From NCBI GenBank assembly GCA_038208115.1, contig JBBQZC010000006.1:3438-67437 (forward strand): a DNA stretch of 64,000 bases. The letters are read 5' to 3'. The notes under the pieces are model-generated. The model was given only the letters and a program-made list of their open reading frames with translations, searched no databases and was not told the origin of the DNA. Source of the DNA: Candidatus Moraniibacteriota bacterium. Lineage in GTDB: Bacteria; Patescibacteriota; Minisyncoccia; Moranbacterales; GCA-2747515. Below, piece after piece: positions 1 to 64,000 of this stretch; within the stretch, counting starts at the first letter, position 1, and each line of letters begins with the position of its first letter. Position numbers and translations under genes: made by a program.

Positions 1-2351
1 TCGCTCCTTCCTCAGTCGCCATCGGAGACCTTAATGGCGATGGCAAAGCTGATATAGCAGTGTCGAACCGTACTTCCTTTTCCGTTTCAGTCTTTATCAA
101 CAACGGTAACGGCACTTTTCCAGCTAAGGTGGACTATACCATTGGGACAACCCCCTACTCAGTCGCCATCGGAGACCTTAATGGCGATGGTAAGGCTGAT
201 TTGGCAGCGGCGAATATGGGCTCCACTTCTGTTTCAGTCCTCATCAATAACGGCAACGGCACCTTTGCCGCCACAGTGGACTACACCACTGGAATAAGCC
301 CTTACTCAGTCGCCATCGGAGACCTCAACGGCGACGGTAAAGCGGATTTGGCAGTGGCTAATTTGAGCGCCACTTCTGTTTCAGTTCTCATCAATAACGG
401 CAATGGCACGTTCGCAGCAAAAGTGGATTATACTACGGGACCAAATCCCTACTCAGTCGCCATCGGAGACCTTAATGGCGATGGTAAAGCTGATATTGCA
501 GTGGCAAATTCGAGCTCCACTTCCGTTTCAGTCCTCATCAATAACGGCAACGGCACCTTTGCCGCCAAAGTGGACTATGTTACCGGAACAGGCCCAATTT
601 CAGTCGCCATCGGAGACCTTAATGGCGATGGTAATGCTGATTTGGCAGTGGCGAATAGTGGCTCTGCTTTCGTTTCAACTTTCATTAATAACGGCAATGG
701 TACTTTTGCCACTAAAGTAGACTATACAACATCAGCAGGCGCTTATTCAGTCGCCATCGGAGACCTTAATGGCGATGGTAAAGCTGATATTGCACTGGCG
801 AATTGGAGCAATAATTGGGTTTCAGTCCTCCTGAACCAACCCCAATCCATGCTCTATGCCCAAGCGAGTACGGGCAATGTTGGCATCGGTACTACAAGCC
901 CGACATCTAAATTAACAGTATCTGGTACTTATTCAGCAGTAACAGGGGCAAATCAATATGGACAATTTATTTCATCAAATTATTCCATTGCTGATACTGG
1001 TGCCAAACATGGCTTAGGTATTAATTCTTTTTCTAGTCATTCTACAGGGACAATAGACGGTATAACAGGCTTAACTGTTAGTGGACAAAAAACAGGTACG
1101 GGAGCTGTTACGAGCGCCTATGGAGTATGGGCAAGCGTTGGCAATACGAATGCTACCGGTGCCATCACCAATGCCTACGGAATTTATATAGATGACAGTA
1201 CTGAAATAGGAGCTATCACTAATGACTTTGGCATCTATCAGGTAGACACTGGAGCCAAAAACTATTTTGGAGGAAATATTGGTGTGGGCGTTAATCCAGC
1301 TTATCAAATCCAACTCTCTACTGACTCTGCAGCAAAACCTGGCACAAACACATGGACTGTTGCATCTGATAGTCGTATCAAAACTGATATCCATAAATTT
1401 TCAGATGGCCTAGATGTGATCCTTGGCATTAATCCGATAACGTATAAGTATAATGGTAAGGCAGGATTTTCAGATACAGAAACGACAAATATTGGAGTGA
1501 TTGCACAAGATATTAAAAATGTTGCACCCTACACAGTTGGCACATTTATGACAAAATTAAATCCTAATGATACAGAGGAAACAGAATTGTATAATTTCAA
1601 CTCGGGTGCACTCACATTTGTCACAATCAATGCTATTCAAGAACAACAAAAACTCATCGAAATCAATACAAATGATCTCACCACAAAAGCAAAAGCAGAT
1701 ACTGTCTCAGAACTGCAATCACTTGTAGACATGCAATTTACAAAGACATCGAAGATTCTCACACACATGCAGGATGATGGTGCTATCACAAAGAATGCGA
1801 TTCTTGGTCTCCAAGAAGATGCAAATGTACAATCTGATATCCTTGCGGATATTCAATTAGATCTTGCAGGTCTACAAGCCGGTATCGATATGCTCAATAC
1901 GCTCAGCACTACAGATGCTGTACGTTTTGCAGAGCTCATTGCTATTGATCCTGATAAAATTCTTTATACTGATGGAGAGGGTGGTGTAACTATCGAGGGA
2001 GTGTTGATTGCAGATCGTATCGAGACACGAGAAATAGTTGCACAAAAATTTATCACAACATCTGATAGTGGTAGCGCAAGCGCAGGTACTATAGTGTTAT
2101 GTCGCGAAGGATTTGCAGTTGATGATGGCGTATGTATAGATGCAATGGATGGCAAGAATGTTAGCGATGGGACCACGATATTTGTCGAGACAGATCTTAT
2201 ATCAAAAAATAGTCGCGTCATGATCACGCCACATGCACCTATTGCAGTTGGCGTCACAGAAGTACATGACGGCGAAGGATTTGATATTACTGCAGATAAG
2301 GTGCAAGACAAAGACGTGGAGATCGATTGGTTTATCGTGGATACGGAATAA
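1..2351 (+). CDS. 5'-truncated (runs off window start) surface protein: FG-GAP/VCBS-type repeats (..VAIGDLNGDGKADLAVAN.. x7), tail-fibre-like beta-helix segment, peptidase S74 intramolecular chaperone auto-processing domain (..SDSRIKTDI..), C-terminal coiled/other region
   Basis: Frame 3 is open from nt 3 and continues the repeat upstream of the first Met (ORF track 60..2351). Repeated 'SVAIGDLNGDGKADxAxAN' units are typical of the FG-GAP family. 'NVGIGTTSPTSKLTV' and 'SDSRIKTDIHKFSDGLDVILGINPITYKY' match the endosialidase/tail-fibre S74 chaperone motif. Confidence 0.6.
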   Translation, partial: APSSVAIGDLNGDGKADIAVSNRTSFSVSVFINNGNGTFPAKVDYTIGTTPYSVAIGDLNGDGKADLAAANMGSTSVSVLINNGNGTFAATVDYTTGISPYSVAIGDLNGDGKADLAVANLSATSVSVLINNGNGTFAAKVDYTTGPNPYSVAIGDLNGDGKADIAVANSSSTSVSVLINNGNGTFAAKVDYVTGTGPISVAIGDLNGDGNADLAVANSGSAFVSTFINNGNGTFATKVDYTTSAGAYSVAIGDLNGDGKADIALANWSNNWVSVLLNQPQSMLYAQASTGNVGIGTTSPTSKLTVSGTYSAVTGANQYGQFISSNYSIADTGAKHGLGINSFSSHSTGTIDGITGLTVSGQKTGTGAVTSAYGVWASVGNTNATGAITNAYGIYIDDSTEIGAITNDFGIYQVDTGAKNYFGGNIGVGVNPAYQIQLSTDSAAKPGTNTWTVASDSRIKTDIHKFSDGLDVILGINPITYKYNGKAGFSDTETTNIGVIAQDIKNVAPYTVGTFMTKLNPNDTEETELYNFNSGALTFVTINAIQEQQKLIEINTNDLTTKAKADTVSELQSLVDMQFTKTSKILTHMQDDGAITKNAILGLQEDANVQSDILADIQLDLAGLQAGIDMLNTLSTTDAVRFAELIAIDPDKILYTDGEGGVTIEGVLIADRIETREIVAQKFITTSDSGSASAGTIVLCREGFAVDDGVCIDAMDGKNVSDGTTIFVETDLISKNSRVMITPHAPIAVGVTEVHDGEGFDITADKVQDKDVEIDWFIVDTE

Positions 2352-2479
2352 TTATTTTATAAAAATTTTCAGTTTCTTTAAAGATTTAACCTATAGTATT
2401 TGAGAGCTATTTTTTTGTTGGTAATTCTTTATAAAAAAAATCTTTTATAAACTTCTTATTTTATTAAATGTGAATAAAA

Positions 2480-2505
2480 ATATTTTATTTGAGTAAGTGT
2501 GATAT
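2480..2505 (+). promoter_or_regulatory. Putative sigma70 extended -10 promoter (TGaTATAAT) upstream of giant ORF 2548
   Basis: 'gtgatataat' lies ~50 nt upstream of the ATG. The surrounding region is AT-rich. Confidence 0.3.
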
Positions 2506-2547
2506 AATAAAAAAATACAATTGTTTTACTAAAAAATATATACAAAT

Positions 2548-5500
2548 ATGAGAAAGTTTTTTGTCAATTTTTCATGGAGATTTTTTATTTTATGTCTCTT
2601 TTTTTTATTACAAAATACTGAAACATTTGCTGGACCGATTGATAGAACAGCCACAGAATCACTGATATTAAATGAGTTTCAGGTTGTTGGAATAGCCCAA
2701 GGATGGCATGCTGATGATGCAGCATGGTCGTATGCCTTGCCGTTTACGTTTAATTACTATGGTGTAAATTATACAAATATCAGAGTGAGTTCAAATGGGT
2801 ATATTTGTATGGACGACAGTGCAAGTTGTGATAGCACATCACCAGATCTATCGTCATCATATGCTGGACCTATCATTTCAGCATTAGGACGAGATCTTCG
2901 GACTGACTCGATAAACGATATCTATATTTTATCTGATACAAATCATGTAGTAATTCGATGGCTTGCTTACGAATATGGATACACATCCCAGATGAACTTT
3001 GAAATGGTTTTATATAGTGATGGAAGCATTAAATTTAATTATGGTAGTGGGCCAACTTTGAATCATAGTGCAGTTGTAGGATTATCAAATGGCGCGGGAA
3101 CGTATTTAGCATCGACATATAACGGTAGAACAAATTTTAATAATGTTCAAACATCGTATTGGAGTAGCTCTTCTTTAAGGGTTGATGCTTTTGATCCGGC
3201 TGATGATGCAATAGAGGTTTCAGAAAATACTTCGTTGCAAATGATTTTTGATACAGCTGTTATTGCGAATGTGGGAAATGTAACGATTTTAAAATATGAC
3301 GATGATAGCGAAATACAGACAATTCCTATTTCATCTCCGCTAATCACAGGCTGGGGAACCGATACGCTCGTGATTGACATTGATCCACTCATACGTGATA
3401 CAGAATATTATGTAATGATAGATGCTGATGCGATTAAAGATGGGGATGATAATTATTTTTCTGGCATTACAAATGAGAGCGGATGGAATTTTCATACGCG
3501 ATTGTCAGCTCCGATGGATGTTCTCAATGTAGACCCAGTCGATAATGCGCAATTTGTTACTCAAAATTCTCCTTTGCATATGACATTCAACGCTGATGTT
3601 CTGGCTGGCGATGGGGACATTACCATCTATAAATCGTCTGATGATAGTATATCGCAAACAATTTCTATTGCATCACCGCTCGTTACAGGATGGGGAACAG
3701 ACACTCTTACGATCGATATTGGTGATCTTGTTCTTGATACGAACTATTACGTATTCATCGATGGAAATGCGATAAAGAATTCTGATAATGTGCATTTTGT
3801 GGGATTTGATGATAATGTGCAGTGGAATTTTCATACACGACCAAGTGGCGTGAAGTTTAGTCTTACTGATGATCTTGATACACAAGATCGTATTGATACA
3901 GAAATTACAGAAGCACGGTGGGATGATGATGCGGGTGCATATACATTATGGAAACCAACTGGCGCATGGTCTCATGCTGATCGTAGTTCAGAGGGCAATG
4001 AAAATATCCAAAATAGTGGTGAATATACGGGTTACAATCCACAAATTGCATTGGATAATAATGCAAATCAGATGGTGGTTTGGGCAGAAAACGGCGTAAT
4101 AAAATTTACTCATTGGAATGGAGAAAATACATGGACCGCAATGGATGGTAGTGAGGGTAGCGAAGACATTTCTTCATCCGGCATGGGTTGTGGGCCTGGT
4201 GTGTGTGGTGACGGAACATGTGACTTTGAAAATGGTGAAAATGTGGAAACGTGTTCAGATGATTGTCATGGCGAAAATGTCACATGCGGAGATGATATTT
4301 GTCATGCAAATTTGGGAGAAGATCAATATAACTGCTGGGAAGATTGTAGTGGCGGTAGCGCAACATGCGGCAATGAATTATGTGAGATAAATGGGGGAGA
4401 AAATCTTGATAATTGTTCAGTGGATTGTATGGGATATTGTGGTAATGGTTTATGTGAGTCTGATCTTGATGAAAGTGAGTATACGTGTTCTGAGGATTGT
4501 AGCACTAGTGATAATTGCCGGGTAGCATCAAAGCCACAAATCATCGGAGATCAAAGTGGAAATCCGATTGTAGCATGGAATGGATATGATAATAATGAGG
4601 GGGTGGAAGACACCTTTGCACGTCGATGGGATGGTACAAAATGGGCTGGTATGGATGGGCAATCGCAATTTGCAGATCAACTATTTGAGGATAAAGTAGT
4701 TTCAGAAGATGTGGATTTCATAATGCTTTCTGATAATGATGGTAATCCCACAGTTATAGCTGGTGGCACCGAGACTCTTTTGCATTCCGCATGGGATGGA
4801 ACAAAATGGACACAAAAGAATGGCGGTGATGGTTATGAATTTTTATCGTCTTTTGGCAATTTCTATATAAGTGCAGCTGACTTTAAATTTAATCGTGCAA
4901 CTAATAATCCTATTATCGTTGCAGAAAATAGTGTTAGTGGACCGAATGTCTCTCAATGGAATGGATCTACATGGTCAACGATGGATGGAACAAGTAGTAG
5001 TAAATTTTTAACGCAAAGCATGTCAATGAGTCCTGATCCTGTTGAATTGTCAGATTTCTCTGGCGTCTTGGAAATTTCTTTAGGAGATCAGCATGCTTGC
5101 GCACGAATGAATGATGGGACTGTACAATGTTGGGGACACAATTCTTTCGGACAACTTGGTAATGGGAGTGATGTCAATTCAAAAGATCCAGTAACAGTTT
5201 TAGGATTATCAAATGTGGTTGAAATTTCAGCAGGGAGTTATCATACATGCGCACGACTTTCCGATAACACGATGAGCTGTTGGGGTAGAAACGTCAATGG
5301 ACAACTCGGAAATAATTCACTGACTCAAAGTAATGTACCAGTAACAGTTTCGGGATTATCAAATGTGGTAGAAATGTCGAGTGGAGGAGAGCATACATGT
5401 GCACGACTTTCCGATAACACGATGCGTTGTTGGGGATTGAATAATAATGGACAAATTGGTGATAATACACTGACGAAACGAATGATCCCAGTCCCAGTTT

Positions 5501-8500
5501 CGGGATTATCAAATGTGGTAGAAATGTCGAGTGGAGGAGAGCATACATGCGCACGACTTTCCGATAACACGATGAGCTGTTGGGGCAGAAACGTCAATGG
5601 ACAACTCGGTGATGGCACAACAACACGACGCACATTACCAACGCTAGTTTTAGGATTATCAAATGTGGTAGAAATGTCGAGTGGAGGAGAGCATACATGC
5701 GCACGACTTTCCGATAACACGATGAGCTGTTGGGGATATAATTATGGGGGGCAAACATCATATCCTTTTGGATTGTATAATGCAACTCCATATGCTGTTG
5801 CGGGTCTATCGACTGTTTCAGAAATTACTGCTGGAGGAGAACATACTTGCGCACGACTTTCCGATAACACGATGAAGTGTTGGGGAAATAATGGAAGAGG
5901 TCAAATCGGTGATAGTACATTTGTTAGTAATGCTGTGCCACAAACATTGTCGAGTCTAACTGCAGTTGCTGAGATATCATCTGGTTATTATTTTACGTGC
6001 GCACGACTTTCCGATAACACGATGCGCTGCTGGGGTGATAATGATAATGGACAATTGCAGCATGATAGATTTAGCTTTCGAGATCTTAAAATGCAAATAG
6101 ACAAAGAAGGTAACCCTATCATTGCGTATGTATATTCGGATATTATGAGGGGTGGTCAGAATATAGGCTTGTCAAAATGGAATGGTAATGCATGGGTATT
6201 ACATCGTTTGAGTGTTCCAGATTATATTTCAGATCTACAATTTGAATTAGGTGAAAATGACACGCCGATACTCGCATGGACTGATGAGTCGGACGTTTTT
6301 GTGACACAATGGAATGAAAATGAAGATGATTGGTTTAATTTGAACGGTGAAGTTGAAGGATTTGAGCAAATTACAGACGGTGGTGAAATAAATGATATAC
6401 AGATACAAATGACATCAAGACAATACCCAATGCTTATATGGAGTCACTGGACGCCACATAGTACGCATTTTACCCAATGGAATGGTGTAAATTGGGTGAG
6501 AGGTGATGATGAGACAGAGGGTAATGACATGATTTCTGATCCTTTGACTACCACAACAATTGATATAGTACTCAATGAAAATGATGAACCGTCGGTAGTA
6601 TGGAGCGAGCAATATGGAGATGTACATTTTTCTATGTTACCTCTCAATATAGAGTCACCTCTAGTAGTTCAATCAACCAAATTAAATGAATCAATTACGG
6701 ATATTGTGAGTGCAAAATTAACTGCTGATGATGATTTGGAAGGTGAATCATATATTGAATATTATCTGTCATCTGATGGTGGCGAAATGTGGAATCACGT
6801 CAATTCTGGTCAAGAATTAATTTTTGCAGAAAAAACGAGTGATGTACGATGGCGCGCAGTTCTTTATAAAGGTTCTATGCCAACGTTGAATTCTGTTCAT
6901 GTAAATTTTTCGACAGAATCAATTACTCCCACATGTGGTGAGGCAGCAAGAACATATTCTATAAATGAGACAGAGTTTTCTGGCGAAAATTATACGCCAA
7001 GTTCGATGAATTTTTCACCTGCATCAATGCTTAATATGGCAGTAAAAACATTTACAAATATTGTACCAGCAATCACGATTGATCCAATAATTACGCCAAC
7101 ATGTGGTGATGCTGCTAAAACATATACGTATGATGAAACTACATTTGCGGGTACCTTATGTGGTGTCGGAACAGAGGATAGTACGCCAGTGTTTCCTGTA
7201 CAAGGTGCCTCAAGCGCATGGAACTGTGTCGGTACGTCAGAGACAGTTGCATGTAATGCGTCGAGAGAAGTAGAGCCTGCATCAGAGGATATTATGTGCG
7301 CATCAGGCACTATCGATATAACACCTTCTTTTCCAGAATTGGGGCAAACAGTTATGTGGCAATGTCAAAATTCAACAGATAATGTGATGTGTAGCGCTAA
7401 TCGTGCAGAAACAATTATTGCGACATGCGGTACAGCGGCAAAGACATATGTATCAACTGCTACGTCATTTTTTGGTGGCTTGTGTACATCAGGTACGATC
7501 GATATAACGCCAGTATTTCCAGAAAAGGGACAAATGGTGAGTTGGCATTGCCAAGGCACGAGCGAAAACAAGATTTGCAGTGCTAATCGTGATGGTGATT
7601 TAGTACCAGAATCAGTGGATCAAACAAAGGAGTGCTCCACGGACTCCACTAAAGATGTGACGAAAAACTCTGTAATTTTACGGGCAACTGTTGATGAGTC
7701 ATATAAAAATGATAATGTGAAATTTAAGATTGATGTGAAGAATGTACAATCTGACGAGAAAGAGACAATCAAAATATCAGAAACGCCATCAGATAATGGA
7801 AAAGTGAATCTATTAATAGATAATCTTTTGGAAGATACGGAATATGAATTCAAAGTGAGCTATGAGGAAAAAGATGAATATCTCTATTGTCCACATTCAA
7901 AAACTGCCAAAACACTTAAAACAGAATTGATTACAGAAAAAGAAAAAAAAGAAGCAGCATGTGGCAATGCGGCAAAAACATATGCTGAAGATGAAATAGA
8001 ATTTTCTGGAGATTTCTGTGCTGAGGGAGCCATTGATGAAAATCCATTATTTCCAGCACAGGGAGCGCAAGTATCTTGGGTATGTGCGAGCGGCGATAGC
8101 ACGAAGGATTGTAGTGCACAAAGAGAGAAAAAAAACATACCAGTGCCAATAGTCAAAGGCGGATCTGATCCAAAACCAGTGTCACCAGAAGAAAAAAAGC
8201 CACAAAAAGAAGCGCTAAAACCAGTAACTCAGGAGCCCATATATCAATCAATTGCAACAGTGGGTATTGCTATGGGAACGATGCTTGCTTTTGCAACAAG
8301 TGCTGTGCCACTTTTTGTAACAGTACCAATGGCTGCAAAAGATTTTTTCATTATGCCATTTATCGGTTTATTGGCACGCAGGCGCAATGAGCAAAACTGG
8401 GGCACAGTATTTGAAAAAAACACTAAACAGCCAATTCCAGGCGTTAAGCTTATGCTTACAGATCAAGGCGGAAAAGAGATAGAAACTACATATTCTGATC

Positions 8501-9141
8501 AGCATGGACGATTTGGATTCCTCACGGCAAACGGCACGTTTATTGTTGAGTCAGAAAAAGCAAAGTATGACACAATTCATACTATACAGAATGATTCGTT
8601 ATACGGAGACGTCTATACAGGAGACGTTATTACAATCGATGAAAACAAAGTGATTGCAATCAATATTGCAATGAGTGCAAAAAATGTTGATTGGACAGAG
8701 TATGCACAAAAGAAAGCATCTGCGTATAAAGGATTCTTTTCTATGACAAAAAAATGGGTTTTTATATTGGTGTTTTATGCGGGGTTTATTGCAACCGCCA
8801 TTATCACATATTATAATCCGTCAACTACCAATTTTATTTTTGTTGCGCTGTATGCGGTATTGTTTGTTTTTGATAACTTTATCAAGAAAAAAAAATATGG
8901 CACAGTAGAAACCGTAGATGACAAACCAGTGCCATTTGCGATTGTTTCTCTTTATGACAAAGAATCGCAGGCAAAGAAAACTTTTGCAGTAACAGATGTA
9001 ATTGGAAGATACTATTTATTGGCAGAAAATGGCAACTATAATCTTAAGATTAAGGGACAGCCAATTGGTGGTCATAACTTCGAAAAACAAGGAGATATCC
9101 ATGTGCGTAATGGACTTGTGCGGAAAGATGTAAAAATTTAA
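2548..9141 (+). CDS. Giant (2197 aa) secreted/membrane-anchored multidomain protein: signal peptide, RCC1-like beta-propeller repeats, Cys-rich EGF-like modules, repeated 'TCG(D/E)AAKTY' Cys modules, C-terminal TM helices and a carboxypeptidase-regulatory-like domain
   Basis: Hydrophobic N-terminus. RCC1-like repeat 'HTCARLSDNTMxCWGxNxxGQLG' occurs x7. 'CGDGTCDFENGENVETCSDDC'-type Cys-rich repeats are present. Hydrophobic segments lie near aa 1900-2000, followed by a 'DQHGRFGF' CarbopepD_reg-like motif. Confidence 0.7.
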   Translation: MRKFFVNFSWRFFILCLFFLLQNTETFAGPIDRTATESLILNEFQVVGIAQGWHADDAAWSYALPFTFNYYGVNYTNIRVSSNGYICMDDSASCDSTSPDLSSSYAGPIISALGRDLRTDSINDIYILSDTNHVVIRWLAYEYGYTSQMNFEMVLYSDGSIKFNYGSGPTLNHSAVVGLSNGAGTYLASTYNGRTNFNNVQTSYWSSSSLRVDAFDPADDAIEVSENTSLQMIFDTAVIANVGNVTILKYDDDSEIQTIPISSPLITGWGTDTLVIDIDPLIRDTEYYVMIDADAIKDGDDNYFSGITNESGWNFHTRLSAPMDVLNVDPVDNAQFVTQNSPLHMTFNADVLAGDGDITIYKSSDDSISQTISIASPLVTGWGTDTLTIDIGDLVLDTNYYVFIDGNAIKNSDNVHFVGFDDNVQWNFHTRPSGVKFSLTDDLDTQDRIDTEITEARWDDDAGAYTLWKPTGAWSHADRSSEGNENIQNSGEYTGYNPQIALDNNANQMVVWAENGVIKFTHWNGENTWTAMDGSEGSEDISSSGMGCGPGVCGDGTCDFENGENVETCSDDCHGENVTCGDDICHANLGEDQYNCWEDCSGGSATCGNELCEINGGENLDNCSVDCMGYCGNGLCESDLDESEYTCSEDCSTSDNCRVASKPQIIGDQSGNPIVAWNGYDNNEGVEDTFARRWDGTKWAGMDGQSQFADQLFEDKVVSEDVDFIMLSDNDGNPTVIAGGTETLLHSAWDGTKWTQKNGGDGYEFLSSFGNFYISAADFKFNRATNNPIIVAENSVSGPNVSQWNGSTWSTMDGTSSSKFLTQSMSMSPDPVELSDFSGVLEISLGDQHACARMNDGTVQCWGHNSFGQLGNGSDVNSKDPVTVLGLSNVVEISAGSYHTCARLSDNTMSCWGRNVNGQLGNNSLTQSNVPVTVSGLSNVVEMSSGGEHTCARLSDNTMRCWGLNNNGQIGDNTLTKRMIPVPVSGLSNVVEMSSGGEHTCARLSDNTMSCWGRNVNGQLGDGTTTRRTLPTLVLGLSNVVEMSSGGEHTCARLSDNTMSCWGYNYGGQTSYPFGLYNATPYAVAGLSTVSEITAGGEHTCARLSDNTMKCWGNNGRGQIGDSTFVSNAVPQTLSSLTAVAEISSGYYFTCARLSDNTMRCWGDNDNGQLQHDRFSFRDLKMQIDKEGNPIIAYVYSDIMRGGQNIGLSKWNGNAWVLHRLSVPDYISDLQFELGENDTPILAWTDESDVFVTQWNENEDDWFNLNGEVEGFEQITDGGEINDIQIQMTSRQYPMLIWSHWTPHSTHFTQWNGVNWVRGDDETEGNDMISDPLTTTTIDIVLNENDEPSVVWSEQYGDVHFSMLPLNIESPLVVQSTKLNESITDIVSAKLTADDDLEGESYIEYYLSSDGGEMWNHVNSGQELIFAEKTSDVRWRAVLYKGSMPTLNSVHVNFSTESITPTCGEAARTYSINETEFSGENYTPSSMNFSPASMLNMAVKTFTNIVPAITIDPIITPTCGDAAKTYTYDETTFAGTLCGVGTEDSTPVFPVQGASSAWNCVGTSETVACNASREVEPASEDIMCASGTIDITPSFPELGQTVMWQCQNSTDNVMCSANRAETIIATCGTAAKTYVSTATSFFGGLCTSGTIDITPVFPEKGQMVSWHCQGTSENKICSANRDGDLVPESVDQTKECSTDSTKDVTKNSVILRATVDESYKNDNVKFKIDVKNVQSDEKETIKISETPSDNGKVNLLIDNLLEDTEYEFKVSYEEKDEYLYCPHSKTAKTLKTELITEKEKKEAACGNAAKTYAEDEIEFSGDFCAEGAIDENPLFPAQGAQVSWVCASGDSTKDCSAQREKKNIPVPIVKGGSDPKPVSPEEKKPQKEALKPVTQEPIYQSIATVGIAMGTMLAFATSAVPLFVTVPMAAKDFFIMPFIGLLARRRNEQNWGTVFEKNTKQPIPGVKLMLTDQGGKEIETTYSDQHGRFGFLTANGTFIVESEKAKYDTIHTIQNDSLYGDVYTGDVITIDENKVIAINIAMSAKNVDWTEYAQKKASAYKGFFSMTKKWVFILVFYAGFIATAIITYYNPSTTNFIFVALYAVLFVFDNFIKKKKYGTVETVDDKPVPFAIVSLYDKESQAKKTFAVTDVIGRYYLLAENGNYNLKIKGQPIGGHNFEKQGDIHVRNGLVRKDVKI
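5080..6060 (+). repeat. Intragenic tandem repeats (about 120-150 nt units, several >95% identical) encoding RCC1-like blades
   Basis: The string 'gcacgactttccgataacacgatg[ac]gctgttgggg' recurs at ~5251, 5401, 5551, 5701, 5851 and 6001. Long identical stretches: 5341-5420 matches 5491-5570, and 5551-5610 matches 5251-5310. Confidence 0.85.
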
Positions 9142-9153
9142 AAACTGCAATTA

Positions 9154-9186
9154 AAAACCTTTCTTTTGTGAGGGAGGTTTTTTATT
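9154..9186 (+). terminator. Possible rho-independent terminator after giant ORF
   Basis: 'aaaacct..(loop)..aggtttttt' hairpin followed by a T-run. Confidence 0.3.
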
Positions 9187-9285
9187 GGTCTTATTTAAAT
9201 GCGCGATATGACCGTTCACTTGACTATGCGTGAAAAATGCTCTATCATTGGTAATTGATGTTGCAACTATTTCTTTTTAGAATCT

Positions 9286-12135
9286 ATGAAATCACAAAAA
9301 AACTTGTGCAAGAAAATATTCCCCGTTAAAAAAAGAACTTCAGATCCACATCGTATTTTTATACATAATGCGCGTGTCAATAATTTGAAGAATGTGACTG
9401 TTGATATGCCTCGTGATCAGATGACTGTAATAACAGGTCTCTCGGGCTCAGGTAAGAGCTCGCTTGCGTTTGATGTGGTTTATGCAGAGAGCAATCGACG
9501 GTTTATGGAAAGCTTATCTTCACATGCACGAAGCATTATGGGTGTGATGACAAAGCCTGATGTTGATCGTATAGAAAACATCTCTCCAGCGATCGCGATC
9601 GATCAAAAAAGTGTGAGTAAGAGTATCCGATCGACGGTGGGTACAATGACAGAAATATATGACTATTTGCGCATACTTTATGCGTCAGTAGGCACTCCTC
9701 ATTGTCCGATGACAGGGCGTCCTCTCAAAAGAAAAAGTGTGCGCGATATTGTTTTGGGTATTATGAATGCGCCTGGAGGAACTGTTATATCTATTTTATC
9801 GCCAGTGACAGTTGAATCCAAAAAAAATACAGAAGCTTTACAAAATATAAAAAAAGAGGGCTATGCACGTGTTCGATTTAATCATAAAATCATGTCTGTT
9901 GCGGATGCTATGCTCGTTGTAAGCGATACTGTATCGGTTGATATTGACGTTGTGATTGATCGTTTTGTGCATAAGGCAAGCATTCTTGATCGTGAGTGTG
10001 TTATGGATTCAGTAGAGACTGCCATGAAACTTTCTAGTGGCGTGTGTATCGTGACATATAACGATCGTGTGGAGGAGGAATATTCTCGCGATTATTATTG
10101 TAAAGAATCAGGCTTTCGTATGTCTGAGGTTACACCACGGTGTTTTTCATTTAATAATCCAGATGGTGCATGTCCTGATTGTGATGGTCTCGGTATTAAA
10201 AATGAGATCGATCCCTCCTTACTTATTCCAAATACAAATTTGTCTATAGAGGAAGGGGCAATACATATTTGGAGTAAGTCAGGTGGAAAAAATACGTCAT
10301 ACAGTAAGCATAAAAAATGTTTAGAAAAAATTGCCAAAAAATATCGTTTTTCCTTATCAGAGCCAGTTAAAAATATATCAAAATCAAATATCGCGATTAT
10401 TTTTTATGGTGTGCCAGTAGATCGTAAAGGAGATGATGATTTCAAAGGTGTCATCCATGATCTGGAAGAGCGATATAAAAATACGAAGTCAGAATATATG
10501 CGAAAAGAGCTGGAGAGATATATGACAGAGCGGACATGTGTGATGTGTGAAGGTAAAAGACTTAAAAGAGAATATCTGGCAGTAACAATTGGTGAGAAAA
10601 CAATTCATGATTTTGTGTCGCTACCATTGTGTCATTTTATTGATGCGGTAGTAGACATGCAGAAATCAAATCATTTTACAAAAGAAGAAAGACTCATTGT
10701 TGATGCAATTTCTAATGAGATGTTAACGCGTGTGCAAGCCTTGTGTGATGTTGGTGTTGAATATCTTACGCTCTCTCGTTCTAGTAAGACATTGTCTGGT
10801 GGGGAAGCACAGCGTATTCGACTTGCTGTACAGATCAAGTCAGATCTTACAGGTGTAATTTATGTATTAGATGAACCAACTGCTGGACTCCATAGTCGTG
10901 ATACGATGCGACTATTGGCAGCAATGAAGCGACTGCAAGAGGCGCATAACACACTTATTGTAGTAGAACATGATGCAGATGTGATGAAAAAAGCAGATTG
11001 GATCGTTGATATGGGTCCAGGGGCTGGTGAAGATGGTGGTACGCTTGTTTTTTCTGGCACACTAGCGCAGATGATGAAATCGAAAACGGCAACAGCACAA
11101 TACATGTCAGGGGCAATTCGTATTTCTGATAAAAAAACGAAGCGAAAACCTACAGATCAAATGATCACAATCATTGATGCACATGAAAATAACTTAAAAA
11201 ATATTTCAGTTGAATTTCCCCTGGGAGTATTCATGACTGTCTGTGGAGTTTCAGGGAGTGGAAAGTCAACACTTGTGCATGCAATTTTGTCGCGTGTGCT
11301 TGCACAGAAATTTCATCGATCCACAGTTGAGCCAGGACGCTATAAAAAGATCATGGGATTGCAATATATCAATAAAGTGATAACAATCGATCAGAATCCG
11401 ATTGGGCGTACGCCACGATCAAATACAGCAACATATACAGGTGTATTTACACACATACGAGATCTTTTTGCGTCAACAGAAAGTGCAAAAGAAAAAGGTC
11501 TTGATGCAAGTCATTTTAGCTTCAATATGCGAGGAGGTCGTTGTGAGGCATGTCGTGGAGATGGTATGGTGAAAGTGGAGATGCATCTTTTGCCTGATAT
11601 GTATGTGCCATGTGAAGCATGTGGCGGAAGTCGCTATAATAGTAAAATACTGGAGATTGAATATAATGGTGTGACTATAGCCGATGTTTTAGGCATGAGT
11701 GTCGAATATGCATATGAGTTTTTTAAAAGTCATTTTTTAATCACAGAAAAACTGTCCGCGATGAAAAAAGTAGGACTTGGATATATTCATTTAGGCCAAA
11801 GCGCTACAAATCTTTCTGGTGGGGAAGCGCAACGTATTAAATTGGCAACAGAACTTGCACGAAAATCAACAGGTAAGACATTATATATTTTGGATGAACC
11901 GACAACAGGATTGCATTTTGATGATACGAAGAAACTTTTACGCATGTTGGATAATCTTGTAGATAAAGGCAATACTGTGCTGGTTGTTGAACACAATATC
12001 GATGTGATCAAACATTCTGATTGGGTTATTGAGCTTGGTCCGGATGGTGGAGAAAACGGTGGAGAAATAATTTTTGCAGGCAATCCAGAAAAACTAAAGA
12101 AAGTCAAAAATAGTCCTACGGCAAAATTTTTATAA
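9286..12135 (+). CDS. uvrA: Excinuclease ABC subunit A (UvrA)
   Basis: 949 aa with two ABC ATPase modules. Contains 'GLSGSGKSSLAFD', 'LSGGEAQRIRLA', 'GVSGSGKSTL', 'LSGGEAQRIKLA' and Zn-finger Cys pairs (CPDCDGLG, CEACRGDG). Confidence 0.95.
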   Translation: MKSQKNLCKKIFPVKKRTSDPHRIFIHNARVNNLKNVTVDMPRDQMTVITGLSGSGKSSLAFDVVYAESNRRFMESLSSHARSIMGVMTKPDVDRIENISPAIAIDQKSVSKSIRSTVGTMTEIYDYLRILYASVGTPHCPMTGRPLKRKSVRDIVLGIMNAPGGTVISILSPVTVESKKNTEALQNIKKEGYARVRFNHKIMSVADAMLVVSDTVSVDIDVVIDRFVHKASILDRECVMDSVETAMKLSSGVCIVTYNDRVEEEYSRDYYCKESGFRMSEVTPRCFSFNNPDGACPDCDGLGIKNEIDPSLLIPNTNLSIEEGAIHIWSKSGGKNTSYSKHKKCLEKIAKKYRFSLSEPVKNISKSNIAIIFYGVPVDRKGDDDFKGVIHDLEERYKNTKSEYMRKELERYMTERTCVMCEGKRLKREYLAVTIGEKTIHDFVSLPLCHFIDAVVDMQKSNHFTKEERLIVDAISNEMLTRVQALCDVGVEYLTLSRSSKTLSGGEAQRIRLAVQIKSDLTGVIYVLDEPTAGLHSRDTMRLLAAMKRLQEAHNTLIVVEHDADVMKKADWIVDMGPGAGEDGGTLVFSGTLAQMMKSKTATAQYMSGAIRISDKKTKRKPTDQMITIIDAHENNLKNISVEFPLGVFMTVCGVSGSGKSTLVHAILSRVLAQKFHRSTVEPGRYKKIMGLQYINKVITIDQNPIGRTPRSNTATYTGVFTHIRDLFASTESAKEKGLDASHFSFNMRGGRCEACRGDGMVKVEMHLLPDMYVPCEACGGSRYNSKILEIEYNGVTIADVLGMSVEYAYEFFKSHFLITEKLSAMKKVGLGYIHLGQSATNLSGGEAQRIKLATELARKSTGKTLYILDEPTTGLHFDDTKKLLRMLDNLVDKGNTVLVVEHNIDVIKHSDWVIELGPDGGENGGEIIFAGNPEKLKKVKNSPTAKFL

Positions 12136-12180
12136 AAACAAAATGTCAGTGAACGATAATTACTTTCTAATATTTTTGCT

Positions 12181-13113
12181 GTGGATAAGGTGTTATATAA
12201 AAATATTTTGGCTACGATTACATATTATGATGTTTTGGATTATCCATTAACAGCATTTGAAATATGGAAGTGTTTAATACGATGCACCACAGATCATAGT
12301 AATCAGTCATGGTCACTACAAGAAGTGTATGGTGCTATGTTGTCGCCAGAAATAAATCAATATATACAAGAAAGAAATGGTCTTTATATTTTATATGGCA
12401 GAGAACATCTTTTTGCATTGAGACGCAAAAGAGAATTTATAAGTTATAAAAAAATGGCACGTCTGCAAAGAATTATATTCTTTTTGCGGTGTAGTCCATT
12501 TGTGCGTATGATCTGCGTCACAGGTCGATTATCATATAATAATTGTGATAGAAAAAGTGATTTAGATCTACTGGTAGTGTATGAGAATGGGCATATTTGG
12601 ACGGGTCGTTTTTTCTTGACAATCATTACACATATATTGGGTGTGCGTCGTTATGATAAACACATTAATGATCGTATTTGCTTGAATTACCATATCACAA
12701 CAGATTCACTATGTGTTCCAACAAAGGATCTTTTTGCGGCACATGAATATTCTTTTATTATTCCAATTTATGACAGCGGGATATATGAGAAATTTGTTGC
12801 AGAAAATGCATGGATTTGTTCGTATAAACCGCACTATATTATGCAAGGTAGAAAATATGTTGCAAGCATGAGTGACCATGTCATTGCAAAATTCTTTCGC
12901 GTGACGGGAGAATGGATTTTGGGAGACAAAGGAATGGAATGTCGACTACGTCGTTTACAATCAGATAAAATTAAAAGTAATCCAAAAACTAATTCTCCTG
13001 GAGGCATTATCGTTTATAATAATCAGTATCTCATCTTTTTGCCAAGGCCACATGGACCACGTATATTTGAAGAATACAAACGTCGGTATAATGCTCTGGA
13101 GATTAATTTTTAA
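12181..13113 (+). CDS. Hypothetical protein with Pol-beta-superfamily nucleotidyltransferase-like motif (G-R-x11-SDLDLLVV); GTG start per track
   Basis: 'VTGRLSYNNCDRKSDLDLLVVYENG' fits the GS-x(9-13)-DxD motif of minimal/CD-type nucleotidyltransferases. No other recognisable domain. Confidence 0.4.
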   Translation: MDKVLYKNILATITYYDVLDYPLTAFEIWKCLIRCTTDHSNQSWSLQEVYGAMLSPEINQYIQERNGLYILYGREHLFALRRKREFISYKKMARLQRIIFFLRCSPFVRMICVTGRLSYNNCDRKSDLDLLVVYENGHIWTGRFFLTIITHILGVRRYDKHINDRICLNYHITTDSLCVPTKDLFAAHEYSFIIPIYDSGIYEKFVAENAWICSYKPHYIMQGRKYVASMSDHVIAKFFRVTGEWILGDKGMECRLRRLQSDKIKSNPKTNSPGGIIVYNNQYLIFLPRPHGPRIFEEYKRRYNALEINF

Positions 13114-13186
13114 TAAAGAATGCCATAAATTTTGTAGTAAAAAACACCGTTTATTGAGGAAAATAGGCATTATTTCTCATGTACCA

Positions 13187-13215
13187 TTGACAAAATAATA
13201 AAAATATGCTATAGT
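13187..13215 (+). promoter_or_regulatory. sigma70-type promoter TTGACA-N17-TATAGT
   Basis: 'ttgaca aaataataaaaatatgc tatagt' lies 25 nt upstream of the ORF at 13241. Confidence 0.5.
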
Positions 13216-13240
13216 AATTGGTTCAATTATTTTACAATAA

Positions 13241-13720
13241 TTGCATTCTAAATACATTAAGATTTCAAGTATGTATTACTCTAGTTTTATTATTTTGTTT
13301 ATAGTATGGGCTTTTTCGCCCATCGGTGCAATTGCGAATTCTGTGGAGACGATTCCATATGACAATGATCTGATTGGAGATGCACGATATGACTTTGCTC
13401 ATTCTGTAGAATATCTTGTAGAAGGACACTCAATGGAATCATACGGTTTTATGGATGGCACGCGAGTTGATGTTGTGCCTGCTACCACATTTCAGGTTGG
13501 TGATGTTATTGCTTTTGAATGTACTTTTGACAAGTGCAACGGAGCCTATGTTAAAAAAATCATAAAGAAAGACGGTGAGTGTTATTGGGTGGAAGGACGA
13601 AAAGATGTGTGGGAAGAGAATGGTTCACGACGTCAATCTATGGATTCACGTACGACATATGGATGGTTATGTAATAACGATATTTCAATTTACGGCGTTG
13701 CTTTTCCTCAGAAAGGATAA
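13241..13720 (+). CDS. Signal peptidase I-like (S24/S26 family) serine peptidase, membrane-anchored
   Basis: N-terminal hydrophobic helix. 'GHSMESYG' resembles the GDSM catalytic Ser motif. 'KKIIKKDGE..W..GSRRQSMDSRTTYGWL' resembles the S26 box E 'GDNRxxSxDSRxxG'. Confidence 0.5.
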   Translation: MHSKYIKISSMYYSSFIILFIVWAFSPIGAIANSVETIPYDNDLIGDARYDFAHSVEYLVEGHSMESYGFMDGTRVDVVPATTFQVGDVIAFECTFDKCNGAYVKKIIKKDGECYWVEGRKDVWEENGSRRQSMDSRTTYGWLCNNDISIYGVAFPQKG

Positions 13721-13810
13721 ATGATTATAAAAACAGTTCATCATATCAATATGATGAACTGTTTTTTTATTACAATGGTAAAATCTGGATAGAATGTTTT
13801 TGAGGTAATA

Positions 13811-14899
13811 CTAAAGGAGATGATCCATTTCTTGGTCTTTTAATGTGTCAATGATTTTTTTTACTTCATGTGCTTGACTGCGATGGGAGATGAGTATCGC
13901 GTCATCTGTATCAATTACGACGATGTTTTCTATACCGAGTGTTGCAATTGTTTTGGTGCCAGTGCTAAATATGAGACAATTTTTTGAATCAATATCACAT
14001 ACTTTTCCGCGTACAATGTTTTTTGTAATCTGATCACTTCGATGGAAGTTGTGGAGCGTTCGCCAGTTGCCGACATCACTCCAATCAAGATCTGCTGGTA
14101 CGACGAATCTTTCTTTTGCAGATAATTTTTCTAAAATAACAGTGTCGATTGGTTCCTTGGGGAGTTCTGCATAGATCTTGAGTTGTGATTCTGGGTCGTC
14201 CGTCGCATCAAGCTGTGTAAGTGCTGTCGTGATGTGCGGAGCGAACCTCTCAGTCATATCCAATAGTGTTTTTGCTTTGAATACAAAATATGCTGCATTC
14301 CATAGATATGACCAATGTGCTAAATATTTTTTAGCTGTTTTTTGATCAGGTTTTTCTTTAAATGCAATCGCCTCAAAGGCACTTTTTTTATAATTTTTTT
14401 TAATTTCTGATCCCATTTGGATATAGCCGAGTTCTGTGCTCGGTTCGGTTGGCGTGATACCGATAAGACCAAACATTTCTGGATGATCTTCAATTACCGC
14501 AAAAGCTGCTTGCACCGTACATAGATATGAACCAGGATTTTTGATTGCATGATCTGATGGTGTAGTAGTGATGATCGCGTCAGCATTTTTTTTATAAATG
14601 GTCTTTGCTACTAGTGCAATCGCAGGTGCTGTATCGCGACCACATGGTTCGATGATAATATTTTCTGGTGCAATATGTGGAAGTTGTGCTCTTACAAGAT
14701 CTACAAGTTGTTCTGTTGTGGAGACGTAGATTTGGTCAATGTGGTCTGCTAGAGGAGATACTCGATCGTATGTTTCTTGAAATAGTGTACGATCTTCACT
14801 TGTGAGATTTTGAAATTGTTTTGGATTGTCTTTGCGAGAGAGCGGCCATAATCGAGTGCCAGATCCTCCTGCCATGATAACAACATAATGATTATTCAT
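13811..14899 (-). CDS. Mannose-1-phosphate guanylyltransferase-like sugar nucleotidyltransferase
   Basis: N-terminal 'VIMAGGSGTRLWPLSR' NTP-transferase signature. Length 362 aa is typical of the ManC/GMP family without the isomerase domain. Confidence 0.75.
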   Translation of the reverse strand: MNNHYVVIMAGGSGTRLWPLSRKDNPKQFQNLTSEDRTLFQETYDRVSPLADHIDQIYVSTTEQLVDLVRAQLPHIAPENIIIEPCGRDTAPAIALVAKTIYKKNADAIITTTPSDHAIKNPGSYLCTVQAAFAVIEDHPEMFGLIGITPTEPSTELGYIQMGSEIKKNYKKSAFEAIAFKEKPDQKTAKKYLAHWSYLWNAAYFVFKAKTLLDMTERFAPHITTALTQLDATDDPESQLKIYAELPKEPIDTVILEKLSAKERFVVPADLDWSDVGNWRTLHNFHRSDQITKNIVRGKVCDIDSKNCLIFSTGTKTIATLGIENIVVIDTDDAILISHRSQAHEVKKIIDTLKDQEMDHLL

Positions 14900-15023
14900 T
14901 AAAATAATTCGAAAAATAATTACTGGGAGTATTATACCATTTTTTAGAAATTGCAGTAAATGATTGACTAAATGTTATAAAAATGATAATCTGATACGTG
15001 GTTCTTTTGAGGAGGGGTGACAT

Positions 15024-15503
15024 ATGAAAACTAATATTGTGATAAAGGAGACTCACGATATGCACATTTGTGACAAGATCGTAAGAGGAATAGGCCTGAT
15101 TCTCGTTGCAAAAAATACAGGGAGGGTATACACGGTACGAGAATTAGAGGCAAAGCCAATCATTCATAAGGAGGCGGGTATGATATCGTTTCCTCTGGAA
15201 ACTATCAAGCCACCTGAGACATGTCGTGAAACTATACGGCGACTGGTAGAAGAGGAAATTTCAGGGTGTTCTCATGAGAGTATTGCTAATCTTTCCATTA
15301 GTCCGGAATTCGTCATGATTGTCCCAGGTGTGCATGCACATATTGCATGGGGATATTGCGAAAAAGAATTTTGCGCAAAGCCGCAGGACGATGATGTGGC
15401 ATATCATGGATGGTGTACAATTTCAGAATTACTATCAGAAAAAAGCTTTGTACGTGTAGAAACGCGACCATTGCTTGGAATCTATTTGAATGTGTGTAGA
15501 TAA
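15024..15503 (+). CDS. Nudix-like hydrolase (degenerate Nudix box)
   Basis: 'ISFPLETIKPPETCRETIRRLVEEEISG' resembles the Nudix box 'GG.vE.gE....A.REl.EEtG'. Confidence 0.4.
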   Translation: MKTNIVIKETHDMHICDKIVRGIGLILVAKNTGRVYTVRELEAKPIIHKEAGMISFPLETIKPPETCRETIRRLVEEEISGCSHESIANLSISPEFVMIVPGVHAHIAWGYCEKEFCAKPQDDDVAYHGWCTISELLSEKSFVRVETRPLLGIYLNVCR

Positions 15504-15542
15504 TACCCAAAAAGACATGTCAGTGTGACATGTCTATTTTTT

Positions 15543-16364
15543 TTATAACGTGATATGTGTCGAGGCGATTTTTATATCTGATAAAATGTCATAATATTTT
15601 TTTGGTTTTGTACCGTTGAAAATGACGATCTCTTCTAATATGTGTGGATGATCGATAAATGTTTGAAATGCAGTGAGTTTTCCTTTTAATCCGCCAGTCA
15701 CATCGGTATTGTGAGATTTTTCGATTGAGATTGACGTGTCATTAAATATATCTCGAAGAGAAATATCTGGAATTAGTTGTGCATCTGGAAATGTGTGAGG
15801 ATCCTTATTAAATACGCCATCGACGTCTGTTGCAAATAATACTTTTTTAACAGGAAGGTTTTGTGCAAGGTATGCAGCGCTCGTGTCTCCAGAACAAACA
15901 GAATATTCTAATAATGTATCATGCACCATGTCGCCATAGAGAACGGGAATACACTTTGATGCTAAAATTGATTGGATGATAGGAATGTTACATGTGATTA
16001 TTTTTTTATTTTCTTGTGTGATGAGTGCTCCTGTGTGTGCTGGTATGACAGGAATATTATTTTTTAAGAATGTGTCGCATATTGCCGTGTTTAATTTTTG
16101 ATTTACAAGACGTGTTTCGCAAACTGCCCGAATTTTCACAGGATCATGATTTGTGCCATGAAAAAGATCATATGTATGTGCGAGGTGATGTCCGGGACCA
16201 CCGGCTCCGTGAATGATGATAAATTGTCTAAGTGGGTTTTCAACAATATATTGGTATAATTCTTTTGCAATATCGTCCAGAAGCACACTATGAATCATGA
16301 GCTCACGTGAACTTTTGTCAGTAATAATGCTCCCACCAAATTTGATAATAAAAATCTCTTGCAT
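15543..16364 (-). CDS. Isopentenyl phosphate kinase (amino-acid-kinase fold)
   Basis: 'IIKFGGSIITDK', 'IIHGAGGPGH', 'SGDT', 'ATDVDGVF' and 'DVTGGLKGK' reproduce the IPK signature blocks (KLGGS..DK / HGGG.FGH / SGD / ATDVDGV / DVTGGM). Confidence 0.7.
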   Translation of the reverse strand: MQEIFIIKFGGSIITDKSSRELMIHSVLLDDIAKELYQYIVENPLRQFIIIHGAGGPGHHLAHTYDLFHGTNHDPVKIRAVCETRLVNQKLNTAICDTFLKNNIPVIPAHTGALITQENKKIITCNIPIIQSILASKCIPVLYGDMVHDTLLEYSVCSGDTSAAYLAQNLPVKKVLFATDVDGVFNKDPHTFPDAQLIPDISLRDIFNDTSISIEKSHNTDVTGGLKGKLTAFQTFIDHPHILEEIVIFNGTKPKKYYDILSDIKIASTHITL

Positions 16365-16468
16365 ATGATAAAATATATGTAATTGACGGTCTGGGTATCT
16401 CCCTGTATATTTACGGTAGTATTTTGAATAGTGTTTGTCAACTCGTTGTAATTTTTTAAAAAAAGGTT

Positions 16469-17671
16469 ATGAATAATTTGAAATCATTTACAGCGTTGTT
16501 GCCGAGGCGTAAGACGCGAGTGGTAATGGTCGGAAACATAGGAATCGGTGGTGATGAGCCGATCCGCGTGCAGACCATGACAAATACTGACACTTTAGAT
16601 GTAGAAACGACAGTTGCACAAATCATGCGATGTGTGGATGCCGGATCTGAGTTGGTCCGTATTACCACACCAACAGTTAAGCATGTGCACGCACTAAAAG
16701 AGATTAAAGATATTTTAAAGGAAAAATTTGATTGCGAAGTACCGATTGTTGCAGATATCCATTTTGATAAAGCTGCCGCTTTTGAGGCATTAAAATATGC
16801 AGACAAGATCCGATTAAATCCAGGAAATCTCTTGGATAGTCGTGGTAGCGGTGATATGGTTTTGACAGATGCAGAATATCAGAAAGAGCTTGAGAGAATC
16901 GAAGATGGGCTACAACCGTTTATTATAGAATTACAAAGAACGAAAAAACCGATTCGTATCGGAACGAACTGGGGATCACTCTCAGGTCGCATTCTTGGTA
17001 AGTATGGTAATACATCTTTAGGTCTTGTGGAAAGTGTGATGGAGTATTTGCGTGTATTCAAAAAATATGATTTTCATGAGATTGTAGTAGCAATCAAGGC
17101 ATCTGACCCAATCATTATGATCGAGTCAAATCGATTACTTGCATACAAAATGGATCAAGAAGGCATGGATTATCCAATACATTTGGGCGTGACTGAAGCT
17201 GGTAGTGAAGATGATGGACGAGCCAAATCCACAATTGGAATTGGAACGCTTCTTCTCGAGGGTATTGGTGATACATTACGTGTGTCGCTAACAGAACCAC
17301 CAGAGGATGAAATCCCTGTGTGCTTTACTATTTTGCAAGCAACCAAACGTCGCATCTCCAAAACAGAATTTATCTCATGCCCATCATGTGGGAGAACACT
17401 TTTTGATATTGCAACAGTAACAAAACGGATCAAAGAACGGTTGGGGCATTTGGTGGGTGTTAAAATTGCTGTGATGGGTTGTATCGTCAATGGTCCTGGA
17501 GAAATGGCAGATGCAGATTTCGGTTATGTAGGAGGCGCACCTGGTAAGATCAGTTTGTATTATGGCAAAGAAGTAATCCAAAGAAATTTGCCTGAGGAAG
17601 AAGCTATTGAAGAGCTTATTGCACTTATCAAAGAAAAGGGAAAGTGGATTGATGTGACTCTTAATACATAG
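16469..17671 (+). CDS. ispG: 4-hydroxy-3-methylbut-2-enyl diphosphate synthase IspG (GcpE)
   Basis: 'RIGTNWGSL', the 'CPSCGRT' [4Fe-4S] Cys motif and 'VMGCIVNGPGEMADADFGYVG' are present. Confidence 0.9.
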   Translation: MNNLKSFTALLPRRKTRVVMVGNIGIGGDEPIRVQTMTNTDTLDVETTVAQIMRCVDAGSELVRITTPTVKHVHALKEIKDILKEKFDCEVPIVADIHFDKAAAFEALKYADKIRLNPGNLLDSRGSGDMVLTDAEYQKELERIEDGLQPFIIELQRTKKPIRIGTNWGSLSGRILGKYGNTSLGLVESVMEYLRVFKKYDFHEIVVAIKASDPIIMIESNRLLAYKMDQEGMDYPIHLGVTEAGSEDDGRAKSTIGIGTLLLEGIGDTLRVSLTEPPEDEIPVCFTILQATKRRISKTEFISCPSCGRTLFDIATVTKRIKERLGHLVGVKIAVMGCIVNGPGEMADADFGYVGGAPGKISLYYGKEVIQRNLPEEEAIEELIALIKEKGKWIDVTLNT

Positions 17672-17732
17672 ATATTTAAAATGGATGGTTTAAAATTACT
17701 CATACGTTTATAAAACATATTATTATTTTTTT

Positions 17733-17762
17733 TGATATTATGATATAATGTGTCTATAATAA
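17733..17762 (+). promoter_or_regulatory. sigma70-type promoter TTGATA-N17-TATAAT upstream of 17779
   Basis: 'ttgata ttatgatataatgtgtc tataat'. Confidence 0.4.
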
Positions 17763-17778
17763 AAATTAATAAAAAAAA

Positions 17779-18405
17779 ATGAAACACAACATTCTCATCG
17801 CGACTCTCGGTGTTCTTGCGTTGGCTGTCATTGGTCTTATAGCGTATATTGCACTCAAGCCAGATCGTGTTGTAGCGCCGGTGGCGATGCAGCAGAAGAC
17901 GGTGACACAAAAAAGTGCTGGACAATCAGTTGATGTAAAAGATGAAAATAATAAAATACAAGTGCAATCTGAAAAACAAGTTGCATCGATAGATGCACAA
18001 AAATATTTAAGCATAAAGGAGTTTGGTATTCAAGTTCCTGTAAGTGTAGTGATGTACGATGATTTAAGCGTAAAAATAATTAAAGACGAAAATTCTGATT
18101 GTGTAAACATTTACTCTAAAAAATTAAGCAATATTCACCAATATTGTTCCAAGGATGGTTTTTATCATGTGTGTAAGCTTGTTGGCAAAACAACAGATAA
18201 AGAATATGCAGACTGGCCAGGAGGTGCTCCAGTCGGAATGCAGTTTAATGGATTTTTCATTACAAGTTCTCGTAGTAGCGATTATTGTGTTGTGGGTGAT
18301 AATGCAGGTGAAACTAACATACAAGAAAAAACCAATATGCAATTGCAAGATAATATTAGTGCAGAATTTGGAAAAGCGCTAGTAAGTGCTGAGCCAATCA
18401 ATTAG
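17779..18405 (+). CDS. N-terminally anchored exported hypothetical protein (member of MKHN(I/L)LIA.. signal-anchor family)
   Basis: N-terminus 'MKHNILIATLGVLALAVIGLIAYIALKPDRVVAPVAMQQK' parallels the N-termini of ORFs 20030 and 20608. Confidence 0.55.
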   Translation: MKHNILIATLGVLALAVIGLIAYIALKPDRVVAPVAMQQKTVTQKSAGQSVDVKDENNKIQVQSEKQVASIDAQKYLSIKEFGIQVPVSVVMYDDLSVKIIKDENSDCVNIYSKKLSNIHQYCSKDGFYHVCKLVGKTTDKEYADWPGGAPVGMQFNGFFITSSRSSDYCVVGDNAGETNIQEKTNMQLQDNISAEFGKALVSAEPIN

Positions 18406-18545
18406 ATAATGAAGTTTTACGTGCATTTTTTGAGCAAATTTGAAAGTGAACATGAATAAGAGGTAAGAGATGATGGATGAAGTATGAAAGGTGCACTGTC
18501 TGATAGTTTCATATTTGAGTAAATAATATTTTTTCAAAAGAGAAA

Positions 18546-18572
18546 AACGCCGTAAAAACGGTGTTTTTCTAT
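18546..18572 (+). terminator. Putative rho-independent terminator
   Basis: 'aacgccgtaaaaacggtgtttttc' hairpin followed by a T-run. Confidence 0.4.
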
Positions 18573-18583
18573 GTATTAAGATA

Positions 18584-18612
18584 TTGACATATATGCATAA
18601 ATATGCTATAAT
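18584..18612 (+). promoter_or_regulatory. Perfect-consensus sigma70 promoter TTGACA-N17-TATAAT
   Basis: 'ttgaca tatatgcataaatatgc tataat'. Confidence 0.6.
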
Positions 18613-18668
18613 ATAAAATATTGTTCGTTAATTCCATTTATTTAAAAAGCCTCAAGGAGGGCAGAGTC

Positions 18669-19058
18669 ATGAAAAGCATGAATTATGTGTTTTGTATGGT
18701 TATATTTTTAAGCGTGGCATTCGATATCGCTCAAGTGTTTGCCGAAGACAAGTTAATTGTTGGGGATACTCTAACACCATACAAAGTTGAGGCTGACAAT
18801 CAAGTCGTGTGCGGTTCACAAGTTACAATGCACTTTGATGCACGCAAATCAGTCAAGGAATTTAGCACGGCGATGATGATGGTTTGTCTCTCAAAGGAAG
18901 ATGTCTTGAGACTTTTAAATGAGCAGGGATATATTCCTATCAAAGATGTTGAAGAAATGACCGGATATCACTTTGCTTCAGGCAAAGGACCAATCACAGA
19001 AAAATTGTTCAAAGATGTTGCAAGTGGAAGAGATGTATTTTCACATCTTTTCAAATGA
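18669..19058 (+). CDS. Small secreted protein (paralog A). Start moved to the ATG 8 nt after AAGGAGG; the track start is 18621
   Basis: RBS 'aaggagg' at 18654-18660. Signal-peptide-like 'MKSMNYVFCMVIFLSVAFDIAQVFA'. Paralogous to ORF 19370 ('MVCLSKEDVLRLLNEQG' vs 'IMCRSKDDVMQLLAEQDG'; 'ITEKLFKDVASGRDVF' vs 'MTEKLFSEYLSGRERY'). Confidence 0.6.
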   Translation: MKSMNYVFCMVIFLSVAFDIAQVFAEDKLIVGDTLTPYKVEADNQVVCGSQVTMHFDARKSVKEFSTAMMMVCLSKEDVLRLLNEQGYIPIKDVEEMTGYHFASGKGPITEKLFKDVASGRDVFSHLFK

Positions 19059-19065
19059 TTCTAAG

Positions 19066-19109
19066 ACCGACCTATTGCATTTACATATGCGATAGGTCGG
19101 TATTTTTTA
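19066..19109 (+). terminator. Rho-independent terminator
   Basis: 10-bp stem 'accgacctat/ataggtcggt' followed by 'attttttat'. Confidence 0.6.
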
Positions 19110-19229
19110 TAGAAATTCTATTTCCATTTTATTTGCACTGGCCATCATATCGAGATTTCATTTTAGGTTGAAGGTGTGATCAATATTTATTACTTTTTAC
19201 GACAATATTTGATATAAAAGTGATTTTTA

Positions 19230-19262
19230 TTGTTACCTTTTCGCGTCTTGGTCGTTATATAT
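19230..19262 (+). promoter_or_regulatory. ECF-sigma-type promoter motif copy 1: TTGTTAC-N16-CGTTATATAT
   Basis: Exact motif. Identical -35/-10 elements with a 16-nt spacer recur at 19907 and 21666. It lies ~75 nt upstream of the RBS of ORF 19370. Confidence 0.6.
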
Positions 19263-19369
19263 AGCACATGGTTCACATTTGAGATTAGACTAGTTATTTT
19301 TAATATGCAACGATGGATTGACATATTTAGGCAGTTTATGAATTTTCCCAAAAAACGGAGGTAGGAGAA

Positions 19370-19807
19370 ATGGTGAAAAAGATCATGTTATGTGTAGTAT
19401 TGGCAATTTCCTTTTCGGCTGATTGTTTTGCTTCTCGCCATATCACATCTGATGATATCAAAATAATCTCACCGTGTGTTGTGAGATTTGATGACATCCA
19501 AATTTGTGGCAGAGGAAATGTCGTATTGGAATTTTCTGTTGATCCGAAGATTATTAACGAAACAGAAAATTCTCGTGAGGCAAGTCTGATTATGTGTCGT
19601 TCAAAAGATGACGTGATGCAATTGTTAGCAGAGCAAGATGGATCATTATCACACAATGTGACAATTACTCATCAAATTGAGGATATTAAAATGCTGTATA
19701 TCGTTCGCAATGATACGCATATTTATGCACGACCGATGACAGAAAAGCTCTTTAGTGAATATCTTTCTGGCAGAGAAAGATATTATAAATGGTTTGGTAA
19801 GAAGTAG
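19370..19807 (+). CDS. Small secreted protein (paralog B)
   Basis: RBS 'ggagg' 8 nt upstream. Signal peptide 'MVKKIMLCVVLAISFSADCFA'. Homologous to ORF 18669. Confidence 0.65.
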   Translation: MVKKIMLCVVLAISFSADCFASRHITSDDIKIISPCVVRFDDIQICGRGNVVLEFSVDPKIINETENSREASLIMCRSKDDVMQLLAEQDGSLSHNVTITHQIEDIKMLYIVRNDTHIYARPMTEKLFSEYLSGRERYYKWFGKK

Positions 19808-19818
19808 AGTCAAATAAT

Positions 19819-19861
19819 TAACCGATCACATACATAACGCGATGTGATCGGTTTTCTTTTT
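19819..19861 (+). terminator. Rho-independent terminator
   Basis: 'aaccgatcacat..atgtgatcggtt' stem followed by 'ttcttttt'. Confidence 0.6.
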
Positions 19862-19906
19862 CAGAAGAAAAAAGTTGTTTGTGGTATAATAAGTGTATTA
19901 AATGTT

Positions 19907-19939
19907 TTGTTACCTTATGACTTCTCGTTCGTTATATAT
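19907..19939 (+). promoter_or_regulatory. ECF-sigma-type promoter motif copy 2: TTGTTAC-N16-CGTTATATAT (preceded at 19882-19890 by an extended -10 TGgTATAAT)
   Basis: Exact motif with the same spacing. It lies ~90 nt upstream of ORF 20030. Confidence 0.6.
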
Positions 19940-20029
19940 AAGTTACACAAAATGTATTACAAGTAATCATTAACAATGTAAAAATACAAATATAAAAAAT
20001 GTTATTCAAAATTTTTATTAATTAAAAGA

Positions 20030-20596
20030 ATGATTATGAAGCACAATTTACTTATAGCAATCCTCCTTATCATCGGCGCAATTCTCATCAGTGCTGTGGT
20101 CTATACAGCGATGAAAACACGTGACATTGCTGCGCCAGAAATGACGAAAGTCAGCATAATGAAGAAAAATAATTCAATGAATGTAAACAATGAGATTAAC
20201 TCAAATGGAGAAGTTGCATATAAAATATATAAAAATGAAAAATATGGATTTGAAGTCACGATACCTAGTGATTGGGTAGTTGGTGATCCAGAGGTTGTAG
20301 ATAGTGCTATCGATGACAAGGGACAGCTAAATATGTATATGATTAGTTTTTTAGCAAAAAGCAAAGGTGAAATGATCGATGTAATGGATTTTATTATTAC
20401 TGCAAAAGACGATGTAAAAAGATGTGATGAGATCATGCTGTGTAATGTTGGTGGAGAGATGGCACAAGGTAATGGATATTATTATGGAATTACACATGGC
20501 TTTCAAGATCAACAATATGTGGATGAATATATAACAGGAACAAATATTAACGAGGAAGGAGTAAAAATACAAGAGTCATTTAAGTTAATCAAATAA
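20030..20596 (+). CDS. N-terminally anchored exported hypothetical protein (family member 2)
   Basis: 'MKHNLLIAILLIIGAILISAVVYTAMKTRDIAAPEMTK' signal anchor. The first 116 nt are identical to ORF 20608. Confidence 0.6.
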   Translation: MIMKHNLLIAILLIIGAILISAVVYTAMKTRDIAAPEMTKVSIMKKNNSMNVNNEINSNGEVAYKIYKNEKYGFEVTIPSDWVVGDPEVVDSAIDDKGQLNMYMISFLAKSKGEMIDVMDFIITAKDDVKRCDEIMLCNVGGEMAQGNGYYYGITHGFQDQQYVDEYITGTNINEEGVKIQESFKLIK

Positions 20597-20607
20597 ATTA
20601 TTGAATT

Positions 20608-21546
20608 ATGAAGCACAATTTACTTATAGCAATCCTCCTTATCATCGGCGCAATTCTCATCAGTGCTGTGGTCTATACAGCGATGAAAACACGTGACATT
20701 GCTGCGCCAGAAATGACGAAAGCTGGGGTGTCTGTACGAAAAAATAAATCGGCAAAAGACGAAATGAAAACGGAGGGAAGTACAGTTTCGTCAGGGTATA
20801 AAAATGTACGTGTGAGTGATGGTATAGTGAATTTTTCATTTGAAGTGCCAGAAAAATGGCTTACAGAGACACGACATTCGGGAGAAAAACAATTGACCAT
20901 AGATGAGATGCGTGAGTTTCTCGCAACAAATTTTGATGGTGACATCAAGGGAGGGGAGGTTTGTCAGGATTGGGAGGAAGAAGATGCAGATACAGGAAAG
21001 ATAACAATAAGAAAGCATTGTGGCTTATTATCATCTGATTACACTGATTTGGCATGGAATGACATTAAGGCGATGAGTGATAAAGAGGTGAAAGATAATT
21101 TTTTTCGAAAAGAGGATGATAAGGATGTTTTTCCAAACGCATCTGTTACTGCAAATGATTTCATTTGGTATACGGATATAAGTTGGGCACAGATTGATTT
21201 TCAGATTGTTGATGAATCTGCTGAATGGGTTGTCGCTAAAGTAAGGAAAGATGATAAAAAATGGTGTGATGAAAATGGTGCGGATATGGCTGGCTGTGGC
21301 GATAATATGTCAAAATGGGCAAAAGCAATAATTGATGGTCAAAATGTTGATTTTGAAACATATGCTACTGACAAAGATGAAAATGGAAATGAATCAATTA
21401 CTAAAGGTGGTTCAGGGGGAAAGATGTATTATATCTCGATACCAAATTCTACAAAATCGTTGAAAATTTGGAAACAAGCTAAAGGCGAACCACAATTTGA
21501 AAAAGATTTTGAGCATCTTATTCAAACATTTAAATTCACTAAATAA
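20608..21546 (+). CDS. N-terminally anchored exported hypothetical protein (family member 3)
   Basis: Same 38-aa N-terminus as 20030. The C-terminal domain is unrelated. Confidence 0.6.
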   Translation: MKHNLLIAILLIIGAILISAVVYTAMKTRDIAAPEMTKAGVSVRKNKSAKDEMKTEGSTVSSGYKNVRVSDGIVNFSFEVPEKWLTETRHSGEKQLTIDEMREFLATNFDGDIKGGEVCQDWEEEDADTGKITIRKHCGLLSSDYTDLAWNDIKAMSDKEVKDNFFRKEDDKDVFPNASVTANDFIWYTDISWAQIDFQIVDESAEWVVAKVRKDDKKWCDENGADMAGCGDNMSKWAKAIIDGQNVDFETYATDKDENGNESITKGGSGGKMYYISIPNSTKSLKIWKQAKGEPQFEKDFEHLIQTFKFTK

Positions 21547-21555
21547 TCTATTTGC

Positions 21556-21592
21556 AAAAAAATCCTGTTACCTATAAATGACGGGATTTTTT
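21556..21592 (+). terminator. Rho-independent terminator
   Basis: 'aaatcctgt..acgggattt' stem followed by 'tttggtg'. Confidence 0.5.
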
Positions 21593-21665
21593 GGTGTTTG
21601 TGATATAATAGGTATATAAAAAATAAATACATAAGAAAAAAATCATCATATATTATAAGAATATT

Positions 21666-21698
21666 TTGTTACTTTTTCGCTTGTGATTCGTTATATAT
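21666..21698 (+). promoter_or_regulatory. ECF-sigma-type promoter motif copy 3, directly upstream of the sigma-factor gene (probably autoregulatory)
   Basis: Exact TTGTTAC-N16-CGTTATATAT. The -10 ends 2 nt before the first in-frame ATG (21700). The functional start is therefore probably the ATG at 21736, which is preceded by a GGGGGAAG RBS. Confidence 0.6.
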
Positions 21699-21735
21699 TA
21701 TGGATACAGTAAATAATAATGTGGGGGAAGATCGT

Positions 21736-22317
21736 ATGGATACATCAGTACAGCGGGATCATCTTGTTGAAGAAAGTATGTGGATCGAGCATTGTCAGCA
21801 GGGACAGATGGAGGATTTCGGACAGATCTACGACACATATGTACGTCGGATCTACGACTTTATCTATTTCAAGACACATCATAAGGAAACGGCAGAAGAC
21901 CTCTGTAGCAAAGTGTTTATGAAATGCCTTGAAAATATCCAGAGCTATAATCGTACACAAGGCACATTTAATTCATGGATTTATCGCATTGCCACAAATA
22001 CGGTGATTGATCATTATCGGACACAGAAAAGTCACAGTGGCATAGAAGATGCATGGGATATCGCAAGTGGAGATGATCTCATGCGAGATGTAGAAAATCA
22101 AGAGAAATTTCTCGCAGTTGAAAAGTACATGCGAGACCTCAAATCAGAACAGCGCGATATCATCATGATGCGTATATGGAGTGGCATGAGCTATCAAGAG
22201 ATTGCGGATATTATCGGTAAGAGTGAAGATAATTGTAAAATGATTTTTTCACGAGCAATCGGCAAAATGCGTAAAGATGTGATTATTGGGTTTCTCGCGT
22301 ATTTCTTTATGAACTAA
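21736..22317 (+). CDS. ECF-type (group 4) RNA polymerase sigma-70 family factor
   Basis: Region 2: 'ETAEDLCSKVFMKCLENIQSY..FNSWIYRIATNTVIDHYR'. Region 4: 'EQRDIIMMRIWSGMSYQEIADIIGKSEDNCKMIFSRAIGKMR'. The track ORF 21700..22317 includes 12 extra N-terminal codons that overlap the promoter. Confidence 0.8.
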   Translation: MDTSVQRDHLVEESMWIEHCQQGQMEDFGQIYDTYVRRIYDFIYFKTHHKETAEDLCSKVFMKCLENIQSYNRTQGTFNSWIYRIATNTVIDHYRTQKSHSGIEDAWDIASGDDLMRDVENQEKFLAVEKYMRDLKSEQRDIIMMRIWSGMSYQEIADIIGKSEDNCKMIFSRAIGKMRKDVIIGFLAYFFMN

Positions 22318-22359
22318 TGATCATTTGTAAAATATATTAATTTTCTAATTAGCGACAAT

Positions 22360-25300
22360 ATGAATCAGTTGATTGAGGAGATCATTCACGATCTCTATGC
22401 ACTGGATAAAGATCTAATCACTTATGATGCGCATGTGAGAAAAATTGTAGAACAAATTATCGCTACAAAACCAGATACGCAATTTGATGATGCATTTAAA
22501 TTGCAATTGCGCAGCGAGATCATGCAGAAGATTGCAGAATTAAAAGAAAATGAAAAAACTGAAGTAGAAGAAGCACCTATTGAAAAAGAATATTTTTTGA
22601 AAAATTTTTTCTCATCACGATGGGTTTTTGTTGCACCAGTTTTTGCTGTTGTGATGGTCATGATCGTTTTGGGATATGCACAATATAATAAAAATGGTGG
22701 TATTTATATAACAAAACAAAATGTACAGTTTGCCTTATCACCAACACAAGCAGACATTGTAGGCGTTGCCCCAGAAACGCATTTTATACTTCGCACATCC
22801 AAGGATGTGTCACATACAACAATAAAAAAGGTGATTGCATTTGATCCTGAAATCGAATTTACAGTAAAGAAAAAAGAGCAATCCGTTTCCTTTATTCCAT
22901 CGGCACGTGCTGCGGAAAATGTGAACGATGGAGATTTGTCATACCAATATGAGATTATTCCTACGGAAAAATTGACGGAAGATCAGATATATAAGATTAC
23001 CGTGAATAATGATAAAATCGCGGATCGTGATTATCAATGGGCTTTTCAGGTAAAAGCACCATTTGGTGTTGTATCTTCAATCCCAGGAGATAAAGGGGTT
23101 GGTGTGCCTGTGGAGTCTGGTATTGAAATACAATTTAATCGTCAATTGTCACAGGATATTTCTCATAACTTTTCAATTACTCCTTCTATAAAAGGTGAAT
23201 TTGACGTGCGTGCAGATCGATTGTATTTTCATCCAACGGAATTATTAGTACCAAAAACAATATACACTGTCACAGTCGAAAAAGGTTCTATCGCAAAGGA
23301 TAATGGGGATGTGATGGAAAATGACTATGCTTTTGCGTTTGAAACAGGTTCAAACGATTCGGACACCTCTTTTTATGATTATACATTTGAGCTAGGTGAA
23401 TCGACAGTTTCTGTTACGCCAGACATGCATCCAATGGTCAGTATTTTGTATGATACTAAAGGAACATTTGATGTATCTTTGTATAAATTGGAAAACATGG
23501 AGGATTATATGCATCGCGTCACACTTCAAAATAATTGGGATCTCATGTGGACAGATTATCATGATCAAAATGACCTATCTGCATATAAACCAGCGGAAGA
23601 CCATAAGATTCTATCGATTCAGGGAGAGTTGATTGACGATATGTATTTTGACATACCTGAAAATTTGGCAAATGGATATTATTTCTTTACGATCACAAAA
23701 AATGATATCACGCGAAGCGGATGGGTCGTAAGCTCGGACATTGCACATTATTATTCTCTATCAGAGGATAATGGCATGATGTGGATATATGATTTCATGA
23801 ATAAAAAACCGATTCAAAATGCACGCATTACACTTCGCAATGATGAACAAAATGTTGATGCACTTGGACAATCAAATAATGATGGTCTTGCTATGTTCAC
23901 AGTGCCTAAGAGCTTGGAGGAATCTGCAGATGAAACGAAACCGCAATTTTTTGTAATCACTTCTGAAGAAGGAAAATCAGTCGCAATTGGTGCAGATTCA
24001 GTATACTACTCAAAAGGTAGTGCAGAGAACTATTATTGGACATATTTATCTACAGATAAAAATAAATATCATAAAACTGACAAAATCAATTATTGGGGCA
24101 TTATTAAGTCACGGAATAGTGATCGTATCAATAGTGCCGTCACAGTCGGATTGTATCAAGGATGTCCAAATAATGTATACAGTACGGATAGTGATAGTGA
24201 ACCCATTATTGTGCAAGAACTTTCAGTGTCGGATTTTGACACGATTAGTGGAGAAATGTCATTGGAAAATGTGCCTGCATCGTCGTATTGTCTCGCTGTT
24301 GTGGATCACACAAAGAAAGAAACAATCACCACACAATGGATTTCTGTAGAATCTTATCAAAAACCTGCATATCAGATCACAGTTACACCATCCACGCCAT
24401 CGATCTATGCTGATGATAAAATGACATTTGATGTACGCGCTTCATTTTATGATGGAACGCCTGTGTCCTTACAAAAATTAAAGTATTCTCTTATAGGAAT
24501 TGAATCATTAGATGGAGAGCTCATATTAGATGAGTCTGGAAACGGAAAATTTGAATATCAACCAAAATATGACGATTCATATATATATTATCCAGTGGAA
24601 ACGACTATTACGTTTTCTCCTGCGGTCGCTGAAGAAGGCGACATGTATGGTCGTGCACATGTGAATGTATTTGGTCCAAACATATATGTATCATCTGAAG
24701 AAAAAAAGATTGCATCTGATACGTATGAAGTGCGTGTCCATGTAAATGAAGTAGTTTTGCAAAATCATTCGCAGGATGAAGAAACGGCAATGGACTCGTA
24801 CATTGGCGATGGCGTAAAAGATCATTCTGTAAATGCGAAGTTGATCGAACTGACATATAGAAAGAAAGAAGTGGGTGAATATTATGATTATATTACCAAG
24901 ACGCAGAAGAAAGAATACGAATATACACAAGAAGAAAAAACGATTGAAAAATTTTCTGGAAAAACAAATAATGATGGTGATTGGGTCTTTGAGAAAAGTC
25001 TTGCAGTAAATCCAGATATTTCGTATAAGATCTCATTTGAGAGTAATGACCAGGATGGTCATAAAAGTGTATCAGATACGTATGTTTATCCGAGCATAAC
25101 AGAAAATGATCATCTTAAATTGGAAATGACGGGGGGTAAGCAGTCTGCGGGAATAAACTACTTTGGAGATTATCAAGATTTCTCTTATGGAGATACGGTC
25201 AAGCTTTCTCTCATGACATCTGATGAAGATCGTGCGCTCGATAATAAAATGTTGATTTATCGATATCAAAACAACATTATGCATGCAAATGTTGTCAATG

Positions 25301-27627
25301 GTAACACATATGAAGAAACATTTACAAAAGATCTTGCGCCTTCTGTAAGTTATCGCGCTGTGATCCTGACGCAATATGGATTTCAAGAAACATATGATGC
25401 GGGTGCTTCTGTTTTTCAAGATGATCACGCATTGACGATTGAAATTATTCCATCGCAAGAAAAGTATAAACCAGGTGATAAAGCTGATGTGGCAGTACAT
25501 ATTGTTGATGTGCACGGTAATCCTGTGGTCGCAGAAGTGAATATTTCTGTTGTGGATGAAGCGCTTTTTCAGAATAATTATGATTGGAATACTAAAATCT
25601 TGCAAAAATTGTATCAAAAAATCTTCACGTATTTGACAACAGATTATACACAATACGCATCTCGTTCAAAAGGTGATGCTGGCGGAGGCGGAGGTGGGGA
25701 TGATCGCTCAAGCTTTGTGGATGTTGCACATTTTGAAAATGTCGTTACTAACAAAGATGGAAATGCCAATTTTACATTTGACGTGCCGGATAATTTGACG
25801 GGGTGGCGTGTTATGGCACGTGCATTTGATACACAAAACATGTCTGCAGGACAAAAAAGTATTATAGTGCCTACATCCTTACCGTTTTTTGTAGATGTGA
25901 ATATTGGCGATCTTTATTTATCTGGGGATGAGCCACAAATGAAAATTCGCTTTTTTGGTGAACAATATGATAAAGAACAACCCGTCACATACTCTGTAAT
26001 AAGTGAGGGGCTTCATATTGATGAAACGAAAACAACAAATAATCCGATAAATGATTTTTTACTAGGAAAAATGCAAACTGGAGAATATCAGATCAAAATC
26101 ACGGCCACGCAGGGAGATAAAAATGATTCACTCATTCGACAGATTCATGTAGCTAATAGTGCATCTCAAAAACGAGTGACAAAAGTTTATCCAATTACTT
26201 CTGATTTACATAACATAAAAGGTAATAGCGATGGTTACACAGATATTGTATTTACTGATATGGGTAAGGCAAAGTTTCATAATGCATTACTGCAGAATGC
26301 TGGCGTGACTGGTGTCAGACTTGATCAAATTGTTGCATCACATTTCGCGAAGGAATTACTCACAGTGCAGTATGAACATAGTGATTTCACAGGAGAATTA
26401 TCTTTGCGGAAGTACGAAAGTGGCGATGATGCAGTTGGATTTGGATTGCAATTGTTGCCATATGGAGGTCTCGATATTGAGCTATCTGCAAAAGTTGCTG
26501 ATATTGCGAAGCAAGATGTCAGTCAAGATGATCTGATATCATATTTTGAGGAGAACATGTATAACGTAAATGCGGATATTCATCGAACGTCAAAAGCGCT
26601 TTATGGACTAGCTTCCTTAGATGAAAACGTATTGTATAAAGTAGATGTTGTGAAATCATTTGAGGCGGACCTCACGATTGAGGATAAAATCTATCTCGCG
26701 CTCGCAGAATATAAAAATGGTGACGTGGAAGGTGCAAGACGCTATTATGAAAATGAAATCAAGAAGCACATCATAATAGATAATGATCAATTTGCATGGA
26801 TTGAAAGTGTGAGTGACGGATTAGAAAAAGAAAAATTGACAGCAACTCTCGGCATCCTCGTATCATATATTGATGATCGACCAATGGCTGAAAAAGTGTG
26901 GCACTATATGGAAACACATGCACCGCAGCGTGACGTGATCGACCTTGAACAAGTGATGATGATTGCATCGGAAATTCAGCATATATCGCAAAAAGAAGCA
27001 TCATGTACAGTATCTACAAATAGTCGCGAGTTTTTTGTCGATCTCAGTGATGATAAAGAAAAGACTTTACATGTATCACAAGATGAATTAGCGTCGCTTC
27101 GCTTTACTGATATCAAAGGAGATATCGTGCTTATTGCATCACATGATGATCTTGTGCAAGAGGACGATTCACAAAAAAATAATCCAGCAGTATCTTTGAC
27201 AAGGTCATACGAAGTGGACGGGAAAAGGACAAATACGTTTAAAGAAGGTGATATAGTCGAGGTGCGTCTTACTCCTAAATTTGAGTCTAACGCAGAGAAT
27301 GGTGGATATCAAATTGTAGATGTGTTACCAAGTGGTCTGAAACCGGCGACCGCAGTATTTGATCCAATGACTATATGGAATGATCCAGAAATCATACAGA
27401 ATGACTGTGATCGTATATGGTATGTGGATCGATTGGATGATAATCGTGTGACATTTAGTTTCGACAGTAACTATGTAAAAGAACATGCGTGTGCAGATTT
27501 TTCGATAAGATATTATGCTCGTGTGGCATCGAAGGGTGTATTTGGTGTCGATCATGCAATGATGCAATCGACACAAAACAGGCAAAATTATTTTATCACA
27601 AATCGTGATCAAATCACAATTAAATAA
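22360..27627 (+). CDS. Membrane-anchored alpha-2-macroglobulin/MG-domain-like giant protein (1755 aa) with ~95-aa cytoplasmic N-terminal domain; candidate anti-sigma/sensor partner of the upstream ECF sigma
   Basis: Single TM helix 'WVFVAPVFAVVMVMIVLGYA' at aa ~97-117. A2M-like motifs 'NVVTNKDGNANFTFDVPDNLTGWRVMARAF' and 'AEVNISVVDEALFQ' are present. No CxEQ thioester motif. It starts 42 nt after the sigma gene. Confidence 0.6.
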   Translation: MNQLIEEIIHDLYALDKDLITYDAHVRKIVEQIIATKPDTQFDDAFKLQLRSEIMQKIAELKENEKTEVEEAPIEKEYFLKNFFSSRWVFVAPVFAVVMVMIVLGYAQYNKNGGIYITKQNVQFALSPTQADIVGVAPETHFILRTSKDVSHTTIKKVIAFDPEIEFTVKKKEQSVSFIPSARAAENVNDGDLSYQYEIIPTEKLTEDQIYKITVNNDKIADRDYQWAFQVKAPFGVVSSIPGDKGVGVPVESGIEIQFNRQLSQDISHNFSITPSIKGEFDVRADRLYFHPTELLVPKTIYTVTVEKGSIAKDNGDVMENDYAFAFETGSNDSDTSFYDYTFELGESTVSVTPDMHPMVSILYDTKGTFDVSLYKLENMEDYMHRVTLQNNWDLMWTDYHDQNDLSAYKPAEDHKILSIQGELIDDMYFDIPENLANGYYFFTITKNDITRSGWVVSSDIAHYYSLSEDNGMMWIYDFMNKKPIQNARITLRNDEQNVDALGQSNNDGLAMFTVPKSLEESADETKPQFFVITSEEGKSVAIGADSVYYSKGSAENYYWTYLSTDKNKYHKTDKINYWGIIKSRNSDRINSAVTVGLYQGCPNNVYSTDSDSEPIIVQELSVSDFDTISGEMSLENVPASSYCLAVVDHTKKETITTQWISVESYQKPAYQITVTPSTPSIYADDKMTFDVRASFYDGTPVSLQKLKYSLIGIESLDGELILDESGNGKFEYQPKYDDSYIYYPVETTITFSPAVAEEGDMYGRAHVNVFGPNIYVSSEEKKIASDTYEVRVHVNEVVLQNHSQDEETAMDSYIGDGVKDHSVNAKLIELTYRKKEVGEYYDYITKTQKKEYEYTQEEKTIEKFSGKTNNDGDWVFEKSLAVNPDISYKISFESNDQDGHKSVSDTYVYPSITENDHLKLEMTGGKQSAGINYFGDYQDFSYGDTVKLSLMTSDEDRALDNKMLIYRYQNNIMHANVVNGNTYEETFTKDLAPSVSYRAVILTQYGFQETYDAGASVFQDDHALTIEIIPSQEKYKPGDKADVAVHIVDVHGNPVVAEVNISVVDEALFQNNYDWNTKILQKLYQKIFTYLTTDYTQYASRSKGDAGGGGGGDDRSSFVDVAHFENVVTNKDGNANFTFDVPDNLTGWRVMARAFDTQNMSAGQKSIIVPTSLPFFVDVNIGDLYLSGDEPQMKIRFFGEQYDKEQPVTYSVISEGLHIDETKTTNNPINDFLLGKMQTGEYQIKITATQGDKNDSLIRQIHVANSASQKRVTKVYPITSDLHNIKGNSDGYTDIVFTDMGKAKFHNALLQNAGVTGVRLDQIVASHFAKELLTVQYEHSDFTGELSLRKYESGDDAVGFGLQLLPYGGLDIELSAKVADIAKQDVSQDDLISYFEENMYNVNADIHRTSKALYGLASLDENVLYKVDVVKSFEADLTIEDKIYLALAEYKNGDVEGARRYYENEIKKHIIIDNDQFAWIESVSDGLEKEKLTATLGILVSYIDDRPMAEKVWHYMETHAPQRDVIDLEQVMMIASEIQHISQKEASCTVSTNSREFFVDLSDDKEKTLHVSQDELASLRFTDIKGDIVLIASHDDLVQEDDSQKNNPAVSLTRSYEVDGKRTNTFKEGDIVEVRLTPKFESNAENGGYQIVDVLPSGLKPATAVFDPMTIWNDPEIIQNDCDRIWYVDRLDDNRVTFSFDSNYVKEHACADFSIRYYARVASKGVFGVDHAMMQSTQNRQNYFITNRDQITIK

Positions 27628-27629
27628 AA

Positions 27630-27661
27630 GAAAAAAGCACTGTATATCGCAGTGCTTTTAT
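27630..27661. terminator. Bidirectional rho-independent terminator between convergent genes
   Basis: 'aaaagcactg tatatcg cagtgctttt' with an A-run upstream and a T-run downstream. Confidence 0.6.
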
Positions 27662-27957
27662 AAAAAGCCAATCTCCATCTTTGCTTCATCAGTCATCATG
27701 TCGGGTGTCCATGGGGGATCAAATGTCAGCTCGATCTCAACATTTTTAATTGCAGGGTCTTCTTTGAGTATGTCTACGATATTGTCGTGAATCACATCGT
27801 AGAGAGGGCATCCAATCGTCGTGAGAGTCATAGTAATTTTGATACTTTCATCTGTAATATAATATGCTTCATAAATCAATCCCATATCAGTGATAGGGAT
27901 GTTTAGCTCAGGATCAATGACTGATACAAGTTTTTTTAGGATTTCTTTATTTTTCAT
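27658..27957 (-). CDS. DUF59/MIP18-family Fe-S assembly protein (SufT-like)
   Basis: 'VIDPELNIPITDMGLIYE..TLTTIGCPL' is the DUF59 signature. The start is placed at MKNKEIL (ATGA overlap with the sufU stop). The track ORF extends to 28017. Confidence 0.65.
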   Translation of the reverse strand: MKNKEILKKLVSVIDPELNIPITDMGLIYEAYYITDESIKITMTLTTIGCPLYDVIHDNIVDILKEDPAIKNVEIELTFDPPWTPDMMTDEAKMEIGFL

Positions 27958-28330
27958 TTGTGGTAATTTTACCATGTGTAATTGCTTTTTGGATTGTTTC
28001 AATCCCGAGCAATGCACATGTGATACGTCCTATGCCGACATCGACACCGAGCAGTGTGATGATGTCATCTTTTGTGAGGGACAAAACATCTGTGATAGGC
28101 ATGTGGAGAATTTTTTCTGTAACTAATGAGGTGGCTGCTTGTGAGATGGCACATCCTGATCCAGTAAATTTGATATTTTGCACAGTATCATTTTTAATGA
28201 TCAATGTGACGGATACGTCGTCTCCACACGTTGGATTATTAGCAGATGTCTTGTGAGTCGGATGATCCAAAATGCCACAATTACGTGGATGATGATAATG
28301 ATCTAAAATATCTTCTTGATAAATGTTCAT
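27947..28330 (-). CDS. sufU: SUF Fe-S cluster assembly scaffold SufU/IscU-like
   Basis: 'NPTCGDDV' and 'GSGCAISQAA' are the conserved Cys motifs of NifU-like N-terminal domains. Confidence 0.8.
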   Translation of the reverse strand: MNIYQEDILDHYHHPRNCGILDHPTHKTSANNPTCGDDVSVTLIIKNDTVQNIKFTGSGCAISQAATSLVTEKILHMPITDVLSLTKDDIITLLGVDVGIGRITCALLGIETIQKAITHGKITTNEK

Positions 28331-28371
28331 ATTTTTTTTGGGCAGAAATTAAATTGTAAGTAGTTAACATT

Positions 28372-29604
28372 TTATTTCCGAGTAGATAGAATAGCGTCGA
28401 CTTTTTTGAGACCATCTATTAACTGATCAATATCATTAATCGAAGTATACACGGAAAAACTTGCGCGCACTGTCGCAGGCGTGTGGAGAAATTCTCGATG
28501 GAGGGGCATTGCACAATGCTGTCCAGCGCGTACAGCGATGGATTTCTCTTGATCAAGAATTGTTGCAATGTCGTGTGGATGGTAGTTTTGAAATGTAAAA
28601 CTAATCAGTCCACAGCGATTTTTGTGATCTGTGGGACCATACACGTGTAGAGAACTCCCAAAGTTATTCTGTAGAGATGTAATAGCATATTTTAATATTT
28701 CTTGTTCATGTTGAATAATCTCACTGAATCCAATTTTTTGAATGTAATTGATTGCTTCTTGAGATGCAATTACACCAGAAATATGTGGTGTGCCAGCTTC
28801 TAATCTATGAGGAAGTTCACGAAAGTGGGTGCATTGTGATGTTACTTCAGAAATCATCTCACCCCCTGTAAAGAGTGGCGTGAGTTTTTCGAGTTGTTCA
28901 GATTTACCATATAAAATGCCTACGCCCGTCGGTCCGAAGATTTTGTGCATAGAAAATGCGAGGAAATCACAATCAAGATTGATCACATCAATCGGTATAT
29001 GACATATTGATTGTGCTGCATCTACGACAATTATCACCCCCGGATTCTTTTTGCGAATTTTTTGGATGATATCTTTGAGTGGATTTATTATGCCGAGGAC
29101 ATTTGATACATGAGAAAGTGCAACAATTCGTGTCTTATTATCAATAGCATTGAGGAGTGCAATTTGGTCAATTTCGTGATTTTCCGTAAGTGTAGTAATG
29201 CGAAACTGCGCATGAGAATCGAGACATAATTGTTGCCATGGAATGAAGTTTGCGTGATGTTCCATGATAGTTGTAACAATGTTGGTTTCTGATGTAATCA
29301 GATGGCGTAAGCCAAAAGCGACCATATTGAGACTCATCGTTGTACCGGATGTAAAAATGATTTCGGAGTCTTGTGCGTGAATAAATTGTGCAATAATCTT
29401 TCGAGAATTCTCATATTCTGCTGTAGCTCGTGTGCCAATTGCATATACGCCACGTGCGATATTTGCATTATATGTGGTATAATATTCGCACAGCTTTTCT
29501 ACGACACGTTGTGGCGTCAGTGATGTGGCCGTAGAATCGAGATATATGAGGTTTGGGTGTTTTGAAAAGATTGCAAAATCTTTTTTGATGTCTTGTATAT
29601 TCAT
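28372..29604 (-). CDS. sufS: Cysteine desulfurase SufS (class V aminotransferase)
   Basis: The PLP lysine 'SMHKIFGPTGVGILYG' is present. The C-terminal 'RAGQHCA' active-site Cys loop is present. Confidence 0.85.
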   Translation of the reverse strand: MNIQDIKKDFAIFSKHPNLIYLDSTATSLTPQRVVEKLCEYYTTYNANIARGVYAIGTRATAEYENSRKIIAQFIHAQDSEIIFTSGTTMSLNMVAFGLRHLITSETNIVTTIMEHHANFIPWQQLCLDSHAQFRITTLTENHEIDQIALLNAIDNKTRIVALSHVSNVLGIINPLKDIIQKIRKKNPGVIIVVDAAQSICHIPIDVINLDCDFLAFSMHKIFGPTGVGILYGKSEQLEKLTPLFTGGEMISEVTSQCTHFRELPHRLEAGTPHISGVIASQEAINYIQKIGFSEIIQHEQEILKYAITSLQNNFGSSLHVYGPTDHKNRCGLISFTFQNYHPHDIATILDQEKSIAVRAGQHCAMPLHREFLHTPATVRASFSVYTSINDIDQLIDGLKKVDAILSTRK

Positions 29605-29681
29605 ATTGTTAACTGTATTTTATCTTCGGAGAAAAGTCAAAGCAATGCTTCTGGTATATATATCTTTGAAATTGTGATTAT

Positions 29682-31535
29682 ATGACAATAAAAAATGCAA
29701 AAAAAAATATATTAGACTTGATTACTGGACCTGCAGACGTGAGGCGACTTCAAAAAAAGCAGTTATCACAATTATGTGATGAAGTGCGGTCATTTTTAAT
29801 TGATTCAGTTTCTCGTACTGGTGGGCACTTTGGATCAAACTTGGGCGTAGTTGAACTGACAGTGGCACTTCATCATGTATTTGATACACCGAATGATAAA
29901 ATCGTATGGGACGTCGGTCATCAGGCGTATCCCCATAAAATATTAACGGGACGCAAGGATCTTTTGCATACGATTCGACAAAAAGGAGGTTTGTCACCAT
30001 TTCCCAAGAGATCAGAAAGTATTTTTGATCCGTTTGGTGTCGGACATTCGACAACTTCTATTAGTGCAATCGTTGGTATGGCAATTGCTTCAAATTACAA
30101 GAATAAGCACATTGCCGTGATTGGTGATGGTGCATTGACGGGCGGCATGGCATTTGAAGCGCTAAATCATGCAGGCGACGTACATGCAGATATTCTCGTG
30201 ATTCTCAATGATAATAAGATGTCAATCTCACCAAATGTTGGTGCAATGCATAAATATTTAACGCGTCTTATTTCTTCAAAAAGATTCAATCGGTTACGTC
30301 AAGAAAGCAAAAATTTACTGTCAAAAAAAGCCCCTGCTGTGCATGAAGTTGCAAGACGTGCGGAATTGTATGCAAAAGGTATGATTGCTCCTTGCACACT
30401 TTTTGAAGAATTGGGTTTTGCATATTTTGGTCCAATTGATGGTCACGATATTGATACATTGGCCGAAGTGCTGGAAAATCTTAAGCATATTAAAGGTCCA
30501 CGGTTTCTTCATATTGTTACGAGGAAAGGATATGGATATAAACATGCAGAAAATGATCATACATCGCTACATGCTGTAAGTCCATTTAATCCAGAAACTG
30601 GTGAAAAAAGTAGTCAAAATAAGAAAGATAAAACATATACCGATGTATTTTCAGAGTGGATTTGTGAGGCGGCAGCGAAATCAAAAAAACTACATGCCAT
30701 TACTCCAGCAATGCTAGAAGGATCTGGATTAAAAGAATTTCATAAAAAATATCCAGATCGTCATCATGATGTTGGCATTGCAGAACAACATGCTGTAACA
30801 TTTGCTGCAGGACTTGCAGTCGGAGGCATAAAGCCTATTATTGCGATATATTCCACTTTTCTTCAACGAGCATATGATCAGTTGATCCACGATATCGCAT
30901 TACAAAATCTCGATGTGATGTTTGCAGTTGACCGCGCTGGTGTTGTCGGTCCGGATGGTGCAACACATGCAGGGAGTTTTGATCTCTCATTTCTCCGATG
31001 TATTCCACATATGATTATCCTTGCGCCAGCAGATTTGAGAGAATGTAAAGAAATGTTACAGTTTGCATATGAACATATTGGTCCGAGCATTGTGCGATAT
31101 CCACGTGCCAGTGGGAGTGAGCAATTGATAAAAAATAATACGTCGATTCTTCTCGGAAAATCGTGTTTATTACGAAAGGGTAAAAAAATTGCTATTTTGG
31201 CTTTTGGTGCGATGACAGAAAGATGTAATGAGATTGCTGCTGCACAAGATCTTACACTGGTTAATATGCGTTTTGTGAAGCCATTGGATCATGCAATGAT
31301 AAAAAAATTGAGTAAAGATCATGATATATTTGTAACGATTGAAGATAATGTCATCATGGGAGGAGCTGGTAGCGCAGTGAACGAATCAGTATGTTCACAG
31401 AATTTGTCAGTCAAAGTTGTAAACTTGGGATTGCCTGATGAATTTTTAGCACATGGATCTCGTGAAGATGTTTTGACAGATGCCATGCTTTCACAGGAGC
31501 AAATTAGAAAACGCATTTTGAAGTTATTACGTTAG
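29682..31535 (+). CDS. dxs: 1-deoxy-D-xylulose-5-phosphate synthase
   Basis: 'GGHFGSNLGVVELTVALHHVF..WDVGHQAYPHKILTGR' TPP-binding N-terminus. 617 aa with a transketolase-like architecture. Confidence 0.9.
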   Translation: MTIKNAKKNILDLITGPADVRRLQKKQLSQLCDEVRSFLIDSVSRTGGHFGSNLGVVELTVALHHVFDTPNDKIVWDVGHQAYPHKILTGRKDLLHTIRQKGGLSPFPKRSESIFDPFGVGHSTTSISAIVGMAIASNYKNKHIAVIGDGALTGGMAFEALNHAGDVHADILVILNDNKMSISPNVGAMHKYLTRLISSKRFNRLRQESKNLLSKKAPAVHEVARRAELYAKGMIAPCTLFEELGFAYFGPIDGHDIDTLAEVLENLKHIKGPRFLHIVTRKGYGYKHAENDHTSLHAVSPFNPETGEKSSQNKKDKTYTDVFSEWICEAAAKSKKLHAITPAMLEGSGLKEFHKKYPDRHHDVGIAEQHAVTFAAGLAVGGIKPIIAIYSTFLQRAYDQLIHDIALQNLDVMFAVDRAGVVGPDGATHAGSFDLSFLRCIPHMIILAPADLRECKEMLQFAYEHIGPSIVRYPRASGSEQLIKNNTSILLGKSCLLRKGKKIAILAFGAMTERCNEIAAAQDLTLVNMRFVKPLDHAMIKKLSKDHDIFVTIEDNVIMGGAGSAVNESVCSQNLSVKVVNLGLPDEFLAHGSREDVLTDAMLSQEQIRKRILKLLR

Positions 31536-32096
31536 TTGAATTATATGCAAAAAATTTCGCATATTGATATTGAGACACATCGCATCTCTTTTAAAATTAC
31601 ATATCGAAAGAAACAAAAAAATATTCGTTTTATATCACATCAAGACGGCACATTTATTGTATCAGTTCCTTGGTCATGTCCGAAGCATTACATTGATGAT
31701 GTGGTTGCAAAAAACATAATGTGGATCAAAAAGAATGTTGTGGATCATAAAAAAAATGTAACCGTCGATGCGGATGTTGTGCGTCATATGAAGAAAAAAT
31801 TGAAGCCAATCATCGAAAGCAAATTGATGCAATTTAATTCTTATTATAATTTTCAATACAAACGTATCAGCATTCGACATCAAAAGACGCGATGGGGAAG
31901 TTGTAGTTCTGATGGCACATTGAGTTTTAATTGTAAATTGATGTGCGTGTCTAATTCATTGAAAGATTATGTTATTGTGCATGAACTGTGTCATCTCAAA
32001 GAAATGAATCACTCAAAAAATTTTTGGAACCTTGTAGAAAAAACAATTCCAGATTATAAACAGCTTCGCAGAACATTAAAAAAAATCATGGTATAA
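31536..32096 (+). CDS. DUF45/YgjP-like zinc metallohydrolase (M48/WLM-like HExxH)
   Basis: 'VIVHELCHLKEMNHSKNFW' HExxH...H motif. The track start is TTG; an ATG lies 9 nt downstream. Confidence 0.6.
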   Translation: MNYMQKISHIDIETHRISFKITYRKKQKNIRFISHQDGTFIVSVPWSCPKHYIDDVVAKNIMWIKKNVVDHKKNVTVDADVVRHMKKKLKPIIESKLMQFNSYYNFQYKRISIRHQKTRWGSCSSDGTLSFNCKLMCVSNSLKDYVIVHELCHLKEMNHSKNFWNLVEKTIPDYKQLRRTLKKIMV

Positions 32097-32126
32097 TGAA
32101 TCATATAAAATATTTTTAAAAAAAAC

Positions 32127-33344
32127 ATGAAACAAATAGTGCATCATATTTTTAAAGGGTTTCTCATTGTATTTTCTGTGGGATTTGTATTTTTTATTAT
32201 GTATAAAATATATATTATATTTAATGTAAATGATGACGTCTTGCTCAATGATTCACACATGATACCACAGATGAAGCTTGTCAGCGATGACGAAAATGGA
32301 TGGGATAGTATCAAAAAAGCGCAGAATTTCATGTATTTTCCTGTAGAAAAATCAGATGTGATTGACAATATGATTATGGGTGAAAATTGGGATAATGCAT
32401 TTGCGCAAGAATTAGTCATAAAAAATCAAGATATGTTTTTTTATTTTGATGAGGCATTACAGAAAAAATATATTGTCAGTCCGAGCCAAAGGGATATTGA
32501 TCTCAAGGCTATCGATATTGATTTTGTCATCGAAAGTACAAATTTTTTTAGAAAAATCGTAAAAATTCGTACTATCGGAATATTATATTATTTTCATGAA
32601 GGGCAAAACATGAAGGGCATTGATGAATTAAGAAAAATTACTCAATTTAGTTATAAAATAGATCAAAGCGAAAATCCTCATCTCATAGATGTTTTTATAA
32701 ATATGTCAATTTATAATACTATTGAGCACGCAAATCGGTATGTACTGAAAAAATATGAGTTATCGCGAGAGGAGCTCGAAGCAATGCATAAAAATAGAAT
32801 ATCTATAGATTATAGAGACAGTCTGGCGCAAGCGTTTCGATTGGAATATATAGTAATGAAGAATTCTTATAATAAAAAGATGTATGACCCCATATTATTA
32901 CAAGAAAACGATATTGATGTGAACCGCATGAGTCAGTCATCATTTTTTTGGAAACCACAACAAACGCAAAATATGCTCACGCATCAATATGAACAAGTGG
33001 TACAAAACAGTTTGCGTGCATGTAACGATATTGAGCCATATATTGAGCCAAAAAAGATTGGTTTCATGAGTCGCATTTTGCAGGAAAACGGCATAGGACG
33101 AACATTAATAAACGTAACTGCGATTTCATATAACAATGTGCAAGAAAAAAGATGTCGTCTGGAGTATCAGAATCTTATAAATGACGTGATTATTGCATCG
33201 CAACTATATCGAAGTAAATATGGACAGTTACCCACGTCACTTACGAAACTGGAAAATGATGGGTATTTTACATATAATGTTATAGATCGTATGAAAGTAT
33301 GGGATCTTGAATACGATGTGCATACTGGTCAAATAACTCAATAA
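32127..33344 (+). CDS. Hypothetical membrane-anchored protein
   Basis: N-terminal TM helix. No recognisable domain. Confidence 0.4.
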   Translation: MKQIVHHIFKGFLIVFSVGFVFFIMYKIYIIFNVNDDVLLNDSHMIPQMKLVSDDENGWDSIKKAQNFMYFPVEKSDVIDNMIMGENWDNAFAQELVIKNQDMFFYFDEALQKKYIVSPSQRDIDLKAIDIDFVIESTNFFRKIVKIRTIGILYYFHEGQNMKGIDELRKITQFSYKIDQSENPHLIDVFINMSIYNTIEHANRYVLKKYELSREELEAMHKNRISIDYRDSLAQAFRLEYIVMKNSYNKKMYDPILLQENDIDVNRMSQSSFFWKPQQTQNMLTHQYEQVVQNSLRACNDIEPYIEPKKIGFMSRILQENGIGRTLINVTAISYNNVQEKRCRLEYQNLINDVIIASQLYRSKYGQLPTSLTKLENDGYFTYNVIDRMKVWDLEYDVHTGQITQ

Positions 33345-33360
33345 TCGAGATTTTTATAGC

Positions 33361-33846
33361 ATGAAAGTAAAAAAATTTTATCTCGTACTACACAATGTAC
33401 GATCTGCATATAATGTAGGTGCGATTTTTCGAACAGCTGATGGTGCGGGCGTGGATCATATATATCTCACGGGATATACGCCAACTCCACCGGATACATC
33501 GCAAATCTATACAACTAAACCAGAGCGCATGATCATCAAAACAGCACTTGGGGCGCAAGAATACATCTCATGGTCACATCACGCGACCTTTGCAGAAGTG
33601 GCAAAAGATTTAAAAGAGAAAAATGTACAAATCGTGGCACTTGAGCAAGGTGTAAATAGTATAGATTATCGCGCGTTTGTGTCATGTGGTGATACGGTGC
33701 TCGTCTTAGGCAATGAGCCTGTCGGAATTGATGTGGAAACACTGAATCTGTGCGATGTCATGATAGAAATTCCGATGCGTGGACAAAAAAAATCTCTTAA
33801 CGTTTCGGTTGCTGCAGGCATTGCCATTTATGCATTAATAGATTAA
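33361..33846 (+). CDS. SpoU/TrmH-family RNA 2'-O-methyltransferase (TrmL-like)
   Basis: 'LHNVRSAYNVGAIFRTADGAG' and the C-terminal 'LNVSVAAGIAIY' SPOUT knot motifs. Confidence 0.75.
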   Translation: MKVKKFYLVLHNVRSAYNVGAIFRTADGAGVDHIYLTGYTPTPPDTSQIYTTKPERMIIKTALGAQEYISWSHHATFAEVAKDLKEKNVQIVALEQGVNSIDYRAFVSCGDTVLVLGNEPVGIDVETLNLCDVMIEIPMRGQKKSLNVSVAAGIAIYALID

Positions 33847-33876
33847 ACTATATAGGCAAAATTTTATTGAGAAAAT

Positions 33877-34242
33877 ATGCTAAAAATTCGAAATATTCCT
33901 ATCAAAATACTGGTATTAATTACTGGCATCACATCGACTCTTGCTGGCGTTTTTGGCATGCAGGTGCATTATGAAAAACAAAAAAGTACTAAAGCATTTA
34001 GTGACATAAAAGACTATATGGATCAATTGTCCGCAAGTGATATCGTGGATGCGCAAAGAAAATCTGCAAAAGAGAGGGATATGTTGTTGCAAAAAGCGGC
34101 GCATACCCCAACTCAACAAGTGAAAGTACAAACTGCCACCACTACTGTAACACCTAAAAAAATTGTTACTCCAGATCCTGTAGTAACTCCCACGCCTAGT
34201 ACACCAAAGCCAAAGTCAACCAAGAAAACAAAGTCGTCATAA
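33877..34242 (+). CDS. Hypothetical membrane-anchored protein with Thr/Pro-rich tail
   Basis: TM helix 'ILVLITGITSTLAGVFG'. 'TATTTVTPKKIVTPDPVVTPTPSTPKPK' low-complexity tail. Confidence 0.35.
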   Translation: MLKIRNIPIKILVLITGITSTLAGVFGMQVHYEKQKSTKAFSDIKDYMDQLSASDIVDAQRKSAKERDMLLQKAAHTPTQQVKVQTATTTVTPKKIVTPDPVVTPTPSTPKPKSTKKTKSS

Positions 34243-34256
34243 TTTTTTTAAAAAAT

Positions 34257-34640
34257 ATGTATAGACAATATTTATCAAAACATATGGTTGTGAGTTTGGC
34301 AATGCTAATAAGCGTAGTGATTTTTATTTTTTCAATACTGTTTTCAAGGATTGCTGTGGCGGTTGAGGATGATGACGAATACGAGCAAGCGGAGGATGTG
34401 GTTAATCATGACGTTGAAAATGACCGAAAGTATGTTGCTGTTGTAGACCAAACGCCAGTTGTCACTACAGAAAAAATTACAGTCAGCGAAACAGTTTCAA
34501 AAGAAATTACGACGACGACACAATCTGATGTTGATGGAGATGGCGTTTTTGACGACAAAGATGAATATCCAAATATCAACAATTATTTCATCGTAAAAGA
34601 TGATAATCGCAATGGTATTGTTGATACGTATGAAAAATGA
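34257..34640 (+). CDS. Hypothetical membrane-anchored protein with Asp-rich Ca-binding-like motif (DVDGDGVFDDKDEYPN)
   Basis: N-terminal TM helix followed by a thrombospondin-type-3-like DxDxDG motif. Confidence 0.35.
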   Translation: MYRQYLSKHMVVSLAMLISVVIFIFSILFSRIAVAVEDDDEYEQAEDVVNHDVENDRKYVAVVDQTPVVTTEKITVSETVSKEITTTTQSDVDGDGVFDDKDEYPNINNYFIVKDDNRNGIVDTYEK

Positions 34641-35568
34641 TGAGCGATGGAACGGTGCATTTAAAGCAATGGGTACGGATATAGAGATTGATCTTGTCGG
34701 TTCGGCAAAACAAAGTGAAATTATGGCACAATCGATTCAGGATATACAGGCGTTTTTTGAAAAAATGGAACAAATCTTTAGCAGATTTCGATCAACGAGT
34801 GAATTGTCACAGGTCAATGAACATAAGGGGTCATATGTCACAGTTTCATCGGATTTTATTGCGGTAATGGAATTGGCAATGATGTTTCATGATAAAACCA
34901 GAGGCATATTTGATCCTCGAATCTATGATGCTTTGATCAATGCTGGTTATGATCGTGATTTTCATACGCACAATCTCGACAAATCTCATGTAAAAATAAT
35001 GATAAATAGTTCATCACAAAGAGAGTTATTGAGAGATGATATAATAATTGATCGAGATGCACAGATGATCATGGCGAGAAGAAATATTGATTTGTCAGGT
35101 ATTGTTAAAGGGTGGGCAGTAGACCGTGTGCGTGATATGATCCCAGAATCACTTGTGGGGTGGGTGATTGATGCTGGGGGAGATATGTGGGTGCAAGGAA
35201 TTACAGAGCACCATGTCCCATGGTATATTGGGATTGAGGGAATCGAAGATGAAAAAATTGTACTCCATGTGGATGGTGAGGGAATTGCTACATCAGGCAC
35301 AACACGTCGGCAGTGGCAAATCAATGGTAAAAAATATCACCATCTGATTTCGCCAGAGGATATGACACAATTTTCATTTGATATTGACACGGTTACGGTG
35401 ATTGCTCCCTCTGCTGTAGAAGCAGATGTGTGGGCAAAAACAATATTTCTTATGGGGCGTGAAAAAGGGTTAGTATTTGCAGAATCTCATGGTATTAAAG
35501 TAATCATAATTGATCATAATTATAATATCTATGTTTCACAACATGCACAAAAAAATATTATTACATAG
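34600..35568 (+). CDS. apbE: FAD:protein FMN transferase ApbE
   Basis: 'AMGTDIEIDL', 'DPRIYD' and 'GIATSGT' are ApbE family blocks. The likely true start is the ATG at 34630 (MKNDERW), in a different frame overlapping the upstream stop. Confidence 0.7.
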   Translation: MIIAMVLLIRMKNDERWNGAFKAMGTDIEIDLVGSAKQSEIMAQSIQDIQAFFEKMEQIFSRFRSTSELSQVNEHKGSYVTVSSDFIAVMELAMMFHDKTRGIFDPRIYDALINAGYDRDFHTHNLDKSHVKIMINSSSQRELLRDDIIIDRDAQMIMARRNIDLSGIVKGWAVDRVRDMIPESLVGWVIDAGGDMWVQGITEHHVPWYIGIEGIEDEKIVLHVDGEGIATSGTTRRQWQINGKKYHHLISPEDMTQFSFDIDTVTVIAPSAVEADVWAKTIFLMGREKGLVFAESHGIKVIIIDHNYNIYVSQHAQKNIIT

Positions 35569-36430
35569 CTTTTTAATAGCGTCTTTCTTGATTTGTGCTG
35601 TTGGAGATACTGACGTCGTACAGGCACAAGAAAAAGTCGATTATGGTTCTGATGAGGCAATTGTTGATACGGATTTGGATGGCCTAACAGATCGAGGGGA
35701 GGAGCAATTATTTGGTACAGATATCCATGATCCAGATACAGATGATGATGGTTTTTATGATGGTGTAGAGCATTTGCAGCAGACAGATCCACTTGATGCT
35801 ACTGACCCACTTGTAACACAATTTGTTGAGACAATTCCAGACACAAGTAGCGAGCGAGCTCCACTGGCATGGTATTTTTCTCGTGCAACAGGTATCGTTT
35901 CCTATATTTTTTTATGGCTTGTATTATTTCTTGGATTTTCATTTCGCAACCCACTTCTTAAGCGATTTGTTGCGCCGTTATACAAGTTGGATATGCATAT
36001 TTATTTATCTCTTTTGACGACTGGTTTTGTGGTGTTTCATGGCGCTGTGCTTGTTTTTGATAAATATATTGGCTTGTCGTTCGCAGAGATTTTCATCCCG
36101 TATCTGTCACAATCAGACAAGATTGATACGGATGCAATTGCGTGGGGAATCCTCGCATTGTATGGCATTCTTCTTCTTGTCATTACGTCATTATTGCGAA
36201 AATGGTTGCCGCTGAAATTGTGGCGTTTTTTGCATTTTTTCCATGTCGCTGTGTATATTCTCGTTATCATACATGCGCTAGCAATCGGTACAGACCTTCA
36301 AAGTGGTGTTGTGCAAAAAATATTTTTAGGATCAGTGGTAATACTGGGTTTGATTTATATCATATCTCTCATAGAAATGATTGTACGACTTGTGAAGAAT
36401 AAACAGCATCAGAATGCTAGCACGCAATAA
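35510..36430 (+). CDS. Membrane protein: Asp-rich Ca-binding repeats + ferric-reductase-like (MsrQ/YedZ-like) 6-TM haem-binding domain
   Basis: 'DTDLDGLTDRGEE..DPDTDDDGFYDGVEH' followed by TM helices bearing conserved His ('FVVFHGAVLVF', 'FFHVAVYILVIIHALAIG'). Confidence 0.45.
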   Translation: MIIIIISMFHNMHKKILLHSFLIASFLICAVGDTDVVQAQEKVDYGSDEAIVDTDLDGLTDRGEEQLFGTDIHDPDTDDDGFYDGVEHLQQTDPLDATDPLVTQFVETIPDTSSERAPLAWYFSRATGIVSYIFLWLVLFLGFSFRNPLLKRFVAPLYKLDMHIYLSLLTTGFVVFHGAVLVFDKYIGLSFAEIFIPYLSQSDKIDTDAIAWGILALYGILLLVITSLLRKWLPLKLWRFLHFFHVAVYILVIIHALAIGTDLQSGVVQKIFLGSVVILGLIYIISLIEMIVRLVKNKQHQNASTQ

Positions 36431-36438
36431 TACTTTTG

Positions 36439-36447
36439 TGGTATAAT
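36439..36447 (+). promoter_or_regulatory. Extended -10 promoter TGgTATAAT (same 13-mer TTTGTGGTATAAT as at 19878-19890)
   Basis: Sequence match. Lies 25 nt upstream of a 44-codon ORF. Confidence 0.35.
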
Positions 36448-36471
36448 ATATTTATTATAATCGAAAGTATA

Positions 36472-36606
36472 ATGGCAAATACGCAGTATACAAACATCAA
36501 TCAAATAATCGGAAAATGGCTAGAGCGTACATTGTGGCTCTGGTTGCCTTTTTATGCGATCATACGCTTGACCAATGACACGATTGCCAAACATACAAAA
36601 AAATAA
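36472..36606 (+). CDS. Possible small hydrophobic protein (44 aa, MANTQYTNINQIIGKWLERTLWLWLPFYAIIRLTNDTIAKHTKK)
   Basis: Below the ORF-track cutoff. Has its own promoter and a hydrophobic core. No SD. Confidence 0.2.
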   Translation: MANTQYTNINQIIGKWLERTLWLWLPFYAIIRLTNDTIAKHTKK

Positions 36607-36631
36607 TAAATAATAAATAATAAAAAGTAGT

Positions 36632-39600
36632 ATGAAAAGAATATGTGAGTTTTCAATAATTGGCGTACTCGTTTTTTTTAGTAATTTATATTTTGTTGAA
36701 GCTGTTGATCAATTTACTGCAATTACGATTGGCGGTAGTGACAGTGAATTTGCATCATCTGCTGTCCAAACTTCTGATGGAGGGTATATTTTTGGTGGAG
36801 GGACATACAGTTATGGTTCGGGAGCTGAAAATGCGTATGTGGTAAAAATGACATCGACAGGTATTCTCGACACCACGTTTGGTGTCGGTGGTACGCGTAC
36901 AATTGGTGGAGGAAATAATGATCATGTGGATTCTATTGTTCAAACAATTGATGGTGGCTATATAGTTTCTGGTTATACAGGAAGTTATGGTGCAGGAAAC
37001 AGTGATTGGTACATTGTCAAACTTACTTCAGCAGGCGCTCTCGACACCACATTTGGTGTTGGCGGCACACGTACGGTTGGTAGTGTAAACAATGATTATG
37101 CACTTTCACTTATTCAAATTGCTGATGGGAGTTATTTAATTGCTGGTAGTATGAATAACACTAACCCAGGTGATAGTGATGTATACATTATTAAGCTTTC
37201 CACAACAGGTGTTTTTGATAGTAGCTTTGGTGTAAATGGTAAAGTTGCAATTGGCAGTTCAGATAATGATGAGAGTGTGAAATCTATTGTGCAGACTGCA
37301 GATGATGGTTATATAGTATCTGGATATACAAATAGCTATGGAGCAGGAGGCTATGATATGTACATTGTCAAACTTACTTCAGCAGGCGCTCTCGACACCA
37401 CATTTGGCGTTGGCGGTACACGTACGGTTGGTGGTACTCAATATGATTATGGAAACTCGCTCATAAAAAATGCTTATGGTTATATAGTATCTGGATATAC
37501 AAATAGCTATGGAGCAGGAGGCTATGATATGTATATTGTCAATTTAGATGCAAATGGTGGTATGGGTGATTGTGTGCATAATAGCGGCAGTGGCGGGGAA
37601 ATTGGATCTGGTGGAGCAATATCCTCTGGAGGCACTACTAATCCTATCAATGTTAATGTTGGTGGGTCTGGTGGAATAATATCCTCTGGAGGTGAGCGTT
37701 TATTACAGTGCTCAGTTTACATAGATACAACACCCCCAACTCTCACAGAAGTCACTCAAGTCCCATTACTAACAAATGACAACACTCCATCATATACATT
37801 CAACACAACAGAAGCAGGAACGATCACCTATGCTGGTGATTGTACAAGTACAACAATTGATGCAGTAGTGGGAGATAATACGGTGACATTTGCTACTATG
37901 TCAGACGGTGCTCACAACAATTGCACAATCACTGTTACAGATGCTACTAATAACATCTCTGACTCACTAACAGTACGTCCATTTATAATAGATGCAACTG
38001 CACCAGTTCTCACAGAAGTTACGCCAGTTCCATCACCAACAAATGACAATACACCATCATATACATTTGACAGCTCAGAAAATAAATTTTTTGTTTCATT
38101 TTTTGGTGCATGCCATGCGCCTGCAGCAGAGAATAAAACAATTATAGTGCCACAAGGTGGCGGAAATCCCATTTACAGATACGACATCACCTTTGGTACA
38201 CTGAGTGATGGCACCTATGATGATTGTGCTTTTTTGATACAAGATAGTTTTGCCAATACATCAAACACGCTTGCAATAAACACATTCACCATAGACACAG
38301 CAGGACCAACACTCACACAAGTTACGCCAGTCCCATCATTAATTAATGATAATACACCAAGCTTCACTTTCAATACTACAGAAGCAGGTGTTATAGGTTA
38401 TCAAGGTGATTGTACAAGCGCAACGACTGTAGCCGTGGTGGGGAATAATCAGATTGAATTTAATGCACTTGAAGATGGACTTTATGGTAATTGCGAGATA
38501 TCAATATTGGATGCTTTAAATAATCTGTCTCTCTCATTATTGATAAACGAATTTATTATTGATACGACACCCCCAACTCTCACAGAAGTCACTCAAGTCC
38601 CAACACCAGCCAATAATGCAACACCGGCATATACATTTAGCTCAACAGAAGTAGGAACGATTACATATGGCGGCGATTGCTCTAGTACAACAACTGTGGC
38701 AAGTGTAGGAAATAACACTGTGACATTCAATACTTTGTCAGATCGTGGTTACAACAATTGCACGATTATGGTCACAGATGCTGCTAATAACATCTCTGAC
38801 TCACTAACAGTAAGTCCATTTATAATAGATGCAACTGCACCAGTGCTCACAGAAGTCACGCCAGTCCCATCACCAACAAATGACAATACGCCATCATATA
38901 CATTTCAAAGTTCAGAAGATGTGAGTGGACACATCACATATACTGGTGCATGTGGCACGCCTGTAACTGAAGATGAAACAGAGGGTATGCCACAAGGTGG
39001 CGGAAATCCTATTTACAGATATGACATCACCTTTGGCACTTTGAGTGATAAGGCCTATGATGATTGTACTATTGTGGCGCAAGATGGTCTTGGTAATACA
39101 TCAAACACGCTTGCAATAAATGCATTTACTATTGATGCAGTGCCAACTCTCGCACAAGTCACTCCAGTCCCATCACCAATAGATGACAACACACCATCAT
39201 ATACATTGCATGCAACTGAGTATGTAGATCTTACATTCGCAGGGTCATGTGGCATACCACAAATCGTAGGAAGTGCAGTGGGGACACCAGATCCAAATTA
39301 TACGATTACGTTTGGCGAATTGACAGACGGCACATATGACGATTGCACAATTACTGGAGAAGATAGTACTGGTCACATGTCAAACATACTTACAATCAAC
39401 ACATTTGTCATTGACACAAAAGGACCAACGCTTACCATGGTTACCTCAATTTCATCACCAACTGATGATAATACTCCAAGCTTTATATTTAATACAACAG
39501 ACGCTGGAATTATTACATATGGCGGCGGCTGTTCAGGTGCAACTGCTATGGCTACCATAGGGGATAATACGATTACGTTAAATCAGCTTGCTGATGGCAA

Positions 39601-40903
39601 ATATGACAACTGTTACATCACCGTAGAAGATGCATTACATAATAAATCTACACTTTATCTTGATGATTTTGTTATTGATGTATTTGATCCAGTAATTACA
39701 TCGATTAAGCGATATGAGCCGGAAGAGGAAATTGTTACATATGATGATATAGGTGCGTGGTTTGAAATTACTTTTTCTGAACCTGTTGTAAATGTGGATA
39801 AGGGTGACTTTCTTTATAGCGGAACAGCAGCGAGCTCGATTATTCAAATGGGTGATGACATAAAGATCACACAACCTTCACCACTGGTATATTATGTATT
39901 TACCCCAGATGTATTTGATGGAACATATTATCTTGAAGTACATCATGAAAATAATATTCAAGATACTGCAGGTAATCCTATTGCGCTTACAGTCGGCGAA
40001 ACCGAACGATTCGATTTTCGTATTCCTCCAGTTATTGCAATCGAGGAAGCCGTTTCAGAAGCCACTGGTTCTATCACAGAAAAATTCACAGTCATTGATG
40101 ATTCAGCAATCATGCGTGATAAGATTACAATTGATACGACAGTAGAGGATTCTGCACAAGTATCTGACCTGTCCTGTGTTCAGATAAATAGTCAACGAGT
40201 TGATTGTACTGTTAAAATTTTAGTTACAGGTGGTTTGGTAGTGCGTGCTACGGATGTTGCTGGTAATGAGGCAGTAGAATATTCTGATGGTATTTACACC
40301 ATTGGACGTGATATACCAAGTGGAGACATTGAAATTCCAAAACCAGATCTCAGTTTTTCTGGTAAAATGAAGGATTTGGTATTATCATCACGCAAAAAGA
40401 TTCAAATCAAAAATGATGAGATTAAATTTAAGGGAAAATATCCTGAACTTGCAGGGGGTAAAGTGGTCATTGAGTATAAAAAAGGATCAAGTTCATCAGA
40501 TGAAGAAACTGCAGATATTAATCAAAACGGCGATTGGTCTAAAAAAGTAAAATTTGATAAAAATGGCTCATACAAAATTACATTTATCTACTATGATAAA
40601 AATGGCAAAGAGATTGGAAAAAAGGGACCATATAATATCAAGATTGATACTGAGAAGCCAAAAATCGATGACTTGCCAGGTACGCTTAATAAAAAAGTGG
40701 GAGATAAAATTTGGTGGAGTGCAAAAGATAATGAAAAAATCGATGAATACAAATATATTTTTGCAGGAAAGAAACATAAAACCAAGAATGCGTTCTTCCA
40801 TGTGCCACAAGGTACAGCACCTGGCAGGTATGCGTTAGAGATTTTTGCTTATGATAAGGCAGGAAATAAGGATAAGAAGCAAATTATGATTATCATACGC
40901 TAA
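36632..40903 (+). CDS. Giant (1423 aa) secreted surface protein: signal peptide, delta-60/SBBP-type beta-propeller repeats, Gly-rich linker, ~7 tandem Ig-like (Big) domains, C-terminal beta-sandwich domains
   Basis: 'SGYTxSYGAGxxDxYIVKLTSAGALDTTFGVGGTRTVG' repeats x5. 'PPTLTEVTQVP..NDNTPSYTF.TTEAGTITYxGDC' repeats follow. 'GSGGEIGSGGAISSGG' linker. Confidence 0.7.
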   Translation: MKRICEFSIIGVLVFFSNLYFVEAVDQFTAITIGGSDSEFASSAVQTSDGGYIFGGGTYSYGSGAENAYVVKMTSTGILDTTFGVGGTRTIGGGNNDHVDSIVQTIDGGYIVSGYTGSYGAGNSDWYIVKLTSAGALDTTFGVGGTRTVGSVNNDYALSLIQIADGSYLIAGSMNNTNPGDSDVYIIKLSTTGVFDSSFGVNGKVAIGSSDNDESVKSIVQTADDGYIVSGYTNSYGAGGYDMYIVKLTSAGALDTTFGVGGTRTVGGTQYDYGNSLIKNAYGYIVSGYTNSYGAGGYDMYIVNLDANGGMGDCVHNSGSGGEIGSGGAISSGGTTNPINVNVGGSGGIISSGGERLLQCSVYIDTTPPTLTEVTQVPLLTNDNTPSYTFNTTEAGTITYAGDCTSTTIDAVVGDNTVTFATMSDGAHNNCTITVTDATNNISDSLTVRPFIIDATAPVLTEVTPVPSPTNDNTPSYTFDSSENKFFVSFFGACHAPAAENKTIIVPQGGGNPIYRYDITFGTLSDGTYDDCAFLIQDSFANTSNTLAINTFTIDTAGPTLTQVTPVPSLINDNTPSFTFNTTEAGVIGYQGDCTSATTVAVVGNNQIEFNALEDGLYGNCEISILDALNNLSLSLLINEFIIDTTPPTLTEVTQVPTPANNATPAYTFSSTEVGTITYGGDCSSTTTVASVGNNTVTFNTLSDRGYNNCTIMVTDAANNISDSLTVSPFIIDATAPVLTEVTPVPSPTNDNTPSYTFQSSEDVSGHITYTGACGTPVTEDETEGMPQGGGNPIYRYDITFGTLSDKAYDDCTIVAQDGLGNTSNTLAINAFTIDAVPTLAQVTPVPSPIDDNTPSYTLHATEYVDLTFAGSCGIPQIVGSAVGTPDPNYTITFGELTDGTYDDCTITGEDSTGHMSNILTINTFVIDTKGPTLTMVTSISSPTDDNTPSFIFNTTDAGIITYGGGCSGATAMATIGDNTITLNQLADGKYDNCYITVEDALHNKSTLYLDDFVIDVFDPVITSIKRYEPEEEIVTYDDIGAWFEITFSEPVVNVDKGDFLYSGTAASSIIQMGDDIKITQPSPLVYYVFTPDVFDGTYYLEVHHENNIQDTAGNPIALTVGETERFDFRIPPVIAIEEAVSEATGSITEKFTVIDDSAIMRDKITIDTTVEDSAQVSDLSCVQINSQRVDCTVKILVTGGLVVRATDVAGNEAVEYSDGIYTIGRDIPSGDIEIPKPDLSFSGKMKDLVLSSRKKIQIKNDEIKFKGKYPELAGGKVVIEYKKGSSSSDEETADINQNGDWSKKVKFDKNGSYKITFIYYDKNGKEIGKKGPYNIKIDTEKPKIDDLPGTLNKKVGDKIWWSAKDNEKIDEYKYIFAGKKHKTKNAFFHVPQGTAPGRYALEIFAYDKAGNKDKKQIMIIIR
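37700..39480 (+). repeat. Tandem near-identical ~850-nt repeat units (two Ig-like domains each) within the giant surface gene
   Basis: 37716-37760 matches 38566-38610 ('acacccccaactctcacagaagtcactcaagtccca'). 37931-38060 is almost identical to 38771-38900. Similar blocks lie at 38280-38330 and 39400-39450. Confidence 0.8.
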
Positions 40904-40907
40904 AAGA

Positions 40908-40946
40908 AAAAAAGACTTTTATCCATTTGGATAGAAGTCTTTTTGC
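40908..40946. terminator. Bidirectional terminator hairpin
   Basis: 'aaagacttttatcca tt tggatagaagtcttt' with A-run and T-run flanks. Confidence 0.5.
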
Positions 40947-41068
40947 TATATCGTCAGTTTATGTAATTTTATGATGGTTGTTGCGATTAAAATATCATCA
41001 TCAAATACCTGAGACGGTTTTATTAATCTCAATTTTTTTGAAATTTTGATTGGAATCATTATACCATT

Positions 41069-41395
41069 TCAGTTGAAATTCAACCATAAATATTTCTTTG
41101 CTTTATCAACTATGGGTTTATTTACACGATTAGCGACAAACAATTTTAGTGTTTGATTCGCTCTTTTTGATAAACTATTTGCCCGAAGTAGTTGACAATA
41201 CGCTACAAAACATATTTCGCCATGTTCTTTTTTTAGAATTTCAATCAGGGCACTTTCTGCGATAGGACAACTATCTTTTACAAAAATAACGCCGAGCTCA
41301 TTGACGAATATATGTTCTGGAGAGTGTTGTAATAGATTGCAGAGCTCCGTAACATTCAGTGTTGTTGTTCGCGCAGTTTGTATAGTTATAAACAT
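41069..41395 (-). CDS. Hypothetical protein (108 aa)
   Basis: ORF with its own intergenic space downstream of rplT. No confident similarity. Confidence 0.35.
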   Translation of the reverse strand: MFITIQTARTTTLNVTELCNLLQHSPEHIFVNELGVIFVKDSCPIAESALIEILKKEHGEICFVAYCQLLRANSLSKRANQTLKLFVANRVNKPIVDKAKKYLWLNFN

Positions 41396-41526
41396 TTTGC
41401 ATTCCCCGTAAATATATTATTGATTGGTTAAAGAACTGTTTTTTATCGAATTTTTATCGAAATATAAGACTAACACAATTTTTTGAGTAAGTCAACAGTT
41501 AGAAAGAGTATATAGATAAAAAAAAC

Positions 41527-41552
41527 CGCTCAATGTGAGCGGTCTTAAATTA
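41527..41552 (-). terminator. Rho-independent terminator after rplT (minus strand)
   Basis: On the minus strand: 'accgctca cat tgagcggt' followed by 'ttttttttatc'. Confidence 0.6.
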
Positions 41553-41565
41553 TTTTATCAAAGCT

Positions 41566-41910
41566 CTACTTAACTGCTTGGACAAACTGTGTAAATACAG
41601 CTGGGTTCTCCATTGCAAGTTGTGAGAGCACTTTACGATCAAGGATGATATTTTTCTTCTTCATGAGATTGATGAATATAGAATATTTTGTCTCATGGAG
41701 ACGGAGGGCGTTATTGAGACGAATAACCCAGAGATTTCGCATTGTACGCTTTTTTGTACGACGATCACGGTATTTATATTTACCTGCTTTCATTATTGCT
41801 TGCTTTGCAGTAATATAATTGGTACTTCTCCGCCATCTAAAACCTTTTGCAAGCTTAAGGAGATTTTTTCTTCGTTTATTTGCTGCGACACCGCGCTTTA
41901 CTCTTGCCAT
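41566..41910 (-). CDS. rplT: 50S ribosomal protein L20
   Basis: 'MARVKRGVAANKRRKNLLKLAKGFRWRRS..' is canonical for L20. Confidence 0.95.
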   Translation of the reverse strand: MARVKRGVAANKRRKNLLKLAKGFRWRRSTNYITAKQAIMKAGKYKYRDRRTKKRTMRNLWVIRLNNALRLHETKYSIFINLMKKKNIILDRKVLSQLAMENPAVFTQFVQAVK

Positions 41911-41942
41911 ACGACTCAGTTTAAAGTTAAAAGTTTAAAGTT

Positions 41943-42137
41943 TTAGTTGACCAGTGCTTTTAATACGTTTTTTTCGTCTGTTTTGAAGAGACGCTTATCA
42001 CTTCTCTTGCTTCTAGTTGTACTACCAGATTCTTTAGCGTTAAAGTGATTTTGTCCTGTAGATCGACGTGTTACTTTACCATTTTTTGATACAGATACTT
42101 TTTTGATCACTGCTTTTGGGGTTTTCATTTTCGGCAT
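41943..42137 (-). CDS. rpmI: 50S ribosomal protein L35
   Basis: 'MPKMKTPKAVIKKVSVSKNGKVTRRSTGQNHFNAKESG'. Confidence 0.9.
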   Translation of the reverse strand: MPKMKTPKAVIKKVSVSKNGKVTRRSTGQNHFNAKESGSTTRSKRSDKRLFKTDEKNVLKALVN

Positions 42138-42272
42138 ATTTTTTCTCTAAATAATATATATTTAACCCCATCACAATCTCGCTGTCGTGTTTAGGGTAAG
42201 AATCAGTAACTATTAAATGATTCTATAGTAATTTAATAAAATTGTCAAATGTGAATTTGATTGTGGGAGGTA

Positions 42273-42818
42273 TTATTCTGGGGCAATAGTTGTATTAAAT
42301 CCGCCAGGAAAGCGCTTGATGATTTCCTCTGTTTTAAATGGAATTTCAAGTGATGCAACAAAATCTTGCATATTTTTACGTGCAAGGTCTTGATGTGCTT
42401 TTTCACGTCCGCGCAACACGATCTCGATCTTCACTTTATTGCCTTTGGCAAGAAATTTTTCTGTTTGTTTCTTTTTGAATTCGAGATCATGTGTATCTGT
42501 ACGGATACCGATGCGCACACCTTTTGTAACCACAACTTTTTGTTGTGATTTGCTTTGTTTGAATTGTTTTGCTTGTGCGTATTGAAATTTACCAAAATCA
42601 AGAATTTTACATACAGGCGGAACAGCTTTTGGTGAAACCTCTACGAGATCGAGTCCCGCAGCTTCCGCAATATTTTTGGCTTCTCGGAGAGGTATTTCAC
42701 CGATGAATTGCTCATTGTGGTCAATTAAGACAATCGGATCAGCAAAAATCCTTTCATTTGCTCGCATGTGAGACATGAGTGTTGTTTTCTTTGGTTTTCG
42801 ACGAAAGCGTCTACGCAT
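42273..42818 (-). CDS. infC: Translation initiation factor IF-3
   Basis: 'LREAKNIAEAAGLDLVEVSP.A.PPVCKILDFGKFQY' and 'VKIEIVLRGREKAHQDLARKNMQDF'. The true start may be a non-ATG codon inside the track ORF. Confidence 0.85.
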   Translation of the reverse strand: MRRRFRRKPKKTTLMSHMRANERIFADPIVLIDHNEQFIGEIPLREAKNIAEAAGLDLVEVSPKAVPPVCKILDFGKFQYAQAKQFKQSKSQQKVVVTKGVRIGIRTDTHDLEFKKKQTEKFLAKGNKVKIEIVLRGREKAHQDLARKNMQDFVASLEIPFKTEEIIKRFPGGFNTTIAPE

Positions 42819-42936
42819 CTTGTTTGGTATATTAGAAATTAGTCAGCAGTAGTTAGTGAGTAGCATATTAGGAAAATAGTGTATGCAACTTTTTTGAAAC
42901 TATCTGTTACTCACTGTCTACTGATATGAGAATTTG

Positions 42937-43359
42937 TGGAGATGGTGGGAATTGCACCCACGTCCAAATTTGTGGATCTGAAAATACTTTTTACACGTTT
43001 AGAATGTTTTTCGTGTTGATGCAAATCAACATGTTCGATCATGAGTGATAAAACAACCAAAAAATCTCATGATCTATCATTGTAGATTTAGCCATAAAAA
43101 AGCAATGATACTTCAATGTGGCGAACCTCATAATATGACACCACGATCAGTCTATGAGATATCGACTGTGTGATGGCTTAGGCGTTTGTTACGCGAAAGA
43201 CGGTGCAAAAGATGGTGCAAATGCGTTAGCAAATGCTACTTTTGCGTTGTTGATAAATTTTGCACTTATCAATTGTGTATATCAGTTTAACGGGGTGAAT
43301 ATACATGCCCGACGTACGCATTAGCAGACAACAAACTGTCGAAAGCTAAAAGCATCCCC
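42937..43359 (-). ncRNA. ssrA: tmRNA (ssrA), adjacent to smpB
   Basis: Minus-strand 5' end 'GGGGGATGCTTTTAGCTTTCGACAG' contains the conserved GGGG..UUCGAC block. The 3' end 'GGACGTGGGTGCAATTCCCACCATCTCCAC-A' is a tRNA-like T-arm plus acceptor. An Ala-rich frame '..AKVAFANAFAPSFAPSFA*' ends in TAA. The gene lies 80 nt from smpB. Confidence 0.65.
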
Positions 43360-43438
43360 CGATCACAACGCTTTGGAACTGATAAGCGATGCGTGCGGCG
43401 ATTGCCTTGATATTGTAAAGGTTCGATAAAATGTGTTT

Positions 43439-43894
43439 CTAATTTGTGCGTAAAACGCGTGCGATATTGCGATCCGTTTCTCGCTTTTTGATACTCGCTC
43501 GTTTATCGTATTTTGCTTTTCCGCGTGCGAGAGCAAATTCTAGTTTGATATGTTTTCCTTTAGTATAAACACGAATTGGTATCATTGTCAATCCGGCCTG
43601 CTTCTTTTTACCGATGAATTCACGAATTTCTTTTTTCGTTACGAGGAGTTTGCGAGAGCGATTTGGGTCGTAGTCTTTGATATTGCTCGCATGCTTGTAG
43701 AGAGGGATGAGAGCATTGGTAAGAAAGAGCTCTGTGCCTTTAAGCGTGACAAATGCGCCTTTGAGTGAGATGTGTCCAGTCTTAATTGATTTTACTTCAT
43801 GACCACGCAATACTAAGCCAGCCTCATAATTTTCGATGAGTTCAAAATTAAATTTTGCCTGATTGTTACGTGCGATTGTTGCCATAATATTCAC
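43439..43894 (-). CDS. smpB: SsrA-binding protein SmpB
   Basis: 'FELIENYEAGLVLRGHEVKSIK..ISLKGAFV' and the C-terminal 'KYDKRASIKKRE' basic tail. Confidence 0.9.
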   Translation of the reverse strand: MNIMATIARNNQAKFNFELIENYEAGLVLRGHEVKSIKTGHISLKGAFVTLKGTELFLTNALIPLYKHASNIKDYDPNRSRKLLVTKKEIREFIGKKKQAGLTMIPIRVYTKGKHIKLEFALARGKAKYDKRASIKKRETDRNIARVLRTN

Positions 43895-44120
43895 ATTATA
43901 TCATGAAATGCAGTATATCTATCATAATGATTAATTGACATTCGTCAATGTTCTAAATATCATAAATGCTCGTGCTGAATATTTTGGAAAAAACAAAAAA
44001 ATTCTTACAAATCCATAGAGGACTAACACAATAGCGTAGATGCACACGAATTCAGGAAATTGTGGAGATGTAGAACTCGAAAATTTTTCTTTCGCCAAAG
44101 AAAATAATATATAAAAAAAC

Positions 44121-44152
44121 TGAGACTCATCAAATTTTTGATGAGTCTGCGT
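44121..44152 (-). terminator. Terminator hairpin downstream of minus-strand ORF 44177-44401
   Basis: 'gagactcatcaaatttttgatgagtct', with a T-run on the minus strand. Confidence 0.4.
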
Positions 44153-44176
44153 GATATGCGATGTTGCGGATTTTAG

Positions 44177-44401
44177 CTAAAACTGTTTTGTCTTCCATCG
44201 GAAAATGCTTTCCCACATGTCTGCGCCATTTGTCCAGAGCATTTTTTCCGTTGTACCTGCGGGCGTTGTATAGACGATATATGCAATGTCATTCTCCACG
44301 TTAATACCTGCGAATTTTCCAGGAGATTTTGATCGCTCAAACGCGTTTTTTGCTTCAGTGCAAAATATTGATGGTAAAATCATGTATTCCTCCGTTGGCA
44401 A
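44177..44401 (-). CDS. Hypothetical small protein (74 aa)
   Basis: ORF followed by a terminator. No similarity recognised. Confidence 0.25.
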   Translation of the reverse strand: MPTEEYMILPSIFCTEAKNAFERSKSPGKFAGINVENDIAYIVYTTPAGTTEKMLWTNGADMWESIFRWKTKQF

Positions 44402-44621
44402 AATAGTGTGAAAATCATTGTGATGTTGTCAGTACTGACTTTACAGAATATTAAAAAAATCAAATTTGTACAGTGACGTGAAGTTGACAATTTGCGCAGC
44501 CTTGCTATGATTGTCGCATGAAATACCACCAATCACAAAACCTGCTAACCCTGCTACTCCTCATCGAGGAAGGTTTTTGTGTTGGGTAGTGTTTTAGAGT
44601 GATATAAGTTGAAACAATAAA

Positions 44622-44652
44622 CACCTGACACAGTCGGGTTTTTTGTTTGCAC
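44622..44652 (+). promoter_or_regulatory. Attenuator-like hairpin+U-run in 5' leader of LeuA-family gene
   Basis: 'cctgac aca gtcggg tttttt' lies 45 nt upstream of RBS 'aaggagg' (44697-44703). Confidence 0.35.
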
Positions 44653-44710
44653 AAGATGTTCGTTAATAAATGAAGAGAGGCTCTATAGATTAAAAAAGAA
44701 GGAGGTAGTA

Positions 44711-46330
44711 ATGAAGAAAAAAAGAATTTGGTTGAACGATGTGGCTTTGCGTGAATCTGCACAAGTGGATGGTGGTGCGATTGCGCCCGCTGATCAAGAT
44801 CAATATATAAAAAAATTGATTCATGGTCGTATTGATGTTATCGAAATCGGATTCCCTGGGAGCTCTAGAGAAGCGTTAAAACGATGTAAAGAAATTGTTG
44901 AATTTGTGCGGAAGATGAAATCCGTCCACAAGCCTCTATTATCTGGATTGGCTCGAGCGGTCAAAGAAGATATTGATGCTGTCGCCGAAGCTGGGTGTGA
45001 CATGGTTCATATCTACATTCCAGCGAGCGATGAGCTGATGTCTGCACAATTTGATGCATCTAAGTACGGTGATACATCAGAAGGAAAACAAACATGGGTG
45101 ATAGATACAGCAATTGCAATGGTGCGATATGCTAAAGAAGAAAAGAAATTTACGCATGTACAATATTCTCCAGAGGATGCAGCGCGTGCTGGACGAGAAT
45201 ATGTCTGCAAGATCTTTGAAGCAGTAATTGATGCTGGTGCAACGAGTGTAAACGCTCCAGATACTACCGGACTTCGCGTACTTAATGAGTTTGGTGATTT
45301 TATCGCATATCTTTTCGCACATGTGCCAAATATTCACAAAGCACGTATCGCATGTCATTGTCATAATGATAGTGATCACAGCACCGTCAATGCACTTCAT
45401 GCCGTGGTAAATGGTGTTACAGAAGTGCAGGGTACTTTTTATGGACTCGGTGAGAGGAGTGGTATGACAAAGTTTGAGTCATTTCTCATGAATATTCATT
45501 CGCGTCCAGATGTTTTTGGTCAGTATGAAATTCGTTTTAAAATTGCCGATGTTGTTGAGATTGTCCATATGATCGCGAATTGTCTCGGTATGCCAGTTCC
45601 ACGTCACTGGGTTGTTGTCGGAGAGCAAAATAGTATATGTAGTTCCGGTACACATCAAGCCATCGAAGCAAAGGCGAAAAAAAATGGCATGACAATCAGC
45701 CCATATTATAGCTGGAATCCAGCAAAATATGGACACACAGGTGTAAAAACTGTGTTAACACAATCATCTGGAAAAGAGGGAATAACTGCAAGACTCAAAG
45801 AATTAGGATTCGTGTTGCATAAAGCGCAGGTTGCAGAAATAACACAGGAAATCAAAAGAATTTCAGAAGGGCGTCAAGGAAAATCTTTGACAGATCGTGA
45901 GATCACGGCAGTGGTCACTGATGTGATCAAGGAAATTCCTTTTGCGATTGAAATTGATCGTGCCACGATTGTGAGTGGAAAAGGAACGATACCTACAGCA
46001 TCTGTGGTCGCACTATCTGGAGGGCAAAGTGTTTCAGCAGTTCGCACCGGTAACGGTCCTGTAAGTGCGGCATTTGATGCGATTGTTTCTATCGCAAAAG
46101 AATTATTTCCCACATTACAAGACTATGCGATCTCACAAGAATACTGGCGTCCAGTACAAGTCACAAAAGGTGATGAGGCTCTGGGAGATGTCTATGTACA
46201 ATTAAAAATGGTGCATCATACTTCTCACAGAGAACATATTCACAGTGGACATGCTGTACATGAAGACTCAAGTCATGCAACAGCACAAGCGATTGCAAAT
46301 GCACTGAGCTGGATGGTATCATCTATTTAG
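44711..46330 (+). CDS. 2-isopropylmalate/citramalate/homocitrate synthase-family enzyme (DRE-TIM fold, LeuA-like)
   Basis: 'IEIGFPGSS' and 'ACHCHNDSDHSTVNALHAVVNGV' metal-binding HxH motif. 539 aa with a C-terminal regulatory-like extension. Confidence 0.65.
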   Translation: MKKKRIWLNDVALRESAQVDGGAIAPADQDQYIKKLIHGRIDVIEIGFPGSSREALKRCKEIVEFVRKMKSVHKPLLSGLARAVKEDIDAVAEAGCDMVHIYIPASDELMSAQFDASKYGDTSEGKQTWVIDTAIAMVRYAKEEKKFTHVQYSPEDAARAGREYVCKIFEAVIDAGATSVNAPDTTGLRVLNEFGDFIAYLFAHVPNIHKARIACHCHNDSDHSTVNALHAVVNGVTEVQGTFYGLGERSGMTKFESFLMNIHSRPDVFGQYEIRFKIADVVEIVHMIANCLGMPVPRHWVVVGEQNSICSSGTHQAIEAKAKKNGMTISPYYSWNPAKYGHTGVKTVLTQSSGKEGITARLKELGFVLHKAQVAEITQEIKRISEGRQGKSLTDREITAVVTDVIKEIPFAIEIDRATIVSGKGTIPTASVVALSGGQSVSAVRTGNGPVSAAFDAIVSIAKELFPTLQDYAISQEYWRPVQVTKGDEALGDVYVQLKMVHHTSHREHIHSGHAVHEDSSHATAQAIANALSWMVSSI

Positions 46331-46332
46331 CA

Positions 46333-46371
46333 AGTTTCAAAAGGGATGAATCTAACGATTCATCCCTTTTC
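46333..46371. terminator. Bidirectional terminator
   Basis: 'aaaagggatgaatc taac gattcatcccttttcat' perfect 14-bp stem. Confidence 0.6.
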
Positions 46372-46751
46372 ATATATTTGAAGTAGTTTCTATTTAGTAC
46401 ATTTTTTTACATGAGATATTACATTGCCCTTGGTCGTATGATCGTTTTTGGATTCATTTTGCTCACAGTTCAACATCCACAATATTTTTTTGTATTGCCG
46501 GCAATTGTTGCAGTTACTATTTTGATTATATTTATGTTCAATCACAAAAATAAACTTTGATTTGCATCATGTAATTTCTGTACAAATTTTTTGACGAAAA
46601 GGTCTTTGGATAATATGATAGAATAAAGGGTATTGGTAAATATATGAAATACGAAAAAGTCTTTATATATAATATTTGTGAGCACACTCCCACGGGGGTG
46701 TAATTTATATTTTTTTAAATTATTCTTTCTTAACTTTTTTAATATATCGAT

Positions 46752-47990
46752 ATGAAACAATCACAATTATTTACCAAAACAAAAAAATTTGCGCCACAGG
46801 ACGAGGTGAGTAAAAATGCGCAATTGCTCATCCGTGCGGGATTTGTGCATAAGGAGATGGCAGGCGCATACGAATTTTTGCCTTTAGGGTGGCGTGTCAT
46901 GAATAAGATCATGAATGTTATCCGTGAAGAAATGAATGCGATCGGGTGTCAAGAACTTTTTATGACATCTCTGCAACGTAAGGAAGTGTGGGAAGCATCG
47001 GGTCGATGGGATGATGAAGTGGTGGATGTTTGGTTTAAAACACGGCTCAAGAACGGCACGGAAATCGGTTTGGCGACAACGCACGAGGAACCTCTGACAG
47101 CATTGATGAAAGAATATGTGTCATCATATAAAGATTTGCCATTTAGTGCCTACCAATTTCAAACAAAGTTTCGCAATGAAGTGCGAGCAAAGAGCGGTAT
47201 TATGCGCGGACGTGAATTTATCATGAAAGATGCGTATTCTTTTTGTGCGTCACAAGAAGAGCATGATGTATTTTATGAAAAAGCAAAACAGGCATATATA
47301 AATATCTTTCGTCGCTTAGGTATCGGTAATCAGACATTTATGACTTTTGCGAGTGGTGGATCGTTTAGTAAATATTCTCATGAATTTCAGACGGTGTGTG
47401 ATGCTGGTGAAGATATCATTTATGTCAGTGAGGAAAAAAATATCGCAATCAATAAAGAGGTATATACTGATGAAGTCTTGGCAGACCTTGGTGTAAAAAA
47501 AGAAGATCTCATAGAAAAAAAAGCTGCAGAAGTAGGAAATATCTTTTCTCTTGGGACGAAATTTAGTGATGCATTTGATCTGACATATGATGCATCGGAT
47601 GGTACAAAAAAGAAAGTGATCATGGGTTCGTATGGCGTCGGTCCTGCGCGCGTCATGGGCGTGGTGACTGAATTATTGTCAGATGATAAAGGGTTGGTGT
47701 GGCCAGAAGTAATTGCGCCATTTACTGTGCATTTATTGAGTCTCGAGCAGAATGATGATGCACAGAAGATCTATGATCAACTGATCGCTGCAGGCATTGA
47801 AGTTCTTTATGACGATCGTGATGCACGTGCAGGAGAAAAATTTGCAGATGCAGAGCTCATCGGTTGTCCGTATCGTGCAGTGGTGAGTCGTAAGTCACTT
47901 GAGCAAGGCGGCGCCGAAGTGTGTTGTCGTACAGAGTCTGAGAACATGATTATGACTGTTGATGCAATGATCGAAAAGTACAAGAACTAA
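46752..47990 (+). CDS. proS: Proline--tRNA ligase (short class II form)
   Basis: Motif 2 'FRNEVRAKSGIMRGREFIMKDAYSF', motif 3 'GSYGVGPARVMG' and a C-terminal anticodon-binding region. Confidence 0.8.
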   Translation: MKQSQLFTKTKKFAPQDEVSKNAQLLIRAGFVHKEMAGAYEFLPLGWRVMNKIMNVIREEMNAIGCQELFMTSLQRKEVWEASGRWDDEVVDVWFKTRLKNGTEIGLATTHEEPLTALMKEYVSSYKDLPFSAYQFQTKFRNEVRAKSGIMRGREFIMKDAYSFCASQEEHDVFYEKAKQAYINIFRRLGIGNQTFMTFASGGSFSKYSHEFQTVCDAGEDIIYVSEEKNIAINKEVYTDEVLADLGVKKEDLIEKKAAEVGNIFSLGTKFSDAFDLTYDASDGTKKKVIMGSYGVGPARVMGVVTELLSDDKGLVWPEVIAPFTVHLLSLEQNDDAQKIYDQLIAAGIEVLYDDRDARAGEKFADAELIGCPYRAVVSRKSLEQGGAEVCCRTESENMIMTVDAMIEKYKN

Positions 47991-48078
47991 TCAACCATAA
48001 CTGTATCACATGATAATATTTCTGAGATGCAGTTAATATAAAAAAGTTTGAATATAATACGTAATAATTAAAAAAAAT

Positions 48079-48291
48079 ATGAAAGAGCTCAATCTACATG
48101 GACGTCGTATCAATATGGATGATAATGCAAGTGAATTGACAATTTATCTTGAAAATCATTTGACAGTTGATGAATTCCAGACGATTTTTGGATATGCAAA
48201 ACATTATAAAACGGCATATTTTCAGGACAACGAGCGTCATCATTTTGTCATTGAATATGATGATGGCATATACACTGTGGATGAAAGATAA
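48079..48291 (+). CDS. Hypothetical protein (70 aa)
   Basis: ORF only. Confidence 0.3.
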   Translation: MKELNLHGRRINMDDNASELTIYLENHLTVDEFQTIFGYAKHYKTAYFQDNERHHFVIEYDDGIYTVDER

Positions 48292-48317
48292 AAAGTAACG
48301 TAATAAGGCGCATATAT

Positions 48318-49025
48318 ATGGTTATCGGTTTTTCATGTGGGGTTTTTCATAAAATGCAAAATAATAGTAATGAGCGATTTTCAGAGAAATCGATTGACCG
48401 TTTTTGTGATGCTGGTGCGAATGCCATAGAGCTTATGTGTCATACAACAGAACATCTTACGCATCTATTATTGAAAAATCATCGATATATTGATCGATTT
48501 GATCATATTTCTATTCATGCACCAGCAGTTGCATATGATGATGATGTTATGTCACATGAATTATTGCAGCAAATAGAAGGTCTTTGCAAAACTTTTGTAA
48601 TCAATAGCGTTGTATTTCATCCAGATATGGTCAAAAATTGGGATGTGCTAAATACATACACTGCTATACCAGTAGCCATCGAAAATATGGATGAACGCAA
48701 AAAATCATTCAGGACACATGATGATGTGAAAAATCTGTTGGATAAATATCCGTTTGGATTGGTAATTGATTTACAACATTGTTTTGCAAATGATCCAGCG
48801 ATGCAACTTGCTCGTGATTTGCATGTGTCTTTTTTTGATCGCATTGTCGGATATCATATAAGCGGATACGATGTGGAGTCGTTGCATGTGCCGCTGTTTG
48901 AGAAAAAGCAAAATGTAATCATTAATGAACTCCAGCGTAAAGATGTGCCAATTATCATTGAAAGTACCTTTGACGTATATGGTGACGCGGATGTGGAAAT
49001 GCGGTATATTCTTGAGCGTCTGTAA
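48318..49025 (+). CDS. Xylose-isomerase-like TIM-barrel protein (endonuclease IV / sugar-phosphate isomerase superfamily)
   Basis: The spaced His/Glu/Asp ligand blocks 'IELM', 'ISIHAP', 'VFHP', 'VAIENMDE' and 'VIDLQHCFA' resemble the AP_endonuc_2 pattern. Confidence 0.4.
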   Translation: MVIGFSCGVFHKMQNNSNERFSEKSIDRFCDAGANAIELMCHTTEHLTHLLLKNHRYIDRFDHISIHAPAVAYDDDVMSHELLQQIEGLCKTFVINSVVFHPDMVKNWDVLNTYTAIPVAIENMDERKKSFRTHDDVKNLLDKYPFGLVIDLQHCFANDPAMQLARDLHVSFFDRIVGYHISGYDVESLHVPLFEKKQNVIINELQRKDVPIIIESTFDVYGDADVEMRYILERL

Positions 49026-49095
49026 ATTTAGATGAAAATAGTGTACCGCATAATGTTGTTACATCAAACTATAAAGAAATAATATATATCAATAT

Positions 49096-49362
49096 ATGCA
49101 AATCGAATTGATGTTGAAAGAAAAAGATGTGACACTCGTATTACGTGACGACGATCGAGAGATTGAGCGTGTGGAGTGGTTTGATGAAAATAATTTGTTG
49201 GAAAAGTTTTTTCCTGCGATTGATGATTTATTAAACCATAATCGTTGTGATATTTGTGATATTGATGATTTTACATTGATTACAGATATTCCGAAAGGAT
49301 ATACGACAGCGCGGATTGCACGAACGATCATTAAGACGTTAAATTTTGCGCGAAAAACATAA
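49096..49362 (+). CDS. Hypothetical protein (88 aa)
   Basis: ORF only. Confidence 0.3.
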   Translation: MQIELMLKEKDVTLVLRDDDREIERVEWFDENNLLEKFFPAIDDLLNHNRCDICDIDDFTLITDIPKGYTTARIARTIIKTLNFARKT

Positions 49363-49449
49363 TATGGTATGATAAATAAAACAATTTTTTCATATGTAAT
49401 AATATGTTAGAATTTCCATCATGATCTCTGAAAAAAGAGATTTTGTAGA

Positions 49450-50640
49450 ATGATGATGGTTTTGGGGAATATAATAAATGATATAATTTGTAACATAAAA
49501 ACAATGACAGAAGAAAACAAGGTGGATGAACAGGAAGAAAAAAAAGACGATGTGGTAACACCAGACGCTGAAGACAAATGTGCAGGTGGCACATGTGGTA
49601 CGGACTGTTGTAGTATCGGTGGTGGCAAGAATATTATTGTGTGGCTTGTTATCGTGGTATTGGTGGTTGCAGGGATTGCATATTTTCAAATGAAAAAGAA
49701 AGATGCTGGTGCCGGAGAAGCAAAGCCTGTGAGCGAAAAAACATCACAAGAAGTCAAAGCAACTTTGACGGAAATGATTGATGGCAAATTAGTGCCAGCA
49801 GGTACAAAGGTTGAGATCGGTGACATTGTTGAAGAAAGTGGTCTTTATAAGATGGTAATTACAGTAGAAGGACAAGAAGTCACATCATATCTCACAAAAG
49901 ATATGACGAAGTTTATCCCTCAATTAATCGAGAAAAAAGATCTTGAGAAAGACACAGAAGAAAAAACTGACGGAGAAGGAGCATCAGCACCAGCTGCAGA
50001 TGTGCAGGCAAAATCGGATAAACCAGAGGTTGAAATTTTTGTGATGAGTCACTGTCCATATGGTACTCAGGTTGAAAAAGGTATTTTGCCAGCTTTAGAT
50101 ACACTTGGAAATACGATAAATGCAAAGTTTAAGTTTGTGGATTATGCGATGCATGGAGAAGAAGAGGTGACAGAACAATTGCGTCAATATTGTATTCAGG
50201 AAAAAGAACCACAAAAATTCAGAAAATATCTTGCTTGCTTTCTGGGATCAAAAGATGCAACAGCATGCATGAGTACGACAGGTGTGAATCAAACAATTCT
50301 TGCACAATGTGCAACAAAGACAGATGCTGATTTCAAAGTGAAGGAACTGCTCAATGATAAGGCATCTTGGGTAAGTGGACAATTCCCACAATTTAATATC
50401 TTCAAAGAAGATAATAAAAAATATGGTGTGCAGGGATCACCTACACTTGTGATTAATGGCGAGATCATCCAGTCGGGTCGCGATAGCGCCAGCTTATTAA
50501 AAGCAATTTGCTCTGCTTTTAAAACACAACCAGCAGCGTGTGCAGTAGAATTATCCACAGAGGAGCCTGCACCAGGATTTGGTCAAGGCAAAGCGGCAGC
50601 AGGCACAACTGACGCAGCATGTGCTACGCCAACAGAATAA
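49450..50640 (+). CDS. Membrane-anchored thioredoxin-fold (DsbA-like) protein with Cys-rich N-terminus
   Basis: 'CAGGTCGTDCCSIGGG' followed by a TM helix. The C-terminal domain 'FVMSHCPYG..GSPTLVINGEII' has a thioredoxin-like topology. Confidence 0.4.
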   Translation: MMMVLGNIINDIICNIKTMTEENKVDEQEEKKDDVVTPDAEDKCAGGTCGTDCCSIGGGKNIIVWLVIVVLVVAGIAYFQMKKKDAGAGEAKPVSEKTSQEVKATLTEMIDGKLVPAGTKVEIGDIVEESGLYKMVITVEGQEVTSYLTKDMTKFIPQLIEKKDLEKDTEEKTDGEGASAPAADVQAKSDKPEVEIFVMSHCPYGTQVEKGILPALDTLGNTINAKFKFVDYAMHGEEEVTEQLRQYCIQEKEPQKFRKYLACFLGSKDATACMSTTGVNQTILAQCATKTDADFKVKELLNDKASWVSGQFPQFNIFKEDNKKYGVQGSPTLVINGEIIQSGRDSASLLKAICSAFKTQPAACAVELSTEEPAPGFGQGKAAAGTTDAACATPTE

Positions 50641-50671
50641 TGAATGTGATGAATTCACAATGAATAATCGA

Positions 50672-50710
50672 CAAGAACCCTCTCTGAATTTTACAGAGAG
50701 GGTTCTTGTG
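50672..50710 (+). terminator. Strong hairpin terminator (15-bp stem)
   Basis: 'caagaaccctctctg aatttta cagagagggttcttg'. Confidence 0.55.
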
Positions 50711-50922
50711 TATAAGATGTGTATAATAGTGAAATAGTGATCAAAATGTGTATAAAATGTGAATAATTTCTGTAAAATGTGCTAAGCAATCATGCAAAAA
50801 ATAGTAAAATGCACATGATTTTACGCAATCGTATAGTACTTAAAAAACGGAGATTTATGAGGAAAATTCTCATGAAATAGAATTGATGAATGTGTGGTAC
50901 GAGCGGTAAATAATAGCCTCAT

Positions 50923-50957
50923 TTGACAATAGAATTATTATCTGCTACTATTCTTGG
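50923..50957 (+). promoter_or_regulatory. Candidate rpoBC promoter TTGACA-N17-TACTAT
   Basis: 'ttgaca atagaattattatctgc tactat'. Confidence 0.35.
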
Positions 50958-51158
50958 TACTGAAAAATAATCCACTTTAATGGTACGGATTGTTTGTTGG
51001 GAAACAAGTAATTTTGTGTCAAGTTTGGATGCAACACATCGGACATTATTGTACGACAATTAAATAGTAATCATTCAAAACTCCATCAGAGAGGTATTTC
51101 TCTTGCTTTCAAGAAGTTGAACAAAGTAAAGAATATCGAGATGATGGGAGGTCTTTTT

Positions 51159-54578
<3,420 letters not shown>

Positions 54579-54594
54579 TAACTGAATCAAACTT

Positions 54595-57500
54595 ATGGAA
54601 AATGTAACAAAGGTTAGTGATTTCGATAGCGTCCGACTTCGTCTTGCGAGTCCTGAAAATATCTTGGGGTGGTCACATGGTGAGATTACAAAACCAGAAA
54701 CGATCAATTATCGCACACAGCGATATGAAATGGACGGATTGTTTTGTGAACGAATTTTTGGACCATCCAAAGATTGGGAGTGTTATTGTGGAAAATACAA
54801 ACGTATTCGATATAAAGGGATTACATGTGATAAATGTGGTGTTGAGGTAACGCGTTCGATCATTCGTCGTGAACGAATGGGACATATTCAACTTGCTGTG
54901 CCGATTTCACATATTTGGTTCTTGCGTGGTGTGCCGAGCAAAATCGGTCTTGCACTTGGATTATCTCCACAGTCTCTCGAGAAAGTGATTTACTTTTCTT
55001 CATACATTGTTACACACGTTGATGAGCATGCACGAGAAAAGGCAATGGAGAGTCTTGAAAGTGAGTTCAAACACAAGCAAAAAGATTTCAAAGCAAGTGG
55101 TGATGATGAGACGATGCTAGAATTGAAAAAGCAATATCGTTCAAAGCGTGATGCACTTCGCAACCTTACATTGTACCAGATTTTGAGCGAGGTGGAATAT
55201 TTCAATCTCTCAACAAGTTTTGGACAAGTATTCACAGCTGGTATTGGCGCAGAGGCGATCAAGGACATCCTTGCTGAAATGAATGTGGACAAAATGATGA
55301 AAGGTCTTTCAGGAGGAATCGAAGAAGCTGATTCAATCCTCAAGAAAAAAATTCTCAAACGTATTAAATTTTTTCAAGGCATCAAAAAAGCGCAGATCAA
55401 ATTAGAGTGGATGTTACCAACAGTGATTCCTGTTATACCACCAGATCTTCGTCCAATGGTTGCTCTTGATGGTGGACGATTTGCGACATCTGACCTTAAT
55501 GATCTTTATCGTCGTATTATCAATCGAAATAATCGTTTAAAAAAATTACTTGAACTACATGCACCAGAGGTGATCACGCGTAATGAAAAACGTATGCTTC
55601 AGGAGGCAGTTGATGCACTTTTTGATAACAGTGCACGTCGTGGACAGGCATCTGTTGCAGCTTCCACAGGACAACGTCGTCCTTTGCGATCACTTGCAGA
55701 TTCTTTGAAGGGTAAACAAGGACGTTTTCGTCAAAACTTGCTCGGTAAACGTGTCGATTATTCAGGACGTAGTGTAATCGTCATTGGACCGCAACTCAAG
55801 TTACACCAAGCTGGTTTACCAAAACGTATGGCATTGGAGTTATTCAAGCCGTTTATCATCAACAAACTGATCGAACGGGAGTATGCGCACAATGTGCGAA
55901 CGGCAGGACGTATGGTAGATAATGAGACTGAAGAGGCATATGAGATCTTGGATGATATTATTTCTCATCACTATGTCATGCTTAACCGTGCGCCGACCTT
56001 ACATCGTTTGTCGATTCAATCATTCCAGCCTGTGTTGATCGAAGGTAAGGCAATTCAGTTACATCCGATGGTATGCGCTGCGTTTAATGCAGACTTTGAT
56101 GGAGATCAGATGGCTGTACATGTGCCACTTACTGATAAAGCACGTGAAGAAAGTGCAAATATCATGCTATCATCTAAAAACCTTATCAAGCCAGCAAGTG
56201 GTGAACCGATTACAACGCCAACTCTTGATCTTGTGCTCGGAATCTATTATTTGACGCATATCAAAGCAAATGCAAAAGGCGAAGGTAAAATATTTACAGG
56301 CATTGATGAAGCGATCTTGGCCTATCAAAATGAAGCAATTGCCGTTAATGCAGAGATTAATATGCTTTACAAGGGTAAGGTATATAAGACATCTGTAGGA
56401 CGTGGTATGTTCAATGATATCTTGCCAGAAAAGATGCGTTTCTTAAACGCTGAAATGACAAAGAAAGAATTGAAAGAAGTTGTTTCACAAATGCTCGAAA
56501 CTTCTGGACAAGAGGAGACAGCGTTATTCATTGATCGTGTTAAAAATCTTGGTTTCAAAAGTGTTACATTGTCAGGTATCAGTTGGGGCATGGATGATCT
56601 TGTAGTGCCAAAAGAGAAAAAAGAAATTTTGGCAGGAGCAAAGAAAAAAGTTGAAGAAGTCAAAGACAACTTTGATATGGGTCTTTTGACAAATGAAGAA
56701 CGAAAAAATCGTACAATCGATATTTGGAACAAGGCAAAAGACGATATCACAGATGCAGTGCGTGCATCTCTCGATAAAGAGGGTCCAGTATATTCTATGG
56801 TGTATTCAAAAGCTCGTGGTAGTGAGTCTGTAGTCGTACAGATGACGGGTATGAAAGGTCTTATGGCTGGTGCAACTGGAGAGACATTGGAGTTGCCTGT
56901 GCGAAGTTCATATAAAGAGGGATTGGATGTATTGGAATACTTTATATCGACACATGGTGCGCGTAAAGGTATGGCAGATACAGCTCTTCGTACTGCAACA
57001 GCAGGTTACCTCACACGTCGTCTCGTAGATGTTGCTCAGGATGTGATCGTGACAGAAGAAAACTGTGGTGATCGAACCGGCGGATTTATGTATCGTGAAG
57101 ATTCTGATCGCATCGGTATTTCATTTGCTTCTCGTGTTGAAGGACGATTTGCTGTTGGAGCAATCAAACATCCAAAGACAGATAAAGTAATTGTCGAGTC
57201 GAGTGAATTGATTACTAAAAAACAGGCTAAGGCAATTGAGGAATCAGGTGCTGAAAAAGTGAAGATCCGTACAACAACATCATGTAAAACATTGCGTGGC
57301 ATTTGTCAAAAGTGTTATGGTGTCGATCTCGGACGACGATCTATCGTTGCGCTCGGTCAAGCAGTTGGTACTGTAGCAGCTCAAGCAATCGGTGAACCTG
57401 GTACACAGCTTACGATGCGTACGTTTCATATCGGAGGTGTTGCGGGATCTGATATTACACAAGGTCTTCCTCGTGTAGAAGAAATCTTTGAAGCTCGTAC

Positions 57501-58167
57501 ACCGAAAGGAGAATCGATTATTTCAGAAATTGATGGTGTCGTCGTAGAAGTAGAAGATGACGGAGGTAAAATGGTAACAATCGTGATCGAAAAAGAAGGC
57601 AAGCGTAAAATGCAGAAAAAATATAACGTGCCATCTAACTCGACGATCAATGTCGTGAAAGGCGACCTCGTCGCAAAAGGTACTCAACTTAATGATGGGC
57701 ATATCGATCTTAAGAAATTGTATGAGACGATGGGCAAGGAAGAAGTACATCGCTATATCGTACGTGAGATTCAAGAGATTTATGCTGCACAGGGTGAAGG
57801 TATCAATGATAAACATGTGGAAATCATCATTCGTCAGATGTTCTCACGTATACGTATCACAGAAGCAGGCGATACAACATTGATCCCAGGCGAAATTGTG
57901 GAGCTGAGTGAATTCAATGATTCAAATATTGAGGCGCTTGAAGCAAAGGGCAAAGAGGCTGAAGGTGAATCAATGATATTGGGCATCACAAAAGTTGCAC
58001 TTTCTACAGAGTCATTCCTTTCAGCTGCATCTTTCCAAGAAACTGCTCGCGTACTTATTAACGCAGCAATTACTGGAAAGAAAGATCATCTCCGTGGTCT
58101 CAAGGAGAATGTGATCATCGGACGATTGATCCCAGCGGGAACTGGTTTTCGTCAGAAGAAAAAGTAA
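54595..58167 (+). CDS. rpoC: DNA-directed RNA polymerase subunit beta'
   Basis: The N-terminal Zn-finger '[23 protein letters not shown]' and the '[12 protein letters not shown]' catalytic motif are present. Confidence 0.95.
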
Positions 58168-58205
58168 TTTCTGTATCGACAGTGTTGTGAATAATTGAAA
58201 GAAAA

Positions 58206-58245
58206 ACCATCTCGCTTTAGGCGAGGTGGTTTTTTGATTGACGAA
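58206..58245. terminator. Bidirectional rho-independent terminator after rpoC
   Basis: 'aaaaaccatctcgc ttta ggcgaggtggtttttt'. Confidence 0.65.
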
Positions 58246-58455
58246 AGTTTGATATAAGTGATATGATACACATGGTGTGAAACTGTGGGTCCAAAATTTC
58301 AAACGTGGTCTGACAATAATGTAAGTCACTCATCCAATTTCGCCCTCTCACACCTAACCCTTGTAACAGCTGTTATGGGGGTTTCTTTTTGAACATAATT
58401 ATGAAAAAGAGTGCCGTGATTGACAATTATTATGCCTATTGGTATGATAATTATA

Positions 58456-58587
58456 TCGTGACATTGAGCTCGGGACGAAAAACCGCCATGTTGCCACGCA
58501 CGCTGTGGTCATACAAATGTAATGCGAATCCATTCGCTCCCTGTCACACCTCCTTATAGGTAATCTATGAGGAGCTTTTTTTATATA
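58456..58587 (+). ncRNA. Candidate small RNA (~130 nt) with its own promoter (TTGACA-N17-TATGAT at 58421-58449) and terminator; second of two tandem related units
   Basis: Promoter 'ttgaca attattatgcctattgg tatgat'. Terminator 'ctcctt ataggtaatctatg aggag cttttttt'. The body is GC-richer than its surroundings. Its 3' half is paralogous to 58300-58390. Confidence 0.3.
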
Positions 58588-59150
58588 CAATATGGTTGAA
58601 CATGTTTTTTGATCTCATCACGAAAGGCAGTGATCAAGAGATCTCGTGCTGCTGTTTCGGTGATGCCTCGTGTAGTGAGGTATGCCATTTGATCTGGATC
58701 AAGTGGTTTTGTCGATGAGCGGTGCATGCACGTGACTTCATGTGGATGCACTTCAAGCTGTGGCATGCTTATGGCGTGTGCGTGGTCCGAAAGAATGAGA
58801 TTGTGATTAGTGAGTTCAGCATGGACATGTTGAGCCTCTTTTGCAATGTGGATCTTTCCAGTGAAATGAAAAAACGATCGATCCTGCAATATGCTTTTGA
58901 TGAGTGTGGTGCTTTTGCTTTCAGCTGCTTCGTGCCTATGCGTGATGTTTAGTGTATAGTGATCATCGTGAGCGCCGTCATACAGACCATAAACGGAGAC
59001 GTATGCTTGCTTTGTGGTAATAGTAAAGGTAATGTTTGCAGTAATATTTGCAATATAAAAAATATGCTCGCCGGGTGTGGAGATTTCGTAATTATGAATT
59101 GTATTGTCGGTAATTTTTTGAAACATAGCGTTTATGATGATCTTATCCAA
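58581..59150 (-). CDS. sufD: Short SufD-like (SufB/SufD C-terminal domain) protein
   Basis: 189 aa. Its start overlaps the sufB stop. It sits at the SufD position of the suf operon. Confidence 0.5.
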   Translation of the reverse strand: MDKIIINAMFQKITDNTIHNYEISTPGEHIFYIANITANITFTITTKQAYVSVYGLYDGAHDDHYTLNITHRHEAAESKSTTLIKSILQDRSFFHFTGKIHIAKEAQHVHAELTNHNLILSDHAHAISMPQLEVHPHEVTCMHRSSTKPLDPDQMAYLTTRGITETAARDLLITAFRDEIKKHVQPYCI

Positions 59151-60603
59151 TTGACTTGTCCATTTCCATGTTGATCAGACGGTATAGTTCGACAGAATAT
59201 TCCAATGGGATTTCCTTGGTAATTTCATCGATGAATCCATTGACCATCATGCTCCGTGCGTGAGATTCGGTGAGTCCGCGAGACATAAAGTAAAATAATT
59301 TATCGTGATCGAGACTTTCAATACTTGCTTCGTGGGACACCTGCGCAGTGTTATTTTTTATGTCCATAGTGGGATACGTATTTGATTGTGATTCATTATC
59401 CAAGAGCATGGCGTCACATTGGGTGAAACTTTTTGCATGCTTTGCATCTTTCGATATGGTGACGAGACCACGATAATGAGATACGCCACCATTCAGAGAA
59501 ATCGATTTTGAGATGATGTGTGACGATGTATGTTTTGCAAGGTGGATCATTTTTGCACCTGTATCCAGTATTTGCCCTTTATTTGCAAGCGCCATAGAGA
59601 TCATGATGCCACGCGCATTTTTACCAGAGAGGAGGACTGCGGGATATTTCATCGTGACGCCAGAGCCGATATTGCAGTCGATCCATTCTACTGTCGCGTT
59701 TTCTTCTGCTTTTGCCCGTTTAGTCACGAGATTATAAATATTGGTACTCCAATTTTGGATTGTGGTGTAGCGCACTTTGGCATTTTTGAGTGCGTATATT
59801 TCCACGACTGCTGCATGCAGTGATTCCGTGGAATAGGCAGGGGCAGTGCAACCCTCAATATAATGAATGGACGAATCTTCATCAGCGATGATCAGAGTGC
59901 GTTCAAATTGACCGAATCGTTCCGCATTGATACGGAAATATGCTTGAAGAGGCATTTTGATATGCACTCCTTTGGGCACATAAATAAAAGATCCGCCTGA
60001 CCATACAGCAGAATTGAGAGCGGCAAATTTATTATCTGTAGGGGGGATGAGTTTCGCAAAATATTTTTTAATAATCTCTGTATGTGTACGCATTGCAGTG
60101 TCCATATCACAAAAGATCACGCCTTGTTTTACCAAGTCCTTGTGCATGGACTCATACACGACTTCACTTTCATATTGAGCACTGACACCTGCGAGCCATT
60201 TTTTTTCATGCTCAGGTACGCCGATGCGATCATATGTCTCTTTGATCTCATCTGGCAAGTCATCCCATGATTTTTCTTGTTTTTCTGTGGCACGGAGAAA
60301 ATAGGTTATGTTGTCAAAATCGATATGTGAGAGGTCCGGTCCCCAGGTGGGCATCTTTTTTTCATTAAAAATGGCAAATGATTTGAGGCGAAAGTCTCGC
60401 ATCCATGATTCTTCATTTTTATAGTCACTGATCGATCGTATGACTGCTTCATCGATCCCACGTTTGGTTTTTTGTACAGAAACTTCTGACATGACGAAAT
60501 CATGTTTTTGATCCGAATCAAGATTGGTTTTTGAAACAGGACGTGTCATATAAGGGTTGTTATTTATAGCCGTCAAATTCAATTTTTTGTGCGAGAGTGG
60601 CAT
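59143..60603 (-). CDS. sufB: Fe-S cluster assembly protein SufB
   Basis: 'GGSFIYVPKGVHIKMPLQAYFRINAERFGQFERTLIIADEDSSIHYIEGCTAPAY'. An alternative start at 60549 (MTRPVS) would remove the overlap with sufC. Confidence 0.85.
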   Translation of the reverse strand: MPLSHKKLNLTAINNNPYMTRPVSKTNLDSDQKHDFVMSEVSVQKTKRGIDEAVIRSISDYKNEESWMRDFRLKSFAIFNEKKMPTWGPDLSHIDFDNITYFLRATEKQEKSWDDLPDEIKETYDRIGVPEHEKKWLAGVSAQYESEVVYESMHKDLVKQGVIFCDMDTAMRTHTEIIKKYFAKLIPPTDNKFAALNSAVWSGGSFIYVPKGVHIKMPLQAYFRINAERFGQFERTLIIADEDSSIHYIEGCTAPAYSTESLHAAVVEIYALKNAKVRYTTIQNWSTNIYNLVTKRAKAEENATVEWIDCNIGSGVTMKYPAVLLSGKNARGIMISMALANKGQILDTGAKMIHLAKHTSSHIISKSISLNGGVSHYRGLVTISKDAKHAKSFTQCDAMLLDNESQSNTYPTMDIKNNTAQVSHEASIESLDHDKLFYFMSRGLTESHARSMMVNGFIDEITKEIPLEYSVELYRLINMEMDKSIG

Positions 60604-61273
60604 CGCCTTTCTGTGTGATCGTTCCGTCTCGCATGATGATCACCTCATCGACAGGTAATTGAGAAAGAATGCGATTATAATGTGTGATGAATATGATCGT
60701 TTTTTGTGGAGCATTATTTATTATTGTGTTGAGAAATTGTGTAATCGTTTTGAGAGAATCAATATCAACGCCAGTGTCGATCTCATCAAGAATGATATAT
60801 CGTGGATCTAAAATAGCTGCCTGGAGAACCTCCATTTTTTTGCGTTCGCCACCGCTGAAGTTTTCATTAAGCGATCGTGAAAGAAGGTCCTTGGATATTT
60901 CTAATTCTTGTGCAGTATGTGCGATTATTTCCAATAATTTTTTGCTCGGATGTGTATCACGAGGCAGTGCTGTGCGTAGGAGTTGTTGAACTGTAACACC
61001 ATGAATTGCGAGAGGGGACTGCGGGGATAAAAAAATACCTTTTTTGGCACGATCATACGCTGTGTGATCATTGATTGATAGTTCATCAAGCATAATTGAG
61101 CCATGAGTAATAATCATCCGTGGATCTCCCATAATCGTTCTTGCGAGAGTGCTTTTGCCAGAACCGTTTTTACCCATGATGGCATAAATTTTTCCATTAT
61201 CAAAATCGAGGGAAATGTCATGAAGAATTTCTTTATTTTCTGCTTTGACTGATATATTTTTGAGAGAAAGCAT
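60560..61273 (-). CDS. sufC: Fe-S cluster assembly ATPase SufC
   Basis: Walker A 'GKNGSGKSTL', signature 'FSGGERKKMEVLQA'. The start is set at MLSLKNISV. The track's 49-codon N-terminal extension runs through a tRNA gene. Confidence 0.85.
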   Translation of the reverse strand: MLSLKNISVKAENKEILHDISLDFDNGKIYAIMGKNGSGKSTLARTIMGDPRMIITHGSIMLDELSINDHTAYDRAKKGIFLSPQSPLAIHGVTVQQLLRTALPRDTHPSKKLLEIIAHTAQELEISKDLLSRSLNENFSGGERKKMEVLQAAILDPRYIILDEIDTGVDIDSLKTITQFLNTIINNAPQKTIIFITHYNRILSQLPVDEVIIMRDGTITQKGDATLAQKIEFDGYK

Positions 61274-61318
61274 ATAGAGTTTTTTAGATGATAAAATCCG
61301 CTTGAGCGGATTTGAATG

Positions 61319-61407
61319 GGCGGAGGCGGAGGGATTCGAACCCCCGGTCCCCGTGAAGGGACTTCGGTTTTCAAGACCGATGCGATCGACCACTCTGCCA
61401 CACCTCC
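61319..61407 (-). tRNA. tRNA-Ser (anticodon TGA), type II with long variable arm
   Basis: The minus strand reads 'GGAGGTGTGGCAGAGTGGTCGATCGCATCGGTCTTGAAAACCGAAGTCCCTTCACGGGGACCGGGGGTTCGAATCCCTCCGCCTCCG'. The anticodon loop is CTTGAAA, the discriminator G is present, and the GTTCGAATC T-loop is present. Confidence 0.8.
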
Positions 61408-61535
61408 GTGTTGAATTCAAAAAATACTCTTTGAAACAGTCGAATAGTCATTACTGATACAGACTATATCATAACAGGTGGTAGCGTTTTTGTAAATATG
61501 ATATAATATGACTAATCAAAAGATAAAAAAAATCT

Positions 61536-62321
61536 ATGGCAATGAACTTGCGTGAAAACAAAATGGATAAATATGAACCGAAAAAAAAGTCAGGAGGTTT
61601 TCTGGGTTTTTTTTCGAGTCAAAAAAGGATTGAAGGATCAAATTCGCAAAAAATTGAAGAATCAAAGATAAAAAAAATTGAAGAAACAAAAGCAAAAAGA
61701 ATCCCAGCTCCACATATCAAAATGGCAGCGTATGTACAATCAAAGGATGAAAAATGGACGCATCAGAAAACAGTGTCACATATAGCGCCTGAAAAACTAG
61801 ACTTCCAAGAAAAATTTCAACATATTAGTGAGCACTCACGATACTTACAGGAAAAACCAGATGATGTTTTGGTGCATTGGCGAGGGCCAGATTTTGAGCA
61901 TTACCCACATGATAAACAGTGGTATATCGGTGCATTGTGTATCCTTTGTGCGATTATCGTATATGCCATTTTTACAGATAGTATTATTATGGCAATTGTC
62001 TTTGGACTTATTGGTTTGACAGGGTATCAATTTTTGACAAGTCCGCAAAAAGAAATTGATTTTGCCATCACATATGATGGTGTGCTTGTGGGAGATGAGA
62101 TTTATGATTTTGATCATATCAAATCTTTTTGGATTTTTTATGAGCCACCACATACACGTATAATCAGTTTGCATATGCAGGGGCATTTTCGTCCATATCT
62201 CCACATCCCACTCCATCAGATCGACCCCGTGATCGTCCATGAGAAGCTGAGTGGTTTTATCCCTGAGATTAAACAAGAGGAAAGTCTCGTGGATATTGCT
62301 GAACGGCTTTTGCGCATGTAA
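61536..62321 (+). CDS. Hypothetical membrane protein (2 TM helices)
   Basis: Lys/Glu-rich N-terminus. Central hydrophobic helices 'WYIGALCILCAIIVYAIF' and 'IIMAIVFGLIGLTGY'. Confidence 0.4.
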   Translation: MAMNLRENKMDKYEPKKKSGGFLGFFSSQKRIEGSNSQKIEESKIKKIEETKAKRIPAPHIKMAAYVQSKDEKWTHQKTVSHIAPEKLDFQEKFQHISEHSRYLQEKPDDVLVHWRGPDFEHYPHDKQWYIGALCILCAIIVYAIFTDSIIMAIVFGLIGLTGYQFLTSPQKEIDFAITYDGVLVGDEIYDFDHIKSFWIFYEPPHTRIISLHMQGHFRPYLHIPLHQIDPVIVHEKLSGFIPEIKQEESLVDIAERLLRM

Positions 62322-62407
62322 TTTACGTTACGCATCGGTGATTGTTGATTTTTCAGTGATAATTGACGATTTCGTTATTTAGGTATAGAATAACTCTTAT
62401 TGTGTGT

Positions 62408-62428
62408 GTCCTTGTAGCTCAGTGGATA
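62408..62428 (+). repeat. 21-nt duplicate of the 5' acceptor/D-arm of the downstream tRNA (tRNA fragment)
   Basis: 'gtccttgtagctcagtggata' is identical to 62539-62559. It then diverges with no T-arm or acceptor 3' half. Confidence 0.6.
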
Positions 62429-62538
62429 CCTGCCTGCCGGTTTACATGCCGATAGGTATGTAGGCGGGGAGCGTGGAACGATCGGCAAGATATCAGACCA
62501 CATGAAGAAAAGAAAAAAAATCATAGGTTTTACAACAT

Positions 62539-62611
62539 GTCCTTGTAGCTCAGTGGATAGAGCGTTTGGTTGCGGTCCAAAAGGTCGTAGGTTCAACTCC
62601 TACCAAGGACA
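62539..62611 (+). tRNA. tRNA-Arg (anticodon read as GCG)
   Basis: 'GTCCTTGTAGCTCAGTGGATAGAGCGTTTGGTTGCGGTCCAAAAGGTCGTAGGTTCAACTCCTACCAAGGACA'. Cloverleaf with a 7/5/5/5 stem layout. The anticodon loop TTGCGGT gives GCG (unusual; ACG is expected for Arg). Confidence 0.7.
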
Positions 62612-62733
62612 CAAAGAGAAAAAACAGCATTATGCTGTTTTTTTGTTTTACCTGCATAAAATACGAAAAAGTCACACATTATAATGTCACTACATATTAT
62701 TATGTTTATTGTGTGAACTTCACGCACAGAAGT

Positions 62734-62762
62734 AGTTGACATTTGCCAATAAATGTGCTATA
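62734..62762 (+). promoter_or_regulatory. Perfect-consensus sigma70 promoter TTGACA-N17-TATAAT
   Basis: 'ttgaca tttgccaataaatgtgc tataat'. RBS AAGGAG lies at 62808-62813. Confidence 0.6.
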
Positions 62763-62821
62763 ATTTTAAATTACGTATCAGTTAATTTTACAACAACATT
62801 TCACAATTAAGGAGATGTAAC

Positions 62822-63151
62822 ATGGATCAGTCAGCAATATTTTTTTCATTGACGATATTAGCATTGGCGTTAGGATTATTTGGATGTGGTGTTCTAAGTG
62901 CAAAGACAGACAATAAACATGTTGAGTGGATATGTATAATACTTATCTGCATGGGAGTATCTATTGTCTCGGGTGTGAAAACGGGCGCATTTGTCAAAGA
63001 AGAATTTATTAATAAACAATTAACCAAGGATGTACAGCATGTTGATGAGAATGGAAAAAGTAACTTTTATGCTCAAATCCATGTTGTTTATGAGGAGGGT
63101 GAATTGAAAAGTATTGGTCTCGTCCCCAATACAACAAAAGTTGTAGAGTAA
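62822..63151 (+). CDS. Small membrane protein (109 aa, two TM helices)
   Basis: Strong promoter and RBS. Hydrophobic segments 'IFFSLTILALALGLFGCGVL' and 'WICIILICMGVSIVSGV'. Confidence 0.55.
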   Translation: MDQSAIFFSLTILALALGLFGCGVLSAKTDNKHVEWICIILICMGVSIVSGVKTGAFVKEEFINKQLTKDVQHVDENGKSNFYAQIHVVYEEGELKSIGLVPNTTKVVE

Positions 63152-63327
63152 ATGGGCGGACACAAAAAAGTCAAAAGCGAAACATCGCGATTGACTTTTT
63201 ATTTTTTTAAAATATACGCATTAGTAAATTTTCTTGTATGAAATATGGTTTTTTAGAATATTGTCACTATACTTGATTTAGTAAATCATTAATGGTAGAC
63301 TATTCTTTGTACATAGAGATATGTCAT

Positions 63328-63419
63328 GGAGAGGTGCCAGAGTGGCCGAATGGGGCACACTGCTAATGTGTTGACCGGGTCAAACCGGTCCGAGGGTTCG
63401 AATCCCTCCCTCTCCGCCA
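63328..63419 (+). tRNA. tRNA-Ser (anticodon GCT), type II
   Basis: 'GGAGAGGTGCCAGAGTGGCCGAATGGGGCACACTGCTAATGTGT..' The anticodon stem is GCACA/TGTGT and the loop is CTGCTAA. Long variable arm, G73 and encoded CCA. Confidence 0.7.
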
Positions 63420-63584
63420 ATTTTCACTTTTTGTGAAATCGTAAGGAATTGGCTCGGCGCAACGCGCCTCGGCATGGTATTTTTAAGCAATTTGTCGTGC
63501 GTTCGAGCCGCACCGGGCTCACCATAATAAAAACCCCAGAGGCAGAGCTGATAGCAAGGCTCTTTTATAATAGAATAAGCGTTC

Positions 63585-63674
63585 GGAGAGGTGGCAGAGT
63601 GGTCGATCGCGATGGTCTTGAAAACCATTGGACCCGCAAGGGCCCCGGGGGTTCGAATCCCTCCCTCTCCGCCA
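63585..63674 (+). tRNA. tRNA-Ser (anticodon TGA), type II
   Basis: 'GGAGAGGTGGCAGAGTGGTCGATCGCGATGGTCTTGAAAACCATT..' The loop is CTTGAAA. Long variable arm, G73, CCA. Confidence 0.75.
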
Positions 63675-63687
63675 GTAGTCGATTATT

Positions 63688-63780
63688 GGTGAGGTACCCA
63701 AGTGGCTGAAGGGGCGGGTTTGCTAAACCTGTAGGTCGGAGTAATCCGGCGCGAGAGTTCGAATCTCTCCCTCACCGCCA
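63688..63780 (+). tRNA. tRNA-Ser (anticodon GCT), type II
   Basis: 'GGTGAGGTACCCAAGTGGCTGAAGGGGCGGGTTTGCTAAACCTG..CCTCACCGCCA'. The acceptor stem and overall pattern match the canonical bacterial tRNA-Ser(GCU). Confidence 0.8.
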
Positions 63781-63927
63781 ATTTACACTTTTTGTGAAAT
63801 CAATAGAATCCTCCCCCGCATTTGCGGGGTCGGCATGGTATTTTTCCGCAATTTTAAAGGCATTTTTGAAATCGCACGCCAGCGTGCGGTCGGCAATGCG
63901 GAAGTTCGAACCAATCTTTTTGAGAAA

Positions 63928-63960
63928 ATCCCGTCCCGCGACGGGATTTTCTTGTTGAGC
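63928..63960 (+). terminator. Rho-independent terminator after tRNA cluster
   Basis: Perfect 11-bp stem 'aaaatcccgtc ccgc gacgggatttt' followed by 'cttgtt'. Confidence 0.5.
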
Positions 63961-64000
63961 GTATTTTTCGGCTTGGTTGGCCTCTATTAGAAAGGCAATG

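Follow-up and report, generated by a model that had tools for sequence, protein, structure and literature searches.

What do three identical two-box sequences, spaced over a short stretch of Patescibacteria DNA and ending just ahead of a gene for an ECF sigma factor, do for the genes behind them? The sequence TTGTTAC-N16-CGTTATATAT has the look of a promoter of the ECF class, and a preliminary description of this DNA had proposed that it defines a small regulon controlled by the adjoining sigma factor. Here we examine this proposal in the 64-kb stretch that contains the three sites (64,000 nucleotides, hereafter the window) and at orthologous loci of other Patescibacteria.

Three intergenic copies of a two-box motif

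The window contains exactly three copies of the motif, all on the + strand and with 0 mismatches:

19230-19262, + strand: candidate ECF promoter, copy 1, exact match; -35 box TTGTTAC at 19230-19236, -10 box CGTTATATAT at 19253-19262
19907-19939, + strand: candidate ECF promoter, copy 2, exact match; -35 box at 19907-19913, -10 box at 19930-19939
21666-21698, + strand: candidate ECF promoter, copy 3, putatively autoregulatory, exact match; -35 box at 21666-21672, -10 box at 21689-21698

The letter-identical box pairs and the invariant 16-nt spacer reported at the outset are thus confirmed. By chance, 0.36 matches would be expected at up to 3 mismatches, and none of 100 shuffles reached three. 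Relaxed scans of the 64 kb, using the GTTAC-N16-CGTTA core and spacers of 14-19 nt, yielded no further credible copy, and in the window CGTTATATAT alone is confined to the same three sites. All copies are intergenic, downstream of an intrinsic terminator and upstream of a + strand gene. A repeat search found that the block common to the three sites extends over 39 nt only, with 74-79% identity, and that the flanks are unrelated to each other, in keeping with the earlier view that the boxes are conserved and not a duplicated block. The companion statement that the spacers share no sequence has to be withdrawn: those of sites 1 and 3 are identical at 10 of 16 positions, and a T-rich stretch, also conserved in orthologs, follows the -35 box in all three copies.

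The -35 box, GTTAC within TTGTTAC, ends in TAC. The AAC core that had been attributed to it is absent; even so, experiments have validated GTTAC as a -35 element of ECF promoters (Liu et al. 2012, PLoS One, PMC3397946). Each site combines an N16 spacer with CGT in the -10 box, as expected of ECF promoters, which have a spacer of 16 or 17 nt and a CGT-containing -10 element.

The motif had also been set apart from ordinary promoters of the window, described as near-perfect TTGACA-N17-TATAAT sequences at 13187, 18584 and 62734. One of them lies close to the three sites:

18584-18612, + strand: perfect sigma-70 promoter TTGACA-N17-TATAAT with an upstream TG, preceding paralog A (18669-19058)

This promoter serves as a comparison case, outside the ECF regulon. 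It is perfect, as claimed, and paralog A does stand under it; the third of the series lies at 62736 and not at 62734, and the first (13187) departs from the consensus at one position. The contrast holds, paralog A promoter included, and supports the motif as a distinct promoter class. We find it hardly credible that the three sites are instead unusual housekeeping promoters with TTGTTA as -35 and TATATA or TATAT as -10. Four of the six letters of TTGTTA do agree with TTGACA, and the -10 box is rich in A and T, but the TATA-like hexamers lie 19-20 nt from TTGTTA, outside the 16-18 range, and because of this spacing a sigma-70 reading of the boxes was rejected. Moreover, a sigma-70 scan of the + strand returned none of the three sites, genuine housekeeping promoters in the window take the form of TGNTATAAT or a near-perfect TTGACA-N17-TATAAT, and the letters conserved among orthologs (see below) are GTTAC and CGT, not those of a TATAAT hexamer.

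Transcription units behind the first two copies

The genes and signals between the first terminator and copy 3 are the following:

19066-19101: terminator, with copy 1 downstream of it
19370-19807, + strand: small secreted protein 'paralog B', an ORF of 145 aa with a signal peptide and 5 Cys; target of copy 1
19820-19853, + strand: intrinsic terminator behind paralog B, in which UUUUCUUUUU follows a stem of 12 bp
19882-19890, + strand: extended -10 element TGGTATAAT, 17 nt upstream of copy 2
20036-20596, + strand: N-terminally anchored exported protein 1, PsbP-like, 186 aa; alternative start at 20030
20608-21546, + strand: N-terminally anchored exported protein 2, an ORF of 312 aa with the C-terminus ...TFKFTK
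21557-21592, + strand: intrinsic terminator at the end of the anchored-protein operon
21601-21609, + strand: extended -10 element TGATATAAT, 57 nt upstream of copy 3

Over 137 aa, paralog B shares 25% identity with paralog A (38.9 bits), and it has no family match in Pfam or NCBIfam. The RNA of the terminator that follows it folds at -19 kcal/mol (z = -4.6). The two anchored proteins belong to the same operon, since the gap between their genes is 11 nt, and the genes begin alike: an exact 118-nt repeat (20033-20150 and 20605-20722) comprises 3 upstream bases and the first 38 codons of both. Anchored protein 1 matches Pfam PsbP_2 with E = 1.7e-5 and 25.4 bits, slightly below the cut-off of 27; a motif-preceded gene of a relative (locus L004, 1147-1713) also gives this match. 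The C-terminal TFKFTK of anchored protein 2 recurs in that gene and in a second one (locus L002, 685-1269). When the target proteins were compared by BLASTP with the motif-preceded proteins at other loci there were zero cross-locus matches, and the relation of L004 and L002 to the window targets is visible solely through PsbP_2 and the shared TFKFTK. Searched against Rfam for leader RNAs of the ~100-nt 5' UTRs, positions 17000-23000 gave solely a chance miRNA match on the terminator hairpin.

Sites of the form TGNTATAAT number 16 in the 64-kb window, where 6 are expected. The element TGGTATAAT at 19882 is probably a housekeeping promoter in tandem with copy 2, and TGATATAAT at 21601 probably serves the sigma operon as its basal promoter. 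Since these extended -10 elements lie upstream of copies 2 and 3, the units behind both copies are probably dual-promoter and not purely ECF-driven, and their expression may be partly independent of the ECF sigma. The separation of the motif from the housekeeping class, as first described, needs this qualification for sites 2 and 3.

Conservation of the motif upstream of orthologous sigma genes

The comparison set consisted of 80 orthologous sigma loci from many lineages of Patescibacteria. On the sense strand, within 270 nt upstream of sigma, the core GT[TCA]AC-N16/17-CGT is present at 61 of the 80 loci, against ~1.2 loci expected (0.015 per 270 nt); on the antisense strand the same core is present at 3 of 80. 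An unbiased count of 5-mers placed GTTAC as the top enriched word upstream of sigma (61 loci versus 10.3 expected, p = 3.5e-38), and the spacing from GTTAC to CGT shows a sharp peak at 16 (46 cases, with 9 at 17). The second box reads CGT[A/T]nTA in the orthologs, the conserved letters being GTTAC and CGT. A matrix derived from these sites gives scores of 30.1, 29.4 and 31.8 bits to copies 1, 2 and 3, respectively. Applied to the ortholog loci, it produced 91 matches versus 5 in shuffles, nearly all of them on the sense strand and ahead of sigma, an anti-sigma-like gene, or genes for N-anchored or secreted proteins; L004 carries four copies within 2 kb. At 7 orthologous loci the ATG of the anti-sigma gene lies 1-4 nt after the 33-nt motif, a placement that fits a transcription start at that point. 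In the window, the -10 box of copy 3 ends at 21698 and an in-frame ATG stands at 21700, as had been claimed.

A motif conserved upstream of orthologous sigma genes is an accepted signature of autoregulation, and ECF sigmas require near-consensus promoters, about half of them autoregulating (PMC7776599). The conservation upstream of sigma supports two central claims of the preliminary description, an ECF-type promoter with a 16-nt spacer and CGT, for which tGTTAC-N16-CGTC is a precedent (PMC3397946), and autoregulation of the sigma gene.

It also bears on two other explanations. The three sites could have arisen recently from one 39-nt block by local copying, as a duplicated cassette or small repeat for which no function is required, and both the exact 118-nt repeat, which is a recent local duplication, and the agreement between the spacers of sites 1 and 3 speak for it. 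Outside the boxes and the T-tract, however, identity is at background, and the same boxes with different spacers occupy the same place before sigma in dozens of distant genomes; this cross-genome conservation largely refutes the duplicated cassette, to which we give next to no credence. Alternatively, the motif could be an operator for a direct-repeat-binding regulator in the style of LytTR or of response regulators. In each window copy GTTAC and GTTAT make up a direct repeat, with GTTA in both boxes 22 nt apart from start to start, or about two helical turns. The fourth base of the -10 core, which is T in the window copies (CGTT), is A in 25, T in 25 and C in 0 of 50 aligned orthologous sites. 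Half of the ortholog sites are thus CGTA and do not conserve the GTTA repeat, while CGT and the 16-nt spacing are conserved, and a direct-repeat operator was rejected on this basis. The motif is always oriented one way relative to the downstream gene, and sigma is the sole regulator gene conserved at the loci, with no other conserved among the orthologous ones. We consider an operator highly improbable.

In metagenomes, among 80 loci read that carry the exact motif (17 bases specified), the first downstream ORF is an ECF sigma in 21. There, ECF sigmas of a second type, which looks different, likewise stand behind the exact motif, so more than one sigma lineage can use it.

The ECF sigma factor

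Copy 3 lies upstream of the sigma gene:

21736-22317, + strand: ECF sigma factor, 193 aa, with Sigma70_r2 and Sigma70_r4_2 (Pfam)

Sigma70_r2 spans residues 31-98 and Sigma70_r4_2 residues 127-177, and the protein consists of sigma2 and sigma4 only, with a length inside the ~170-220 aa of ECF (group 4) sigmas. It scores 97.7 bits with NCBIfam TIGR02937 (sigma70-ECF; cut-off 42.9) and stays below the equivalog cut-offs for SigW, SigX, SigM, SigY and SigZ. In region 2.4, the DxxR motif reads D92-H-Y-R95, inside NTVIDHYRTQ. A Shine-Dalgarno-like GGGGGAAGA is found at 21723-21731, ahead of the start at 21736, the alternative being leaderless translation from the ATG at 21700, and the N-terminal length is the same as in orthologs.

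Sigma-BldN is the top relative of the window sigma both among NCBIfam models and among solved structures. The best model, TIGR02952 ('BldN family'), gives 130 bits, far under its cut-off of 206, so the window sigma is not a member of that family; the best solved structure is 6dxo_A (E = 1.6e-20), which we take to be the Streptomyces BldN-RsbN complex. The window sigma differs from sigma-BldN in having no N-terminal pro-sequence. The searched literature contained nothing relevant on ECF sigmas or anti-sigmas of CPR, Patescibacteria or Saccharibacteria, and the main text of the ECF classification 2.0 paper mentions neither CPR phyla nor GTTAC.

A paralogous ECF sigma encoded elsewhere might read the sites, the adjoining sigma being merely one of its targets. 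Our view is restricted to 64 kb of the genome, and the second sigma type preceded by the exact motif in metagenomes would agree with such a reader. Against it, the window ORFs examined include just the one sigma gene, and the motif tracks the family of the adjoining sigma across the orthologous loci, with the signature of autoregulation (PMC7776599). A paralogous reader is thus very unlikely, and we infer that the adjoining sigma reads the three sites.

A putative membrane anti-sigma factor downstream of sigma

Two further features complete the sigma operon:

22360-27627, + strand: putative membrane anti-sigma factor, 1,755 aa, adjoining the sigma gene downstream
27633-27659, no strand assigned: palindromic hairpin with an A-run and a T-run at its sides, located where two genes converge

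The gap between the sigma gene and 22360 is 42 nt, without motif or terminator, and we therefore consider the two genes co-transcribed. The hairpin likely marks the end of the sigma/anti-sigma operon. A scan placed it on the - strand; its sequence is symmetric.

The 22360 protein consists of a cytoplasmic three-helix N-domain (residues ~1-67), a TM helix (~83-105) and an extracytoplasmic ectodomain, a 1,650-aa alpha-2-macroglobulin-like region in which Pfam recognizes Big_5 (233-329), bMG3 (459-535, weak), A2M_BRD (939-1071) and A2M (1126-1196). A CxEQ thioester motif is absent, and the whole protein has only five cysteines. Bacterial alpha-2-macroglobulins, such as E. coli YfhM/ECAM, resemble it in their Big_5, bMG3-like, bait-region and A2M domains and in an N-terminal membrane anchor; the 22360 protein differs in its lack of CxEQ and in being fused to a conserved cytoplasmic N-domain.

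In 78 of 81 loci, an HMM of the N-domain matched a single ORF, the one that directly follows sigma. The sigma and membrane-protein genes are adjacent and co-oriented, the latter encoding the N-domain, one TM helix (starting at residue ~60-90 in orthologs) and an outer domain. In all 150 relatives among the matches listed the domain is N-terminal, and in most relatives its partner is an unannotated ~400-aa domain, a VWA domain or a beta-propeller ectodomain. Residues 1-60 have a pLDDT of ~85 in an AlphaFold model, and comparison of the predicted fold with known structures gave generic helical matches only. The N-domain has no Pfam family match, its profile retrieved from PDB sequences only coiled-coil noise and not RsbN, and word-index protein searches with the N-terminus alone and with a 43-sequence profile returned two short fragments only. 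Because a conserved N-domain, a TM helix and a variable outer domain are combined next to sigma, the 22360 product is likely the anti-sigma factor of the adjoining sigma. RsbN, for comparison, is a membrane anti-sigma that lacks the classical zinc-binding domain. An A2M-type anti-sigma was not reported in the searched literature.

Comparison with known ECF systems

In Bacillus subtilis, SigW, SigX and SigM autoregulate and use promoters such as TGAAAC-N16-CGTA and similar, and sigM and sigX have an additional housekeeping promoter. The window sites have in common with these promoters a -35 box that ends in C, a 16-17 nt spacer, a T-tract behind the -35 box and CGT as the core of the -10, and the extended -10 elements suggest an extra housekeeping promoter here as well. 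The -35 box is different, GTTAC in the window and an AAC-containing box in B. subtilis.

Tt-RpoE1 of Thermoanaerobacter tengcongensis recognizes tGTTAC-N16-CGTC, defined experimentally and the only GTTAC-type promoter of this standing found in the searched literature. (TGTTAC in a C. difficile TSS paper proved unrelated to ECF promoters.) Tt-RpoE1 autoregulates, and Tt-TolB, a membrane protein encoded downstream, holds it through its N-terminal part; in the -35 GTTAC of Tt-RpoE1, the G, T, TA and C all contribute, the D residue of its DxxR recognizes the G at -12 in the -10 element, and the -10 has a GTC determinant in which changing the C at -10 to T nearly abolished binding (PMC3397946). The window sites share the -35 letters, the 16-nt spacer and, after these, a TATA stretch rich in A and T, both sigmas have DxxR in region 2.4, and the 22360 protein, like Tt-TolB, is a single-pass membrane protein directly downstream with a short cytoplasmic N-terminus and a large extracytoplasmic domain, a likeness of promoter, motif and gene layout. 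The -10 element, CGTC in Tt-RpoE1, is CGTT in the window and CGT[A/T] in 50 of 50 aligned orthologous sites, and since C to T nearly abolished Tt-RpoE1 binding, the specificities are not identical. The membrane proteins differ too, with a sigma-binding N-terminus of 39 aa and a TolB-like ectodomain in Tt-TolB, and a conserved ~67-aa domain and an A2M-like ectodomain in the 22360 protein.

Following the numbering of Tt-RpoE1 (-13 CGTC -10), transcription from copy 1 is predicted to start at ~19266, which would leave a leader of ~104 nt to paralog B. The predicted starts of copies 2 and 3 are ~19943, plus or minus 2, and ~21702 (the G after a T), alternatively 21700.

A proposed regulatory circuit

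The sigma gene with sigma2 and sigma4 only, the motif at most orthologous loci and the near-identical Tt-RpoE1 promoter support the ECF reading: judged from sequence, an ECF-type promoter, self-regulation of sigma and a small local regulon, as seen within 64 kb. We hold it to be very probable that the three sites are promoters read by the ECF sigma of 21736-22317, within a full circuit as follows. In the resting state, the cytoplasmic three-helix N-domain would hold sigma inactive, as anti-sigma factors do, with basal expression supplied by the housekeeping promoters of the extended -10 type ahead of copies 2 and 3. When the large alpha-2-macroglobulin-like ectodomain senses a signal, sigma would be set free and would switch on all three units. 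Copy 1 would then drive paralog B, copy 2 the two-gene operon of N-anchored, PsbP-like surface proteins, and copy 3 both sigma and the 1,755-aa membrane protein, creating a positive feedback loop.

A further-reaching interpretation, rather unlikely when taken as a whole, is that the sigma/N-domain pair constitutes a Patescibacteria-wide signalling module with an undescribed anti-sigma domain, equipped here with an A2M-like 'bait' sensor. A foreign protease would cut the bait, the anti-sigma would be destroyed and surface-protective proteins would be turned on. Two circumstantial hints touch on protease sensing: a motif-preceded target at locus L068 has a chagasin-type protease-inhibitor domain, and the 22360 protein has a bait region without a thioester.

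Significance

ECF autoregulation is a textbook self-activating stress circuit, and the circuit proposed here would be of this ordinary kind, in little-studied, tiny, uncultured bacteria (Patescibacteria/CPR). The regulatory annotation gained comprises three transcription units, each with its predicted start, and a probable start codon for the sigma gene. The strictly linked family downstream looks like an unannotated type of anti-sigma with interchangeable sensors (A2M-like, VWA, beta-propeller or an unknown 400-aa domain). The promoter matrix, TGTTAC-yTTT-N12-CGT[A/T]nTA, is valid across many Patescibacteria, which have tiny genomes and almost no known regulation, and could reveal the envelope-stress genes of these episymbiont-like cells.

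Three exact motif copies in the window

A search of the 64-kb window with TTGTTAC-N16-CGTTATATAT returned exactly three matches, without a single mismatch and all on the + strand, confirming the three exact copies claimed in the preliminary description. Even with up to three mismatches only 0.36 matches would be expected, and three were reached in none of 100 shuffles. Searches with relaxed cores and variable spacers gave no credible extra copy within the 64 kb, and CGTTATATAT alone is confined to the same three sites. All copies are intergenic, directly after an intrinsic terminator and ahead of a + strand gene, which for copy 3 is the sigma gene.

Motif copies, preceding terminators and following genes in the window
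19066-19101, intrinsic terminator before copy 1
19230-19262, + strand, motif copy 1, exact match
19370, + strand, start of paralog B (145-aa secreted protein), first gene after copy 1
19820-19853, terminator before copy 2, 12-bp hairpin plus U-run (-19 kcal/mol, z = -4.6)
19907-19939, + strand, motif copy 2, exact match
20036 and 20608, + strand, starts of two N-terminally anchored proteins, genes 11 nt apart, after copy 2
21557-21592, intrinsic terminator before copy 3
21666-21698, + strand, motif copy 3, exact match

A repeat search showed that the block common to the copies spans 39 nt (74-79% identity), with unrelated flanks. The earlier statement that the spacers share nothing does not hold, as those of copies 1 and 3 are identical at 10 of 16 positions and a T-rich stretch directly follows the -35 box in all three. 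Reading the boxes as a housekeeping promoter fails on spacing, which would be 19-20 nt.

The motif is conserved ahead of orthologous sigma genes

The sigma factor (21736-22317, 193 aa) consists of Sigma70_r2 and Sigma70_r4_2 only. It scores above the NCBIfam sigma70-ECF cut-off and below every named equivalog, the best being a BldN-family model (130 bits against a cut-off of 206). Its homologs are found in Patescibacteria/CPR, including Moraniibacteriota, Falkowbacteria and Parcubacteria. A short hydrophobic tail beyond region 4.2, DVIIGFLAYFFMN (22276-22314, residues about 181-193; family consensus LAxLLxFF), is conserved at the C-terminus and is too short for a membrane helix.

We compared 80 orthologous sigma loci from different species (42-68% identity). 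The core GT[TCA]AC-N16/17-CGT was present on the sense strand within 270 nt upstream of sigma in 61 of them, while 3 of the 80 had it on the antisense strand, the expectation from the remainder of the loci being 0.015 per 270 nt; one-letter variants occur in several of the loci counted as negative. An enrichment analysis that did not presuppose the motif returned GTTAC as the top 5-mer of the upstream regions (61 loci versus 10.3 expected, p = 3.5e-38), followed by TGTTA, TTACT, TTCGT and CGTTA. The spacing between GTTAC and CGT is 16 in 46 cases, 17 in 9, and hardly ever anything else. The consensus of 50 orthologous N16 sites is T-GTTAC-yTTT...T-CGT-[A/T]-n-TA, and against the matrix (PWM) built from orthologous sites the window copies score 29-32 bits, close to the top of the range. 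This conservation across genomes contradicts a mere local duplication, and a direct-repeat operator can be discarded, since the orthologs keep CGT and the spacing but not the second GTTA.

Conservation of a motif ahead of orthologous sigmas is accepted as the mark of an autoregulated ECF promoter, and systematic ECF studies rely on it (PMC7776599); the motif described here shows this mark. A paralogous ECF sigma factor, if encoded elsewhere in the genome, is a less likely reader of these sites. Autoregulation by the window sigma, as originally proposed, is well supported by the motif's recurrence ahead of its orthologs and by an experimental precedent, the ECF sigma Tt-RpoE1 of Thermoanaerobacter tengcongensis.

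Comparison with the Tt-RpoE1 promoter

The Tt-RpoE1 promoter, tGTTAC-N16-CGTC, was defined by band shifts, scanning mutagenesis, primer extension and in vitro transcription (PMC3397946). CGTC occupies -13 to -10, the A/T-rich TATA that follows is dispensable, and in the -35 box G, T, TA and C all matter (PMC3397946). The D of the region 2.4 DxxR motif reads the -12 G; Tt-RpoE1 switches on its own gene, and a membrane protein encoded directly downstream binds it through its N-terminal 39 residues (PMC3397946). The window sigma likewise carries a DxxR motif (DHYR). Unlike in Tt-RpoE1, the fourth -10 core base is T in the window and A or T in 50/50 orthologous sites, never C, and in Tt-RpoE1 a C to T change at this position nearly abolished binding (PMC3397946). 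The architecture is the same, therefore, but the specificity is not.

From the Tt-RpoE1 numbering, transcription is predicted to start at about 19266, 19943 and 21702. Since the last of these falls within the ATG at 21700, the sigma start codon is most likely the ATG at 21736, which follows a Shine-Dalgarno-like GGGGGAAGA (21723-21731) and gives an N-terminus equal in length to that of the orthologs. Leaderless translation from ATG 21700 is a less likely alternative, kept because the closest relative, locus L002, likewise has an in-frame ATG directly after the motif.

The downstream gene encodes a candidate anti-sigma factor

The next gene (22360-27627, 1,755 aa) begins 42 nt after sigma, with neither motif nor terminator in the gap. 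Its product comprises a cytoplasmic N-domain (about 67 aa), a TM helix (about 83-105) and an ectodomain with Big_5, MG3-like, bait-region and A2M domains; the CxEQ thioester motif is absent from the protein. An HMM of the N-domain (ILxDLYxLDPxLKxHExEL...KPDTKFDxxFxxxLR) matched exactly one ORF per locus in 78 of 81 loci, and this ORF always lay directly 3' of sigma; the remaining three loci end at a contig edge. A full-library search gave 189 cluster representatives; among the 150 of these listed the domain is always N-terminal, and the proteins are mostly 480-570 aa, a few being about 1,630-1,810 aa. Loci differ in the ectodomain, which is A2M-like, VWA, a beta-propeller or an unannotated domain of about 400 aa. 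Neither Pfam nor the PDB sequences gave a match to the N-domain, and its confident three-helix predicted model gave generic structural matches only. From this anatomy, which is that of a membrane anti-sigma factor, we infer an anti-sigma function.

In locus L039, the ORF downstream of sigma carries a Hint/intein-type domain (residues 1110-1238; PT-HINT E = 3e-13, Vint, Intein_splicing) inserted in a Gly-rich segment of the A2M-like protein; at the equivalent place, between the bait-region and A2M domains, the window protein has GGGGGG. The A2M-like gene and a convergent minus-strand gene are separated by a symmetric hairpin (27633-27659) with an A-run on one side and a T-run on the other, likely a bidirectional terminator.

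Probable targets of the motif within and beyond the window

The tandem genes behind copy 2 share an exact 118-nt direct repeat (20033-20150 and 20605-20722) covering the start codon and first 38 codons, which encode the membrane anchor, and diverge completely beyond it; no Shine-Dalgarno sequence is visible before either. Protein 20036 and a 188-aa protein of locus L004 give sub-threshold PsbP_2 matches (E about 2e-5), and a C-terminal TFKFTK is common to protein 20608, L002 685-1269 and L004 1147-1713, so that an anchored PsbP-like protein is a recurring member of the local regulon.

Scanning the loci with the PWM gave 91 matches, nearly all on the sense strand, against 5 in shuffled controls. 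Besides sigma, sites precede the downstream gene (at least 17 loci) and small N-anchored or signal-peptide proteins. In seven of those loci, where this second motif overlaps the 3' end of the sigma gene, the ATG of the anti-sigma-like gene lies 1-4 nt after the 33-nt motif (L006 6504, L022 6512, L025 6559, L028 5624, L043 6530, L049 6530, L064 2745). This placement suggests that the anti-sigma-like mRNAs may be leaderless, or nearly so, in several lineages, and agrees, as an independent observation, with the predicted start point. Within 2 kb, L004 carries four copies, ahead of sigma, the 188-aa N-anchored protein, a 63-aa ORF whose N-terminus is lipoprotein-like, and the large downstream gene. 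The target in L074 is a DUF4349 protein. In L068 the motif (4458) is followed by a 438-aa N-anchored ORF with a chagasin-type (I42) protease-inhibitor domain (E = 7e-27), which, together with the A2M-like ectodomain of the window, hints at a protease-related theme.

Scanning metagenomes for the exact motif yielded 96 stretches; 80 of these were read as loci. An ECF sigma is the first downstream ORF in 21 of the 80; these include sigmas of the CPR type, with T-rich spacers, and others of a second, different-looking type. This second set (L083, L089, L090, L092, L150, L117, L145, L149, L114, L121, L127) consists of short genes (157-185 aa) with A-rich spacers on contigs of higher G+C. As the same exact motif, with 17 specified bases, precedes them, it is not limited to the CPR sigma family. 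In about 15 further loci the proteins encoded after the motif have N-terminal hydrophobic segments; the remainder look like chance matches.

Housekeeping promoters and paired proteins

The canonical housekeeping promoters described earlier are present: TTGACA-N17-TATAAT is perfect at 18584 and 62736 and has one mismatch at 13187 and 17732. The site at 18584 precedes paralog A, which is under a sigma-70 promoter, unlike the ECF-driven paralog B, as first noted; the two are 25% identical (38.9 bits), distant yet real paralogs. The near-consensus TTGATA-N17-TATAAT at 17732 precedes a third N-anchored protein (17779-18405, 208 aa), whose N-terminus is 28-29% identical to those of the two ECF-driven ones and which looks like their housekeeping counterpart, in parallel with paralogs A and B. 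From these promoter differences, both protein types seem to exist in housekeeping and stress-induced versions.

Extended -10 elements (TGNTATAAT) number 16 in the window against 6 expected; those listed below lie directly behind the terminators that precede the motif copies.

Extended -10 elements upstream of the motif copies
about 19211-19219, near-match TGATATAAA, about 10 nt upstream of the copy 1 -35 box
19882-19890, TGGTATAAT, 17 nt upstream of copy 2
21601-21609, TGATATAAT, 57 nt upstream of copy 3

Judging by these sequences, the ECF units probably have tandem promoters, the ECF promoter being joined by a housekeeping one whose basal activity would provide the sigma/anti-sigma pair ahead of induction.

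The remaining window is ordinary chromosome (uvrA, dxs, ispG, leuA, rpoB). It also encodes three very large probable surface proteins, one with FG-GAP repeats and a Peptidase_S74 chaperone domain (60-2351), a 2,197-aa RCC1-repeat/Big_5 protein (2548-9141) and a 1,423-aa Big_13/DUF5122 protein (36632-40903); no ECF motif lies ahead of these genes.

Significance

The original observation is correct and its ECF interpretation well supported. Systems in which an autoregulated ECF sigma is paired with a membrane anti-sigma factor and controls a small envelope regulon are well known, and the promoter type has experimental precedent. Our literature search for ECF signalling in CPR bacteria returned no paper on the subject. 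New here are this host group, the CGT[A/T] variant of the -10 element, and a putative, previously unannotated anti-sigma-like N-domain joined to an A2M-like sensor.

Follow-up and report, generated by a model that had tools for sequence, protein, structure and literature searches.

Pairs of ECF sigma factors and anti-sigma factors are among the principal means by which bacteria monitor their surroundings, and the ectodomain of the anti-sigma factor decides what is sensed. The locus analyzed here raises the question of whether an ECF sigma factor can be paired with an anti-sigma factor whose ectodomain has an alpha-2-macroglobulin (A2M) fold and, if so, whether that ectodomain senses proteases, as an earlier note made from the sequence had proposed. 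The locus lies within a stretch of 64,000 nt (hereafter, the window) from Candidatus Moraniibacteriota bacterium (GCA_038208115.1, contig JBBQZC010000006.1, positions 3,438 to 67,437, forward strand). ORFs, Pfam searches and hydropathy bear out the arrangement described in the note: an ECF sigma gene followed, in the same frame and after a 42-nt gap, by a gene for a 1755-aa single-pass membrane protein (Table 1). Terminator-like hairpins (21557-21592 and 27633-27659) flank the two genes; inspection of ORFs and hairpins revealed no terminator-like hairpin between them and no other candidate anti-sigma gene in the operon. The sigma factor probably starts at ATG 21736, as the note assumed, because only 7 nt separate ATG 21700 from the end of the −10 element of the promoter; ATG 21736 has a ribosome-binding site, GGGGGAAG.

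Table 1. Features of the sigma/A2M locus and of the candidate regulon genes upstream of it (coordinates in the window)
Feature	Coordinates	Strand	Basis or remark
ECF-type promoter motif, copy 1 (TGTTACCTTTTCGCGTCTTGGTCGTT)	19231..19256	+	intergenic, upstream of ORF 19370-19807
Candidate regulon gene, 145 aa, N-terminal signal-like hydrophobic stretch	19370..19807	+	no Pfam family
ECF-type promoter motif, copy 2	19908..19933	+	upstream of two-gene unit 20030-21546
Candidate regulon gene, 188-aa membrane-anchored protein	20030..20596	+	weak PsbP_2, 25.4 bits, below cutoff of 27
Candidate regulon gene, 312-aa membrane-anchored protein, C-terminal TFKFTK	20608..21546	+	unit of motif copy 2
Putative autoregulatory ECF-type promoter of sigma/anti-sigma operon, TGTTAC-N15-TCGTT	21667..21692	+	conserved motif
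ECF sigma factor, 193 aa	21736..22317	+	alternative start 21700; Pfam r2 and r4_2, TIGR02937 above cutoff
Short hydrophobic C-terminal tail of sigma (VIIGFLAYFFMN)	22279..22314	+	similar tail in module-paired sigmas
1755-aa single-pass membrane protein	22360..27627	+	anti-sigma-like N-terminus, TM helix, A2M-fold ectodomain
N-terminal cytoplasmic three-helix module, proposed anti-sigma domain (aa 1-70)	22360..22569	+	AF2, conservation, profile search
Transmembrane helix (aa 91-111), signal-anchor, N-terminus inside	22630..22692	+	hydropathy, AF2
Big_5 Ig-like domain (aa 233-329)	23056..23346	+	Pfam 42.8 bits vs. cutoff of 23.6
A2M bait-region domain, A2M_BRD (aa 939-1071)	25174..25572	+	Pfam 26.7 bits vs. 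cutoff of 22.7
Disordered bait-position loop (aa 1092-1118, TQYASRSKGDAGGGGGGDDRSS)	25633..25713	+	AF2 pLDDT 26-32
A2M domain (aa 1126-1196), includes PDNLTGW	25735..25947	+	Pfam 32.9 bits vs. cutoff of 21
All-helical domain at thioester-domain position (aa about 1301-1539), without thioester motif	26260..26976	+	AF2 secondary structure
C-terminal beta domain related to bacterial A2M MG10	27127..27624	+	family profile, Pfam bMG10 in homologs
Terminator-like hairpin, operon end	27633..27659	.	hairpin

The sigma factor is an ECF (group 4) sigma-70 factor, with about 190 aa comprising regions sigma2 and sigma4 only (Pfam Sigma70_r2, 56 bits, and Sigma70_r4_2, 40.3 bits; TIGR02937, 97.5 bits vs. 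cutoff of 42.9) and with its own conserved, predicted ECF-type promoter. The best subfamily model is BldN-like; membership in the BldN family (TIGR02952) is rejected, the score of 130.1 bits falling short of the curated cutoff of 206.45. The protein encoded downstream has the broad layout of a class I anti-sigma factor: its gene comes immediately after a sigma gene, and a cytoplasmic helical bundle of about 70 aa precedes a TM helix. In AF2 models the N-terminus comprises helices at residues 2-15, 17-36 and 44-70 (pLDDT about 86), a disordered linker at residues 71-90, and a helix at residues 91-111; hydropathy likewise reveals only one hydrophobic helix, near aa 87-111 (maximum 2.59 at aa 89), which agrees with the single TM helix and outer part of about 1640 aa claimed previously. 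The cytoplasmic N-terminus is Cys-free, as claimed (the first Cys is residue 602), and its length is about 86-90 aa rather than the claimed 95 aa or so. The N-terminal module is more conserved than the protein as a whole (mean column identity 77% among orthologs vs. about 41%).

RseA, RsiW and RslA are single-pass class I anti-sigma factors that undergo regulated intramembrane proteolysis. The window pair resembles RseA/sigmaE, RsiW/sigmaW and RslA/SigL in the order of sigma and anti-sigma genes, in the helical cytoplasmic N-terminus of about 70-90 aa, in the single TM helix and in the ECF promoter, which in the window pair is putatively autoregulated; it differs from them in that the N-terminus has neither a zinc motif nor a Pfam anti-sigma match and in that the ectodomain, about ten times the size of theirs, has an A2M fold. 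A zinc-binding zf-HC2 domain in the window N-terminus is ruled out, the segment being Cys-free and having no Pfam match, to anti-sigma families or any other, at E<=10.

To assess whether the arrangement is conserved, we surveyed relatives of the A2M-like protein, which number more than 545 among species-representative genomes and occur in Bacillota, Chloroflexota and candidate-phylum bacteria, all of which we take to be monoderm lineages. An ECF sigma gene is directly upstream at 20 of 80 species-representative A2M-like loci, and the pair recurs in independent assemblies from several bacterial phyla; in two of the loci (L001 and L004) it is kept amid different surroundings. The possibility that the adjacency is a coincidence, or an artefact of gene calling or assembly, draws on the metagenomic type of the sequence and on nothing further; it is contradicted by this synteny, by the conserved promoter motif and by the intact 5.3-kb ORF, with which full-length homologs align from residue 1, and we regard it as extremely improbable.

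The survey further indicates that the presence of a sigma gene correlates with the presence of a cytoplasmic N-terminal extension. Of the 73 relatives that could be scored, all 23 sigma-linked ones and 7 of the 50 sigma-less ones have 35 aa or more ahead of the TM helix (Fisher p=3.6e-13); an extension of this length is missing at 43 of the 50 sigma-less loci and at none of the sigma-linked loci. The earlier note had held that relatives without an adjacent sigma gene would count against its proposal. Such relatives are indeed many, about three quarters of the family, and in most of them the A2M-like gene is followed by a Memo-family gene; the synteny nevertheless recurs, and since the sigma-less relatives also lack the extension, their existence speaks for the sigma/anti-sigma idea, not against it. 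Members with a sigma gene come from at least five clades and differ in the type of N-terminus. In one of these relatives (L048) the N-terminus is a zf-HC2 domain (Pfam, 29.6 bits vs. cutoff of 22.2). Comparison of the window module with the other sigma-linked N-terminal types by hhalign gives a weak match (E=0.0015, probability 17%).

The window module also occurs on other ectodomains. A profile search with the module yields 607 cluster representatives, in almost all of which the match lies at the very N-terminus; most matches are at the start of single-pass proteins of roughly 500 aa, and one each is attached to a VWA/YfbK_C and to a DKNYY ectodomain. In all six checked proteins carrying the module on other ectodomains, an ECF sigma gene is directly upstream. 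The window sigma shares 68-70% identity with its counterparts in L004 and L001 and 47-48% with the sigmas encoded at the five complete loci among these six; for sigmas paired with other N-terminal types the figure is 19-32%. All sigmas paired with this module (L001, L004, L088, L089, L091, L092 and L094) end in a similar short hydrophobic tail, which was not found in sigmas of the other N-terminal groups.

According to a competing hypothesis, the large protein has no anti-sigma function: the sigma factor does no more than drive expression of an adjacent surface protein, the module serves in the cytoplasm for something else, for example localization or oligomerization, and the sigma factor is controlled otherwise, perhaps through its own tail. 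The conserved tail would fit this hypothesis, as would the failure to detect homology between the module and known anti-sigma domains. The strict co-occurrence of sigma gene and extension, the true zf-HC2 domain at the same position in L048, the reuse of the module behind related sigma genes and the lack of any other candidate anti-sigma gene in the operon all argue against it, and we consider it improbable. We conclude from these comparisons of sequences and loci that the ECF sigma factor and the 1755-aa protein probably constitute a sigma/anti-sigma pair, in accord with the proposal.

The extracytoplasmic part was proposed to be A2M-like, and the results of Pfam, profile and structure searches agree in this assignment. 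Both hallmark sequences cited for it, VVDEALFQ and PDNLTGWRVMARAF, are present, and matches to Big_5, A2M_BRD and A2M pass Pfam gathering scores, so that the protein combines an MG array, a bait-region domain and an A2M domain, the combination that defines the A2M superfamily. A family profile compared with PDB sequences retrieves YfhM/ECAM (5e-19) and also CD109, A2M, TEP1 and C3/C5; the C-terminal domain is the strongest stretch of the profile against YfhM/ECAM and Salmonella A2M, and homologs of the window protein match Pfam bMG10. An AF2 model (pLDDT 80), compared by whole-chain fold, gives ECAM as best Foldseek match (5a42, 1e-49), followed by Salmonella A2M, A2ML1, TEP1, C5 and CD109. 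The thioester was said to be absent, and it is: the protein has only five Cys residues and contains no CxEQ, indeed no C..Q motif, anywhere. CxEQ was not found in any of 26 close homologs and is present in more distant, Anaerolineae lipoprotein A2Ms. A sequence profile of the helical domain (aa about 1301-1539), compared with PDB, gives no TED match and only TPR-like noise.

The window protein thus shares with YfhM (ECAM) and Salmonella A2M (5a42, 4ziq, 4u48), its best profile and fold matches, the domain order MG, bait-region, A2M, helical, MG10. It differs from them in that they are lipoproteins with CxEQ and are not sigma-linked, whereas the window protein combines a TM anchor with a cytoplasmic module and lacks the thioester; lipoprotein anchoring of the YfhM/ECAM type is excluded, as the first Cys is residue 602 and the TM segment starts at about aa 87, after the cytoplasmic domain. 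Bacterial A2Ms of the MagD/YfaS type are thioester-less and have Pfam Big_5 alongside MG and A2M domains, as does the window protein; here, too, the anchor differs, and the lineages of the present family include some that we take to be monoderm. In a general scan of neighboring genes, not specific to mag/yfa, none resembled other A2M-associated genes.

Anti-sigma ectodomains that act as receptors are known from RsiV/SigV and RsgI/SigI, in which binding of an external enzyme or polymer licenses cleavage. Their ectodomains (a lysozyme-binding domain and carbohydrate-binding modules, respectively) and their sigma families differ from those of the window; the proposed likeness is that of a modular anti-sigma factor with a recognizing extracytoplasmic part. 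The earlier note went too far in calling known anti-sigma sensor domains small: DdvA of Myxococcus xanthus, which acts with DdvS, is 991 aa in length and has a periplasmic TPR-CHAT domain that has been called unusually large (PMC11506125). The anti-sigma domain of DdvA, about 70 residues long, consists of three helices and binds zinc; an RseP homolog has been proposed to cleave DdvA within the membrane, and the site-2 protease RseP does not admit substrates whose ectodomains are bulky (PMC11506125). DdvA and the window protein are alike in combining a TM anti-sigma or anti-sigma-like protein, a three-helix module about 70 residues long and an ectodomain that is protease-related and unusually large; they differ in that the ectodomain of DdvA is TPR-CHAT (caspase-like), of about 620 residues, in a diderm, whereas that of the window protein is A2M, of about 1,640 residues, in a candidate phylum. 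In the literature we found no paper relevantly joining anti-sigma factors and macroglobulins, and the main texts of the papers on ECF reclassification and on class I anti-sigma coevolution make no mention of an A2M-like domain.

For a protease-sensing ectodomain, the AF2 model offers one candidate bait. Residues 1092-1118, a 27-residue loop between A2M_BRD and the A2M domain, form the sole long disordered segment of an otherwise confident model. The N-terminal half of the loop is variable and the Gly-rich/Arg C-terminal half is conserved across the family; a short, half-conserved loop of this kind is unlike typical hypervariable baits. In five relatives (P0010-12, P0020-21), Hint self-cleaving domains are inserted exactly at the position of the loop, which suggests that a backbone break there is tolerated or used.

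These features bear on a second alternative, in which the sigma/anti-sigma pair is real and the ectodomain responds to a bound ligand, to a component of host cells or of the cell wall, or to the state of its own export, folding or assembly at the surface, with the Gly-rich loop as a hinge or maturation site. The conserved half of the loop and the lack of a thioester and of a recognizable TED sequence favor this alternative, as does the occurrence of the same module on unrelated ectodomains, by which the ectodomain sets the signal. Most relatives, moreover, are sigma-less and Memo-coupled, which points to a possibly different core biochemistry, so that the primary activity of the ectodomain need not involve proteases. 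The fold and domain order are, however, those of protease-trapping A2Ms, the one long segment modeled as disordered coincides with the bait position, and Hint domains are inserted precisely there. We regard this alternative as somewhat unlikely. Proteolysis of the ectodomain as the trigger is a reading that we hold at rather less than an even chance. To the composite reading as a whole, in which an anti-sigma factor is fused through one TM helix to a thioester-less A2M-fold ectodomain of about 1,640 residues, we assign an evenly balanced probability.

According to the protease-triggered reading, the three-helix module would hold the sigma factor at the membrane, and the ectodomain would serve at the surface as a decoy or shield against proteases and at the same time as the sensor. 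Damage by proteolysis, in the likeliest case a cut in the loop, would destabilize or shed the ectodomain; the remaining stub would then become a substrate for intramembrane proteolysis, like other single-pass anti-sigma factors; and the freed sigma factor would transcribe its own operon and small envelope proteins, replacing the consumed A2M-like protein. Tentatively, then, the system may be a bait-and-release switch, in which the decoy loop cut by the protease is part of the same molecule as the anti-sigma factor, attack is converted to transcription and the shield is re-armed, and which may have arisen on several independent occasions, from different anti-sigma modules, in Patescibacteria, Bacillota and further presumably monoderm lineages. 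An A2M ectodomain on an anti-sigma factor would add a sensor from a protein family known to react to proteases, and would offer a first way into the function of a large family of membrane-anchored A2M-like proteins without a thioester. The bait-and-release switch would constitute a widespread mode of protease sensing, of which we found no description, and a new signal-transduction use of the complement/A2M fold. The analysis also yields an anti-sigma-like module without Pfam match that heads more than 600 protein clusters, and a sigma/A2M system that could be studied in a heterologous host. Against the protease-triggered reading, no protease, protease inhibitor or site-2 protease was identified among those window genes that were scanned.

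The secreted-protein genes upstream were proposed to belong to the regulon of the sigma factor, and the distribution of the promoter motif favors this: TGTTAC-N15-TCGTT occurs three times in the window vs. 0.12 expected. We liken the motif to B. subtilis ECF promoters, with an AAC-type −35 and a CGT-type −10 element. It is kept upstream of the sigma gene in five orthologous loci (including L001, L004, with two copies, L008 and L011) and in three sister systems (L088, L091 and L092), and sister genomes have it ahead of the A2M-like gene itself as well, the motif thereby defining a small candidate regulon in an uncultivated lineage. The product of 19370-19807 is a paralog (25% identity) of that of 18621-19058, which has a consensus sigma-70 promoter instead. 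The two-gene unit 20030-21546 ends at the hairpin 21557-21592, and the first 38 aa of its two products are identical. Proteins weakly related to the first product adjoin the sigma/A2M pair in L093, L008 and L004, and the C-terminal TFKFTK of the second recurs in neighbors of the pair in sister genomes (L008 1147-1713 and L004 76-660).

The window (G+C ~37%, coding mostly on the + strand) carries an ECF sigma gene and, behind it, the gene for a 1755-aa protein; in-frame read-through from the first ORF to the second meets two stop codons, and a search of the window for a second sigma gene found none. The sigma factor scores 97.5 bits against TIGR02937 (cutoff 42.9), and its closest subfamily model is BldN-like, with a score under that model's cutoff. 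The large protein contains a single hydrophobic helix (aa ~87-111) and five cysteines, the earliest at residue 602; the CxEQ motif is absent throughout. ORFs, Pfam and TIGR scores and the single helix bear out in all essentials the pair of sigma factor and membrane-anchored A2M-like protein proposed in the earlier note, including its Cys-free N-terminus and the lack of a CxEQ thioester, and in the Pfam check of the large protein Big_5, A2M_BRD and A2M pass their gathering scores.

Coordinates of features in the window, in the large protein and at related loci (L numbers)
Feature	Location	Strand	Remark
ECF sigma ORF	21700/21736-22317	+	Sigma70_r2 56 bits, Sigma70_r4_2 40 bits (Pfam)
Sigma C-terminal hydrophobic tail, e.g. 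VIIGFLAYFFMN	22279-22314	+	10-15 residues past region 4
1755-aa protein ORF	22360-27627	+	same frame as sigma ORF, gap 42 nt
Big_5	aa 233-329 of large protein	+	Pfam, above gathering score
A2M_BRD	aa 939-1071 of large protein	+	Pfam, above gathering score
Disordered bait-position loop TQYASRSKGDAGGGGGGDDRSS	aa 1092-1118 of large protein	+	sole long disordered stretch in AF2 model
A2M domain	aa 1126-1196 of large protein	+	Pfam, above gathering score
Terminator-like hairpin	27633-27659		closes sigma-A2M operon
Motif copy	19231	+	5' of 145-aa secreted-type protein gene
Motif copy	19908	+	5' of two membrane-anchored protein genes, 188 and 312 aa
Motif copy	21667	+	5' of sigma gene
Hint domain in P0020	L007:8112-8501 (aa 1038-1167)		Pfam PT-HINT, Vint
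Memo-family gene	L005:8049-8966		example
Memo-family gene	L006:10076-11074		example
Memo-family gene	L033:9118-10104		example

Used as a single phmmer query, the full-length protein matched no PDB sequence; we therefore used a profile of 21 homologs, which matched E. coli YfhM/ECAM (5e-19) and Salmonella A2M (6e-16), and further CD109, human A2M, TEP1, cobra venom factor and C3/C5. In the AF2 model, which covers aa 556-1755 (mean pLDDT 80), beta-sandwich domains occur together with a helical domain (about 1301-1539) and a beta domain at the C-terminus, and Foldseek places ECAM (5a42, 1e-49) and Salmonella A2M at the top of its matches, followed by A2ML1, TEP1, C5 and CD109. The A2M homology claimed from sequence features thus stands on Pfam, profile and model alike, and we conclude that the ectodomain has an A2M fold. 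Pieces of an ortholog from Candidatus Moraniibacteriota carry the NCBI names 'alpha-2-macroglobulin family protein' and 'Ig-like domain-containing protein'. A profile of the helical domain gave no TED match in PDB; 'TED' for this domain is, as far as the profile indicates, a label of position only, and the reading of a conserved G-x-R-L-D-Q as a thioester motif in degenerate form was therefore dropped.

Close homologs of the large protein (37-46% identity) lie behind an ECF sigma gene in otherwise differing surroundings, and have a mean column identity of 77% in the first 70 aa vs ~41% overall. Scanning species-representative genomes gave 80 loci out of more than 545 relatives, among them Patescibacteria, Bacillota and Chloroflexota; ORFs and sigma genes were called in these by script, and in 20 of the 80 an ECF sigma gene immediately precedes the A2M-like gene. 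Among 73 scorable non-redundant loci, all 23 with a sigma gene directly upstream have at least 35 aa ahead of the TM helix (none shorter), vs 7 of the 50 without (43 shorter; Fisher p=3.6e-13). The A2M-like gene without an adjacent sigma, which the earlier note had counted against its reading, is thus found in 50 of 73 loci, but in 43 of these the N-terminal extension is missing too, leaving 7 that have it; the outcome thus speaks for the reading and not against it. Some of these seven exceptions are over-extended ORFs from high-GC genomes, L025 has a small unrelated domain at its N-terminus, and L051, L062, L064 and L076 are further exceptions with no cause assigned. At the Bacillota locus L048, where sigma and A2M-like genes overlap by 4 nt, Pfam zf-HC2 (29.6 bits, cutoff 22.2) precedes the TM helix and A2M-like ectodomain. 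N-terminal types of different kinds are found in the remaining sigma-linked clades, Peptococcaceae-like and Uhrbacteria-like ones among them; these types have a Pro-x-x-Phe-(Lys/Gln)-x-x-Leu helix in common and weak hhalign similarity to that of the window (E=0.0015). In a neighbour-joining tree of ectodomains the sigma-linked members are scattered over at least five places, which indicates that sigma coupling was gained or lost repeatedly. That the pairing recurs in several phyla, each time with another anti-sigma module, speaks for selected functional coupling. In the sigma-less L025, L049 and P0015 (a related protein) the cytoplasmic N-terminus is a small domain of another type, with the approximate pattern ...G.S...I...L...GWS...I..., so that the N-terminus of the family is evidently, to judge from these sequences, a hot spot of module exchange.

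The N-terminal module of the window's protein gave only noise in Pfam at E<=10. Its profile retrieved one fragment in a word-indexed protein search, one locus in a metagenome scan and 607 cluster representatives in an exhaustive HMMER search (E<=1e-3). Nearly all of the 607 match at residue 1, mostly of single-pass proteins of ~450-600 aa, in which no Pfam family was found in the six scanned; others have VWA/YfbK_C or DKNYY ectodomains, and some are further A2M-like proteins. All six module genes placeable on contigs come 13-60 nt after an ECF sigma gene, one of these present as its C-terminus alone at a contig edge; the five complete sigmas share 47-48% identity with that of the window, and sigmas beside other N-terminal types share 19-32%. 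We conclude that the module is a predicted general sigma-associated part. The main carriers (P0043-P0189, e.g. L088:3001-4533 and L091:2501-4144) look like a large uncharacterised sigma/anti-sigma group of hundreds of 50%-identity clusters. In a single case, a gene for a protein with a Kazal-type protease-inhibitor domain (L095:4414-5664) lies directly 3' of a sister anti-sigma gene, P0116, which fits a protease-related theme of this sigma group. The sigmas associated with the window-type module (L001, L004, L088, L089, L091, L092, L094) all have a hydrophobic C-terminal tail, and sigmas of other groups have none; the tail does not have the length of an ordinary TM helix and may serve in docking or in membrane association. 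On three independent comparative lines the large protein is probably an anti-sigma factor; the sigma/anti-sigma reading gains support from the extension-sigma link, from zf-HC2 in L048 and from the sigma-associated module.

Sigma/anti-sigma pairs are of a known kind, and large anti-sigma ectodomains exist, for example that of the 991-aa transmembrane anti-sigma factor DdvA of Myxococcus xanthus (PMC11506125); the earlier statement that known sensor domains are small goes too far, and size alone is therefore not a categorical novelty. What is new is an A2M-fold ectodomain on such a pair, of which we found none described, and an N-terminal module with no Pfam match. A full-text literature search gave nothing relevant joining anti-sigma factors with macroglobulins; the main text of the papers on ECF reclassification and on class I anti-sigma coevolution names no A2M/MG domains.

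The motif TGTTAC-N15-TCGTT(A/G)TA lies 5' of the sigma gene at four orthologous loci as well as in the window. The window contains exactly three copies (0.12 expected), all intergenic and on the + strand, and terminator-like hairpins set the three units apart; the motif ahead of the two upstream units supports the earlier note's guess that the secreted-protein genes there belong to the regulon of the sigma. Sister systems L088, L091 and L092 also have the motif, and L004 has tandem copies (798-823 and 953-978) ahead of one sigma gene. At L001, L008, L010, L011 and L093 an extra copy directly precedes the A2M-like gene, which makes the A2M-like protein a putative target of the sigma that it is proposed to hold. 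With BLAST at 1e-4, the candidate regulon proteins of the window had no orthologs at the related loci; a small all-against-all comparison detects weak family resemblance and a common TFKFTK ending. In L004 and L008 the pair has small anchored proteins beside it, some with this ending, and its companion in L093 is a protein of weak resemblance. Genes 20030-20596 and 20608-21546 are tandem paralogs with identical 38-aa N-terminal anchors, pointing to recent duplication or gene conversion. In another paralog pair, 19370-19807 alone is preceded by the ECF motif; the promoter of 18621-19058, at 18584-18612, matches the sigma-70 consensus perfectly. The motif is absent at three further genes for very large predicted surface proteins: 60-2351 (FG-GAP repeats, Peptidase_S74 chaperone domain), 2548-9141 (2197 aa; RCC1 repeats, Big_5, CarboxypepD_reg) and 36632-40903 (1423 aa; Big_13, DUF5122).

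The model with the best support is that of a sigma/anti-sigma switch at the membrane with effector and sensor in one molecule: the A2M-like ectodomain would be exposed at the surface of the cell, the sigma would be released once the ectodomain is no longer intact, and the freed sigma would drive resynthesis of the A2M-like protein together with a few small envelope proteins. That proteolysis of the ectodomain is the trigger we propose tentatively. The ectodomain shares its fold with A2Ms that trap proteases, and the disordered loop, between Pfam A2M_BRD and A2M domain, is in the right place for a bait. In five relatives (P0010, P0011, P0012, P0020, P0021) the Gly-rich loop is interrupted, precisely within it, by a domain resembling Hint domains and bacterial inteins (Pfam PT-HINT, Vint); the inserts start between GG and CF and end with VHN, the next residue being D, E, Q or A. 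They thus lack a +1 Cys/Ser/Thr nucleophile and are more likely to cut themselves at the bait position than to splice. One of the five is sigma-linked. However, the loop is short, with a variable N-terminal half and then a conserved Gly-rich run and Arg, the thioester is missing, no TED-like sequence is detectable in the helical domain, and most relatives have no sigma gene and a Memo-family gene next to them instead; a non-proteolytic signal to the A2M-like anti-sigma is therefore a serious rival to proteolysis. The Memo-family gene (PF01875) lies directly 3' of the A2M-like gene in 57 of 88 loci, frequently overlapping it, and 13 of the 57 are also sigma-linked; no Memo homolog was found in the window or its Moraniibacteria clade. 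Some Memo copies are fusions of 590-670 aa.
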